NCBI GenBank assembly: GCA_016748015.1
Contig: JAAOMT010000741.1
Span: forward strand, 724,120-788,119
Source of the DNA: Geosiphon pyriformis uo1
Lineage: Eukaryota > Fungi > Glomeromycota
Direction of reading: 5' to 3'
DNA length: 64,000 bases
Part shown: piece by piece, positions 1 through 64,000 of the stretch
Layout: each line of letters starts with the position of its first letter
Position numbering within the stretch: the first letter of the stretch is position 1
Notes under the pieces: model-generated
Database searches by the model: none
The model's input: only the letters and a program-made list of their open reading frames with translations
What the model was told of the DNA's origin: nothing
Made by a program: the position numbers and the translations under genes

Positions 1-1329
1 TTTTTTTTTTTTTTTTTTTTTTTGAATCGCTGTCGCCAATTATGTTAAAGCAAAATTGAAATTTGCTCTCGGCTATAAATGATTTGGATTGAGTGCAAAA
101 TATTGAAACTTAATAATAGAATCTTTGATCAAAATTTATTCAAGCGATAGATATTTTTCAATAAAATCAAAAGAAAATCTGACGTTGACGTTGAAAACCT
201 TCTGTATAGTTGGTAAGGTAGTTGATTGATTATTTTACCAAAAAAAATTCGTAATTTTGACTAGCTATAAAAGAAAACCAATTCTAATTGCTCAAATTTA
301 CTACACAAATTATTATTTAATAAAAATTACTAGTAAAATGTTTTCAAGATACTGTTTTTAAAAGCCTCGTAGCGAAGCTTTTGAGATAACTCATTTCAAG
401 AATTTTAGATATTTTGCAATAAAACACTTATATTGTCCAAAGTTTCAAAACTTATGAGACTCTCTAGGTTCCTTTCTTATATTCTTCATTATTTCCTGGT
501 TCTTTAACCACAAGAAAAAATAGTTCGATTAAATATTTGGGTAACGTTTTTGAATAATGCCTCCCATGGGTCATTGAATACACCTGAAACCAAATTTTAA
601 TACCTCGTCAAAAAGGCAAATTTTTATTTCTTTCGCTCATTAAAACTTTAAATTGATGGAAGATGATGATATTAGTGATTTGAATCAGCTTACTAACAAT
701 TTATTTTGTGAAAGTTAAGAGAATTAACTATTATTATTATTATTATTATTATAATATTATAATATTATCGTGCCCAAGTGCAAAAAGAACATGAAGGAGA
801 CAGAAAATTTTCAATTTTTTTTTTTTTTACAACTAATTTTATCTTTGGGATTACCTTTTAAAGCATATTTAGAAATAATCTTGACTTCACAGGAACAATT
901 TGGAATAAATAAAAGAAACTATGATTCAGATTAGACCTCAATGAAATCTATAGAAGCAATAAACAGCGATTCGTACTTTGAAAATTTAGCACTTTAAAAA
1001 AATTAAATTTCAACCTTTGTTTAAAGCATTGGAAAATTTGAAAATTTTGTGAAAAGTAAAAAATTTATTACGAACCAGAAAAATTGTATATTATTTTCAG
1101 TATGTTGCATAACGCTTTTAAAAGGAAATTGGGAAGTAGTTAACTTTTATCGGAAAAAAAAAAAGTTTGGGAATATTTAAATGTTACTGAAGACAAAGAC
1201 ATAGTAATAAAAATTGAAAAACACTCTTATTTTAAATAATGCAATTACAATGCAAAAATATCTTTTTCAGTAAATCCATTGCAGTAGACAATATTCAACG
1301 ACGTTTATGCGAAATATATGGCTCAATTT

Positions 1330-1860
1330 TCTAAACTTTATTTACTGACAAACATAAAAAAATATGCTTGCAATGGGTTAAAAATCATAAATATTTGACT
1401 AGAATTGAGTTGTATTTTCAGACGAAAGCACATTTCGTTTATCCTCCCTCCCAACCAATATTAAAACTTTCACAATTTTTTTGACAAAGAAAATTATTCC
1501 GGTCTGTGAAACACCTATTAAAGGTCAAAGTATGAGACTGTTTTATAGCTTTGGGTTTTAGTACAAATGGGGTCTTTTTCCATCTGTTGATATGCTTTTT
1601 GGGAATCATTCTATAAAATGGATCTTGCAAAAAGATAATGATCCAAACCATCAAAAAAAAGTTGCTTATTGGAAGAAGGAAAATAATGTCATTTTATTCC
1701 ATGTCTATCAATTTAACCTGACCAAAATCCAATTAAAGACGTTTGGAGGTTTGATGAAAATAGCACATAAAAAAAATAAAACTCTTGCAGAATTAAAAGT
1801 GCACTTAGTAAAAGAGTGGAATCGTTTACTTGATAAAAATCCAATATCAAAGTAAGAATT
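1330..1860 (+). mobile_element. Degenerate Tc1/mariner (IS630-like) transposase fragment
   Basis: Across frames it reads ...VVFSDESTF... (~1408-1435) and ...WILQKDNDPNH... (ORF 1592-1855), matching the first and second catalytic Asp motifs of Tc1 DDE transposases. There are frameshifts and no TIR was found. Confidence 0.7.
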
Positions 1861-2399
1861 CTTTGAAATATTGGAATAATTGTTTCTAAACAAAGTGCCA
1901 ACAAACTTGATTTCAAAATTGTGTGCTTGCAATTATCTTTAAATTTAAATCTTAAAGTTGCAATGAAAGCAATTGTTGAAGCTAGATTTTTATAAAATAT
2001 TACTATTATATAATTTTCTTTTCTAATACCTTTTAAAAGAAAGAAAATTTTTTTTACCAAATATTAGAAAAAAAATAACCAACTTGGCTTTTTTCTTAAG
2101 AGGGAGTGGTTTATTAAATTTCTCTCCACAATCTGAGATGGAGTTTCTTTCTTTGCACATATTTTTAGTATTTGTATTTGGGCTTTAAATTGGGTTGCTA
2201 TTTGCATTGTGACTTTATGTAGAATATTTTACAATTACTAATATTGTGCTCCTTTTTCCTAAGTTAATTTGAAAGAGATTTTCCAGTTTATTTAAAACTT
2301 TAAAAAAAAATGAAAAGTTCATTTTATTCAAATTCTGGTAACTTTGATTTTTTGGATTCGAAAGTATTCAACGAGAATGTCCTTAAAAATTTACAACGG

Positions 2400-3790
2400 A
2401 GAATGGTCTGACTGTAATTAGCAAAACTTGTTCCATTACCAACCTCTTTGCAGGAAAGGCCGATGGTAAAATGTTATTTTTGGTTACTTATGATGTCACA
2501 AAACCTCTCATTCATTCCTACCATCACCATCTTAACCTCGTAAAATCAAAAGGTGAAGTCGTCAAGTACTTTTGAGGTAACACAATCGAAATCCCCAGAC
2601 AAACTAGTATTTCCTTCCCTCCTATCAATATTACATCGTCCTATTTTGTAAGCTTAATTCTCGCAAACGTCGCCAGATCGGCAAAAATTATTTCGTTACG
2701 GCAGTCGAAATTACAGTGCTCAAAGAAATGCGAGAAATTGGAATTTGTAAACCCAAGAAAGGGGGATTTTATTATGATGGGTTCATCTCGAACAAGCTGT
2801 TAAGATTCATAGAAATTGTTAAAAACGAAAGCTTCATTAAAGAAAAATCTTTGTAATTGGAATTTTCGCTAATGAAAAAGGATTTCCCAATGACGTGTGT
2901 TGACAACTAATGAACCCATAGAATATTATTTTTTGTAACCTACTATAGCTGATATTTATTAAAAATCCCATCTATCCTAAATCATTTTAACTCGATTTCC
3001 AATTATAACTATAATACTTAGAAAGAAGGGATCTTTTTTTTTACAATCAAAAGGTCATTGAAAATATTTATATTTATTTTGTATCGTTTGTCAAATATTT
3101 AATAATATTTCCAAAAATGAAAACAATCCACTACCACCAAAAAGAATATAGCGTCCATTTTTCAAAAGAATAAAAATTAGAACTTTCGAACTATCCAAAT
3201 TCACCCTTTTCAAATAGGAATTTTGAGCAATATAAGTTGGCTCGATAAAGATATTTGGATAAAAGATGAATAATTCTCCTTTAATTTTATTTTGATTAAC
3301 TGTTTTCAGTGCGTCTTTGCAACCCGAATCTGGTTAAATTTTACTAGAATTAATTGTCTTTGTATCCTGTTAATCAAAAAATCGGCAAACTAACCAAAGA
3401 AAACCTGGCATCTTTCCTAAAATAGCATTTGAAAAGTTTGGAAGATTACCGATTCCGTCAAGTCAATCAAATTAATACTCCTTGTCGTGAATATGAGCAA
3501 GGAAAATCGTCTTTAGGATCGTATTGAGAATCCCGATATTTTTTCGCCGAATATAAACACTACTTTCGAGAGAATCTTGGTAGATTTAATAACTTACTGA
3601 TACTGGTTTTTAAAAAAAAATTCCAAGTATAAGACAATGATTGTCTATTTGGGAAAATATTTCACCCTAAAATGGGTGACTTTAATAACCATTTCGGGAA
3701 TTTTTTGATATTAAAAGTTTGTCGATGCCTCACAGAAGGTAAAAATTATCTTCAGCTGAGAATTCCAAGTCATCCAGGGCAATCTCGCTA
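2400..3790 (-). pseudogene. Possible decayed kelch-repeat (galactose-oxidase-like) gene
   Basis: Scattered minus-strand peptides VVFIFGE (~3545), KNGRYILFGGSG (~3130-3165) and DDVILIGG (~2620-2640) resemble the kelch hydrophobic-GG motif. There is no continuous ORF. Confidence 0.3.
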
Positions 3791-3958
3791 TTTTTCAGGG
3801 GGTAATTAAAATAAACTAACGACTTTAAGATTAAGAGAAAAAACAATAAAATACAATACAATACAATACAATACAATAAAATAAAATAAAATACAATGAA
3901 AACATTTGTTGATTTTAATTATGAATAGTAATTTATACATGGGAAAACCTACTGGGAG

Positions 3959-5067
3959 TTATATTAACAAAGATTCAGGAAAAGCAAAAAAATTCTGACT
4001 ATCGTAATAACATTGATTTCTAAATTGTTTTTCTACTTCATCCAATAAGATATGAACTTGCTTTTCGAGTGAGAAGATTTTATGAACCAAATGGAAATGG
4101 GCTTGTTTTCCTTCATCAATTGTGACTTCATAGCCAAGGTCAGTGCCTCTATATAGATTTTCTATAAATGGCAAGGTCAATTTTAGCATACAATCTTTGA
4201 GAATAATTTTTGACTTTAATATATTTCAAAACTCTTTATTAGATTACCTGAAATTTTCTGACCAATAAATTTTGGGATAACAAGGTTTTCATTGCCAATG
4301 TTTTGGTTAAAAATTTGCTCATCATAAGAGTAACTTCCTTGTAAATTCTCGTCACCGTTTTGAGAAAAGCAAGGATTCATGTCTAATTCATCGTAAGATA
4401 AATTTGGCGTAAAAAATTGAGTGTCCGATTTTGTTTGTTGATTCTGCGAAAAGGTTTCAAAAGGATTGGTAACAGATATGTAGGAAGTGTTGCCGTAATT
4501 TGAATCGGAGCCGAGTTCTGTGTGTACTTTTGCAACCTGAGTTATAGGCATTATCGGGTCAGGTGAAATTTGCTCAGACGTCTTTGAAGAATTTTTGCGA
4601 TTCATTTGGATAAAATTTTGGTCTTTTTTCAAAGACGCTGTCTTATTAGACGAATTGGAATCGATTGATGAAGGTGTCGTAGAATGGATTGAGTTTGAAA
4701 TTTCATGATGATACTCGACAAATTTTCTCGGGAAAATTCCATCTCGTATCTTTGCAAATGCTAACTTTGCTTCGGCAACCATTTGATTATATTTAGCCCT
4801 TACGTGCTCAGGTTCCCGAACCCAGAGTTTTGTGGTCATTAGTGAAAGGTCACTCATTGTGGGATGATATTTTTTTGCGTTACATTCTTTTTGAACAGCC
4901 ATTCTGTAGGCTAAAAACGCGTTAGGAACTTTGGAAAGTTTGTTACTGCGAAGCTTTTGAAGAGCATTATTCATTAATTCATCAATCGTGAGATTAGGTG
5001 GAAATTTGGGTCGAACAATTGCCGATTTACGACCTACGTGATCAGATTTTTTAAAATTTGATGACAT
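3959..5067 (-). CDS. MATA-type HMG-box transcription factor, 2 exons (5067-4248, 4161-3959), ~340 aa
   Basis: HMG box: KVPNAFLAYR...MSDLSLMTTKLWVREPEHVRAKYNQMVAEAK, preceded by RPKFPP. An 86-nt GT..AG intron (4247-4162) with a GCTAA branch-like site joins ORF 4216-5067 in frame to ORF 3959-4189. Confidence 0.85.
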
Positions 5068-5361
5068 ATTTGAGAAGATGACTTTTGTTGAAATTCAAAG
5101 TTTTTTAAGGTATAAAGATTCAAAATAAATATCTCAAGTAAAGAAGTAAGGAAGGCCTAAAAAATGGTAGACTGAAATGAAAAGCGATTGAGATTATTGA
5201 GCACAAAACCTTCTGGGCGTGAGAAGGCAGCTTTTATAAATTTTGAAGTAGTGATAAACTTTTATAAAGTATAGAAACTTTGAATGATCATTGATTAAGT
5301 ATCATCTTTTATTTGTCTTTGTGTTTTTTGAGGAACACATAGAATTTCTAGAAGAAAGCTG

Positions 5362-5434
5362 CTTCTTCTTCTTCTTATTCTTATTATTATTATTATTATT
5401 ATTATTCTTCTTCTTCTTCTTCTTCTTCTTCTTC
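5362..5434. repeat. Compound (CTT)n-(ATT)n-(CTT)n microsatellite
   Basis: Seen directly, ~300 bp upstream of the HMG start codon. Confidence 0.9.
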
Positions 5435-6423
5435 TGATGAGGTTTAAAACCAAAGCAGAGCATTCATTTGAAACGATGTGTATTGTGAAGGGATAGCTGT
5501 CACACCAACTAATTTGTTATTAACCTTGAAATCTTTGATCAATTTACTAAAAATCAAGTTTGGAATTCTCTCCAAAAAAATGTGGCTATGTTAATCATGA
5601 CATAGTACACGATGATGATTGATAAAAAACTTTGCCGATTTCAAACTTTATCTTGATAGCTCGATGATGACAAAAATCAAATTAATACTGAAAACAATAA
5701 AGTAATTTTTTTATTTTTGAGATTCTTTCAATTTTTATTTCTCATACTAATTTTTTTATGGGGTAAAAAAAACTTAAAAATGTAAATTGAATAGAATTTT
5801 TTGTTTGATCGATCGAAGAAGGAAATGACTTTATTTTAAAGAATAGATCATTTACAGAGACAGAGTATCAAGAAAATCTTTTAATTATAAAGAGTTTTGC
5901 AAAGAAAAAATTTTGAATTCGTATGATATATTCATTACAATCTGGGACCTGAGATCGAATCAAATTAAGTGTATATCTAACTTTCCGTCTTTTACGGATT
6001 TTTTTTTTACCTTCAACATATCTACAATGTTGGTGAAGTTTAATATAAATGATTAACAAAATTTTGAACCACAAATAAAGAAATGTTAGTTTCGTTGTCG
6101 AAGTAATGAGCAATCATCATTTGTCAACATTCGGTGAAAAAAAAACTTTGATCTATCCATCGCCAAAATTAAGCAAGTCTATCTTGAGATGAGGAGGAGA
6201 GTGGAAAATTAAAAATGAAGTTTCATTATACTTTCGTCTAAATTGAAGATTAAATTGAAAAACTCGGGAAAAATGGACATTAATTGAAAGAGATTCAAAT
6301 TCTTTTGTCTTATTGTTTTTAAATATTTTTCTAGACTTTTAATTACAGAATTTCGAATGGTTTGAAATCAATCGAGCTGAATTTTTTCATTAATTTCTGA
6401 ATTATTTATTGCTATTGAAACTT

Positions 6424-6466
<43 letters not shown>

Positions 6467-6546
6467 CTTACAATTGAACCGATGGCAGGAATGCAATTGC
6501 AAATGAAGATTAATACAACCAACCAACCAACCAACCAACCAACCAA
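6424..6546. repeat. (ATC)n and (CAAC)n microsatellites
   Basis: Seen directly at ~6424-6464 and ~6516-6546. Confidence 0.9.
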
Positions 6547-9479
6547 TCAAAGAAATCTCCTTATCTTTCTTTTCGATTGGCAAAATTTGTTTCTTGCACT
6601 TATAAGATTAAATACTTTCTTTACCATTATTATTCGTCGGAAAATTAATCGATTTTAAGATCGATTAATAGTTTTGCCAATAGCCGGTATTCTAAGATCT
6701 TGAAAAATATTACATAAATTATTCTATTACATAAATTATTTATTACATAAAAATATCCTTACATAAAAAATTGTTGATAAAAAAACATTGCCGCATTTGA
6801 ATCGCGTGGTTGCATTCTACAAATTATAACAATTGAAAAACAAACAAACATGTAATACCAACCATTATTCGGGAGATAATGAGTCTTCAGCTCTCAATTT
6901 GACATAATAGGATTATCATTACAATGAGTCAATGTATATTGTTTAGAATTAATTTAAATTAAAATTAAAATTAAAAATTTCTTTGTAAAATCTATTTAGC
7001 CCACAGTTAAATGAAAAAACGTCATATTCAAAGATAGACATATTGATGATCATAATAAGAGATACTGCAAAATTTCGTCATTGTCTATATGAAATGTTAT
7101 TCAAAAATCTAAAGAACTAAAGTTTATTTGTTTCATACAGGAAATATCTACGATTGGTGTAATATTTTCATCTCAAAAGTAACAAATTTGGGAGAGATTA
7201 CTGTATAAGATAAGAATCAAAATAACTAAAGAGATTTATCATATCGGTGACTATGAATGGATACTCTTTGATTATTCCCTTAAAGAGTCTAAATTTTTAC
7301 ATGAAAAATATTCAAGGAGGTTTAAATTTAGTGGATCAAAATATTTACTTTCTTTAGGTCTTGGGTGTGGTTCACAAATTCTAACAATTTGATTGGAAAA
7401 TTGAATTTTAATAAATAATATTAACAAACTTTTTCATAATTCATGAAATTGCCGTATCAAACGTTTCAAATTATGTAAAATTTTCTTATTATGAAGATAC
7501 ATGTACCATGTACCATGTACAATGTACAATATAAGATACATATGCTAAAAAAATATTTTATTCTTTATAAAATTTTAAAATTAAATTGGATAAGTCAAAT
7601 ATTTAAAGAGTAAATATTTATCTCAAAAGTCTAACCTTTAATGAACGATTTTTTTTTTGACAAAGAAATATAATTACAATTATTTATTTAATCTGAAAAC
7701 AATTAATAGTAATATAACATAATTTGTAAGCCATAATCATTTATTTATTAAAAAATAAAAATAAAAATAAAAATATTTTTTTGTCTTTATTTTTATTCTC
7801 CTGAAAAAAATAATATCCCTTCTCGAAATTAAAAGTATGACTTAAATTAGGGTGTATCAACCTATGAAAATGGGTAAAATAAATGAAAATAAATTAAAAT
7901 GATTAAAATAAATGAAAATGGATAAAATAAATGAAAAATTTTAACTTGTGTTTATATTATTAATCACAATGCTTTGTCAAAATTTCTAAATATTAAACTT
8001 AGTTATCATCTAAATTTTTAAAGATCAAAAAAGGTATTAGGATTCTATTATTGTTATTAAATTTTTTATGCGAAATAGGTCTTATATGAAATAGGTCTAA
8101 TATATAAAACATTTTAATTTAGTTTAACTTCTAAATTTGGATCGTTGGTCGATATCGTTTGGTAAGAATGGTTTTTAATGAATTTTCCGATCTATTTATG
8201 AATACAATTGCCAAGATTGTATAATTATTCCGAATTTAATTATGCAATAAAATTGGTGATACATGTACACTGCTTGAATTATTTAGTAAATATATATAAT
8301 CTAAAATTGGTTGGAACATAATAACTCGCTTTTTGCTGCTGACACTGCCACTTCTTTTTCTCTCAGTTTTATATGGGACTGCTGCTTACAAATTATTTTT
8401 TGGCTTCATTTTTTTAAAAATAAATAAAAATATTATTATAAAAATATTTTTCAAAATTTATAAATTTTTTGCTAATTTTCAATATCTGAAACCTATAAAT
8501 AAATATATTTGAAAATTTTGAACTTGATAATTTTAAGCCTAAATTTTGAAAATGAAAAATAAACTTTCAAATTTAAGAAAATTTAGTGATTCAAAGATTT
8601 TTCGGTCATTAACAGACGAGGAATTTATTTACAACTCTACTTCATTTTTCATATATCTATATAAGGTCGTAGTAAATAATCGAAGCCATTATTTAAAGTG
8701 ATAGAAAGTAATCCTTGAAATAATTGATCACTGAAATTATCTTTGTACATTTATTTTTTGAAGACAGGAATAGAGATTGCTCTACCAAAAATGTGAATTT
8801 TAATTAATTCTAATACTTGAATCTGTCTTTATGAATTATAATTGATTTTTTCATACTTTTCGTTCTACATTACACGTTTTATATTGTCAGTGATATTGAC
8901 AGGAGCCGCACCTAAACAATCTCGTGAAAACATACCGAAACAGATCACAGCCCTACAAAGATTTTGTTTGCCCAGATAATCGAAAGGAAAGAGATTTTTC
9001 CGAACCTTATAGGCAATTAAAATTTTAAATTCAAAGAAAATTTTTTCCTTTTTATGTATATGTTATGGTCTTAAAAATAGCGACACAAAAATTTATTTTC
9101 ATCTATTAAAGTTTCTGACTTTCATTCTGATTTAATATATATCGGATTCTTGAGCTTAAGACAGATCTTTCCTAGTCTGTCACAACTATTTTAGTTTTTT
9201 TATTTGAGAGAAATTATTTCAACAAAGTTAAAGTTGTCTTTATCAACTGATAATTCGTTTATAAAAAATATTACATACATTGTTCAAATGTTCTGTAAGT
9301 CCAAAGTTTAATTGAATAATTTAGCTATTTAAAGTAAAGGTTGCCTTCAGGTTATTTATTATATTTATCTATAACCAATCCGGTTCGTCCTTTTCCATTG
9401 AGCTACTGGAGTACTCAAGATCTAGACCTCAAAAATTAGAATCAGTTATCTATTCCAGGCACAAAGATCCTGGTCAATC

Positions 9480-10474
9480 AAGGAAGTTGGTATCAAGATT
9501 ATGAGCGAAATCCCAAACTATAATTTCTTATCCAAAGAGCAGCTGACAATTTTTGTCCTATTGAATTGAGCCTTAAGAACTCTATATTTGTTAAATCAGG
9601 AAAATTGAACATTAAAATTTCTTTTGTTTGGATGCTTTATGATTTCGAATGAGTGCGAAGAACGGAAAAACTTACCGATTGGTATGAAGATGCTTCAAAG
9701 TTTTCAATAGTTTCCCACTTTACAAATCCCAATTCGAATTGTTTCGTCATAACTACCGTTGACAATTCGATTTCCATCAAATTGAAGGGTTCTAACCATA
9801 TCAGTATGTCCTTCAAATATTTCGATAGATTTATCCTTCGATCCCGAGACAATAATTTTTCCATCGAACCTTATACAAGCGATACCCCGTTCATGACCTT
9901 CAAAGCTACGTATTAATTCACCAGTATCCAACGCCAGCAGTCTTATTGTTCGATCACTTGAAGCTGAAACTACATAGTTGTCTTGTAATTGGACGGGCAT
10001 TGACCGCAGCAATATGACCGGTTAATACGTGAATGCATTTGCCACTTTGGAGCAGCTCATGATACATCGGTCATCGAAGCGAAGATCCAACACCTTTTCC
10101 GTGTAGCCTCTAAATATGCTTAATATATCACCAGTTTCAAGATCTCAAATAATAATGGTGAAATCACTACTTCCGCTTATAATAAATTTATCGTCATATT
10201 GCAAACATAGAACAAATGCCGTATGACCTTTGTAAGTTCTTAGACATTGGTTTGATTCCAATTTCTAAATTTTAATGGTATTATCACAACTTCCACTAAT
10301 AATCTTATCCTCATCAAATTGAATGCAATAAATTCCTTTAGTATGGCCAGGGAGTTCATGAACACTATAATTCCCCGTACGCCAATTTTCTTCTAGACAA
10401 CTTCGTTGATAATATAAATATTCCCAATTAACTTTTGGCTCTCCAAATTCGTTTTTGATGTTCTGGAGCAACAT
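9480..10474 (-). pseudogene. WD40 propeller of the F-box/WD (beta-TrCP/Met30/Fbw7-like) type, disrupted
   Basis: WEYLYYQRSCLEENWRTGNY helix, then GHTKGIYCIQFDEDKIISGSCDNTIKI*, GHERGIACIRFDGKIIVSGSKDKSI and GHTDMVRTLQFDGNRIVNGSYDETIRI. WD Trp positions are TAG (10265-10267) and TGA (~10145), plus frameshifts. Confidence 0.8.
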
Positions 10475-10479
10475 GATTC

Positions 10480-10970
10480 ACTGTAAATATATGGTTCAGT
10501 GGTGTTTGAAGAGCTATAACTATTAGTAGAATAGTTTGGCGCAGATTTGTTTATAAGATAATTATTTACAGGATAATTTGGTGTAGAGTTGTTTGGGAGG
10601 TCATAATTAGTTGTGTAGTGAATTGGCGTAGAGGCATTTGAAGAGAGATTAGTTGACGAATAAATTGTTTGAAGAGGGATAACTAGTTGTGGAACGAATT
10701 GGTGCAGAGATGTTTGGATGGGGATGACTAGTCGTCGAATGAATTAGTGGAAACGTGTTTGGCGAAGGATAACTATTATTTGAATGGCTTGGTGCAGAAG
10801 TGTTTGAATTGGGATAACTTGTCATGGGATCAATTGAAGCAGAATTATTAGGAGAGGGGTAACTAGTGGCGGAATAAATTGGTTCAGCAATGCTAGAACT
10901 ATTAATATTGTTGTTGTTATTTGTTGTTGTTTTTGTTGTTGTTGTTGTTGTTGTTGTTGTTATCATCATC
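10480..10970 (-). pseudogene. Ser/Pro/Thr/Asn-rich linker with imperfect ~16-aa repeats (TSYPSPNNSA-like) and an (AAC)n tract
   Basis: ORF 10649-10969 continues in another frame down to ~10480 with the same composition. It lies between the kinase and WD40 relics. Confidence 0.6.
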
Positions 10971-10971
10971 G

Positions 10972-11885
10972 TTAGTATTCCAAAGAAAAATTTGATTCCG
11001 TCAATTTATCAGTTGTGCTTGTGGGAATTTCCGTCCATTCAATTCTTAAAAGCCTTTGGGATACTTCATCAATATTTAGACGCTTGGTTGGTTCGCCATC
11101 CCAACATTCTGAATAAAGTTTTACATATTCCAGCGGTGTACCGAGAATTGGTGTTTCTCGTTTACAATAAGCACTTTGAACTTTAAAATAATGGGAAATT
11201 AACAAGCCATTTAACCAATAAATCGTTACGAAAATAACATCATAATATAAGAGAAAAATCATACCGAATCTCGATCATCATTGAACGGCGGACGGCTACT
11301 GGTTAATTCCCAAAAAATGACACCAATACTATATACATCAGATTTTTGATCACGTTCATGGTTTTGTTTCAAAAAGCATTGTGGCTCGAAGTATGGTGGA
11401 TAACCACAAACCACAGAAAAAGCGTTAATTTAGTTCTTATTGATATCTTTGCATAAGCCAAGGTCAGCAATCTTAATAGTATTTATGTACGAGAATATTT
11501 AAGGAGTTCTGAGATATTTATAATTGTAATTTTAGAAAATGGTAAAACTTTCTTGATATTTAACCAAGAATAAATTTATTCACCAACTCTCGATGAATAA
11601 TATTTTCACTATGCAAACATGCAACTCCATTTGTGATATCTTGGGCAAACTTTAACCAGTCATTTTGCTAAATTTGGTTTTCGAATAATAACGTAGGGAA
11701 CTTCCATCAGCGTATTGGAGAACTAAGAGGTATTGATCATTGTCTAAAAAGTCCAAAATAAAAAATGGTTTAGCTTACAAACCATTATGAATGGTCATTT
11801 TTTAAAAGAACAAACGTACATTTGCTAAAACCATAAAATTGTAAAATGTTTTCGAAAATATTTGCCTTTCGCAAAAAGTTTATCT
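10972..11885 (-). pseudogene. Tyrosine-kinase-like (TKL) protein kinase, disrupted
   Basis: Subdomain motifs in order: ENILQFYG, YLLVLQYADG, IKIADLGLCK, PPYFEPQCF, KSDVYSIGVIFWEL, RETPILGTPLEYVKLYSECWDGEPTKR. Frameshifts are present and the HRD region is damaged. Confidence 0.85.
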
Positions 11886-14059
11886 TGAAAATCAAGGAAA
11901 TTTATCATTAAATTACAATCAATAGAGTTTGTAATAAGCATCCAACCACATACTAATGCCCAATCTAGATCACAGGTTGTTATATATTATTTGGATTGCA
12001 CTTTTGTTGCATAATAGATTCCTTAGCAGAGTGCACGCAATTATTTCAGAAGTGTAAAATCGGTTTTTAATGTGTTTTTAGATGAAATTTTGTCATTTTT
12101 GCCCGAGTTTTTAACAAAAAAATAAAAAAATGTTAACAAGAAATGGTAGCCTTGAAACGAAAAAAAACAAATTTTTACTTTAATTTGGTGAAGAGACGTT
12201 CATTTTATTTCTGTGATATTTTTTGAAACAGACTGTGTAGCTACCAGAAATAAATCTCACAATACAATCTAATAAATAACTTGGAATTTATAAATTGCAC
12301 CACTTTAATAATTTCTATATCTTTTTGATTAGCAGAGCTCATAAGTAGAAAACAAGTTTTTCGAAAAAATTTTTGGGATTTCCCTTTCCTCCGCGAGTAT
12401 AATTCTATTCTCTCTGGCAAATATCTCTTCTTGCAATAAATATATTATTTAGTCGTTACTGAATGATTGTAATTTTTCTAAAGATCCTTAGCTTCTCCCA
12501 ATTATAATTTTTGTCTATTTTTCTATCTACATTTTAAATATTCCACCTTCCGATTTTGTTATCATCTTTGGTCTAGAATTCAAAGGGATAAAATATTCAT
12601 GGGAAAGTTTGAGCCCATGTAAAAAGTTTCAAGATGCTCAATTTTTTAGTGAAAAAATCTTTTGACTAAATGAAATGAAGGCATTTTTCATTGAATATCA
12701 AATTTTTTACTTTTAAAAATTTTAATTCAACTGTTTATTTTGATAGATCTTTTAGCATGAAAATTGAAGATTTAAGAAATTATTTGCTTTGAATTGATCT
12801 GGATGAATTTTTCATGGTTAATAAAAAGTTGCATGATTCTATTTGAAGGATTAAATATAAAATAGTTTATTGTAATCGAATTAGAGCTTAGGTTACGATA
12901 CCTGTTTCGAAAATTTTTATTTTCTTAAATATTTTATATATTAAACTTTTTAATCTTTTAATGGAAAGGAGAGTTATTTTGGTTTTGAAAAAGTAATAAT
13001 TTTTAAATTTTTGTTGGTCCATAAAAAAATAAAATTTTATTTTCTTAAATTTGAGGCTTTACCTTTTTTTAAACGGATAATTAGTAATTTAAATTTTGTA
13101 ATGCCTCCTATATCTTCAATAGAAAACTTTGAGGTATTAAAACTATTGTTTTGTCTTTCTGTTTATAATTCAAATTTCATTAAACGCAGATTTAAGGTCT
13201 ATGAACAAAGACATTAATAATAAATGGATAGTCTTTTTAGATTTATTTTTAAAAACTATCTCAGGCTTTATTTTCAATTCCATTTTGTAATAAATGATAA
13301 GAGTATCAACAATTGATGGTAAATAATATTCTTGATCACAAATTTATGTAAAAAAATCTTTTGAACTATATGGTTTAATATTTTACATTGTAAAATAATA
13401 GAAAAATCTAGATAAAGTCAAATAAAATTAATTTAACTAAAATTTTCTTTTTTTTTATTAAAAATTAATTATTAAATTTTGCTTTATTTTTTTATTTTAA
13501 CAATTAATTTGTATTAAAAATACATTAAAATAAATTTATTAAAGACTGTCACTTTTGGTTTTTAAGTTTAAATTGATCGGAATTTTTGTAATTTTTGTAA
13601 TTTCAGAAATGCTATGTTTAATTAGTATTATATATATAAAATTTAAAATTGTTTGTAAAAAGTATTTTTATTTTTTTTTTAAGTTATAAAAATAAAAATA
13701 AATTAATTAACAAATTGTTTTTATTCTTTTATTATTTTACCTTAATTATTTCATATAATTTTGTTTTTTATTTAGTATTTATTCTTTTAATTAAATAATA
13801 AAAACAATCTTTTTTTCAATTATTTATTTATAATAGTTAAATTTAAATTTTAAATTTTAAAAAATTAATTTCATTTATTTTTATTAAATATGTTTGTTCA
13901 ACTTAAATTAATTATGTATAACCAAATAAATCATTGTTAATATTGATAGAAAATAAAATTTATAAAAATTGAAATAAAAAATTTTATTAATTTGTTAAAT
14001 AAAATATAATACTAATATTTATCTTTTAAAAACTTTATAATACAATTTATGTACTCATA

Positions 14060-14527
14060 CTTAGCCAAAGGTTGTGTGTCAGTCTAATGGCGCGAATAAC
14101 CCAATGCACTTTTGAAAGACTCTGCATTGGGAACATTGAGAGTTGGAACCCTACTGCTCAGCGCAGAGCTGAATTGGAGACTCGCGATTTGATAAAACAC
14201 GTGAATTTGACTTTAATGGGTTCTGGAGGCTCAAATAAATCAAAAAAAAAACACTGACACCTCTGATATCTTTTGTTATGGCTTTTGCCATCGGTGGTTT
14301 ATGGGTACAGATAGTTTTGCTCAGATTTTTAATACAAAATTTATGTCGCGCTGCGGCGATCTGGACCTTATTTGAAGCACAAATTTGTCTAATGTAGTGA
14401 GTGTAGTCTTAACTGGTCCGGGTGGGTAGGAAACGCGTGATTAACGTTTACTTAAACATGTATATGTACTATAAAAGTAGATAGTGGAAGGACTACACTC
14501 GTTTAAGCAATAAAAAATAATAATAAA
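14060..14527 (+). mobile_element. 5'-truncated LINE-like retrotransposon 3' end (copy 1)
   Basis: Peptide WNPTAQRRAELETRDLI aligns with WLPNSKHRVECERRGLI at 26.3 kb. It is followed by a GC-richer 3' segment with an inverted repeat (14399-14410/14489-14500), AATAAA and an A-rich tail. Confidence 0.6.
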
Positions 14528-15094
14528 AGTAATTTTTAATGTTATTGAAAAATATCATAAATCGGCTTTTAAACTTATGATTATTGCCATAATTTAGAAA
14601 AAATTGTATTTTATTATTTTAAAAACACTTTTCAAATTTGGTATAACATGTTTTAAGTAATAAAAATATCAGAAATTGAATAAAATTAGTTGAATTAGTT
14701 GAAATTCAAACTTTTTTATTTAATAATGCAAACAAATTTCATTCAATTTATTGAAAAATTATTATTAATATTTTATACATATATTAATATGGAATATTTT
14801 TCCATTATTTTCTTTTATTAGCTCACATCTCTTTATTGATTTAATTAAATGAAATTAAGTAAAACTCTTTCTAAAATAGCATCCCATTTTTTTACGATAA
14901 ATTTAGATCTGGGTCAGTCCAAAAGTTGAAAGTATTGTTCTTAATGAATTATTGAATAAAATTACTTCTATGCTTAGAATCAATTATCTCGTTGAATTCA
15001 TCATATTTTTCCCATTATTTATTCCTGCGAAACAAAAAGTTTAGTCTTGCCTCTTTTAGAAAAGCCGTCCCATGCAAAAATTTTCGTCCGCCAA

Positions 15095-15345
15095 ATTGTC
15101 TAATACGAAACTGGGTATATTTTTTGTTTCCAACTTGCGCAAAGAAATAGTCAGATTTCGCCATATTGTTTGCCTAATCGAATTTGCCATATTAGCGGTG
15201 ATTTTCCTTGGTCGAGCCGCCAGCTTGGCAAGACTGTCGTATATCGTACGGATTGGAATATTTGTGTCGGTATGGATTACTTTTACCGAATGTACGTCCT
15301 TGTTCCAGAACTACAATATTGTTTCACGTTGTTTTTGAAGATGTG
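15095..15345 (-). mobile_element. Tc1-like transposase N-terminal HTH fragment
   Basis: Minus strand reads KQRETIL*FWNKDVHSVKVIHTDTNIPIRTIYDSLAKL..ARPRKIT, similar to the N-terminus at 54087-53960. Confidence 0.6.
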
Positions 15346-17140
15346 ATTTAGTCGTTATATAAGTGTTTTTTATCGAATAAAAACGGAAAATAAATTAAAC
15401 ATTTATAGGGAAAATAATTAAATTAGTAAAGATACACCTGTTCGATGCCCTATAATTTTTTGCAGATAATTTTAATATCTCCTCGCTGCGTCTTTCATTT
15501 CTTTTCATAGCTTGAAATTGTTTCAAAGCTCTTTGCCACATGACATTATCTATTTTGCCAACCTGAAATATTCCACTAGTAAATGCGCTTTAGGTTGATG
15601 GATGGATGCGCACACGGCAAATAATTAACATTCTATATTGTTTTATCGCTCAAAATGGACGAATTACATGAATCGTCAAATGTCTAAGCACTTAAAACAC
15701 TGGATAGATTGACAAAGTTGCCACTAATTGCAATATTTGGTTGAAAACGAACACGCTTCTTCATCTTTTGCAATCAAATCTCGTGTTACAAATTCTAGAC
15801 ATCTTGATTGATCCAAAATTGTTTCATTTCCTATGAATTTTTCTCACACTTCGAAAAGAGAATTGTAGAACGTGACTGCACATTAATGAACAGTGAATCA
15901 AGAGTCATGGTGTAAGGTTGACAAGCCAAAAGCTCATGAAAACAATAGTATCTCTATGTAAACCATTAGTTATTTACAGCAACATACTAGTAGACCAAGA
16001 GTCTCACACTGTTAGACCAGGAGTTGGTCGCTGTCTGTCAATAGCAACTGCAGCTTTTATATTATTAACAAGAATTAGCAGATTATTGGCTCTTCAACAG
16101 ACGTAATGTATCGTAAAAGCAAAAGAGAAAAAACCGACCTTCGAATTGTATATCAATTGGTGTTTTTTGTTAAGTTCATATGTTCAGCTGGGTTTGCCTG
16201 AAAATCCAGAAACTGATACCTTCACTTTAAAATCTAATGGGTGACTACTCAGATGGGACAGTTTGTGATTTTTCATTAAAAAGTAACCCAGAGAAATTTT
16301 TAGGCATGATTTTCCGTGCAACCCACTTTGGCACGATAATATATTCCCTTTGCTTTCAGTGATGGTTGAAATGAAATAAAAAAGCAAATTCTGTTAAAGA
16401 CGCGTACCACTCACAAAATAAATGGGAAATTTTTTTCTAAAGCAACGTCACTCGACATATATGCCGATAAATTAAATTTTAACATGATTGAAGAAATGGT
16501 TTTCACAAAATATATTTATTTTAAAAATGATAATTCTCTTTTAAGGTAGATAGTTAATTTTTTTTTGAAAGCTTAGTTATTAAAAATAATTATTAAGGGA
16601 TGGTCTGATAAATTGTTCAAAAATTTTTTCTATCTCGATAAAAAGCTATAAAATAAAATTTAAACCATTATAAAATAAGTTTTTTCTTTTCATTCTCCAA
16701 GCTACATTAGTCAGCATTTCAAAAAAAAAAAAAAAGAAAAGAAAAGCATAGCTAGCAATTATTAATAAATTTAAAGGGTTTGCGATAGTTACCAACTGTA
16801 CCTTGACGCATCATTGCAAAATAAATACCCTTCTTTCGAGGAAATAGATGTAAAAACTTTTATATATAAAACCCTTTTGTTTTGCAATTTAAGAATATCA
16901 TCAATTTGTCATTGTTATATTGTTTAAAAGAATAAAGGATGACTGTTCGACTCTTACAATTCAATCTATTGCTACATCATCAAATTATATTGAGAATTGG
17001 AACTTTTGAATAGGGGTTAGTATTCATATTTTTAAGGACAAAGGTTCAACTTTACAAAAAAAATTTTTTTTTTAATAAATATATTTATATAGTTCAATCT
17101 CTATGATTTAATCTTCCCCTTTCTAAACAAGCTCTCTCGT

Positions 17141-18453
17141 ATGGAAGAATTTCAAGATATTAAAGTTGCTCAAGGTATATTTATTTTTGCAAACTTTTTC
17201 ATCTATTTATCCTAACTAAAATATAATTTTTTTTATTCATTTTACCTTCCAAATAATCAAAGCCTCTGCTCAAATATTTTCGAATTATCATTTATTTTAC
17301 CTTCTCACACTTTGGCTTTGCTCTCGTACAATTGAGAAATTTCTTCAACATACTCAACCGAAACTTGAAACAGTTCACCGGAAAAATTGTACAACTTATA
17401 TCCTCGAAATCATTTTCACGACATTAACTCTATTGATTCAAGTTAGAATTTGTCCGATCTTTGGCACTTTCTCGCTCCCAGATGGCGATTACAAGTCGGA
17501 ACAATGGTGTCAACTATTTATTGTGGATTTGTAAGCTTAAAAAATTGTAAGAGTGCTCTTTTTGGTGGAGGATATCTACAATTTATTAATAGAATTCTTG
17601 CTTTCCAGGCATATTTTTGAATTAATCTTTTTGAGAATGAGACTATCGTTGATAATTGAACGTGTTATTTTGATCACTCTTAGCGGATCAATTTTTCATG
17701 TAATCAGTGAGACGTGAGTGTTTTTTCAATAATTTATTTAATATCTTTCAGCTTGATTCCTAGGAATCCTTTAATTCTATTTTTTAAAAATAATACACAT
17801 CAGTGGAAATCTTCAACTCTACTCTCTTGCCATGATAATACTTTTTTATGCGACCACTGAACAATTGACTTTTTTCGGTTTATTCTTGTATCGGTTGAAA
17901 CAATCCTGGGCAACTCCAATTTTATTTTTTTCAGGGGTACAAGTTCTCATCACGAAAATTGGTACTATTGCCTGGGGATTAACATTTTGGGGTCGAAATA
18001 TCCGGCTACATCAAAGTACACGCTCATAAATTTTATGCTCAACTTTGCACAATTCTGATACTGATCAAAAACCAAATAAATGACATTTTCTCTATTTCAC
18101 ATTTTAAAGATCAAAGTTCACAACTATTTCTATTCAACATAATTTTTCCACTTCTCGTCTTTGGCCTTTTCATTTCAGCAATCTGGTCGACATATATCAT
18201 TTGGTTTATCGCGATGCGCTCTCGGTTTGCACAAAGTTCCACGATAAAAAGTGATTTCAATGTCGATCCATGCAAATTTACCAGTCATTCTAAGGATGTT
18301 TCAAAATTTACTGGAATTAACAATAAATCAGACATTGTACATATTAAAGATCGTATATTTCATTGTGAAAGTTCTGAGATTACTATTTATATAGATGATT
18401 GCGAAAGCATAGATTTAGATGAAAAAGAAAATGATAGTGCAACTATCAATTAA
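17141..18453 (+). CDS. Uncharacterised multi-pass membrane protein (possibly TLC-like), 5 exons (17141-17174, 17263-17530, 17609-17713, 17804-18015, 18110-18453), ~320 aa
   Basis: Four GT..AG introns of 78-94 nt all keep frame and give a stop-free 963-nt CDS. It has several hydrophobic segments (TYILEIIFTT, HIFELIFLRMRLSLII, ATTEQLTFFGLFLYRL, IWSTYIIWFI). The true start may be further upstream (acceptor-like AAG at 17131). Confidence 0.75.
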
Positions 18454-19759
18454 GAACTTTTTAAAAAATAAGATTAGAATAAAAATTTAAGGTAACAATA
18501 TATAATTTAAAAAAATTGATCATTATTTTTATCAGTCAATTTTCTTTGAAAGCAAATTCACAATTATGAAGCCTGAAACCTTGACCTTTTTCATTTTAGA
18601 TTCACTATTATCGCTCGCAAAAACTAACATGAGATGCATTTTGAACGAGAATGTTTTGAAGAAAAGCTGGTTTAACAACTTTTAATAACAAAGTTTTATA
18701 TATAACACTAAAAAATACATATGGATCAGATAAAAACTATTTAAACAGTATAAATAAAATTTATAATGAATTTAATTTCGTGATAAAAGTAAACAAAAAT
18801 CTTATTTTTATGAAAGTAAATACAACTATGACGCTAAAAATGTGATTTCGAAAAAAGTTAAAATAAAAAAACTGAAATAATTCGGGTATTAACCCAAATT
18901 TTAAACAAAAAAAAACATTAAAAACATTGTTATGTTATCATTGTCAACCAAAAAGCCATATATTATGAAGTCAAAAAAATATTACTATTTAAACAATAAT
19001 ATATATAATTAGCAGAAATCAAATCAAATTAAAATAAAAAGATTTTTTAATGTTTAAAAAAATTAAGTATTGCAAAATACAGTTAATTAGTATATAATAA
19101 AGATAATCATAATATATATATACCAAATTTGAAATAATAAATAAAGCTAATGTGATTATGAAAAACCTATAGTTATTTATTATTTGAAATATGTTAAAGA
19201 GGTGTAAAAAGAATATATTTAATATTAAACTCCAAGCAATTTTATAAATGACAAGTAAAACAAAGAAACATTTTATGTTGTAATTTTATATTTAAATGCT
19301 TAACTATATTATTTACTACAATATTTATTGCTTAGTTGAAATTATGTAACGAATAAAATAATGTAGCAAAAAATATGATAATATAAAAAACAAAATTAAA
19401 TATCTTAAATTAATAAATTTAAAAACTTTTATCAACTTTAAATTTTTTTTGATTGATGTGTTAAATAGATTTTTAGATTAAAATGATTTTTTAAATGGTT
19501 GCTCAACATTTTTTTGAAATTCTTAATCAAAAAACAAAGTGAATTTTTAAGCCTTGTTTTATTACAATGTTACGAAAATAAGTTTCCAATAAAATATATT
19601 AGAAACATGAATGAAACACTGTTAACTTTTGATTTTTTTTTGTTTAAAACTTTTAAATAATGTGGTTCCAAGGCATTTTGTATTTGAACAGCAGAATATA
19701 AAAAAACTTGGTTTATCATAATTCTTAGATGTATTGTCAATGGTACAAAATTTCTTTCT

Positions 19760-20230
19760 ATATATATTTTCAAACTAAAAAAACATTTCATATGAAAACT
19801 TTTTTCAAGGTGTTATTATCTAAGCCAATGAAAAAAATGGCGTAATAAACAAAAAATGTACTAAACATAATGAAATAGAAAATCTAAACTTTTTTTCTTT
19901 GGATTCAGTTAGAGACTATTTGGTTGAATTAATTAAACAAAATTTCAAAAAAATACTTGTCTTGCAGTCATTCCAGGTGGATTGACTAGCAAACTTCAAC
20001 TATTGAATGTTACTATTAACAAATGTCTCAAAAAAAAAAGGCAACTTAATTATTTTTATATATATGATTGTTATAATAGATTAATGGTCAATGAAATTCA
20101 TCAATTAACGCTGGGCTGGACATATTCGAAAAACCATAATATGCAATGAGTTAAAGAATTATAGAATAATATTGATCTTAACTTAATTAGGAAAGCATTC
20201 AAATATTGTGGCGTTTCAGTAAAATAGAAT
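19760..20230 (+). mobile_element. Degenerate pogo/Tigger-type (DDE_1) transposase fragment
   Basis: LAVIPGGLTSKLQLLNVTINK (~19962-20025) matches the pogo IPGG.T..LQPLDV.IN motif. LDS lies upstream and KAFKYCGVS downstream. Confidence 0.7.
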
Positions 20231-21869
20231 ATGAATTGGTGTTTGATTATGAAGGTTTAGTAGAAGAAAATAGTTAAGAAATTTTGGTGTTGATTAGAGG
20301 TATTGGATAAATAAATAAATTTTTTGTTGTTGTTGTTGTACCCGGGTATTCCCCATTGTATAGGGGTATAATTCTTTGAACTATACTATGTAAAGTACCT
20401 GAGTCTAAATCAAAAATCGAACCCAAAAATTAATAAAGGGTATAAATCATATTGGGATCTAGGGTATTTTAAGGAAAGCTCAAATAACTAACAGGGATAA
20501 CCAAGCCGATATTAAAAAAAATCGATGATAAAGCCAAGTCAAGAGGATATTAACTACTAATCGACAGGATTTATTGAGAACGTTATTTAAATTTATTATT
20601 ATCACCCTACTTTTTTTAACGCAAATAATACAAGGGTATTAAGTTATTCCAGTGGAGCAAGCAGAAGTCGAGAACAGGAAATTATCAAAGAACTAATGAC
20701 CTAATTGAAATTGATTAAATAGTAGACTGTTGTCCAGAAACTAATTTTCAGAGCTATCAAGTATTGTTCCCGATGATCAAACAGTAAAACACAAGAATGT
20801 AAATTTATACCATCAGTGAAAAATCAAATATTTGTATACAGTCATGGGAAAGTAATGACGGACGATTTTTCTTTGGATCGTAACACAAACCATCCTTTTT
20901 CCACCAGCCCAATAAACACGGGGGGGGGGGGATAAGGTTTTTTTTCACCATTCCTTTTTAATGTCATGCTTCATAACAGCCCTAAAATTTCAATGGTGCT
21001 GAAGTTTGGGTTATATTATTGCCATGCCAGAACAGGACATGTAAGTCTTGCTAGGAGGTCATGACGTACATCATTAGATTAGAGGTGTATTTTGAATTAT
21101 TATCCTGCTGGAATCACTAATACATATTTCACAAACAGAGTAAGATAGGATGATTCAAATTCTCCGTGAATACATGAAAATCAAATCTTGGTGCTGAAGG
21201 TTGGCCATCATGTGATCATGTCAAACAGGTGTTTCGGAATATCTACCAGCTATAATGATAATTTCACACAACCATTGGAAGCGTCCTGGATAGTTCGTTA
21301 GCCAACTTCGAAGCCCGGATACATTTCTTCGAGCCGTGCTCGGCTGCTATAACGAAATGATTTCCGTGAACGATTTTATGAATCTTGTGACGTTTTCGAG
21401 GAGTAAGCTTGCGTGAGCGGCCAAGACGATGAATATAAGTTCTTGCGAAGGAGGGAAATTTCGGTTACACTACGCCAAAAAGTATTAGATGAATTTTTTT
21501 AAGTGAAAAATGATTGGAAAGACAAAATAGATGCCAGCGGGAAACAAATAGGAAGTTGGCTATATCAGAGGTAAACAAAGATAACATTATGCGTCGCCCT
21601 GTTTTTGAAAAGAGGTCAGCAGCACCACAGGGACTAAAAAATATTTTATTTTAGCCATGTGAATTAACAATAACTTCACATTCGTTTTGACTATTTAAAG
21701 TTCAATTTGATAATTATAAATGTATGCATACGGCGTAAAAGATTGAAAAAATCGGGCATATTATTATGATCAATCTGAAACAGAATTTTCATTCCTGACA
21801 TGCGATTCTATCTTAAACGTTGGTTGGCTAGTACACGAAAGGAATTAAAGTTTGCAATAGAGTAAAAAA

Positions 21870-22724
21870 GGAAAACCAGGTGATGAGTTTGCAGCAGAGT
21901 AGAAAAGGAAAACCAGGTGATGATAAAGTAGTTTAAATTTTCTTTTGCTTTCTTGGCATTTGAACACTAAAATTTTTGAAAAGATGCACAAATATTTATG
22001 TTACAAAATAATTAATAAAAGACAATTTTTTATAGAATTTCATTTTTAAAGACTCTTTAAAGAATCTTTTGATTATTCTTAATTCTTATTCCTTGGTAAA
22101 TTCAAGTGGTCGATTAAAAACTATAATGAATCTACTCATTAATGAAACAAGTATGTGATCTTTACCAATTTTATTAAACATTTATTAAGAAAGGTAATTT
22201 CCCAGTTAGGTGAATTGATTAACCAAATTATGTTATGTAATTTACCTTTGAAGTATGCTCGTTAAATTCATTCAAAACTAGATTCGGTAAAACAAAAGAA
22301 CTTTTGATTCCATAATTAATTACATGTGCAAAACTCACGAAATTAATTGATCCAAGTCTTTGATTTGTGTTTTTTTAAAAATCTAACTTTCATTTGCGCT
22401 TAGATTTCGAGACAAGTTTTTTTCTTGAATTGATACATATGTACTCAACATATTGTGTAATGTGGGATTTTTGAATCAACAAAAAAAAAAGGAAAAACCA
22501 GGTGGGTTGTAACTTTTTGACATGTTCATGTGTCCTATATTCATCATCATTCCCAGAACGGTAAAGTCGAAAACCCAAAGGAGAAAACTTATTGGTTATC
22601 AATTTTTGATAATTTTTTGTCCTTCGGAATGATATGAAGTCCTAGGTAGAAAGCTTTAATCTAACTGGTTTCTTTAATTTCTGAAAAAGTCAATGATTTT
22701 CAATGTAAACTCACCTGGTTTTCC
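21870..22724. promoter_or_regulatory. Four copies of GGAAAA(A)CCAGGTG upstream of the sulfate permease
   Basis: Copies at 21870-21882 and 21907-21919 (within a 37-bp tandem duplication), 22491-22504, and reverse-complemented at 22712-22724. Confidence 0.45.
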
Positions 22725-23313
22725 GTTTTTGTAATAATTAAGTTCGTGTAAAAAATTGGATAAGATCAAAAAAAACTTAAATTTAAATTTTTTTAATCGA
22801 GGAATTATAAAAAGATATTTCCGATTTAATTGGATTGTTAGATTTTAGGCGGAAATTTGAAATTTTTATTTTTAATTCGAATTCATACTCTAAAAGCATC
22901 TAGAAAATACTCTTGTAACAAAAAGAAAGTTTAGATGAAAAAAAATATCGAGAAATCTTATTTTGAAAACCATTCTCATTCATATATTTAGATATATTTA
23001 AATAATAATTATATGCAAAAAAAAACAAAAACAAAAAAGAGTTAACTTAAATTCAAGGTAAATACGATAATCTGACCGGGTATAAATTAAATAAGATTTT
23101 CCGAAAACAAAGGCTGAATTTGTACATTGAAATAAGTTTTTAATTCAAAGTTCAAAGTTTGCGTAACTTTTAGAAATACTAAGTTTATATTTGTGCTTCT
23201 GAACTAGTAAGAATATTTAAAGAGAGATTACCAGGCTTTGTTTTCAAAACCCTTCTTTTTCATTTTCCTGGCTCTTCATGTTATGATTTTGCCTTTTAAT
23301 TATTATTACTATT

Positions 23314-25830
23314 ATGTCCGAAAAGGCTTTATTACCTTTCCCTGAATCACGTCCAGGTCTCAAAGAAAAGATTAAAGATATTGCAAAAAATTTCTCTAAT
23401 TACACTCATAGTTATGTAAAATCACTTTTTCCAATTGTTGGTTGGATAGGACAATATAATCTAACATGGCTATCTGGTGATATGGTTGCCGGTTTCTCTG
23501 CCGCTTCTGTGGTTATTCCTCAAGGATTGGCTTATGCAACCATTGTTGGAGTACCATTGCAATACGGACTCTATTCTTCTTTCGTCGGGGTTTTCTTTTA
23601 TTCCTTATTTGCAACTTCAAAGGACATTACAATTGGACCAACGATTGCTTTATCGCTTATCACTGGGCAAGGTGTTACTAAAATTCTGGAGCACACAAAG
23701 GTAAATTTATTTACCTTTTTTTGAAAATTAGAGATTTTGGATTAAAAAAATTTTCAAAATTCTTTCTTAATTAAATTTTAGGAATATGAAAAATTTGAAA
23801 TTGCTTCTTGCTTTGCCTTAATCACTGGATTGATTTCAATTTTTATCGGTTTATTACGCCTTCGAATTGTGGTTGATTTCATTCCAGCACCAGTTGTTAG
23901 CGGCTTTACTTCTGGATTCGTTCTCATAATTGTCGGTACTTCTATTCCAAAACTTCTTGGGATCAAGAAAATCTCGAGTAGTCAGGCCTCCTACTTGGTT
24001 TTCAAAAATTCATTTGATAAAATTGAAGAAACTAAATGGACAGATTTTTTAATGGGATTTTCTGCTTTAATTTATCTTTATGCCATAAAATATGGGTGCA
24101 GATATGCCATAAAAAGATGGCCAAAATATAAAAAATTTTTTTTCTTTGTTAGTATAGTTCGTTTTATTACCTCGATCCTTATCATGGGATTTATTGCTTG
24201 GTTACTGAGTGATCAAGGTAGAAAAGATCCTCCTGTCTCAATCTTAAAAAAGGTCCCAAGTGGTTTGCATTTTGGAATTCCGCGAATTACCTGGGATCTT
24301 GTAAAACGTATGGTAGAGTTTTTGCCTGGTGTAACTCTCATTTTAATTTTGGAACACATCTCAATCGCAAAAAATTTTGGGAGAATTAATGACTATCGAG
24401 GTATTTTTTTTTTAAAAAAAAAAAAAATGATTGAGAATTTTGTTAGAACTTTTTATTGATATTAATGCTTCTTTTTCTTAAAACCTCAGTCGATCCAAGT
24501 CAAGAATTTATTGCGATCGGTCTTACAAACACTCTTGGGACATTTTTCGGTGGATTCCCTACTACCGGATCTTTTACTCGTACCGCGATAAAAGCTAAGG
24601 CTGGTGTTCGAACTCCGTTAGCTGGAATTTTTTCTGGAGCTTTGGTTTTAATAGCCCTTTATTTTTTGACTCCTGCATTTTATTATATCCCTGATTCAGC
24701 TCTTGGGTACATACTACTATTTATTATTATTATCAATATTATGAATGGGAATATTTGAAAACTAAAATGATTTTTTATTTTATTATAGTGCCCTTGTTTT
24801 TCATGCAGTGATTGATATGTTTTCAAGGTTTTCATACATGAAATATCTATTTAAAACTCAATGTAAGTTCCCTATTAATTACAAACTTAATAGTTTTGAA
24901 AATTTATGAGTTAACTTTCATCTAAATAAGTTAAATAAATTTCATTACAGTCTGGGATTTTGTAGTTTTTATTATGACTCTGGTTTTCACATTCTTTTTT
25001 AACATTGCTGTGAGTATTCATCAAGTTTCTTTAAAACAATTCAAAGCTTGATTTAATTTAAAATCTTTCAGATTGGAATTTATGTCGGAACCGCAGTTGC
25101 ATTTCTGGTGTTAATGGTCCGTATTAGTCGTCCACCTCTTGAAGCTTTAGGTCGTGTCATTTTAAAAAGCGCTAATGAAACAAAAGTATCGGAGAAAGAA
25201 TACGCTTACGTACCTATTGGACATCCTTCATTTAAATCCGCCAGGAACCCTTCTGATGGTGTAATAATTTTTCGATTTGAAGAATCTCTCCTCTACCCAA
25301 ATGCCAATTATTCGGTTGAAAAGATTATCGATTATGTTAAATGTAATACTCGTCGAATTCATCGACCGGCCGAAAAAAAGGGAGATCGACCATGGAATGA
25401 CTCCAGAAAATTATCAAAAGAAAAAGAAGAATTTCATCAGAACTTACCAAGGCTCCGTGCTTTGATTTTTGATTGTTGCGCCGTACGCATTATAGATTCC
25501 ACAGGAGTACAAGCTTTGTTCGATATTAAAAATGACCTAAATAAATACGCGGGTCATGAGGTTGAATACCATTTTGCCAATATTCTAGATAGCAATATTC
25601 AAGCTATCTTGTTAGAAGCCAGTTTTAGAAGTTCCGGTAAAGGTGCAAAACAGCTCGTTGCTCCTGGTAGCACAAGTGATAGGGACCAAAAGCGTCTAGA
25701 AGCTTCTAAATCAAAAGATGAAGAAAGTGGTGAAGTAAACGCAGAAAAATCGATAACAAGTCAAACGCCAAAAAATTTTCTCCATTTGACTTTGAACGAA
25801 GCAATAGAAGCGGTCAACGTTAACTGGTAA
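23314..25830 (+). CDS. SulP/SLC26 sulfate permease with C-terminal STAS domain, 6 exons (23314-23700, 23782-24400, 24490-24706, 24789-24862, 24951-25009, 25072-25830), ~704 aa
   Basis: SulP motifs GDMVAG..VIPQGLAYA, GLYSSF, GFTSG, EHISIAKNFGRINDY, QEFIAIG, TGSFTRTAI..GVRTPLAG; STAS motifs FRFEESLLYPNA and LIFDCCAVRIIDSTG. All five introns are GT..AG and in frame. Confidence 0.93.
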
Positions 25831-26169
25831 TTCAAGGAAACTTTGTTTTTTTTAAACAAGACTAGATTTTACCAAATTTCCTTCTCTCTAATTTTACCCG
25901 CAAAGATAAAAATTTACTTTCTGAAGATCATATTCTTGAATCAGCTTCCTTCTAGCTATATTGAATACTTTTAATTTTTATGATACTCGATATCTTTCAA
26001 TTTAAACCCTTTGAGATAAACTTTTGATTATAGATTGGCTGACGATTTTTTAATAATTAAAAATTTAAAAACATAGTTTACTTTTTATGTTTTGCAACGA
26101 TTATTATTATTATTACTATAAAATTGTTATTAAATTATTTTATTAAATTATTTTATAATAAAATAATTT

Positions 26170-26680
26170 AAGGGTTTGGTGTTCAAAGATTGGTATAAGG
26201 AATTCCTTGGTCATTTTGGAGCTGCGGACCTAGTGTCATCTGAGGTCGTGGATTTCCTTCAGACTTTGGCTCTGAATTATTGGGAGAATATCTGGTTGCC
26301 CAACTCCAAACACAGGGTGGAATGTGAGAGGAGGGGTCTGATTGATAAGCATTTTGTAGTTCTCGATGTGGTAGGTTACTCATCGTTGATGGATACTGGT
26401 GGGGCTCGCTTGACCGGTTTTGTTCTTGGACTTTGGTTACAGGGGTCGTTTATGTTTGGTTTCAGATTTCAGCTTAATTTTGTTAGGTTTATTGGGATCC
26501 TTTGATGCTCAATAAGGATGTGAGTGTACAGTGTAGTCTTGACCGGCTCGGGTGGCTGGTCACATATAGTAAATGCGTGAGCCACACCTTTTGTATGTTG
26601 AATTTTTCATTGTACGATTAGAGGTAGTGGTTGGACCACACTTTGTTATAGCAGAATAAAAAAATAAAAAATAATAACAA
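26170..26680 (+). mobile_element. 5'-truncated LINE-like retrotransposon 3' end (copy 2)
   Basis: GC-richer island in AT-rich DNA encoding KGLVFKDWY...IWLPNSKHRVECERRGLI (I recall this as resembling glomeromycotan LINE ORF C-termini; not searched). It has a structured 3' segment, AATAAA and an A-rich tail. Possible TSD AATAATTTA at 26162-26170/26679-26687 (weak, AT-rich). Confidence 0.65.
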
Positions 26681-28531
26681 TAATTTAATATAACATAATG
26701 TTTTTTTAGTTTTTTACTGTACAATGATATAAACAAATGATTTTAATAAATATTACATAAAGAGACTCGAAAAGAGTAAAAGTTATCAAAAAAAAAATTT
26801 ATTATTATTATGCTTACAAGAATGTAGCCAGTACAACCTATTTTGTCATACATTAGAGGTGGATCGTGCAATTACAACAGGTGACCGGCCACTCGTTAAT
26901 TTTTAATATTATTTAAATTATTAAATAAATTAATATTTACTTGAAATTTGAAGTTAAATTATAATTATAATTTTTTTTTAAGCAGATCATATAAATAAAA
27001 ATAAAAATTATTGAATATTCAATTTAATATAAATAATAAATTTTTTTAATATTTTTGAATATGAAAAATTTTAAAATTTATTTTAAGAATCTTTTATTTT
27101 ACATATATATTTTTCTTAAAATTATCATATATACATATATATATTATTTATCTATATTATTCGAATTTGAAATTTTTTGTGAAATTCTTTTATATAACAT
27201 TTATTTTTTAATTATATATCTTTACTATAATTTTATAAATTGGATATTTTAAAGATACAATAAAGGTATTACATTTATAATAATTTTAATGAAAATTTTA
27301 ATTTTGCAATTTTAACCTGTTCTTTAAGTTTTAAAGTTTTTTCACAATAAAAATAGATAATATTTCTTTTATAATCTGTTTTTTTTTATTTAACCTTTTC
27401 ATAATATATATATACATTAAAAAATGATGTTTTTTATTTATTTATTTATTTATTTATTTATTTTGTAATTCTCTTTACGTTTGCTGTTCAATTGTTTCTT
27501 ATATATTCAATTTATTATTCCCTATCTCGAATCATGAAAAGAATTTTTGCTATAAAAACCAAATTTTAAATAAATTTAAATTCAATGTTCACATCGATCG
27601 TCCATGTTGTAAATGAAATAAAAACAAAAATTTTTTTCAATTTTTCAATTTTTAGTCGATAAAATAATTTGTGATTCCAAAAATAAGATTATATATTTGG
27701 GTATCCCCCTATCAACAGTTTAACCGGAATTTTGTATGAATCCACAAAATATTCCGTCACAGTTTTCTTAAAAAAAATTTTAACTTTGAATAAAAATCAC
27801 AAGTAAATAATAATTTCCAAATTATCATGTTGAGCCGAGCTGAACTAATTGACTGAATCATTATTAGTTTGAACAATTTTTTTTTGATTAAAGTTTTTAC
27901 CGTCTATTCTGGAATAAGATTGTTTAGTTTTTTCAATTTTTATGTTTTGAATTGTTCATCTTTTTAAATGTCCCTGCAATATAGAATATCAGTTTTTGGA
28001 TTGTTTGTTTAAGATACCTGTTTTCTATACCAAAAATAAATAAATTTAAAGAAACAATCTTAAAATTTGAGATTTTATTTTCGACCCTAATTGTTGTCCT
28101 TTTTATTGTTAATTTCTTTTCTGCCTCAGGATATTCGTCTTTTCCAAGTTTATTTTGAGATTATTCAGTAGTTCATCACCTAAAATTAATTTGAGAATAT
28201 CAAAAATAAATTATTCTTAAACAGAACAAATAATAATGTAATTTTTTTCGTATTTGAAATTTTATTGCTCCTCTTTGTATAACATTTTTGCGTGATCTGT
28301 CAACATTTTGCGATCATTAACGCAGATGAAACATATTAATTTCTTAATGAAAAATCGTTAAAATAATCGTTTTATTGGATTAAAAAAGTGAGAAAGCGAA
28401 AGTAGCCTCTTTTGAAATGGACTAATACTAGATAAGCAGAGTATGTTTTAATTAAATCAGGCGCTTTTTCCCAAATCAAGTCTTGAATGCATTGTGAAAT
28501 GAATCATGCTTAATTTTTATGCAGATTTGAT

Positions 28532-28750
28532 TTATCAGATTAAAAAATTGAGAATCATTGCATAGAAATTGGGGGCATGTGGTTTACAGGAAAATCTTTT
28601 TAAGTGTGGGGTACTAATTTTTTGAATCATTTCTTACCATAATAAACTTTATTTACAATTATGAAAGGTTTAACGAATTAGTTTTTGTCGGATTTTCCGT
28701 CTAGATGATCAATTAAATATCTGATAATGCAAAAAAAGATGATCTGATAA
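28532..28750. promoter_or_regulatory. Three ATCTGATAA GATA elements (SreA/Fep1-type iron-repressor consensus ATCWGATAA)
   Basis: Exact matches at 28532-28540 (reverse), 28719-28727 and 28742-28750, 1.8-2.0 kb upstream of the FTR1 ATG. Confidence 0.55.
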
Positions 28751-30557
28751 AATAATTAGAAAGTTCTCAAAGAATCGAGTAGACACACTTTATATCACAA
28801 CTAAATAAAATAAGATGCCAAGACATATGAATAATAACTTTCATTGAATTAATAACATCTAATATATCTGATGCAAGTTTTTTAATCGAGATTTTAAAAT
28901 TCGTTCAAACCAATTAATTGGCAATTATAAACTTTGAAAAATCTTTATAAACATTTTAAAGTTGGGAGTTTGAAATATTCACACTGTCCGGCTAACTATC
29001 TTTGATAAAATCTTTTTTTAAGGATCTTTATAAATGTGATCTATTTCAATTTAATTTTAATGTTTCATTAACTTTTCATTCTCAATTACTCTTATCCTTT
29101 TACAAAGTCCATTAAACTTTCATTATAAAATAATCTTATCCTTTTTCAACTTTTTAATTGAGAAGAGACAAAAAAAAGCTTTGTTTTAATACTCTGGGAT
29201 AAAATTCATTAAAAATTTAATAATCGAATTTCATTTTTGACATTCTACAAATCTTATTAAATGTATATGAACATAAAAAGAAAGGGTATTTTTAAATGAT
29301 TTGATAATAAGATGTATATATATAAATTATTTAAACGAAAACACATTTTGTGAAATTTAAATAACAAATGAGCGTTTTTCATGTCATAATAAAGCATGAT
29401 GATAATAAAATTCATAATGACTTTAAAGTTTTCGTCAAAAATAAAGAATTTTTCTTTTCTCCAGGTGTAAGAGGTTTCGTGCATAGAATGTTTATTAAAG
29501 TGATCAAAAAATGCAACATCAATTGTATGCGTAATTTAAATAAACCTTTTAAAAGAGATGTGAAATCCGAACAATTATGACAAGTAAGAGATTGTTTTAT
29601 TATAAATTTGTAGTACATGAAAAATCATTTTCCAAATTTGTGTCTTCTAAATTTTATCAAGAAATGAATTTTAATAATTTAAGGGAAACGGATAAAGTTT
29701 CATTAGAGCAGCAGAGAATCAAGCCTATCCTCTAAAATCTTTAGATTTTTTTTTTTTTTTTTTTTTAAAGTTTTTTTTAATCTTAAAGGAATTCTAAATA
29801 GAAATATAAACAGCATTAATCTCGTAAACTGTTAAAAAAAATTGTGTAACCTATTTAACTGAAGATTTTATGATTAAAATTTTTTTCTAGAAAATTTTAT
29901 CTAGTAAAAAAAAAAATTTTTAAGGATTTTAAATTTGATATACAGTATCTGTCCAACGATGACGGAATAAAAATTATTAAAGTTGATTAATAAAAGTCTT
30001 AAATATCTTATTTACCAACTTTATTCAATTTAATCATTGTAGTCGTACAATAAATTGGAGGATATTTTTAAGAAAAAATTATATGACCACACAACATGAA
30101 TCTTTAGTGGCGTCAAAATAATTTTAGTTAAGATCTACAAAACAAATGATAATTTTTAAGGAATTTGGCAATCAGCCCATATACTGAAAATGTTCAGCGA
30201 AGGTATTTTTCACGATACTTGCTACCTTGTTATGATGTACAAAAATTTGCCTAGAATCAACATCGCTATCTAAAAAAATTTTGCCTAATAAAATTTTTAC
30301 CCGATTGACAAAATAATTTAATTTCCCAATCGATTCGGAGAATAATTAATGCCAAAAGAAAAATGAGGAAGAATGCAACGAAAATTCATAAAAGTCATCG
30401 TCCTTTGAAAAATCTATTAAAGCAGGGACTGTGAACTTTGGGTATTTAATTGAACTTTTAAACAATTTTTTTCAAAAGATAAACTGAATTCTTCTTTTAA
30501 CGATCAAAGACTCTTAATAATAATAAGACCTTAATTCCTCCAAAAAAAATTTTTAAA

Positions 30558-31726
30558 ATGGTTTACCTTTTCGATATTCCAGCCTTCTTTATTTTGTTTC
30601 GCGAAACATTAGAATGTGCTGTTATTCTTTCCGTCATGCTTGGTTTCCTCGACAAACTATTACCAGATCCAAGTGATGCATCACTTAAAAAAAAATTTCA
30701 ACGTCAAATCTGGGCTGGACTCATCGCTGGTTTATCAGTGTCTCTTATAATTGGGGCTATATTTATCGCAGTGTTTTATACTGTAGCAAGAAATTTGTGG
30801 GAAGATAGCGAACCTATATGGGGTCAGTAACTCAAAATTTTCTTGTCAAACTACTCCTTATCTCAATGTTATGATGATTATAAGTTTGATTTGATTTTTG
30901 ATTATTTATTATTTATTATTTATTATTTCTAATTATTTCTAATAACAGAGGGTATATTCTCTTTGATTGCTTCAATTATCATAACAATTATGGCCTTTGG
31001 GATGCTTCGGGTGAAACATTGGAAACTAAAATGGGAAAACAAGTTACGGAACGCAACTGAAAACCATCTCAATAAACAAAAGAAAGGTGAAAAATGGGCG
31101 TTATTTATATTACCATTTACTGTCGTTTGCCGTGAAGCATTAGAATCCATCGTTTTCATTGCAGGGGTAAGTTTCTGAAAAAATATTCAATTTCGTATAA
31201 ATTTGAGATCAAAAAGATCTAAATTCGAATTGATTCCTGATCTTCCCAGATCGGATTCGATAAACCTGCTACTGGTCTTCCAATTCCTGCTATTCTGGGT
31301 ATCCTTGCTGGTGCTTTGGTCGGTTACATAATTTACCGAGGCTCACACAACGTAACGTTAGAAGTATTTTTCAATATCATGACCACAATATTATTCTTTA
31401 TCGCCGCCGGACTTTTTTCCATATGTTCTCATGAACTCCATGAAGCAAGTACAGGTGAGGATGAGGACATTGCTTGGGAACTGGACTGTTGTGATCCAGA
31501 TACACACCAAGGATGGGGAATTGTTAAAGCTTTATTCGGATGGAGAAATAAGGCAACTATTGCTTCAACCGTCGCATATTTTGTTTACTGGGCCGCAGTT
31601 TTGCTTGGTTTGCTTTTTATGTATTTGAGGGAACAAAAGAGGTCTATCAATGGTCCAAACAAAACTTTGACGAATGAGGACACTAATAACAGTTTTTCTG
31701 AAAAAGATATTAAAGTTCCCGTATAA
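30558..31726 (+). CDS. FTR1: High-affinity iron permease FTR1 family, 3 exons (30558-30822, 30949-31166, 31250-31726), ~319 aa
   Basis: Two RExxE motifs (FRETLE, REALE), WEGIFSLIA restored across intron 1, AAGLFS and ALFGW. Introns are GT..AG and in frame. Confidence 0.93.
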
Positions 31727-34379
31727 TGGTTCTGCAACCCTAATTTTATTGTAATTTTAAACAACCTATCATCTCTTTTGATAGGTTAATAGTCCTAAAT
31801 TCTTCTTGAATTAATTGTATTATTTTAAATATTTAATTTTTTTTACATTTTATAATAAATGTTATTAACGACGGAATATTGTGAATTTAATAATGCTAAT
31901 TCTGCAGTTTTTAAAAATGATTAATACTTTCGATCCCATCCTAATGAATATTATATTTTCAAAAATTGAAATAATAGATTATTCAAAAAAGAACTCATTT
32001 TACGTGAATCTTCTCGTGTGAATTTCTCAATGGAAATGCACAAAATTCATAATAGATTTAGTTTGGGTTTTGGAAATTTTGGTGCGTTTTTCGTGCTTTT
32101 ATTACCTATAAATAGAAATTTGACGTGAAAGAGTTATTTAAATTCCCATTAATAAAATACTAATTTTAAAGTTTTCATTTTCAATAAAATTTAAGAAAAA
32201 ACTTAAATACTAAACATCTCTACAATGAATTACCGAAACCGGTTACGCATATTGTTATTGGATATGTTCGCAATCGCGTTTTTTATCAGTTCTTAAATAT
32301 AACCCTGATTCAAGATTCAGTGTCAATAAACAAGAATTTATCACCTTCTTACCATCTTTAGCAAACAAAAAGAATGAGTTAAATATCAAAGTAGCACGAG
32401 GATATAATTGAAGTCTAGCTTGGTCAAATACAATTCATGATATTATCAAATAATATCGAAAAACGGGTTTGGTACAATTTGAAAAAAATTCCGATCAACC
32501 CAAAAAGCCTTTCAGACTATGAAAAACATGTTTTGCTGCACATTTTTCTGGAAGATTATTTTTGTTGCCCTCTTAATAAATGCAAATTATGATAAATGTC
32601 ATTTAAAGAATGTGATAATATTAATAATTGATGATTAAATGGAAAAAAAAAATTGATAATTTATTGTAAAAAATTTTGCATTAGATTGCAAGAATTTATA
32701 TATTATGACTAAAAATCTGGTTGTTTCTGATTAATATTTCAAGAAATTAGAAGATTAATGATTGTATCAAAAGATTCTTTTATTAATTAATAAATTAGAA
32801 AAATTAAAAAAATTACAATATCAAAAAAATATATTTATTAAAACTGAAAATTGGTTTGATTTTAATGTACAGACTAAAATGAGATATATATTTTAATAAT
32901 TATTATAATACAATTTTTAAAATTTATTTTATTTTAATAAAAAAATTATGCAAGAAATAAATTGTGTTGAATGTTTTGAAGTTGAGATAAAAAGATTATT
33001 TTTTTTAATTAATAATACTGGGAATGAATAATTTTTTAAAAGTTTAACCATTATTAAAATCCATTTATTTTTAGTTTATTTAATCAAAGAAAATATAAAT
33101 AAGTTTTAAAAACTTGGTAGAATGATTGAGAATTTAATTTATTTTTTATAATAATTTAAAAAAGTCTGATCATGATTCATGAAAAACAGTAGATCTCTCT
33201 TTTTTTCGGCCGTCACATGAAAAAAAAACTTTTTTCTTATTGGAAATCACAAAAATAGAAAAAACATTACACAAAAAATTACACAAAAACAAAAATTTTA
33301 ATTACTTATTTTCATATACGAGAAATATCTTGATTTATTATTATGAAATTACTTTAAAGATATTTGCGTTTTTGGAAAATCTTCAAATTTCTTCATGAAT
33401 GGTTGAAATTTTTTAAAGATTAAACACACAAAGACTGCAATAGATGGAACAATTTAGACTCAAAAAATAATTATCGACCCTTTTTTCTATTCAATTATTT
33501 GTAAAAACTAATCTAATTATGAACAATTCAATTAAAATCAAAAATTAGAAACCTTTATAAGATATCTAAAAGAAATAATACATTAGAATAATCTGAATGA
33601 ACTTTCCTAAAGTTTAATCTTTAAAGAATTCTTTGTGAATATATAATAAACTTGAAATAATATTTGGTAAACTACATTTAAAAGTAATGAGGTATTTTAC
33701 TTGAGAGAGTTAGAAGAGTACACATTTTATAGTATAGAAGATTAAATATTTGAAATTCATAAAAGTTTACTTAAAGGATATTCTAATAGGTCTCGAACCT
33801 TTATATTATTATTATTTGAAATAAGAAATCTTTGATATGCTGAGAAATCGAAATCACAAGATCAGCCCAGAAACCTAATTCAGGAAATAATCAAATAAAA
33901 ATAAATGTGGATTTACCCGAATGAAAACATTACTTTGCCTTCTCATGACATCTATAACGACCCTAAATAAGAAAGAGGATTTCCGATAAGGTTCGTGTTT
34001 TTTTATTTTTGGGTTTTCTTTTTACAAATTCTTTGGTCATTTACCTTACAATTTATAATAATAATAATAATAATAAAAATAGATTTTTTGGAGTCATATC
34101 CGATGTAAATGAGTTCTGAACAGAATAGTTTTAAATTTATCCGACATAAATTTATCCAGAAAATATTCAGTCATAGTATTTAAGCATGAAAACAAATAAA
34201 AACATACATAAATATCTGTGTATAGAAATCAAAATCTTTCGTAGGACGTATCTTTTGTAAAGAATATCACAAACTACTAAAATCCACAACTAAATTAAAG
34301 AATAGACCTCCCTGGGTGAGAAAGATTTCATAAAAAAATTCGTAAATTTGATATTTTTCCGAGATAAAGATTAGTAGAA

Positions 34380-35854
34380 ATGTTGGCAAGTGGTGATAAT
34401 TTCAATAAAAATGGGTTGCCTAAAAAACAAGAACCATTTCAACAATCATTAAAAAAACAACAACAACAACAACAGCTGCAGCTGTGGCCACAATTGAAAA
34501 TGGAAGAAGCGTTACAAAATCAAAATTCACTTTCAAGAAATTCTACAAAGGACACAAGACAATCCTCATTATCAAATGGATCAAATGGAGAAAGCTCAAA
34601 TTCCCTAAGCAATTCACAAAATTTTCAAAATTATGTGACACAACAACATTCTCAACAAAATTTTTCAACCAAAAATTCAAAATCAAATTCTGCCTCAAGA
34701 AGAAAGGAAACATATTCACTCCTCATAGATGGAAAGCCAGTAAAATTTATTGCTGACAAATATTCACCAATAATTTTTTCAAAAGCCACTTCATGCACTT
34801 CTTCAAATAAAACAGAAAAATTAGTCATAGAGCAAACAAAATTAAATTCAACAGAATCACCCTCAGTTCAAAATGAAACAGAACGATTTGTGCCTAGTGA
34901 ATTAAATTGCTCTATTAAAAACATTGAGGAACCAAAAGCTTTTGAAAGTTCTGTCAATATTCCTATAGCCTTACAAACATCTACAGGATTAACTCAGACG
35001 TCAGTAGTTGGACTACAAATTGATAATCCACAAAGAAACTCTATACATTTAGAACTTCCATCAACGCCTTTTTTGAAAAAAGATGAAGAATTAACAGACT
35101 TTTCACCAATGGACGAGCTTCATTTATGGAAGAAAGTATATTGGTTAATTTTTTCGTTGTTAAATTTTCTTACACTAGGTGGAAATTGTGCTTTAATATT
35201 TGAATCTTATTCTAATGTAAGTAATAATAAAATCTTTTCAAAATGATCAAATGACAAAAAGCTAACTAATATATTTCCAATTCTTTAATTAGTTACAACC
35301 AAAAACCCAAATTCCGATATACATTTTTACATTTTTATTGATCCTTGACATTGTAACCCGTGGATTTATTCTATACAAACTTCATTGGAAATTCACGAAA
35401 AAAGAATTATCAGTTTTCGGTTTTATATCCATAATCCTGTGTAAGTTTTCTTTCAACCTTGATAAAATGAATAAATAAATAATTAATTAATTAAATTTAC
35501 TTGATCTATTTTATAGTTAAGAAAGAAATATATCTATTGTTTGGATATCAGAAACTCACTACCGAACAAATTCGAATTCTTGGAGCATATGTGGATTATA
35601 TTTGTCTTTTATATGTTGGATTTTTCAGTTGGGCTATTTATTCGAATTTTGGGAGGCATCGAAACGAGACAATACTGATGGATAGTGTTAATTACTTGAT
35701 TAATGACCCGATAAAATATTTGACTTTTTGTTTGTTTAGTATTAACATAGCTTTGGTATTACGATTATTTTTTCGATGGGGAATCCAGTGTTGGTACGAT
35801 AATAGAAATATTAAAAAAGGTGATCAAGATGCTGTATATATTAGTATTTTATAA
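34380..35854 (+). CDS. Hypothetical membrane protein, 3 exons (34380-35216, 35293-35440, 35517-35854), ~440 aa; Q/S/N-rich N-terminus, hydrophobic C-terminus
   Basis: GTAAGT donors at 35217 and 35441 and TAG acceptors at 35292 and 35516 keep frame. About 4-5 hydrophobic segments follow residue ~250. Confidence 0.75.
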
Positions 35855-37773
35855 AATACTATTTTTAATTACTTATAAATGTCCTGTTGTATTTTCTTTT
35901 ATGAGAACGTCAATTGTGACGACATAAATTTTCTCGCAAACTTTTGATTTTGTGGCTTTTTTAGAAGTTCTCCCAACTTAATCTTAGTCAACATTAACCC
36001 AAACAAACAAATTAAAAATCCCAACGTAATTGATAGCCACGATGCTTAGATCTAAATTTTTGAATCGGCTATTCGATTCGGAAATAGAAAATTGTCATAT
36101 GATCTAAACCGGCTAATATGATTAAATCTACAACTATTTTAAAACATGTGATGATTGAAAAGAGACGTAAAAATAATTTTTACTGTCAAATTTGTTAATT
36201 GACGAAAGGGAAAAACTTTTTGATTTCATCCAAAGGAGAAGTGTCGAAAAATAAAGCGCTATATAGACTACAATTTAATTATATGATTACTTGATTAGCC
36301 TTATGCTAACTATAAAGTGAACTGCTGTTTATCATTCTACACGGCAAATTTTGTTTGCATGAAAGTAAAAGAAAGTAGGAAAATTTTAAAATATTTTGAG
36401 TCTTAAATAAGTTGTTAGGGAAGAATGAAAAGAAAAGCTTTTTAATGAGGAAAGAAAATTGAGTTAATGTATATACATTTAGCAATACAAAACCATCAGT
36501 ATAAAGTACATGCATAACAATCCAAACAAAAATTGCTTAACAAAATAAAACAACCAAAATATTTGTGTTGATTGATTTTTGTCTATAACTTTTATTTTGT
36601 AGACAAATTTTTAAAAATTTTATATATTTACAAATTATTGAAGATTAAAACATTTTTTTTATATAATGATTAATTAATAATAATAATAATAATAATAATA
36701 ATGTTATTATTATTATTTATATATAATTATTATATAAACAATATGTTCAAATAAAAAAACATTTTAGAGATTTGTAATTAATTATTCGATAATAATTCGA
36801 ACTCACAATTCTGACGATTTCAAACCCAAATACTGAATCTACATACTTGTATCTCAAAAAGTTTCACTATATTGGCCGTCTGAACTCACAAATTTCTGTT
36901 AAGGACATGAAAATAAAATGTTGAAATAGAATGTGTAATATCAATTAAAAATTTTCAGGTTTTAACTCTTGCAATGTTATTGATATTATATCTTTACCAA
37001 TGAAAGTTGCTACAAAATGTTCCTTTGCCATTGCCAACATTCACGCAGCTTTAATGAAAATTTTTAAGCTTTTGAATTCATAAAAAGTAAAAGCAAATTT
37101 TCCACTTCAGAGTATCTACTCAATATTTAATACATATACCCCTGAAAAATTTGTTTGGCTAACTTTTTTCAAAAACTTGATGAACCAAACTCAAAGTGTT
37201 CTAACTCATTATTATCTATAGAATAAATTTTTCAATTGTGATGGGCTTTGTCGAACTCGGAGACATGCGGAAATAAATGTCAATAAATTTTCATTCAATG
37301 ATAAATTATGGATCGCGCGGCATATACACAAAAACGCAAAACCAATTTCCCATTATCTCATTAATTTATTGCCAAAACGAGTAGTTCTGACAGATCTGTG
37401 AATAAGAGCATAATCCACTGCTTCTTTAAATGTGTTAGGCTGATTCAAAACCATAAACCCGAAATGACATGGTGAATTTACAATCTATCACTTACATATT
37501 AAGATTTTAAATGAAAATTGATATAGGGATCAGAGAAAAATTCAACCAATTTTATAAGCGACAACAAAGTGACTGATGAAATACTTAAAAAACCAATCTT
37601 TATATTGCTAAAGTTTTATTTTGTTATTTTGGCACAAATTATTTTTATAACACAAATTACCAGAAAATTATATACTGTATACTCAACATAAGAAATTTGA
37701 ATATATATTTTTGTTTAAAGAAATAATAATAATAATAATAATCAATAATCAATAAAATTGTTTTATTTTTATA

Positions 37774-37891
<118 letters not shown>

Positions 37892-38395
37892 GAATTTTTA
37901 AATACATATAAGTATGCATTAATTTTATATTATTAAAAATAATTTTATTTATATTATTGCAAATCAAAATAAAAAATTAAAAAACAATAAATGAATATCA
38001 AATAAAAAATTAAAAAACAATAAAGTAATTTTAAATAAAAAAATAAAATAAATATTAATATCAAATAAAAAATTAAATAAAAATCAATTTTGATTTATAA
38101 ATATTTAAAATATAAAAATAATTTTTGAATATTAAATTTAAATAAACTCAAATAATAAACTTTATTTTTCAATTAACAAATTTTAAAATTTAATCTCAAT
38201 TATTATTTATTTTAAAAATCATATCTCAATGAAAAATTATATAAATAAAGAAACTTGATATTTTCAATTAACAAAAAAAAATTAATAAAATAAAAATGTG
38301 AATTAGCAACATTATGTTTTTATTAAAAATATTAAAATTGGCTATAAAAGATTTTTTTATTTAAAATATTGCTACCGAATAAATTGTAACACATC

Positions 38396-39553
38396 AATAA
38401 TAGGCAATACTAAGTATTGTTATGTAACGCCTATTATTTCTTGCATGATCACTGTAGGACCAAATAATGCCATTTTCTTCTCAATCCATAAAAAACTTTA
38501 AATTTCGGCAGCCTACTAAGATCCTCCAGCTACAGATTTTAGAGGTATAGCCTCATTTCCAATTCTTCTATCTTGGCAATCAGACGTTGACGAGATTGAT
38601 AGTACGCCCAGCATAGCATCTGTCTAACTGTTTTGTTCTCATTTTTCGATTCACAATGTCCGATACCTCAAAAGGAGGAATGACGATAGCATCAAATTGT
38701 GAATGAACAATGCGACAGCCTTTCTGTGTATTTCTGTTTGCAAGTATAACATCTTTTGACCCATGCACCCAATCGTCTTTTCTAATCTTCTGGCTTTAGC
38801 TTTCTTACGTATTGAGGGAGCGAAGGTCATCCATAAATTTGCAAAGGCGAACAATATGACTGATGTAACAAGAGCCTATATATTGTCTACACCTTTTGTT
38901 GAGGAATACCATCTAAATGGAGTGTGAATGCCAGGATTTATGTCTTTGTATCTCGTAGACTGAGGCAAATGTCCACTCGTTGGTTTGTCAAGTATAGGTA
39001 AATTTTCCATCCCAATTGATTTTGCATGGTTCAGGCAACATGTTATCCTTAAAAATAGTTAATAAAAAATCTTGTAAAAACGACATAGATAATGATATAA
39101 AATAATTTAAAATAAAAACTAATGCAAAAAATTTATTATCTTTGCCTTGGGTGGACGTACATATGCATATATTGCTGGTGTATGAAAGTAAGAAAATTTC
39201 TGAACACGAATTGTTATAGTACATTGCAGCGTCTTACGAAATTGAAAAGAGAGATGATGTGTTAATGAACCTTGTTATCGCTGTGCATTACGTTTAATAA
39301 CTTTCTTTCGCGCAACCAATGCTTGATCAATCGCTTCGTCAGTGATTTTGGCAGAAACTGACCATAAACAACTCTTAAGTGCATGCCAAGACGGACGATG
39401 GCTCTGAAAAATCTTTCACCTCAGATAGCCGAAATGTCATAGGGCAAGAAGTTGTTTTTGTCGCTCAAGATCCTCTTTTTGCTTTGCACTAGAGACAGGG
39501 CCCAGAGATAACCTTTCTGATAGCAGAGGTGGTGAAGGTGATGGTATCAGCAT
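38396..39553 (-). pseudogene. Decayed Fanzor/TnpB-like (probably Fanzor2/IS607-type) RuvC nuclease gene with a 3' hairpin
   Basis: Motifs in the expected order across frames: SAKITDEAIDQAL, FQFRK, INPGIHTPFRWY (RuvC-I DPG, ~38935), EIHRKA, FDAIVIPPFEVSDIV, TVRQMLCWAYYQSRQRL, NEAYTSKICSW (RuvC-II, ~38553), MD*EENG (RuvC-III DRDxNG, ~38480). Confidence 0.75.
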
Positions 39554-40097
39554 TTTGAGAAGTTAGCTCAAGAAAGAGAGGTAGGAAGAGAAAAAGGTGG
39601 TGCATTTATTTTCGCGATTTAGAACCTAATAAGCATTAGTATAGGCTTATTAAGCAACATTTTCATCGACACGGATTAGTAAAAATATTTTATAGCGATG
39701 TTATGATATAAAGAGTTAATTTTCATGAAATTTACAAAAAATATATTTCTATTATATCCTTTCAATATTTACAAAATATCCGCGCACTTGCATTTGTTGA
39801 GTGAATGATGAATTACACGGGAAGAAATGATACAATAGAGTCGAAAAAATATGAGTCGAAATAAAATACAAAATAGAATTCAATTTTGAAGTGTCCTGAT
39901 CATGTAAATTACGAAAAAAAGGGAATAAAGCTGATCGGATTGATGAAGTTTTGAGTCGAGGGAAAAATCTTTGATAATCAACATGGCGCTTTTTATCAGA
40001 ATGGTTAAAGCATCACATACCTAACCACCTTAACGAAAAATAAATTACACCGCCTATTCAAATGATGAGGGCTTCCAACAGTAAGAAAACACCTTGT

Positions 40098-41270
40098 TCA
40101 AATGGCCTTTTGCTTGCCTTTTCGGTTAACTTCTTCGCCTTTATTTGTAAAATTAGTCGACTCGCCTACATTAGTACGAAAAAATGATAGTTCCGGAAGG
40201 ATCAAAGGTTCGACATGTAACTGGACGGCATATGGGGTTATTGGGACTGGATTAGGTGGGCTTTTTTGGGCATGAGGATAAACTTTTTTCATAAAATTTT
40301 CAAAGGTATTATCCTGCGCTTGCTTCTTCCTTTCATCGATCTTTACTGTTGATATTGAAACAGAGAGCGAAGTTGTTTTTGTTTGAGATGCTTTTTTACT
40401 TGCCTCCTGGCTTTTGACACCTGTTGTATTCCGAGAATATCCCTTGAAGGTGGTGGGTCCACCAATCTGCGATTGATATTTATTTCTATTAGTCCGCCTT
40501 ATCTCAAGAACAGCATCAGATAAACCAAGTGTAGGAATTATGTTAGATCTCTCCTGTAGTTTGAGATCATCTTTAGTAAGCATTGGAAAATGTTTTTGTC
40601 TTTTGTTCATTGATTCATCAAGTTGGCGACCAGCAAATGATTTATGTTTTTTTGACAGATAACCTGGAAATGATTCCCCTATATCTATTTCGAAAACACG
40701 CTTTCTATCCTCGACTGATTGGTACGGAATGAGATCTGGAGATGAATCTTCACTGCTCTCAGACTGATGGGCTGGCATAGAAATGGGTTTAGTTTGAGTA
40801 ACTAGCTTCGACGAATCTTCGCTATGGGTTTTGATTACATTGGGGCTCTCCTTTTCTACATAGACCCCACTATCATCTCCAGTTTTCATAAAAACCCCGA
40901 CCTCTAAACTTTCGGAAGCTTCACCCTGCAATTGGCCGCTAGATTCTTTGGAAGATAGGACACTCGTTTTTTCGACTTTTCCTTGTTTCTCAAAACACTC
41001 TTCAACATCAAATTGCAGGAGTCTTGCTACTGGTCCCATATCCTTTAATGTACTTTTAACTTTTCGACTTTTTGAACTTTCTTCGGTTCGGATTAATTTA
41101 ACCGGGGGCGCCAGTTTTGTAGGAAAACTACTTCCTTGGATTTCACCCTCATTCGAAATATTTCTTGCTGAAACAGTACTGGAAGGTTCTGTCGACAATT
41201 CCTCTTTGATCTGCTCTTCGATAAATTGTTCAGTTTTCGGCGAGGAAACATCACCGTGAGTTTGGTCCAT
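40098..41270 (-). CDS. Hypothetical 390-aa hydrophilic S/K/E-rich protein
   Basis: Long uninterrupted ORF with GC above background and no recognisable domain. Extra exons cannot be excluded. Confidence 0.6.
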   Translation of the reverse strand: MDQTHGDVSSPKTEQFIEEQIKEELSTEPSSTVSARNISNEGEIQGSSFPTKLAPPVKLIRTEESSKSRKVKSTLKDMGPVARLLQFDVEECFEKQGKVEKTSVLSSKESSGQLQGEASESLEVGVFMKTGDDSGVYVEKESPNVIKTHSEDSSKLVTQTKPISMPAHQSESSEDSSPDLIPYQSVEDRKRVFEIDIGESFPGYLSKKHKSFAGRQLDESMNKRQKHFPMLTKDDLKLQERSNIIPTLGLSDAVLEIRRTNRNKYQSQIGGPTTFKGYSRNTTGVKSQEASKKASQTKTTSLSVSISTVKIDERKKQAQDNTFENFMKKVYPHAQKSPPNPVPITPYAVQLHVEPLILPELSFFRTNVGESTNFTNKGEEVNRKGKQKAI

Positions 41271-44200
41271 GGTAATTTTATTCCTGAGATGCCGAAATAA
41301 AAGCTCGATTTATTCTTACACCGATTAATTTTTCTCATGATTGATGGCGTAAAAATTCGTGACTTTGAAACTTGAAGAAATTTCTGGTACCTAAGGTATA
41401 TTTTCAAGCTTGAACTTTGAATTATGTAATCTCTTAGAAGGATTCGAGTTCGGCCTTGGTCAACAATTTTTAAAATAAATTATCAAAGTTAATTAGAGAC
41501 GAAAATAAAGCTTTTACAGCTTTGATCAATTACTATTATCCACTACTCAGGACTAGCCCGGCAGCTAATGATTTTCACCTTTTTAATTTATATGCATGTG
41601 AGCATCAATACCGAACTTGGCGAGATGTTTCGCGCGTGAATACAGAGGAAAACAAAACAAAGAAATGTAATTGGGAATTGCCAACTATATCCAGTTTATT
41701 TATAGAAAAAGAGGACATACTTGTGATCTGATGATCGACAATTTTTTCGTCTAAATTTAGCAAGAAATGTTCATGTGCGAAGAGGTAATTGTTGTGCAGC
41801 GGCTAAAAATCATTTAACAGAATACAGAACGCTTGTGATTTTAAGTTATATAAAAATATTTGATAACCAGTACTTTATGCATATTTGCATTTTGCGAGAA
41901 ATGCTCATAAAATAAAAGCTAAATTTTTTAATTTTACATTCACTGTGAGAATCATATGATTCAAAATATTTATTTTACTGTTTTTGAGGCATATTGAAGA
42001 TCGGGTACGATGCAAACAACAAAGCACAAATAAACAATGAGATCAACAATACAGATGTCATATATTAATTGGGTATGATACCATCATTTGACACTTTTAT
42101 CGAGAGGGCGTTATGTGGTTCTTCAGGATTAAAGGATAGAGGATGTTACATTTTTTCAGTAGATTATGATGGCACTTGTGTCAACTTTCATAAGAGCAAT
42201 AAATATAACATTGAATCTTTTGAACCAAATGTCATTTTAAAGTGCATATGTATTTCATTTTCAGGTTTTGAAAAGATAAAAATTCAAGTGTTATTAACTG
42301 ACATAAATACATATATTTTGATTATTCATTCTTATAGTAACCTCTTTAATTATTCAAAAATTTTTAACTGCAATTAATGATTATAAATTTATAATGACTT
42401 CTTTTATAATATCTTTAAATTTTCTTTGCAGATTATTTGTAGCTTTTTAAGAAATTTTCGTTTATGCTTTATTTGCTAAATATGTTACGACAGCTGACCA
42501 TGCCTTAAAAAAAAATTTCGAACATAATTGGCAATTAACTTTTAATAAGTAAAACTTCAATTAATTATGATTTGACTCTTTTGTAAAACGTTCCTATAAA
42601 CAATTAATGCTATTGGGAAAGTTTAATAAAATCGAAATCTTTTTTTATTTTATAATATTTTAATTTTCTAAAATTCGTGAATTTACTTGTAAATAATTAT
42701 TGTGACAAAAATTAAAAATTTTTTAGCTAAAACTTTATAAAGACAGGCCCAGATAATTTATAATAAGAAAGCAATTATATTGGGTTGGTTTATGTGCTGG
42801 TAATTTTTTGTCATTATTGGGTTTAAAATTTTGAAACTATTTTATTTATGGCAAGAGTTTTAAAAAAAATTATAATATAAGGTAAATGTGAGTATTATTT
42901 ATATTGATCAGCCACTGCAAGTTCGAGTTTCAAAATATGAATTTTATTATATGCTATGGACCAAAGAGACATTACTATGAGAATGTCATTTAATATGTGT
43001 GATAATGTTAATAATATTTGTGTCCTATTATGGATTTATGCCACACAGCTCAAACTTTATTGATTATCTATATGAAGTCTAGGCAGACATTTATGAATAA
43101 TCTATGAAAAAAGTAGGTTTATAGTGTAGCAATCAATATATTTTGTGATCAATTTATGTATTAAAAACTCATGATCATTTATTTATTATTAAATACAATT
43201 ATTTAAAATAGTCAAAAAAATTTAAATAATTAAATAAAAAATATTCTATGAGTTATTAGTTGATTAAGATATTAGATAAAAAAAAGTTTAATTAAGTCAA
43301 AAACTAAAATCATACCAAAGAAAAAATCAATTTTGAATATTAAATATAAAAAATATTAAAATCTAAAGCTAAAATTGGAATTTTTTCAAAAACAAAAATA
43401 AACAGAAACATTTATTTATTGCAAACTATATTAAAAATATGAATAAAATAAGTTTTGTTATTATTTTCAAAATCTTAAAATTTATCAACTTAATAACAAA
43501 CCAATTTATATATTATTTTACTTTTGTCATTTAACCAGCCAAAAAATTATTTACTTTGAAAATTGTATTTTTTTCAATCAACTTGTAAATATTTTATTCA
43601 AATTGATATTTGCCACAATAATAAAAATATTAAAAACAAATTTTGATAATAATTATGTAAAAAACTAAAAACTTAAAAATTTCAATATTTATTTTTTTAG
43701 TTTTTATTCCAAAATATATAAATATTATTAAGTTTTTGGTTTTAATTCTTAAAAAACATTACTATTTCCCAGCTTTTTACCAATAATGCTTCTTTTTAAG
43801 TATTAAAAAAATTGACAATACAAAACAAAAAAAGAAACTGTTATTAAAAAGCAAGACAATAAACCAAAATTAATTGTTAATTTTATTAAAAAATATTAAA
43901 AAATAATCAAGGTGTTAAAATTTTATGTTTTAATTGGTATTTTTAAAATTTAATAACAAAGATTAATTTTTTTAAATAATTATTTTTATTTAATAAATTA
44001 CAATAACAAGTTTCTTATTTTTAAATTAATTTTAACAAATACAAATCAAAAAAATATTGACTTTATTTAGCAATCAAGTTAATAATTATTATTTTGCTAA
44101 TTTAAACTTAAATTTTTAACTTAATTTCAGTATTAATAACAAAATTTGTAACTTAAAATTTTTATTAGAAAAAGAAGTTTAAATGTTGTTTATATATTTA

Positions 44201-46093
44201 AAAATAAATTAAAAAGTCAGAATTAGAACATATTCAGTTTACATACTTTCAAGTTTTTTACAAACATTAAATAGTTATTCATTAATAAGCCACTTTTTTC
44301 ATATTTGCTCTTTTTTTAGCCCAAGAAATCCGAAATTTTTTACTAATTTGGCATTTCATAATATCTTTAAAGCTTTCTTATATTATTTCTTAAAAACAAA
44401 AGTTTAAACAAGACCATATATATGGTTATATTATTACATAAACCAAATTCTGAATTTAACAACTTTAATATTCTTATATGTTTATGTATTTTTAATTCAT
44501 TGAAATAATTTTCAACCATTAAGCTTCATAAATTTTCAATAATTGCTATTAATTTAATCTTATTTTGACGCCCACAACACAAACAAAAATGTAATCTGAA
44601 GATTCCACTTTTTTACATTTATTACAAGCCATGTTAAAATAAGAATATTTTCTTTTTGCGACTGGTTCTCTTTATGCAAGGCTTTTACCACATAGGTTCG
44701 CAATTTAACTAAAATTTTACTTATTAATCTGAATTATTCATTAAAATAAAATTTGTAAAAAGCTAGTTAATGTTTATTTATTGAAACACAGCAAAAAAAT
44801 CCAAAAATAATATAACGATTATTATTAATTTAGTACAAATTTACATTTGACATAATTTTTAATATTTTATTTATGTAAATAAGAAAGTAAATTTAGTTCT
44901 TGAAAATAATAACTTTAAAATCAGTTTTGACAAAATAATAAGGTCAAAATCAAAAAATCAATTTTTGTTTTGTTTCAATAGCTCAATAAGCAAAAATTTA
45001 TAAAGTTATATACTAATAAAAAGAATTAATTAGATTTTAAATAAATATTGTTGAAAAAATGTTAAAAAAAAATTAAAAACAAAATGTTATTATATCTTTT
45101 TTTTTAAAGTCGTAAGCAAAATAATATTTTGTAAAAAATATGTATAAAAAATAATATCGAAAATGAACACTGATTTTTCAGTATTTAAGATTAAATTAAT
45201 TGGTTTGAAAAAAAATTCAATTGGATTTTAATTTAAACACAAAAATTGAAATGGTTCAACGTTTTATGCTTTTTTTTCGTAATAAAATTGAATATTAAAA
45301 TAAATTCAAGTCTATGTTAGTTTTGAAAACCATTGCTTATTAGAAAGGAATAAAATATTAAAAGCTTAATTGTATGGGTTTCTTTTATAAAAAAACCTCA
45401 TTGAGTATTAGCTTGATAAAAGAAGATATTTAATAATTTTATTACTACAGAAACATTTTGCAAATGAGAATTAATCTCACTCATACATGTTGCGAGTCGA
45501 ATTACGTTCAAGCAAAACGGAAACCTAAGAATTTCAAAAAATACTCATCAAGCTACTTTCTTAAGAGGTAAGTAGTGAATATTTTCAGTAACTTGAAAAT
45601 TTTATTCATAATGACTTTCTGAGTTTTTTATTAATTTGCTAATTGGAAACTCACGCCTATATTTTAATAAGAGAAATGTACACTCGTAGCAGCTTTGATC
45701 GCCTTCCAAAAATCAGAAAGAGCAATTAAGTCATAAGTCTTTTCAAAGGAGAGAAAATGACAGTAGGACAGAACAAAATAAATGGAATGATATTTAATAA
45801 AATTGATAGATTATATCTGGATGCTTATTAAAACTCGAGGTATAAAAATTTACTATTAATAAACAGTTCTTTCCTTAATCACCACCTTCTAATGAGAATA
45901 ATCATAATGAATATGTGAATGAAATGATAAATTTTAACATGAAGCGCAAAATATTTGTTTAGAACAAAAGCTATTGTTCAATAAGCGTATAGAAAAATTT
46001 CTCTCCTATCCAAAATATATAAAGATAGGTCAAGTAAAAATGCTATCGAAATGAGTCTATTTATATTTTGTAGCAGGAATGATGTCCTTGATT

Positions 46094-49000
46094 TTAGCAT
46101 ACACAGTTATCGCCACCTGGGCAACCCTGAACATGGGAAGAAGTGGTAATGGTAGATGATGTGGCCTCCCCACAGAAGTTACCATTATTATTTCCATTGA
46201 ATGATCCAATCGTGTTATACAAAGGTTTTGCTTCACAACCTGAATCACCAGGAATGACAGAGGTTTTTAAGCAATGACCGGTGGTCCCATCTGTCTTTAA
46301 GCAATCACCAGTATCATCTTTTGTTGGAGATTTCCCAGTATTATCAATATTGTCTTCACATTCCCCAGTTTTGCTAGCTGTAATTGGGTATGTCTTATCA
46401 GTGTCACCTTTTGGAAGCTTCTCGCTATCACCATCCTTGCATTCACCAGTTTCACCGTCTGTTGGTTTTACATATCCACCAGTTTTGCTATCTGTTATGG
46501 GGTATTTATCACCAGTGTCACTTTCTGGAAGCTTGTCACCGGTATCTTCCTCGCATTTACTAGTTTTGCCTTCTATTGGAGGTTTGGGGATATCCTCGCC
46601 TGTTGGTTTTAAATACTCATCCGTCTTGCCGTCTGGTGTTGAGAGTGCTTTATCAGCGGTATCTTTTGGAAGCTTGCTAGTATTACCGGTATCCCCTTCG
46701 CATTCACCAGTTTTGCTGTCTGTTGGTTTTACATATCCATCAGTTTTGCTATCTGTTATGGGGTATTTATCACCGGTGTCACTTTTTGGAGGCTTAGCAC
46801 TGTCACCAGTATCTTCTTCATATTCACCAGTTTTGTTTTCTATTGAAGGTTTACCACTATCCTCGCCTGTTGGTTTTAAATATTCACCCGTCTTGCCGTC
46901 TGGTGTTGAGAGTGTTTTATCAGCGGTATCTTTTGGAGGCTTGCCAGTATCACCGGTATCCCCTTCACATTCACCAGTTTTATTGTCTGTTGGGCTTACA
47001 TATCCATCAGTTTTGCTATCTGTCGTGGGGTATTTATCGCCGGTGTCACTTTTTGGAGGCTTAGCACTGTCACCAGTATCTTCCTCATATTCACCAGTTT
47101 TGTCTTCTATTGAAGGTTTACCACTATCCTCGTCTGTTGGTTTTAAATACTCTTCCATCTTGCCGTCTGGTGTTGAGAGTGTTTTATCAGCGGTATCTTT
47201 TGGAAGCTTGCTAGTATTATCGGTATCCCCTTCGCATTCACCAGTTTTGCTGTCTGTTGGTTTTACATATCCATCAGTTTTGCTATCTGTTATGGGGTAT
47301 TTATCACCAGTGTCACTTTCTGGAAGCTTGTCACCGGTATCTTCTTCATATTCACCAGTTTTGTTTTCTATTGAAGGTTTACCACTATCCTCGCCTGTTG
47401 GTTTTAAATACTCATCCGTCTTGCCGTCTGGTGTTGGGAGTGTTTTATCAGCGGTATCTTTTGGAAGCTTGCTAGTATCACCGGTATCCCCTTCGCATTC
47501 ACCAGTTTTGCTGTCTGTTGGTTTTATATATCCATCAGTTTTGCTATCTGTTATGGGGTATTTATCACCGGTGTCACTTTTTGGAGGCTTAGCACTGTCA
47601 CCAGTATCTTCTTCATATTCACCAGTTTTGTTTTCTATTGAAGGTTTACCACTATCCTCGCCTGTTGGTTTTAAATATTCACCCGTCTTGCCGTCTGGTG
47701 TTGGGAGTGTTTTATCAGCGGTATCTTTTGGAGGCTTGCCAGTATCACCGGTATCCCCTTCACATTCACCAGTTTTGTTGTCTGTTGGGCTTACATATCC
47801 ATCAGTTTTGCTATCTGTCATGGGGTATTTATCACCAGTGTCACTTTTTGGAGGCTTAGCACTGTCACCGGTATCTTCCTCATATTCACCAGTTTTGTCT
47901 TCTATTGAAGGTTTACCACTATCCTCGCCTGTTGGTTTTAAATAATCACCCATCTTGGAGTCCGGTATTAGGAATGTTTTATCGGTGGTGTCTTTTGGAG
48001 GCTTTCCAGTATCACCGGTATCTTCAGCAGTGTCTTTAGTTGGTTTTATTTCTTCATCTACATTGGAGAATGGTATTAATCTATTATCAACACTATCTGT
48101 TAGAGGCTTGTCAGTATCACTGGTATCCCCCTCGCGTCCACCAGTTTCGCTATCTGGTGGTTTTACATACCCACCAGTTTTGCTATCCGCTATTGGGTGT
48201 GTTTTATCTGTGTCACTTTTTGGTGGCTTGCTAGTATCGGTATCCTCTTTGCAATCACCAGTATCTCCTTCTGTTAAATATTTGCCAGTATCCTTACCAG
48301 TTGGTTTTAAACGACTCTCCGTTTTGCTATCTACTATTGGATATATTTTATCAGTGTCACTTGTTGGTGGTTTTTCAGTATCGATATCCCCCTCGTATTC
48401 ACCAGTATCGCCTTTTGTTAGAGATTTGCCAGTATCCTCGCCCATTGGTTTTGTTATTGGGTATGTTTTATCAGTATCACTTTTTGGTGGCTTGCTAGTA
48501 TCGGTAGTCTCCTTGTATTCACCAGTCTCTCCTTCTGTTGGATATTGGCCAGTATCTTCGCCCGTCTTGCTATCTGTTATTGGGTATGTTTTCTCGGTGT
48601 CAATTTTTGGTGGCTTACTAGTATCGGTATCCCCCTCGTATTTACCAGTTTCTCCTTCTGTTGGAGATTTGCTAATATCCTCGCCTGTCGGTTTTAAATG
48701 ACCACCTGTTTTGTCGTCGATTTTTGGATATTTATCACCAGTGTCACCTTTTGGAGATTCACGAGTATCGCCATCTGTTTTTGAGCAATTACCATTGGTG
48801 CATTTTGTCGAGCTAACAGCTGTTACTTTGCAAATTCCAGAAGTACAGACTATTGGAATACCATTGTTATTGCCATTATTATTGCCATTGTGATCACCTT
48901 TGTTGTTGTTGCCATTTAGGTTACCATTTAGATCGCCAAAGTTATTATTTCCATTTCTATTGCCATTATTATTTCCAATACTGTTATTTCCATTTTCATT

Positions 49001-49225
49001 TCCGTTGCCCGATCCAATATTACCATTACCATTACCGTTGCCGTTCCCAATCACTTTGGATCCACTACAATTACCACCATCGCATGTTTTTTCACAATCT
49101 CCACTAACCAGTGAATTAGCTGATGGAGCCGGTACAGGAGCTGCTGACACAGATGGATTACTTGTTGATAAAAGAAGGAGAGCAGAAGAGAGTAGGTAAG
49201 AATAAAAAACAATTTTTTTTGTCAT
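46094..49225 (-). CDS. Secreted 1043-aa repeat protein, G/N-module family member A
   Basis: Signal peptide-like MTKKIVFYSYLLSSALLLLSTSNPSVSA. A Cys-flanked GNGNG/GNNNG module is followed by D/T/K/G/P-rich tandem repeats and a C-terminal IGSFNGNNNGNFCG plus Cys-rich tail. Single exon. Confidence 0.85.
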   Translation of the reverse strand: MTKKIVFYSYLLSSALLLLSTSNPSVSAAPVPAPSANSLVSGDCEKTCDGGNCSGSKVIGNGNGNGNGNIGSGNGNENGNNSIGNNNGNRNGNNNFGDLNGNLNGNNNKGDHNGNNNGNNNGIPIVCTSGICKVTAVSSTKCTNGNCSKTDGDTRESPKGDTGDKYPKIDDKTGGHLKPTGEDISKSPTEGETGKYEGDTDTSKPPKIDTEKTYPITDSKTGEDTGQYPTEGETGEYKETTDTSKPPKSDTDKTYPITKPMGEDTGKSLTKGDTGEYEGDIDTEKPPTSDTDKIYPIVDSKTESRLKPTGKDTGKYLTEGDTGDCKEDTDTSKPPKSDTDKTHPIADSKTGGYVKPPDSETGGREGDTSDTDKPLTDSVDNRLIPFSNVDEEIKPTKDTAEDTGDTGKPPKDTTDKTFLIPDSKMGDYLKPTGEDSGKPSIEDKTGEYEEDTGDSAKPPKSDTGDKYPMTDSKTDGYVSPTDNKTGECEGDTGDTGKPPKDTADKTLPTPDGKTGEYLKPTGEDSGKPSIENKTGEYEEDTGDSAKPPKSDTGDKYPITDSKTDGYIKPTDSKTGECEGDTGDTSKLPKDTADKTLPTPDGKTDEYLKPTGEDSGKPSIENKTGEYEEDTGDKLPESDTGDKYPITDSKTDGYVKPTDSKTGECEGDTDNTSKLPKDTADKTLSTPDGKMEEYLKPTDEDSGKPSIEDKTGEYEEDTGDSAKPPKSDTGDKYPTTDSKTDGYVSPTDNKTGECEGDTGDTGKPPKDTADKTLSTPDGKTGEYLKPTGEDSGKPSIENKTGEYEEDTGDSAKPPKSDTGDKYPITDSKTDGYVKPTDSKTGECEGDTGNTSKLPKDTADKALSTPDGKTDEYLKPTGEDIPKPPIEGKTSKCEEDTGDKLPESDTGDKYPITDSKTGGYVKPTDGETGECKDGDSEKLPKGDTDKTYPITASKTGECEDNIDNTGKSPTKDDTGDCLKTDGTTGHCLKTSVIPGDSGCEAKPLYNTIGSFNGNNNGNFCGEATSSTITTSSHVQGCPGGDNCVC
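46430..48020 (-). repeat. Coding tandem array of about six 267-bp (89-aa) units, one 261 bp
   Basis: Anchor TATTG(A/G)AGGT at 46574, 46841, 47108, 47369, 47636 and 47903. More diverged sub-repeats extend to ~48750. Confidence 0.95.
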
Positions 49226-51995
49226 AATTGTTATTTTTTTAATATATAAACACGATCGAATATTATTTAATGGGCAAAAAAAATAAATACGATGTTAGAA
49301 AAAAATTATATTTATTAAAAGATTAAAAGAGAACAATAAAGAAAGATGAAAACAAAAGAGAAAGACAGAGACTATGATAATAAGGAATAGATCAAGAAGA
49401 TCAACCTTTCTTTGGTGGTAATGAATGATTTACTAACAATTAAAGAGTGGACAGTTTTGTTACTTTCTTGAAAATTCAATCCAAGTGGGCTTTTATATCT
49501 TCTCAAAAGAAATCCTTATTTTTTGTTAACGTTGAACTCAAGAAGCGTTTCTTTGTATTTTATGGCGATAAATACTTTTGGTTTATTTCTCACCTCGATA
49601 TATGATGATTCAATAAGAAATTTATGGATCATCTCATTATTTCCTGCTTAAATTAATTAAAAGTTACTAAAGAACTTTAAGGACTCATAAAACTCCGGCA
49701 TAATTTACTCAAGGTTTTGAGTTCTCAGCGGGTGACAAAAAAATTTGAAAAAAGTTGATAAACGCCAAGAAAAAATTAAATTCATTCATGCGGGTTAAAA
49801 ATTAATCTCACAAATTTCAAATTTGACATTATATCACAAGTCCTTGTAACAATTTATTGGGAAAAATAAATAATTGTAAAGAATCACCAAATAGTTGTTC
49901 CCAATATTTCATGACGTTGAAGTGCTCATATTTACTAATTTTATTTAAAAAAATAAAAAATTTGATCTGTATTGTTCAAATCTTGAAATAAATCTTTAGC
50001 ATTAAATATTATTAGAAATGAAAGAATTAACTGCGCCAATCAGATTCAATTATTTTTGTTAAAACTAAGACACTATCTCATCAATAATTGGAAAAAAGAT
50101 TACCTGAATATAACTAGCATTATCTTTAAACTAAAATTTGGAAAAAGAAATATGTTCTTGCCTAAAGAGTAAAAGAAATTTGAAAGTAAAAAAATTTAAG
50201 GATTTTTATTCGGGATTAAATTTATTATTTGAATACACACAAAAAGTAGACATTGTTTGTGAACAAATCATATGAAATGAAAATTTAAAAGAAAATTTAA
50301 GGCAGAATGAATAATATAATAAATTATTTCATTAAAAAGCCTTCAAAATTTTCATTTAATTAACGAAAATTTTAAGACCACATTTGAAATAATAATGCAA
50401 CGTGTCTTTTAATTATTATTATTATTATTATTGTTGTTGTTGTTGTTCTTGTTATTAATTATTAGGGTCAACATTGGAAAATGAAAATTTTGATTGTTAG
50501 GGAATATTTATTATTGTCATCAATGATAAAACTTATAAGATTTTCTGATTTTTAATGGAGTATCGGTGATTGAAAATTAGCTTTATAATCTAGAAAAATA
50601 CTAACCCTTCGTGTTTTTGGTATTTTGTCAGAGGAAAACTAGCAGCAGCAGCCTACAATTAAAATTTAATTGAGAGTTAAAATTTTACATCCCCCGCAGG
50701 CTGATGTTAAAGAATTGAACATTTGAAAAAAAATTTGGGAACCTGCAAAGAATATTTTCTAGTTCAAAATATTGAAACGATGTTTAAGAAATTAGAATTT
50801 CTATTTAATATTTTTAATTTCAATATTTAAGATTTAATTACTGCACCGCATAAATGAAAAACATTGCTTAATTATAGCTTGCATATTTATTCAATTTTTT
50901 TCTTTATAATTATTTTTAATAAAAGGAGATTATCATGACATTATATCCTCATCTAACCCATCAATTAGAAATTCTATATTGTTGGTTTTCGTGTTTTTGC
51001 TGGGATTATTTTTTACCATTTTTTTTTGGTTATTAATTATTAAATAAAACCTATCTAATCATATCTAATCATATCTAACAAAAATATATTAATATCATTA
51101 TTTCAATTAATAATTGGCTTTGTTTGATCTATATGAAAAAATTTGAATAGCTTTTTATTCATATGTTTTATTTTTATATATGTATATATATATATATTCT
51201 ATTTATTCATGTGAATTTTTGCATTGAGTGAATTTTTTTTTCTTGTGTAATTTAAAAATGTTTTTGAAATAATTTTTTTATTTGAAATATTTTTGTTTAT
51301 TAATTTCTTTACTTTAAGATGTATTAAGAGTATTGTTTTCTGTTTTTTTTTCTTTATTAAAAAAATGATTATCTCATCCTGATATCAATCTTTTACTTTG
51401 GAATTTAGATACTAAAAAAAAAAACTTTGCAATAAAGCATGGTAGAAATTTTAAAGAACAAAAAATGGATGTGAATCTTTATTTTATTCAAAAGATTTTA
51501 ATTAATAAAGTAGATAGGTAAAACTTCCAAGACTGATTCATTTGGACAAAAATAAAATAATTAATTAGTTTCTTTTATAGATTTTAAAGCGTAAGAGATG
51601 AAAACTATTTATCACCATTCATTGTAAAAAAAAATTATAGATCATGACTGATTATAAAATTTGCAAACATTAAAACATTTTTTTTTAATTTGAAGAAACA
51701 ATTGATGATTACATAAATTTTTGTGCGGAAAAAAAGGCACACGATCAATCGATTAAAAATTTTATTGAAGAGCTTAGGCCGTCACAGAGTCAAAATAGAA
51801 ATTTTTTTAGAACAGATTCAATTTATTTGGGGACTATCTTGATGTTAATCATGATCATACGAAAGAAACTCATTTGATGCTAGTTAGTGGAACTGACAAT
51901 TCTATTAACTGCTCGCTATCTAAAATCTGAAAATTATCAAATATTTTGATTCTAATAATGAAAAATTTTCCGAGCATTTTTAGACAAAAAAATAT

Positions 51996-52394
51996 TTAAT
52001 CACAAGGAGTAAATTTCTTAGGTTGGTGTTTCTTTTTTTGGAACTTCCCCTTCTTAAACTTGCGCTTGTGACCATCGTGATCAGAATCAGAACCAGAATC
52101 AGAACCAGAATCAGAATCTTCTTTATTGAAAGACTTTTTGACTCGGCCGTCAAGATTACCAGTCCATCTGTTTTGATTGTTAACCCCGTTACCATTTCCG
52201 TCATCGACACCATTGTTGTTACCTTTGTTCCAATTGCCGTTATTGTTACCATCGTAGTTACCTATGTTGTCAAAATCATGTCCTTTGCCATCACGTTTGT
52301 CAAGAATTGGAGTTGCACTCGCAGAAGGTGAGCCAGAAAACAAGGCAAGAGCGCTAGCGATAACAGCAGCCAAGACGAGAGTAAGTTTGCCCAT
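51996..52394 (-). CDS. Small secreted protein, G/N-module member B (132 aa) with Kex2-like site and basic tail
   Basis: Signal peptide, LDKR, FDNIGNYDGNNNG...RWTGNLDGRVKKSFN, DSDSGSDSGSDSD, then KRKFKKGKFQKKKHQPKKFTPCD. TATAAAA lies ~130 bp upstream. Confidence 0.85.
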   Translation of the reverse strand: MGKLTLVLAAVIASALALFSGSPSASATPILDKRDGKGHDFDNIGNYDGNNNGNWNKGNNNGVDDGNGNGVNNQNRWTGNLDGRVKKSFNKEDSDSGSDSGSDSDHDGHKRKFKKGKFQKKKHQPKKFTPCD

Positions 52395-53288
52395 TGTCAG
52401 GAATTAAAGGGTGAATAATGAGAGATTTATTTTCAGTGAAGGTATATTCGACCTTTTACTTTCTAACTTTGAAAATAAAAGATTGGATAAAAATCGAAAA
52501 ATTCAAACCAATCGGTTCTTTTTATACTTCAGAATTTCTTAGTCAAACTCCTTTTTCACTAATTTGGTCAAAAAATTTAATTGTTTTCACTCACATTCTT
52601 TGAATTTTTAAGAAAAGGAGGTTATTATTTTTAACAAACAATTAAAGAAAAAGAATTACGAAATAAATTAATCAAAATATATTTTGCCCGTTTCCAACAA
52701 TTAGAATATGGTTAAAATATTTTAACAATTATTTTAATTATCTTTTTATAGAATCTATAAAAGTCGGGTGAAGCGTTAATCAGGAGCTGAAAATTTAAGT
52801 TTAATAATAATTAATATGAAAAGTAAATGTATCACAAGAATTTTTTTTAATATTCTCTTAAAGGCACAAACCCTTACGAAATCACGAGTAAATGTGAAAC
52901 CAGAATCGAATCCTGAGCCCATGTCATTTAAAAAATTTTTAATGATAAAATACCTGATAATTTGCTACCCTAACAATCAGTGGATAAATATCACGAATGA
53001 CTATTCCCTTTAAAAACTTTCCTTAATATTTTTTTAGTAAACTATTAATACGGGAAATCAGAGGGTCTGATTAACACGTAATATGAATAATCAACATGAC
53101 ATCATCTGATTGATGTCATTGGCAGAAGATTCTTTGGGGAATCACAATATCAATTAATTGAAATATAATTAGGAATCTTTAACATGGTTTTATTGTTTAT
53201 AGAGCAACAAAAAAAACTTTTTAGTGATGAACGGGTGAAAATTTCAAGTTAAAAAATGTATAACAACATTTTGCTGAAATTTCGAATA

Positions 53289-54254
53289 GAAAATGGGACA
53301 AAAACTTTTTGGAAAGCGAATATTTTTTAATAAGATATACGATCATCATTCATATCAATTACGAGCTTATACCGCCATTTCATCGATTCAACCAACCCCT
53401 TCTGCAAATTCTTCCAAATTTTTCGACATTCGTTTTCCACAATACTCTTAACAATAATACACAAATTCTCGATATAATTTAAATCAGTCTATAACTTTGG
53501 GCATATTGACTATAAGAAATTCGTGAGCAATCTGACTCTTATGCTTCGGATCATTGTCTTGTTGGAACTGCCACCTTTCGTCTCATCTTAGGTAAATGGG
53601 TACGAAGGATTACTACAGAAAATTCGTTATTCATTATTCTAAGTAAAATAGAATAAACTTGTTTTACCTTCCTTATATAGAAACTACCCTATGCAAAAGA
53701 TTTTTTTCGATCTTTTGTTAGGGCGCGAGTTGGTCATAAACCTCTATATCACCATTCTACCATGTTTCTAAAGAGACAAAAAGTTGTTTCATAGTTCGAT
53801 TCCAATCGTAATACAAATTTTTATGGGCCTATTCTATGCGCTTTTCTTTAAGGAGATTCGTAAGCATTGGTGTTGTTAGAGGAAGGTTTTTTTTATATCC
53901 AAGAATTGCTAAATTCCTTCCAATTGGTCTATAGCCTATGTTCTATTGTTCCTTTTTTTCGATGTTACAATATATTGTAGAGAGAGGGATGTTTGTCGGC
54001 GTCTGTATTTCTTTTGCAACCCGCAAACCTTTCGTTCCACAAATGTATTATGGTTTGACGTTGTGTTTCTTTCGCGCAAGTTGACATTTCATACTCAAAA
54101 ATAGTAGCAATCAGACACGAAAATATTTTACAGACTTAGTCACGTACCTTGTGTTCTATTCCATGTTACCGAACGGCGAATCGACCCTAAATTAGTTAAA
54201 GTCGAAATCTTTATGTGGATATCCATATTTTCCAAAAAGTCTTGTGCTACACTG
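53289..54254 (-). mobile_element. Degenerate Tc1-like element
   Basis: Transposase relic from MSTCAKETQRQTIIHLWN (54087) to LVESMKWRYKLVIDMNDDRISY* (~53330). The right end (reverse complement CAGTGTAGCACAAGACTTTTTGGAAA) is followed by TA. A degenerate matching left end ..ACAAAAACTTTTTGGAAA lies at ~53298-53315. Confidence 0.7.
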
Positions 54255-54970
54255 TATATCCGAGGTTCTTTAAAATTTGAGTATTTACGGATTTTTTTGT
54301 ACTTTCGAATTTCCAAAATTTTGATTCGAGTTCCTTAGCTAGAAAAATTTTTTAACAAAGATTTTTGATTTTAAATGAAAAAACTGTATGCGCTTTATAC
54401 TATAGATTTAGGATTATATAATTGAAAGTAGAGTAGAAATTATTAAAAATATTTATTTTTTAATATCTCTTAAAACGTTTCAAAATTTTTTTATTTTTTA
54501 AAATAATAATTTTCCTTAATATAATTTTAACATCTTTCTAGAAAAAAATATGTTACGATGAAGCGATCCAAATTTGAACACTGGTTTATTCAAAGTTCAG
54601 ATTTTAGAGAAAAATATTTATTGTCTATGCTCACTTGAGAGGAGGTTAAGAGTTTTAAAAATCCTCACCTCTCCCATATTATTATTTGCCGGGACAAAAG
54701 CTGTCAAAATTTCTAGATAATAAATTTTGGACAAACCCTGCTTTTTCGGTTTTATTCACGTTGACTTTGTCAAATTAACTCTACTTAATGGCACGATGAA
54801 ATGAAATCCCCCCCAACTCATTATCAATAAATATCATTTTTATAAAAAAGTAGAACTTTATATTATCAAGAATTCAGCATATTTAACGATGAAATTTGGG
54901 AGATCATTAGTAAAAAAAAAAAAACCGAATCTAGAAAGCCACTTCTCAAGATAGGCAGAAAATTTACTAT

Positions 54971-55234
54971 CTAATCGTCGGATTCGTCCTCCACATTGAA
55001 AGAGTCATCAACAGTTCCGTTAAGATCACCTCTCCATCGATTTTCGTTATCGAGCCCGTTGCCATTTCCATCATCGACTCCGTTGTTATTACCATTGTTG
55101 TAATCGCCGTTATCGTTACCGTCAAGGTTGCCAATGTCCCTGTAACTTGGAGATGCAATTGTCGAAGCAGAGGTAGCTAACAGAAGAAGAATAGTGGTAA
55201 AAACAACGGTGAAGGCTAAAGATATTTTGGTCAT
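54971..55234 (-). CDS. Small secreted protein, G/N-module member C (87 aa, acidic)
   Basis: Signal peptide MTKISLAFTVVFTTILLLLATSASTIA, then YRDIGNLDGNDNG...RWRGDLNGTVDDSFN. TATAAAAA lies ~115 bp upstream. Confidence 0.85.
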   Translation of the reverse strand: MTKISLAFTVVFTTILLLLATSASTIASPSYRDIGNLDGNDNGDYNNGNNNGVDDGNGNGLDNENRWRGDLNGTVDDSFNVEDESDD

Positions 55235-56239
55235 TTTTATTTAGTTAGTTAAGAAAATTTAGTTGTTTTATTTGTTTTTTAACCCTCTGGTGTTTAAAAG
55301 ATGAAAGCTTGGATGAGGTATAAATTTTCAGTGAGACAAACTCTTTTTATATTTAAAAACATGTTTCATCTTACGATATTAAGAAAGTCATTCCTAATAT
55401 TAAGTGAAATTTCGATAAATTTTCATTTTTGAATCAAATAGACAAACAAACAATTATACTCAGTTACACAACGATACATTGTTTCGGTTCGCATCATAAA
55501 ATAGATTAATTTCATTATGATGCAATTTGAAATTAAATATTAAAAATAATTATTGTTTTAGATAATCAAGAATCTAATTTAAATCTCGACGTAATAATTT
55601 TTTGGAGAAAAAAAAAATAATGGGATTCTCTTGATTGTCGAAAACCCGTAAAATAAATCAACAAAGTTTAATAAAGGAAATTATCATTCTTATCTGTTTC
55701 ATGCACATAAACCTCGAAAAGCGACTGAAAATCACAAGATTCTAAAACTAAATGGGGAGGGGAGGAGAGGAGGGTACTCTGTTGATCTTTTTATTTTTTT
55801 ATTTTCTAATCAAATAGTAGTTAAATACGTTAAAGTGATGAATGAAATAGAAAAAGTTATTACGGCTTTTCATTTGAAATAATCAAATTAATAATCAAAT
55901 TAATATAAATAAAACTATAATTCTCTAAAATTAATAATTTCAAGTTTTATAATTTCAAAATTCTTTTTTACAATAAAAATTTGATTTTCTTAACTATTAT
56001 TATGTGTTTAATCATTATATTAAGATTTATAAGAAAAACATAAAATTACATATATATATATATATATATATTATTTAATTAAAGAGCGAGGCCCAACCGC
56101 TATCTAGTACAATAAATATCTTTGTAAATGTTAAACAATAATTTGTCAAATGAAAAAAAAAATCAAATCATTCAATGTTATTGCTATTTATTTTTTTGCT
56201 TTGATATTTTTATTTCAATTTTAAGAAAATCTTTATATA

Positions 56240-57583
56240 CAGGGGGGTATAAAAAATATTGGACACTTTTATAATATTTTATATAAAAGAACTAACTTAT
56301 GAATCGTTTATTATATTAAAATACATGTTAGTGGTTTGTTTGACCCCCATTTGCTTCAAGAATAGCTTGAACTCGACGTGGCATAGACTTGATCAAATTA
56401 CGATAGTAATTTACAGGTATCGCATCACATTTTTCCTTAACCCACTGTTCCAATTGTACAATATTTGAGGGTTGTGAATTACTTTGACGAATTTTAACTT
56501 CAATATATGACCAAAGATTTTCTATTGGAGTAATATCAGGACTTTGTGGTGGCCAAGGAAGTAATTCAACATTTGAAGAGGTAAGAAAAGAACGCGCGAC
56601 TTTTGATGTGTGGATTGGTGCATTGTCTTCCTGAAAAAAAAAATTTTTTTTAGTTTTTTTTGCATGAAGTTTTACCGTAGGAATTGCATAATTAGCCAAG
56701 GTTTCGCGGTGTATAACTCAAGTAATATGACCAACCAAAGGAACTAAAGGACCCAAACCAACCCATGAAAAACATCCCCAAAACATGCGACCAAAGCTTT
56801 TTCTAACTGTGGCTGCAATACAATCCTTATGAAACTCTTGGGAAGGTTTACACCATACACGTCCAAATCCTGTACTTCTAAATTGTGTATATGTAGATTC
56901 ATCTGACCAAACAACTCGTTTAAAATCTTCTACTGTCCAATTTTCATAAGTAAGAGCCCATTGTAAACGTTTTTCTTTATTTGATTTGGAAATTAATGGC
57001 TTGAGACGAGGAATGCACGAGCGAAGTCCTTCTTGAGCTAATCCATTTCGAATAGTTTGTATAGAAATAGATTTGTTGGTATCTTTAATAAAATTTAATC
57101 GTATTTGAGAAAGAGTTTGGCGGCGGGTTTCTTTATTCTCCATTATTGAATATTTGAGTTGTTCACGTGCGCGTTTGTCAAGAATTTGTGGTCAGCCCGT
57201 TCGTTTTTTAGGAAGTTTTTTTAGCTCGTATGACTTCCATACACGTATTACAGAAGAACGTGAACATCCAATAGTCGTGGAAATCTCACTGTTTGTATGT
57301 CCTAACTTTTTTGCAGAAATAATCCCTCCTTTTTGGTATTCAGAAAGTTCTTTTCCAAGACACATTTGATGCGGTAAATTTTTTCACGACAAGAATGTTT
57401 GATATTTTATATATACGCGTATGATCCAATGTTGTGTTTTACAAGGACGCGATTTATGTTGATTTGTAGATTATAACTATAAGTAATTATAAAAAAAATT
57501 ATGGCTTAAATTGGTAATGGTATTACAATATATAGCCTTTTTTATATATTATATTAAGTGTCCAATACTTTTTTACCCCCCTG
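56240..57583 (-). mobile_element. Full-length Tc1 (DD34E) transposon, 1344 bp, TA-flanked
   Basis: TIRs CAGGGGGGTATAAAAAATATTGGACACTT (56240-56268) and its near reverse complement (57556-57583), with TA on both sides. Confidence 0.93.
56328..57365 (-). pseudogene. Tc1 transposase (345 codons, one frame, two internal TGA)
   Basis: MCLGKELSEYQKG.. HTH, G*P (GRP), WSDES, FQEDNAPIH, SPDITPIENLW, with 34 residues between D and E. In-frame TGA at 57192-57194 and 56718-56720. Confidence 0.9.
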
Positions 57584-57794
57584 TATACTTGCTAAAACAA
57601 TATTAATATTAAATTACTGAGTAAATGATTAGATTAATAAATTTTTCTAAAAATAAGTCTTTTCATTGAAAATTTATAAACAATCAGTTTTAAATTTAAT
57701 ATCTCAAACTTTTTATATAATTTCCATCAGAATTTCTTTAAATATTTCAAACTTTAAATCTAAAGAGAAAAAAACCATCTACCAGTGATTATAA

Positions 57795-57836
<42 letters not shown>

Positions 57837-57843
57837 CACTAAA

Positions 57844-58167
57844 TCATAAAGTATCTATGCACCAATTATTTTGATTGTTAATTCCATTGCCGTTCCCATT
57901 ATTATCACCAATGTTATTATTACCGTTATTGTTTCCATTATTGTTCCCAATAACCCTATAGGTCATTTGATCGTCGTAATATTCCTTTGACAATCGGACA
58001 CATGACGATACTTTTTTAAACAATCATAATCACCAGAAGAACATTGGCAATGGGAGCTATCATTGTCTTGATGATGAAGTTTCTCAATAATCACATGAAT
58101 CGCATTAGTGTTATAGGACAAGCAAGGTAGCCCGAACAAGAGAAATAGTGAGAGTTATTTTCGACAT
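57844..58167 (-). pseudogene. G/N-module family member D, frameshifted (absent from ORF track)
   Basis: MSKITLTISLV.. signal-like start, Cys-containing middle (HCQCSSGDYDCL), then YRVIGNNNGNNNGNNNIGDNNGNGNGINNQNNWCIDTL*. Two frameshifts are needed to join these parts. Confidence 0.75.
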
Positions 58168-59562
58168 TTTACACGGCAAATAAATAAATAAATAAAGGAT
58201 TGTAAAAAGTGTTTAAAAATAAGGCTATTTGGGTAATTTTGGATTCTAAATTAAGCTTTATTGTTTATTTGACTCTTTGAAATATTCAAGTAGAATAAAA
58301 GTTTTTTGATGAGCAAAAATCCCAAATGGTAACTTCTTTTATGTTTAAAGCTTTCTCGCTGAAGCTTTGAATTCTTGAGCCATTTATTTGGCTGTAATAA
58401 TAATTTCATCCTAAGGCCAGAACAAAAAGACTTAATACTCGTTTTTTCTAAAAAATTTCCCTTCATTTAGAATCAGGAGAGGAATTTGGATGAGCTGACA
58501 TTTCACATGAATAATTTCTTTTGAAAAATAATGACAATATTATGAATAATTGCACTTAAACATAGCTCTAACCAAAAGTCATATTGTGTAAATTCGAAGG
58601 GTTTCTGTCAGTGTTCCACCTCATTAATGCATGATTTACTTTAAATAATCACAAGTATGTTTTTTTTTCATTTATCCAAAAAAATTATAACCTGATAAAC
58701 AAATCAAATTATTGTTGACAAAATTCTGAATACATTACTCCTCATTATAAAGGGAAAAAAGAGTCCATTGAGAAAAGAAATACTCTGTTCTTTTTTTCAC
58801 TTAATAAGAGTCCCAATTCATTCTAATTTCTGTGAATATTACTCCTAAATTTCAAGTAAAATTCTGTTTGAATTTTTCTTAATAAAAAATTCGTTTTAAA
58901 ATAATTTTTTTACCAAAAATCGAAACTAATTTTTTTCATGTTCTCATTTGATACGAATGAAATTGAGAAATTATCAACTTAAAAATAATGCTAATATATT
59001 TTTTGCCTTACACAAAGATCTGAATATAAAAGTGGTAGTTAGTTCTTTTTAGATTTAAAAATTGCTTGTTTTTGATAGATCATAATGGAGAAAAAAAGAA
59101 AAATTCAATCTTCGTAAAAAAAGCTTTGTCAATCATTTTAGAAATAAATGAAGTTATTAATAACAATTTGAAGTTAGAAAAGTTTAAAAGAATTCACAAA
59201 AAATTCATTATGAGAATATCTGAAGCAAACCATCTTTTTTTAATTTTTTATTGTCCATTTGGATTAAATTTTATTTTCTTCAAATGTAGAAATGTGGAAA
59301 TGTGAAATATTTTCCAAGTGAATATTCTATATTATATTGACACAAATTTTAAAAAAATCTATGCTAGATAATTCTTGAAAACACAAAGTTAACCTATCAC
59401 AATAAAAGAATGGAGTCTCCTTTCTTACAGTGTGTAAATTGATAATTGCAAAGGGGAAATTTGAAAGTTAATACGATTATTGTGTTTCGTCAAAAAATTT
59501 ATTTATTCTAAAAAGTATTAGTAGAAAGAGAAAAATAATTTTATCTAGACCCAGTTTAGTAA

Positions 59563-59838
59563 CTAGTTATTAAATGATTTATGAACGCAACCATCTAGAC
59601 AACCTTGCCAGGAATTTGTGTTACCAATTCCATTAGCGTTTCCCTCATTGACACCGTTGTTGCTACCCCGGTTATTTTTACCATTATTGTTACCGTCTTT
59701 GTTACCAATGTTTTTGAACTCAACTTTGTTGGGTTTTATCTTCTTTGAACACGAGACAGCAGATACAAAAGAGGAAGTTCCTAACAAAATAAGAGTGATC
59801 ACGACAATAAAAAAAATACTGAAAGTAATTTTGGCCAT
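59563..59838 (-). CDS. Small secreted protein, G/N-module member E (91 aa, basic, Cys-containing)
   Basis: Signal peptide MAKITFSIFFIVVITLILLGTSSFVSA, then FKNIGNKDGNNNG...SWQGCLDGCVHKSFNN. TATAAAAA lies ~75 bp upstream. Confidence 0.85.
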   Translation of the reverse strand: MAKITFSIFFIVVITLILLGTSSFVSAVSCSKKIKPNKVEFKNIGNKDGNNNGKNNRGSNNGVNEGNANGIGNTNSWQGCLDGCVHKSFNN

Positions 59839-61961
59839 ATTTGTGTGATAGTTTTTTTTTTTTAGGAAAGATGGGAATTTGGATGGATAAGAAAAATTTC
59901 AATTTGGGATTTTTATATTTGAAATTTCTTTCTTAATAATTATCCTAAAAAATGGGGCAGATTTATTATCACCTTGTGGGGAAGTCTTAAAATGCTCCTG
60001 CATAATATCAACGTATAATTTTTAAGAGCTTTAAAAAAGTACCAATCTTTAGATAGTACTTTTTGTCTCTTAAATCAATGCAATCAGGTGTTTTTTAAAG
60101 TTATTTTACCCTTTAGAAAGTAAGCGAAATAAGATTCAGCCACAGATTCAATTAGTATGGGTTTTATCTAAAGTTAAATGAAAGTTTTTGTTTAGCTAAG
60201 GGCCTAAAACTCTTTTTTTTTTCCAAAATAATTTTTAATGTGTGTCACCTATTATTTTGTCATAGTCTCGTTAATGAAAATTATACGGTTTTAAAGAAAT
60301 TTTACTGCTATAAGCTCATGGAACCCTGAAAATTATGTTAAGATCTTAAAGAGCAGCCAATTAAATTCAAATTTATTATTAGTCGAAAAATTTAAAAGTG
60401 TTGCATTCATTTCAATAGTAATATTTGTTAAAATTATAAGTTTGAAGGAGGTGAGTTTATTTTGTAAAAGAAATATCTCATCTAATAATAAGAAAAAAGA
60501 CTTGTTTATGATGAACTGTAAATGAAAGAATATTTAGTTTCAACGGCGCTCATGCCTCTTATTTTTACTAAAATAAATCCCATTTTGTCATCGTAATAGA
60601 TACATTATAATAATAATAATAATAATATTCATCTCATTTAGTTACTTCCCCTTACAAAAATTTTTCAAACATCAGCAGAAATCGAATAACCAAACAAACA
60701 AGAAAACTTTCAAGATTGGAAGAAGTCCAATTACCTTTGAACGGCTTTATCTTTCAAGAATGATTACCAAAAATATCCTCGCTTTGAAAAAATATATCAA
60801 AATCGTAAGGTTTAAATTTTAAAAATACAACTTAATAATTAAAATTTTAGATTTAAAAATTCCTCAATTTTTAGGGACTTTTTTGTTGAATTATAGTTTT
60901 TTTAACAATTAAAGATTCTTAAAATTATTTATAGATTTCAAAATACATATTTTAAAATCTTTTTCATTTTCTACGTGAGGAAACAGTTGTACAAAAACTT
61001 GACAGGAATCTCGGTATGGAACTATTCCTCTTTATTTATCCTTTTATTGTGATATCACAAAGCTTGGTAGTAGGCCATTTTTCGATTAATGATTTCAAAT
61101 TCATATCTTGAATTAGGAGGTAATAAAAAATGAAAGGTTTAGAGTTATTTACTTTTTATTATAGCTATCATCACTAAATTTCATTTTTTCTTTGAATATG
61201 AATATAATTGTTAGTTTTGTATTATAAATGCTTTAGTTTTCGTAACCGTCTAATATCATTAGCTGTAAATTTAGTAACTTTCTGTCTATCGGTTCCTTTA
61301 ATTGTTATTTTTTGTTATTCAAAAATTTTCAGACCAAGTTTTGCATAATATAAAATGACAATTGTCAAAATAAAATTATTTTCTTTATTTGTAGAATTAT
61401 ACTTATCTCGATACAAGATAATGGATCGAAAGATTTAAAAATTTCAAAATTTGAAAACACAAGTTTCGGATCTTATTTAAGTTTCCATAAATCTTTATAG
61501 GTGAATGTGAAGCTCGAAAAAGATCAAATTATTTTTCGCAAAAGAGAAATTTAAATTTCTTCTATTAATTGTTATCCATTTTTCTGGCTGAAAGGTTTTA
61601 CTAACACAATTTCAGCCACAAGTTTTAGGTAGCTTTAAATTTGTCGTCATATAATAATTAATAATTATTTATTCCTATTATAAGGCTAGCTATTAAATTG
61701 CCTAGTTACACAGCTAACCGTAAAGTTAGAAACTCTTTTTCTATGTGAATTACCACTTGCTGCCTACTTGTGAAAAAAAACTGTATAAAAAAATTATATT
61801 AAAAACACACATCTATTTCAGTAAAAAATTTTATGTTGTCAACCAAGGTAAAATATCAGCTGCCCGAAAGATCGTAATGCTAATTTTTGTGAATATATGT
61901 AAGTCATAGAGTTTATGTCAGATAATGAATGTTTAAAATTTACACTGACTTTTTCCATATT

Positions 61962-62268
61962 TTAGCAAGGAATGGGTTTATGTTTGTGACTGTGACCTCT
62001 AGATTTCCGGCTGTGACTTTTAGGTTTACGGCTTTTACTTCTAGGTTTGCGACTATGACTTCTAGGTTTACGGCTTTTAAGGTTTGCGGCATTTACTACG
62101 GTTAGTAGAACACTTTACAGCCCCAAGAGCGCGCTTCACAAGTTTGTTAGAAAAACCCGAATCTAGAGCAATCATACTTCCAGCGGCTGAACCTCCCGGG
62201 ACAAAATTTGCAGGAGACGTCGAGGCTACCAAGAAGAGTGCATTGGTGATCAAGCACGAAAAAATCAT
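61962..62268 (-). pseudogene. Secreted cationic repeat-peptide precursor, frameshifted
   Basis: Hydrophobic N-terminus, LVKR site, then 21-bp repeats. After a frameshift at ~62079 the sequence reads KSRKPRSHSRKPRSKSRKPKSHSRKSRGHSHKHKPIPC*. Confidence 0.6.
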
Positions 62269-64000
62269 TTAAGTTTAACTATTTTTCTAACTTACACCTT
62301 GGTAGTTAGTGTGACAAAAAATTTTAATAAATACGAAGGAAAAAATTTCCCGAGAGAGCTAGAGGAATGAAAAACCAATAAGGATCAGAGCAAAGCCTAT
62401 TATATATACTTATCATTTTGAGTCTGAAGGCCGGTCAAGTTTAAATTGGTAGCGCTAAAAGAACTATCACTGTTCAAAAAAAAAAAGTATTTTTTATAGT
62501 TTTCAATAGTTAGATTCATATCTGGAAGAGAAAAAATGAGAAATAAATTATGGGAAATACTTAATTTTTGTCAGTAAAAGTCATTTAATTTTCAAAACAA
62601 AAATATCTTTATTGTTTTCTTTTCAGTTTTTGAATAATATTAAGTTGAAGCATTTAAATAGCTAATTAAAAGGATAATGTATGATATGATGTAAAATTTA
62701 AAAATGATTTTAAATTGGTCATTTCCTTAAAAAATTTACCTTTGGCAGAAAAATAATTTTTTAAAAGTCGATCAATCATTTGTTATCTAATCTTTTTAAA
62801 GAAGAGATTTTCTTTGAGCAAAAAAGGAGATTTTCTTTGAAAATTACTTTATCTATCTAAAACAAATTAACGCAATCAATGAAAGGTCTTTGTAGCTCCA
62901 AAATTTAGCACAAAAAGAATTGTTATGATTCAAAAAAACTTTTTTATTTATTTATTTATTGTTTCTTATATAAAAATTTTTTTTTTAAAAAAAAAAGTAT
63001 CCAGCATTTAAAGTGAAAAAAAAAAATTTGAAATTTTTCACACACTTTTTACTAGTTATTATTAATTTTAAACTTTAATTATGATGTTCAAAAAGTTATA
63101 ATAAATTTTAATTTTAAAATTAAAGACTGCAATTCTACTTTAAAGTTTTGACATTTCATTAAAAATATTATTCCAAAATTTTTCAAAATTTTTTTTTTAA
63201 TCTTTAAAATAATTTTAAATATCATGCCAGTTTCTAATTACTTAAATATGTTTTACTTTCTTGGGTTTCGTTAAAATTTTTACTTTTTCATCTAATTAAA
63301 AAAATAGTTTTACAAGGATATTATTTTTGATTATCTAAAAATTTCTTCTAATTATTGGTTTATTACATATATTAAGTCATTTGGTTATCCCCCCGATTTC
63401 ATTATAGCAATAGCAATTTTTCTTTATTTGATATTTTTTGTTGATATAATATTAAAGTTTTTTTTTGTTACAATAAAAAATTGTTTATCTCAAATTATCA
63501 AAATTTAACTTTTATCAATTCTTTAAGAATATGATAGGCTTCAGCATTTTTTTACTATTTCTTTCAACCACAATACAAAGCATATCCATCATCAAAATTT
63601 CTTTGAATTTAAATTTCAATCAAAGTCAATAAAAAAATATGTAAACAGTTAATAAAACTGATTCAAAATATATCTAAAGTCATATTGAGGATTAACTAGT
63701 TAAGACCTACTTGAGAATTTTCAACGTATCCATAATACATGTATATCCTAACTGGGTCTTTCAAAAAAATCAAGGACTGAGTGTTATTATTAAAAGATTA
63801 TTTAAGACTTACACCATTAAAAGGTCTTAAAAACGATTAATAATTTGAAACGTAGTAAAATTTTAATAAACCTTTAAACATATTAATTATTAAACAATTA
63901 AGTGACAAAATAATTAATAGATATCTTCTCACTTAAAATATTTTAAAGGTAGAAGAGATTTTTAAATAATTTAGAGAAGGTATTAATTTTTATAATAGAT

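Follow-up and report, generated by a model that had tools for sequence, protein, structure and literature searches.

To our knowledge, no fungus other than Geosiphon keeps a nitrogen-fixing cyanobacterium as an intracellular partner. Among its secreted products, the GN-rich IDPs or RIC proteins (GpRIC1-3; MH580277-9) have been described, with relatives in Ambispora and Paraglomus (PMC8786786). RIC transcripts were the most abundant in a Geosiphon cDNA library, the three genes contributing 22.3, 5.0 and 3.0% of the reads, and all three proteins carry KR sites (PMC8786786). Schultz et al. defined GN-rich IDPs by 15% per residue for Gly and Asn, and treat the family as intrinsically disordered (PMC8786786).

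The window, i.e. the whole stretch of 64,000 nucleotides of the Geosiphon pyriformis genome that was analysed, holds five loci (A to E) which a preliminary description had presented as a co-oriented, intronless cluster with an unrecognised Gly/Asn module. All five were found where described, on the minus strand, each opening with M-x-K and a hydrophobic stretch (Table 1), and the absence of introns is fitted by the NCBI models of B and C, which are identical to the plain ORFs. Database hits bear the G9A89_ tags of G. pyriformis.

Table 1. Positions of the loci, modules, repeats and promoter elements within the window.
Feature	Position	Strand	Remarks
Gene A	46094..49225	-	1043 aa; ORF
Gene A, C-terminal unit (residues 1003-1017)	46175..46219	-	one Asn/Gly unit, similar to the beginning of the B/C/E module
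Gene A, central tandem array	46435..48022	-	Tandem Repeats Finder
Gene A, residues 59-123	48857..49051	-	4-5 generic 13-residue Asn/Gly units
Gene B	51996..52394	-	132 aa; ORF identical to database protein P0005
Gene B, module	52122-52274	-
Gene B, KR site	52293-52298	-	closes the pro-piece, whose last residues are L-D-K-R
Gene B, promoter region	52474..52526	-	TATAAAAA 52519-52526; diverged block copy 52474-52489
Gene C	54971..55234	-	87 aa; ORF identical to database protein P0002
Gene C, module	54992-55144	-	follows signal peptide
Gene C, promoter region	55300..55352	-	TATAAAAA box 55344-55351; block CATCCAAGCTTTCATC 55300-55315
Locus D	57844..58167	-	pseudogene
Gene E	59563..59838	-	91 aa; ORF
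Gene E, module	59566-59718	-	follows signal peptide and basic N-extension
Gene E, promoter region	59870..59917	-	TATAAAAA 59910-59917; diverged block copy 59870-59885

The gapless alignment noted earlier for B, C and E holds over 51 columns and extends to four further paralogues in the genome, with 23 columns invariant among the seven sequences (I, nine G, ten N, V, W, L and S). Within module residues 1-26, a 13-residue unit, h-G-S-x-N-G-N-x-N-G-N-x-N, is repeated twice in register. The next 8 residues form a linker whose last position is the invariant Trp, and a degenerate third unit, x-G-x-L-N/D-G-x-V-x-x-S-F-N, comes after it. Two consecutive 13-mer units scored 14-25 bits in every module, a level reached by none of 2000 shuffles. 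The W/L/V/SFN tail is specific to this short single-module subfamily, of which no relative was found outside Geosiphon. A search of the six-frame ORFs of the window with the module HMM, bias correction being on, gave E-values of 1e-23 to 6e-25 for B, C and E and of 2e-6 for D, with nothing besides B-E below E 4. The genome contains 12 module matches, seven of them intact, and six within ~46 kb of contig C645; at least five copies are broken (D and L009-L012). Locus D retains an M-S-K signal start, directly after whose signal peptide several stops occur, and lies next to an (ATA)n tract and a Tc1/mariner element. Partial modules had been attributed to both A and D; D indeed carries one, truncated after the Trp, whereas A contains generic 13-residue units and no B/C/E module as such.

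A signal peptide was called, by eye and with a crude rule, in all seven intact members, comprising M-x-K, a hydrophobic core of 17-20 residues and small residues at -3/-1. Six of the mature peptides contain 42-53% Gly plus Asn, and that of B, with its long tail, 31%. In B, signal peptide, pro-piece and module are succeeded by an acidic SD-repeat and a Lys-rich tail. Gene E encodes three Cys, two of which lie inside the module. A role of glycosylation was rejected, as only one N-x-S/T sequon occurs across the seven peptides.

Gene A encodes a secreted repeat protein of different make-up: besides its signal peptide it has Asn/Gly 13-mer units flanked by Cys, long tandem repeats rich in K/T/D/G/E/P, and a Cys-rich C-terminus, with a GC content of 0.42 vs ~0.22 in its flanks. 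No relevant Pfam family was found for it, and its sole database relative is the Geosiphon protein P0007, matched via the Asn/Gly part. Its Asn/Gly units are detectable only with the HMMER composition correction (null2) off, under which the module HMM returned domains of 32-38 bits at residues 59-123 and one of 13.0 bits at the C-terminal unit, the latter having no downstream continuation in any frame. Used as a query, residues 59-123 gave 77 matches across dozens of ORFs of the genome. The central array is built from a 267-nt (89-aa) unit in 6.0 copies with 91% matches, flanked on both sides by older units of 114-144 nt, and a genome search detected no second occurrence of this repeat. Gene A may represent a separate wall-type repeat protein, in which the same 13-residue coils as proposed below for the short peptides would be set between disulfide-rich pieces.

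Module dN/dS ranged from 0.16 to 0.70, below 1 in every pair, with dS from 0.31 to saturated, and at this crude pairwise level no sign of positive selection emerged. At least two synonymous codons are used in 15 of the 22 invariant degenerate columns. In all seven intact genes, a TATAAAAA TATA box is followed by a conserved block, which lies 32-37 nt downstream; D, A and the RIC-like loci lack this combination. B, C, E and the four paralogues are intact genes under purifying selection with a common promoter architecture. Taken together, the dN/dS values, the synonymous turnover at Gly/Asn codons and the promoter blocks indicate a secreted family under constraint and not chance low complexity, as had been proposed, and the genes look functional. 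As regards expression, no transcript of B-E was seen, and none of the runs on record as RNA holds the stretch; in two RNA-like runs (X2, X3) the sole part covered is the transposon lying between C and D, which shows little because both are contig sets of uncertain type.

The module, unrecognised at first, does not stand outside known families: its sequence places it as a diverged short form of the already named GN-rich IDP/RIC family. The 13-residue Asn/Gly repeat is present in dozens of secreted proteins of the genome, many with KR (Kex2) sites, and an hhalign comparison of A4 with the protein of the RIC-like paralogue L017 gave a probability of 96.5% (E 7e-10, 59 columns) over signal peptide and first units, a score to which signal peptide and composition contribute part. 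For the RIC proteins themselves, the link rests on the published description and on the Amlep/Pabra sequences in its supplement (PMC8786786). B-E and RICs come from the same organism and share an M-x-K-I-[ST]-type ER signal peptide, a very high Gly plus Asn content, the 13-residue register and, in B, a KR site. RICs, however, bear long arrays or repeated KR-flanked peptides and dominated the cDNA library, whereas B-E have one short module each and no transcript of them was seen; the Trp/Leu/Val/Ser-Phe-Asn tail, the promoter block and the restriction of detected relatives to Geosiphon also set them apart. The finding is a variant of a known niche family. What is new is the Geosiphon-only single-module form with its own tail, and the occurrence of the same 13-mer in bacterial secreted proteins. 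The cluster defines the exact 13-residue register of the repeat and adds to the family a conserved form that is under selection.

An array of 11 13-mer units yielded an all-beta AlphaFold2 model (pLDDT 65.8, pTM 0.55) with strands at 13-residue periodicity; two of five models exceeded pLDDT 60 and three fell below 35. Its best structural matches were all beta-solenoids, namely antigen 43 (7KOB; Z 11.5), region IV of Marinomonas MpAFP (3P4G; Z 10.8), the ryegrass (Lolium perenne) ice-binding protein (3ULT; Z 10.4) and CsgA (8C50; Z 8.0), although such scores are generic for any beta-solenoid and the tool warns that this range can be common for repeats. The long array is predicted, with moderate confidence, to form a beta-solenoid. 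The B/C/E module alone was modelled without structure (pLDDT ~40, AlphaFold2 with the 7-sequence alignment). The Asn-ladder beta-solenoid suggested for the module finds partial support, from the model of the long parent array and not from that of the module itself.

In our view, the cluster probably encodes secreted Asn/Gly peptides that are a one-module form of the RIC family and may act extracellularly, possibly stacking with RIC proteins. Signal peptidase, together with Kex2 after L-D-K-R in B, would release peptides of ~51-60 residues, longer in B owing to its tail, with net charges running from strongly acidic to basic. Each 13-residue unit may form one coil of a narrow beta-solenoid, in which Asn-Gly pairs would make the turns and Asn or Val/Ile would face the interior. 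Two to three coils are too few to be stable by themselves, and folding of the short peptides would therefore require stacking, either with one another or with the long, very abundant RIC arrays in the wall or at the symbiotic interface. The hydrophobic/aromatic tail could serve as end cap or nucleus. This stacking mechanism is a tentative proposal, to which we give rather less than an even chance. A bolder version seems quite unlikely: the 13-mer would be an undescribed, very narrow beta-solenoid repeat of bacterial secreted proteins and early-diverging Glomeromycotina, and the short peptides, found only in Geosiphon, with two coils and a hydrophobic cap and some of them acidic, others basic, would nucleate or cap RIC polymers, controlling RIC polymerisation in the region of the fungal wall or of the Nostoc within. 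If true, this would parallel, in a eukaryote, the CsgA/CsgB logic of curli. Peptides of 51-60 residues can be synthesised, and offer the most tractable test of folding, stacking or signalling in the family.

A different role, unlikely in our judgement yet worth weighing, would be that of soluble, disordered peptides acting as diffusible signals or effectors on Nostoc or other soil microbes, binding a target without self-assembly. The unstructured prediction for the module and the species-specific subfamily agree with it, as do the classic Kex2 pro-site of B, like that of peptide-hormone precursors (PMC6339444), and the spread of mature pI from 4.1 to 9.6 around a short set of fixed residues, as in diversifying effector families; those residues, however, are mostly Gly and Asn and follow the register of a structural repeat that bacteria have as well, and the pairwise dN/dS values show no sign of positive selection. 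It is very unlikely that the genes have no function of their own and arose, silent or in decay, as by-products of an AT-rich genome in which Asn/Gly repeats expand. The broken copies, the lack of B-E transcripts in X2 and X3, and the absence of E and L005 among the database proteins returned would fit such decay, but seven intact ORFs persist over the observed range of dS under constraint, fixed residues undergo synonymous turnover, TATA box and downstream block are kept in intact copies only, and the repeat is also found in GC-rich bacteria.

The short-module peptides are small, secreted and Gly-rich, and some are basic (E and L005, both pI 9.6). By analogy with glycine-rich antimicrobial peptides, they might protect the fungus or keep its cyanobacterial symbiont in check; we consider this reading slightly less probable still than functionless decay, given that most short-module members are acidic (C has pI 4.1 and net charge -13), that no amphipathic pattern is seen, and that Pfam gave no match to a known antimicrobial family. 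Ice-binding or desiccation-protective beta-rolls are the most improbable reading: two of the solenoids matched by the array model are antifreeze proteins, yet the model fits adhesins and acyltransferases equally well, no sequence match or demonstrable flat Thr/Val face was found, and the short module is not folded in prediction.

Like the cluster repeat, that of the Lolium protein is Asn/Gly-rich with short coils, but coils of known narrow beta-solenoids measure 14-19 residues vs 13 here, the array model is of moderate confidence, and neither module nor array matched these proteins by sequence in Pfam or the PDB. The mycobacterial PPE-MPTR repeats (N-x-G-x-G-N-x-G, Pfam Pentapeptide_2) share the Asn/Gly richness and regular short G/N spacing, with a period of 5/8 vs 13, whereas the cluster lacks a PPE domain and has a eukaryotic signal peptide. 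At E <= 1, Pfam returned no family for B, C, D and E, and for A and the long paralogues it gave none of relevance; the curlin repeat (Curlin_rpt) did not match either, and the array model resembles CsgA at the level of fold only. Kinship with PPE-MPTR or curli, to which an analogy had been drawn at the outset, is hence unsupported by sequence. Kex2-processed repeat proteins (KEPs; PMC6339444) resemble the larger Asn/Gly proteins of the genome (among them L024, L014 and P0008) in their signal peptide and near-identical KR-separated peptides. L024 has the KEP layout of several near-identical peptides separated by KR/RR, unlike B-E with one module each: C and E lack KR and repeated peptides, and B has a single pro-site and one KR in the tail. 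The Rep1 repellent peptides of Ustilago maydis are wall-bound and amyloid-like (Le Marquer et al., 2019; PMC6339444), which is the state proposed for the cluster, although the two share no sequence similarity.

The identical 13-mer occurs in bacterial secreted proteins of a Sphingobium MAG (L027), Geminicoccus harenae (L028), a Flavobacteriales MAG (L025/L026) and a Rhodopila MAG (P0012), at loci with GC up to 0.69. These proteins share with the cluster an N-terminal signal peptide and the make-up of the repeat, in which G occupies positions 2, 6 and 10, N occupies 5, 9 and 13, either N or Val/Ile fills 7 and 11, and Ser/Asp/Asn stands at 3, but they belong to prokaryotic hosts and have neither the Trp/SFN tail nor KR sites. 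The repeat is too simple for common descent, transfer and convergence to be told apart. An AT-bias artefact was rejected, as the 13-mer, tolerating Val/Ile at 7 and 11 just as in Geosiphon, is present at GC-rich bacterial loci, and the occurrence of the 13-residue register in such genomes favours a defined structure rather than plain disorder.

All five loci lie where the preliminary description had placed them, on the minus strand of an AT-rich window (GC 0.20-0.42) from the 128 Mb assembly (C645:724120-788119), and each opens with M-x-K followed by a hydrophobic core. Database matches to the window's proteins carry Geosiphon pyriformis locus tags. D is broken, with stops after the signal peptide and a module ending just past its Trp, adjoining an (ATA)n run. 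Searched against the whole genome, the family profile gave 12 matches, seven being intact ORFs (81-132 aa; B, C, E and four paralogues, here the small subfamily) and six lying within ~46 kb on contig C645, where L006 and L007 carry the cluster beyond the window. On contig C80, some 7 kb separate another member, L005, from an ORF containing generic Asn/Gly 13-mers, paralleling A beside B-E; the two neighbourhoods hint at an origin of the short form next to long Asn/Gly ones.

Features of the window and related loci (positions without prefix are window positions)
Feature	Position	Strand	Description
A	46094-49225	-	1043-aa ORF with signal peptide
ORF antisense to A	46281-47945	+	554 aa; not a gene
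ORF antisense to A	47955-48701	+	248 aa; not a gene
B	51996-52394	-	intact ORF, 132 aa
C	54971-55234	-	intact ORF, 87 aa
D	57844-58167	-	pseudogene
E	59563-59838	-	intact ORF, 91 aa
L006	C645:788275-788514	+ (opposite)	intact small-subfamily member, ~160 nt beyond window end
L007	C645:821895-822140	+ (opposite)	intact small-subfamily member, 34 kb further on
L005	C80:11685-11921		small-subfamily member
ORF near L005	C80:4441-4635	-	generic Asn/Gly 13-mers
Tc1/mariner-type transposase copy	56328-57369	-	between C and D; HTH_Tnp_Tc3_2 + DDE_3, split ORFs
Sulfate permease gene	23314-25830	+	Sulfate_transp + STAS, over at least 3 ORFs
Exon-sized ORF	31316-31726	+	FTR1 iron permease family match
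ORF	4216-5067	-	weak HMG-box match, just under Pfam cut-off

Among the remaining features, the sulfate permease gene must contain introns, since it is split over ORFs, and the Tc1/mariner element is highly repeated, the source DNA run showing it at ~100-200x the word depth of its flanks. That run is the only one covering the genes, and none of the runs recorded as RNA contains the region. The two others hold only Tc1/mariner words: their contig sets, which can show presence and not absence, include the Tc1/mariner element, with a GT..AG-skipped form of the transposase (56414 to 56515), and not C, D or E.

The module amounts to more than low complexity. The seven modules align without gaps over 51 columns, 23 of them invariant, and a module profile run with HMMER bias correction on the window's six-frame ORFs recovered B, C and E at E ~1e-24 and matched nothing unrelated. 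Over the module, pairwise dN/dS ranges from 0.16 to 0.70 (dS 0.31 to saturated), and of the 22 invariant columns whose codons are degenerate, 15 use two or more synonymous codons, indicating that the amino acids were kept while the DNA turned over. Every intact gene (7/7) has a TATAAAAA box, followed 32-37 nt downstream by a block resembling CATCCAAGCTTTCATC; the block stands 47-95 nt upstream of the ATG in B, C and E, and is absent from D, A and the larger Asn/Gly genes. This placement would fit a common core promoter and transcription start. Gapless alignment, dN/dS below 1, codon turnover and promoter block together bear out the constrained secreted family that had been proposed.

With A's N-terminal Asn/Gly stretch as query, 77 matches were obtained in dozens of long ORFs of the Geosiphon genome. 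The 13-residue unit (h-G-S-x-N-G-N-x-N-G-N-x-N) has Gly at positions 2, 6 and 10, Asn at 5, 7, 9, 11 and 13, Ser, Asp or Asn at 3, and variable residues, many of them hydrophobic, aromatic or basic, at 1, 4, 8 and 12. Many Geosiphon 13-mer proteins combine a signal peptide with KR sites flanking near-identical peptides (loci L024 and L014; database proteins P0008, P0010 and P0017). When the modules were scored with a position matrix of this unit, against the unit's own composition as background, every one of them contained two consecutive in-register units (module positions 4-16 and 17-29), which together score 14-25 bits; shuffles averaged about -17, and none of 2000 attained the observed value. 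The two units are followed by an 8-residue linker ending in an invariant Trp, and then by a degenerate third unit with fixed L, G, V/I and S-F-N. Profile comparison with a paralogue resembling the GN-rich secreted (RIC) proteins gave a probability of 96.5% (E 7e-10), spanning the signal peptide and the first units. A further database protein, P0007 (G9A89_006378, 697 aa), joins an unrelated N-terminal half without signal peptide to a KR-punctuated Asn/Gly region, and its annotation looks like a merged gene model.

'GN-rich' secreted disordered proteins have been described in Ambispora leptoticha, Paraglomus brasilianum and Geosiphon (Schultz et al., 2022; PMC8786786). Those of Geosiphon, GpRIC1-3 (MH580277-9), originate in a PhD thesis (Hoffrichter, 2018), carry KR motifs in all three cases and account for 22.3, 5.0 and 3.0% of cDNA library reads (PMC8786786). 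The Ambispora and Paraglomus sequences of that paper's supplement have a signal peptide of the same M-T-K-I-T type and follow the 13-residue register seen in Geosiphon. Compared by the published description and these sequences, the module appears to be a short, diverged form of the GN-rich/RIC family. This shared register and signal-peptide type overturn the initial view of an unrecognised family, and the constrained secreted family and the possible solenoid are what is retained of that interpretation; the GN-rich/RIC kind is known and functionally unexplored, and its short variant is new. Only the small subfamily has the Trp/Leu/Val/Ser-Phe-Asn tail and the promoter block, and a pro-piece ending in L-D-K-R plus a long charged tail is found in B only. 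Predicted mature peptides, with cleavage sites placed by a crude rule, measure 51-60 residues (B 105) and have a pI of 4.1-9.6. With a single N-x-S/T sequon among the seven of them, N-glycosylation does not account for the Asn content and was dropped as an explanation.

In gene A, Cys-containing pieces near the N-terminus flank four to five generic 13-mer units, and one more unit lies within a Cys-rich region at the C-terminus. The earlier picture of a scaffold with the module at both ends thus holds for the generic unit and fails for the B/C/E module itself; the subfamily tail is likewise missing, as is the promoter block. The centre of A is a long array of K/T/D/G/E/P-rich repeats (267-nt unit, 6 copies, 91% matches) that has no other occurrence in the genome. 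No Pfam family was found in A, which is itself not in the protein database; a word-indexed search with it returned Geosiphon proteins only, the sole relative there being P0007, via the Asn/Gly part. The two plus-strand ORFs antisense to A were rejected as artefacts of the stop-poor tandem repeat.

A profile search of the module in proteins and Pfam had been proposed as a check, and it led to Geosiphon proteins only and to no Pfam family. Exhaustive HMMER over 1.84 billion representative proteins returned, besides these, P0006 (1455 aa, with a long unit repeated five times), which was rejected as a chance short stretch recurring in each copy. When 5.8 billion proteins were searched by word index with the family alignment, the matches were again Geosiphon proteins only, JGI metagenome contigs yielded no relative of the module, and Pfam gave nothing relevant for A-E or the long paralogues. 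Across the protein databases and JGI metagenome contigs searched, the module therefore appears to be confined to Geosiphon. A PDB sequence search with a RIC-like paralogue produced 0 matches at E <= 10, and an ESM Atlas feature search was uninformative (best score 0.81). RTX-type calcium rolls were dropped by eye, their period being different and a Pfam match lacking.

The 13-mer is more widespread. Bacterial signal peptides precede identical units in a Sphingobium MAG, the cultured Geminicoccus harenae, a Flavobacteriales MAG with very long arrays (>20 units) and a Rhodopila MAG (loci L025-L028 on genome contigs; proteins P0009, P0011, P0012 and P0014). Val/Ile is tolerated at positions 7 and 11 by the bacterial units and also by Geosiphon L019 and unit 2 of the B/C/E module. 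At the Geminicoccus locus GC is 0.69, and the gene there uses AAC/GGC codons, so the 13-mer is not a product of slippage in AT-rich DNA. Neither in the Geosiphon long paralogues nor in the bacterial look-alikes is the 13-mer covered by a Pfam model, a weak DUF6160 match falling on one bacterial signal region only, and the genes next to the bacterial ones, among them a dihydroorotate dehydrogenase, a Cys/Met PLP enzyme and unknowns, offer no functional clue. With so simple a unit, the sharing may reflect ancestry, transfer or convergence. A JGI metagenome protein, P0013 (172 aa), has 13-mer Asn/Gly units fused to a C-terminal piece, which we take to resemble plant 'root cap' proteins; the 13-mer may thus extend to other eukaryotes.

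The suggested beta-solenoid fared differently for array and module. AlphaFold2 run on C with a 7-sequence alignment gave a signal helix only, the module remaining at pLDDT ~40. For 11 units from a larger paralogue (12-row alignment), the best model was all-beta, with strands every 13 residues (pLDDT 65.8, ~80 in the second half; pTM 0.55), and three of the five models fell below pLDDT 35. Foldseek found no match to this model in the PDB at E <= 0.001. The top matches of an exhaustive structural aligner were all beta-solenoids (antigen 43, Z 11.5; MpAFP, Z 10.8, rmsd 2.2 over 143 residues; ryegrass ice-binding protein, Z 10.4; CsgA, Z 8.0), but Z values of this size are common for repeats, so that they support 'solenoid-like' as no more than a working model. 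Beta-strand repeat proteins and bactofilin are found among the ESM Atlas neighbours. Complex prediction with four module copies scored 0.03, counting neither for nor against assembly.

B, C, E and their paralogues are secretory-type genes under selection that combine RIC-type units with a private tail, and from their products signal-peptide cleavage, plus Kex2 cleavage in B, probably frees short peptides. The main rival explanation of these products is a soluble disordered signal or effector, a reading with which the low pLDDT of the module in C would agree. Less likely are an antimicrobial role, ice-binding, for which MpAFP and the ryegrass protein among the array's structural matches could be cited, and decay without function, in genes whose module is under selection. 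The reading we prefer, held tentatively and rather likelier to prove wrong than right, is the stacking of narrow coils. In the freed peptides each 13-mer unit would form a narrow coil, held by Asn-Gly turns and by Asn/Val/Ile facing its interior. To fold, a set of two to three such coils would have to stack outside the cell, on like peptides or long RIC arrays, and the subfamily tail would act as cap or nucleus. A precedent for such stacking exists in the Ustilago Rep1 peptides, which are Kex2-derived, wall-bound and amyloid-like (PMC6339444). Unlike RIC-type proteins, the small subfamily has a single module per gene, without repeated KR-flanked peptides.
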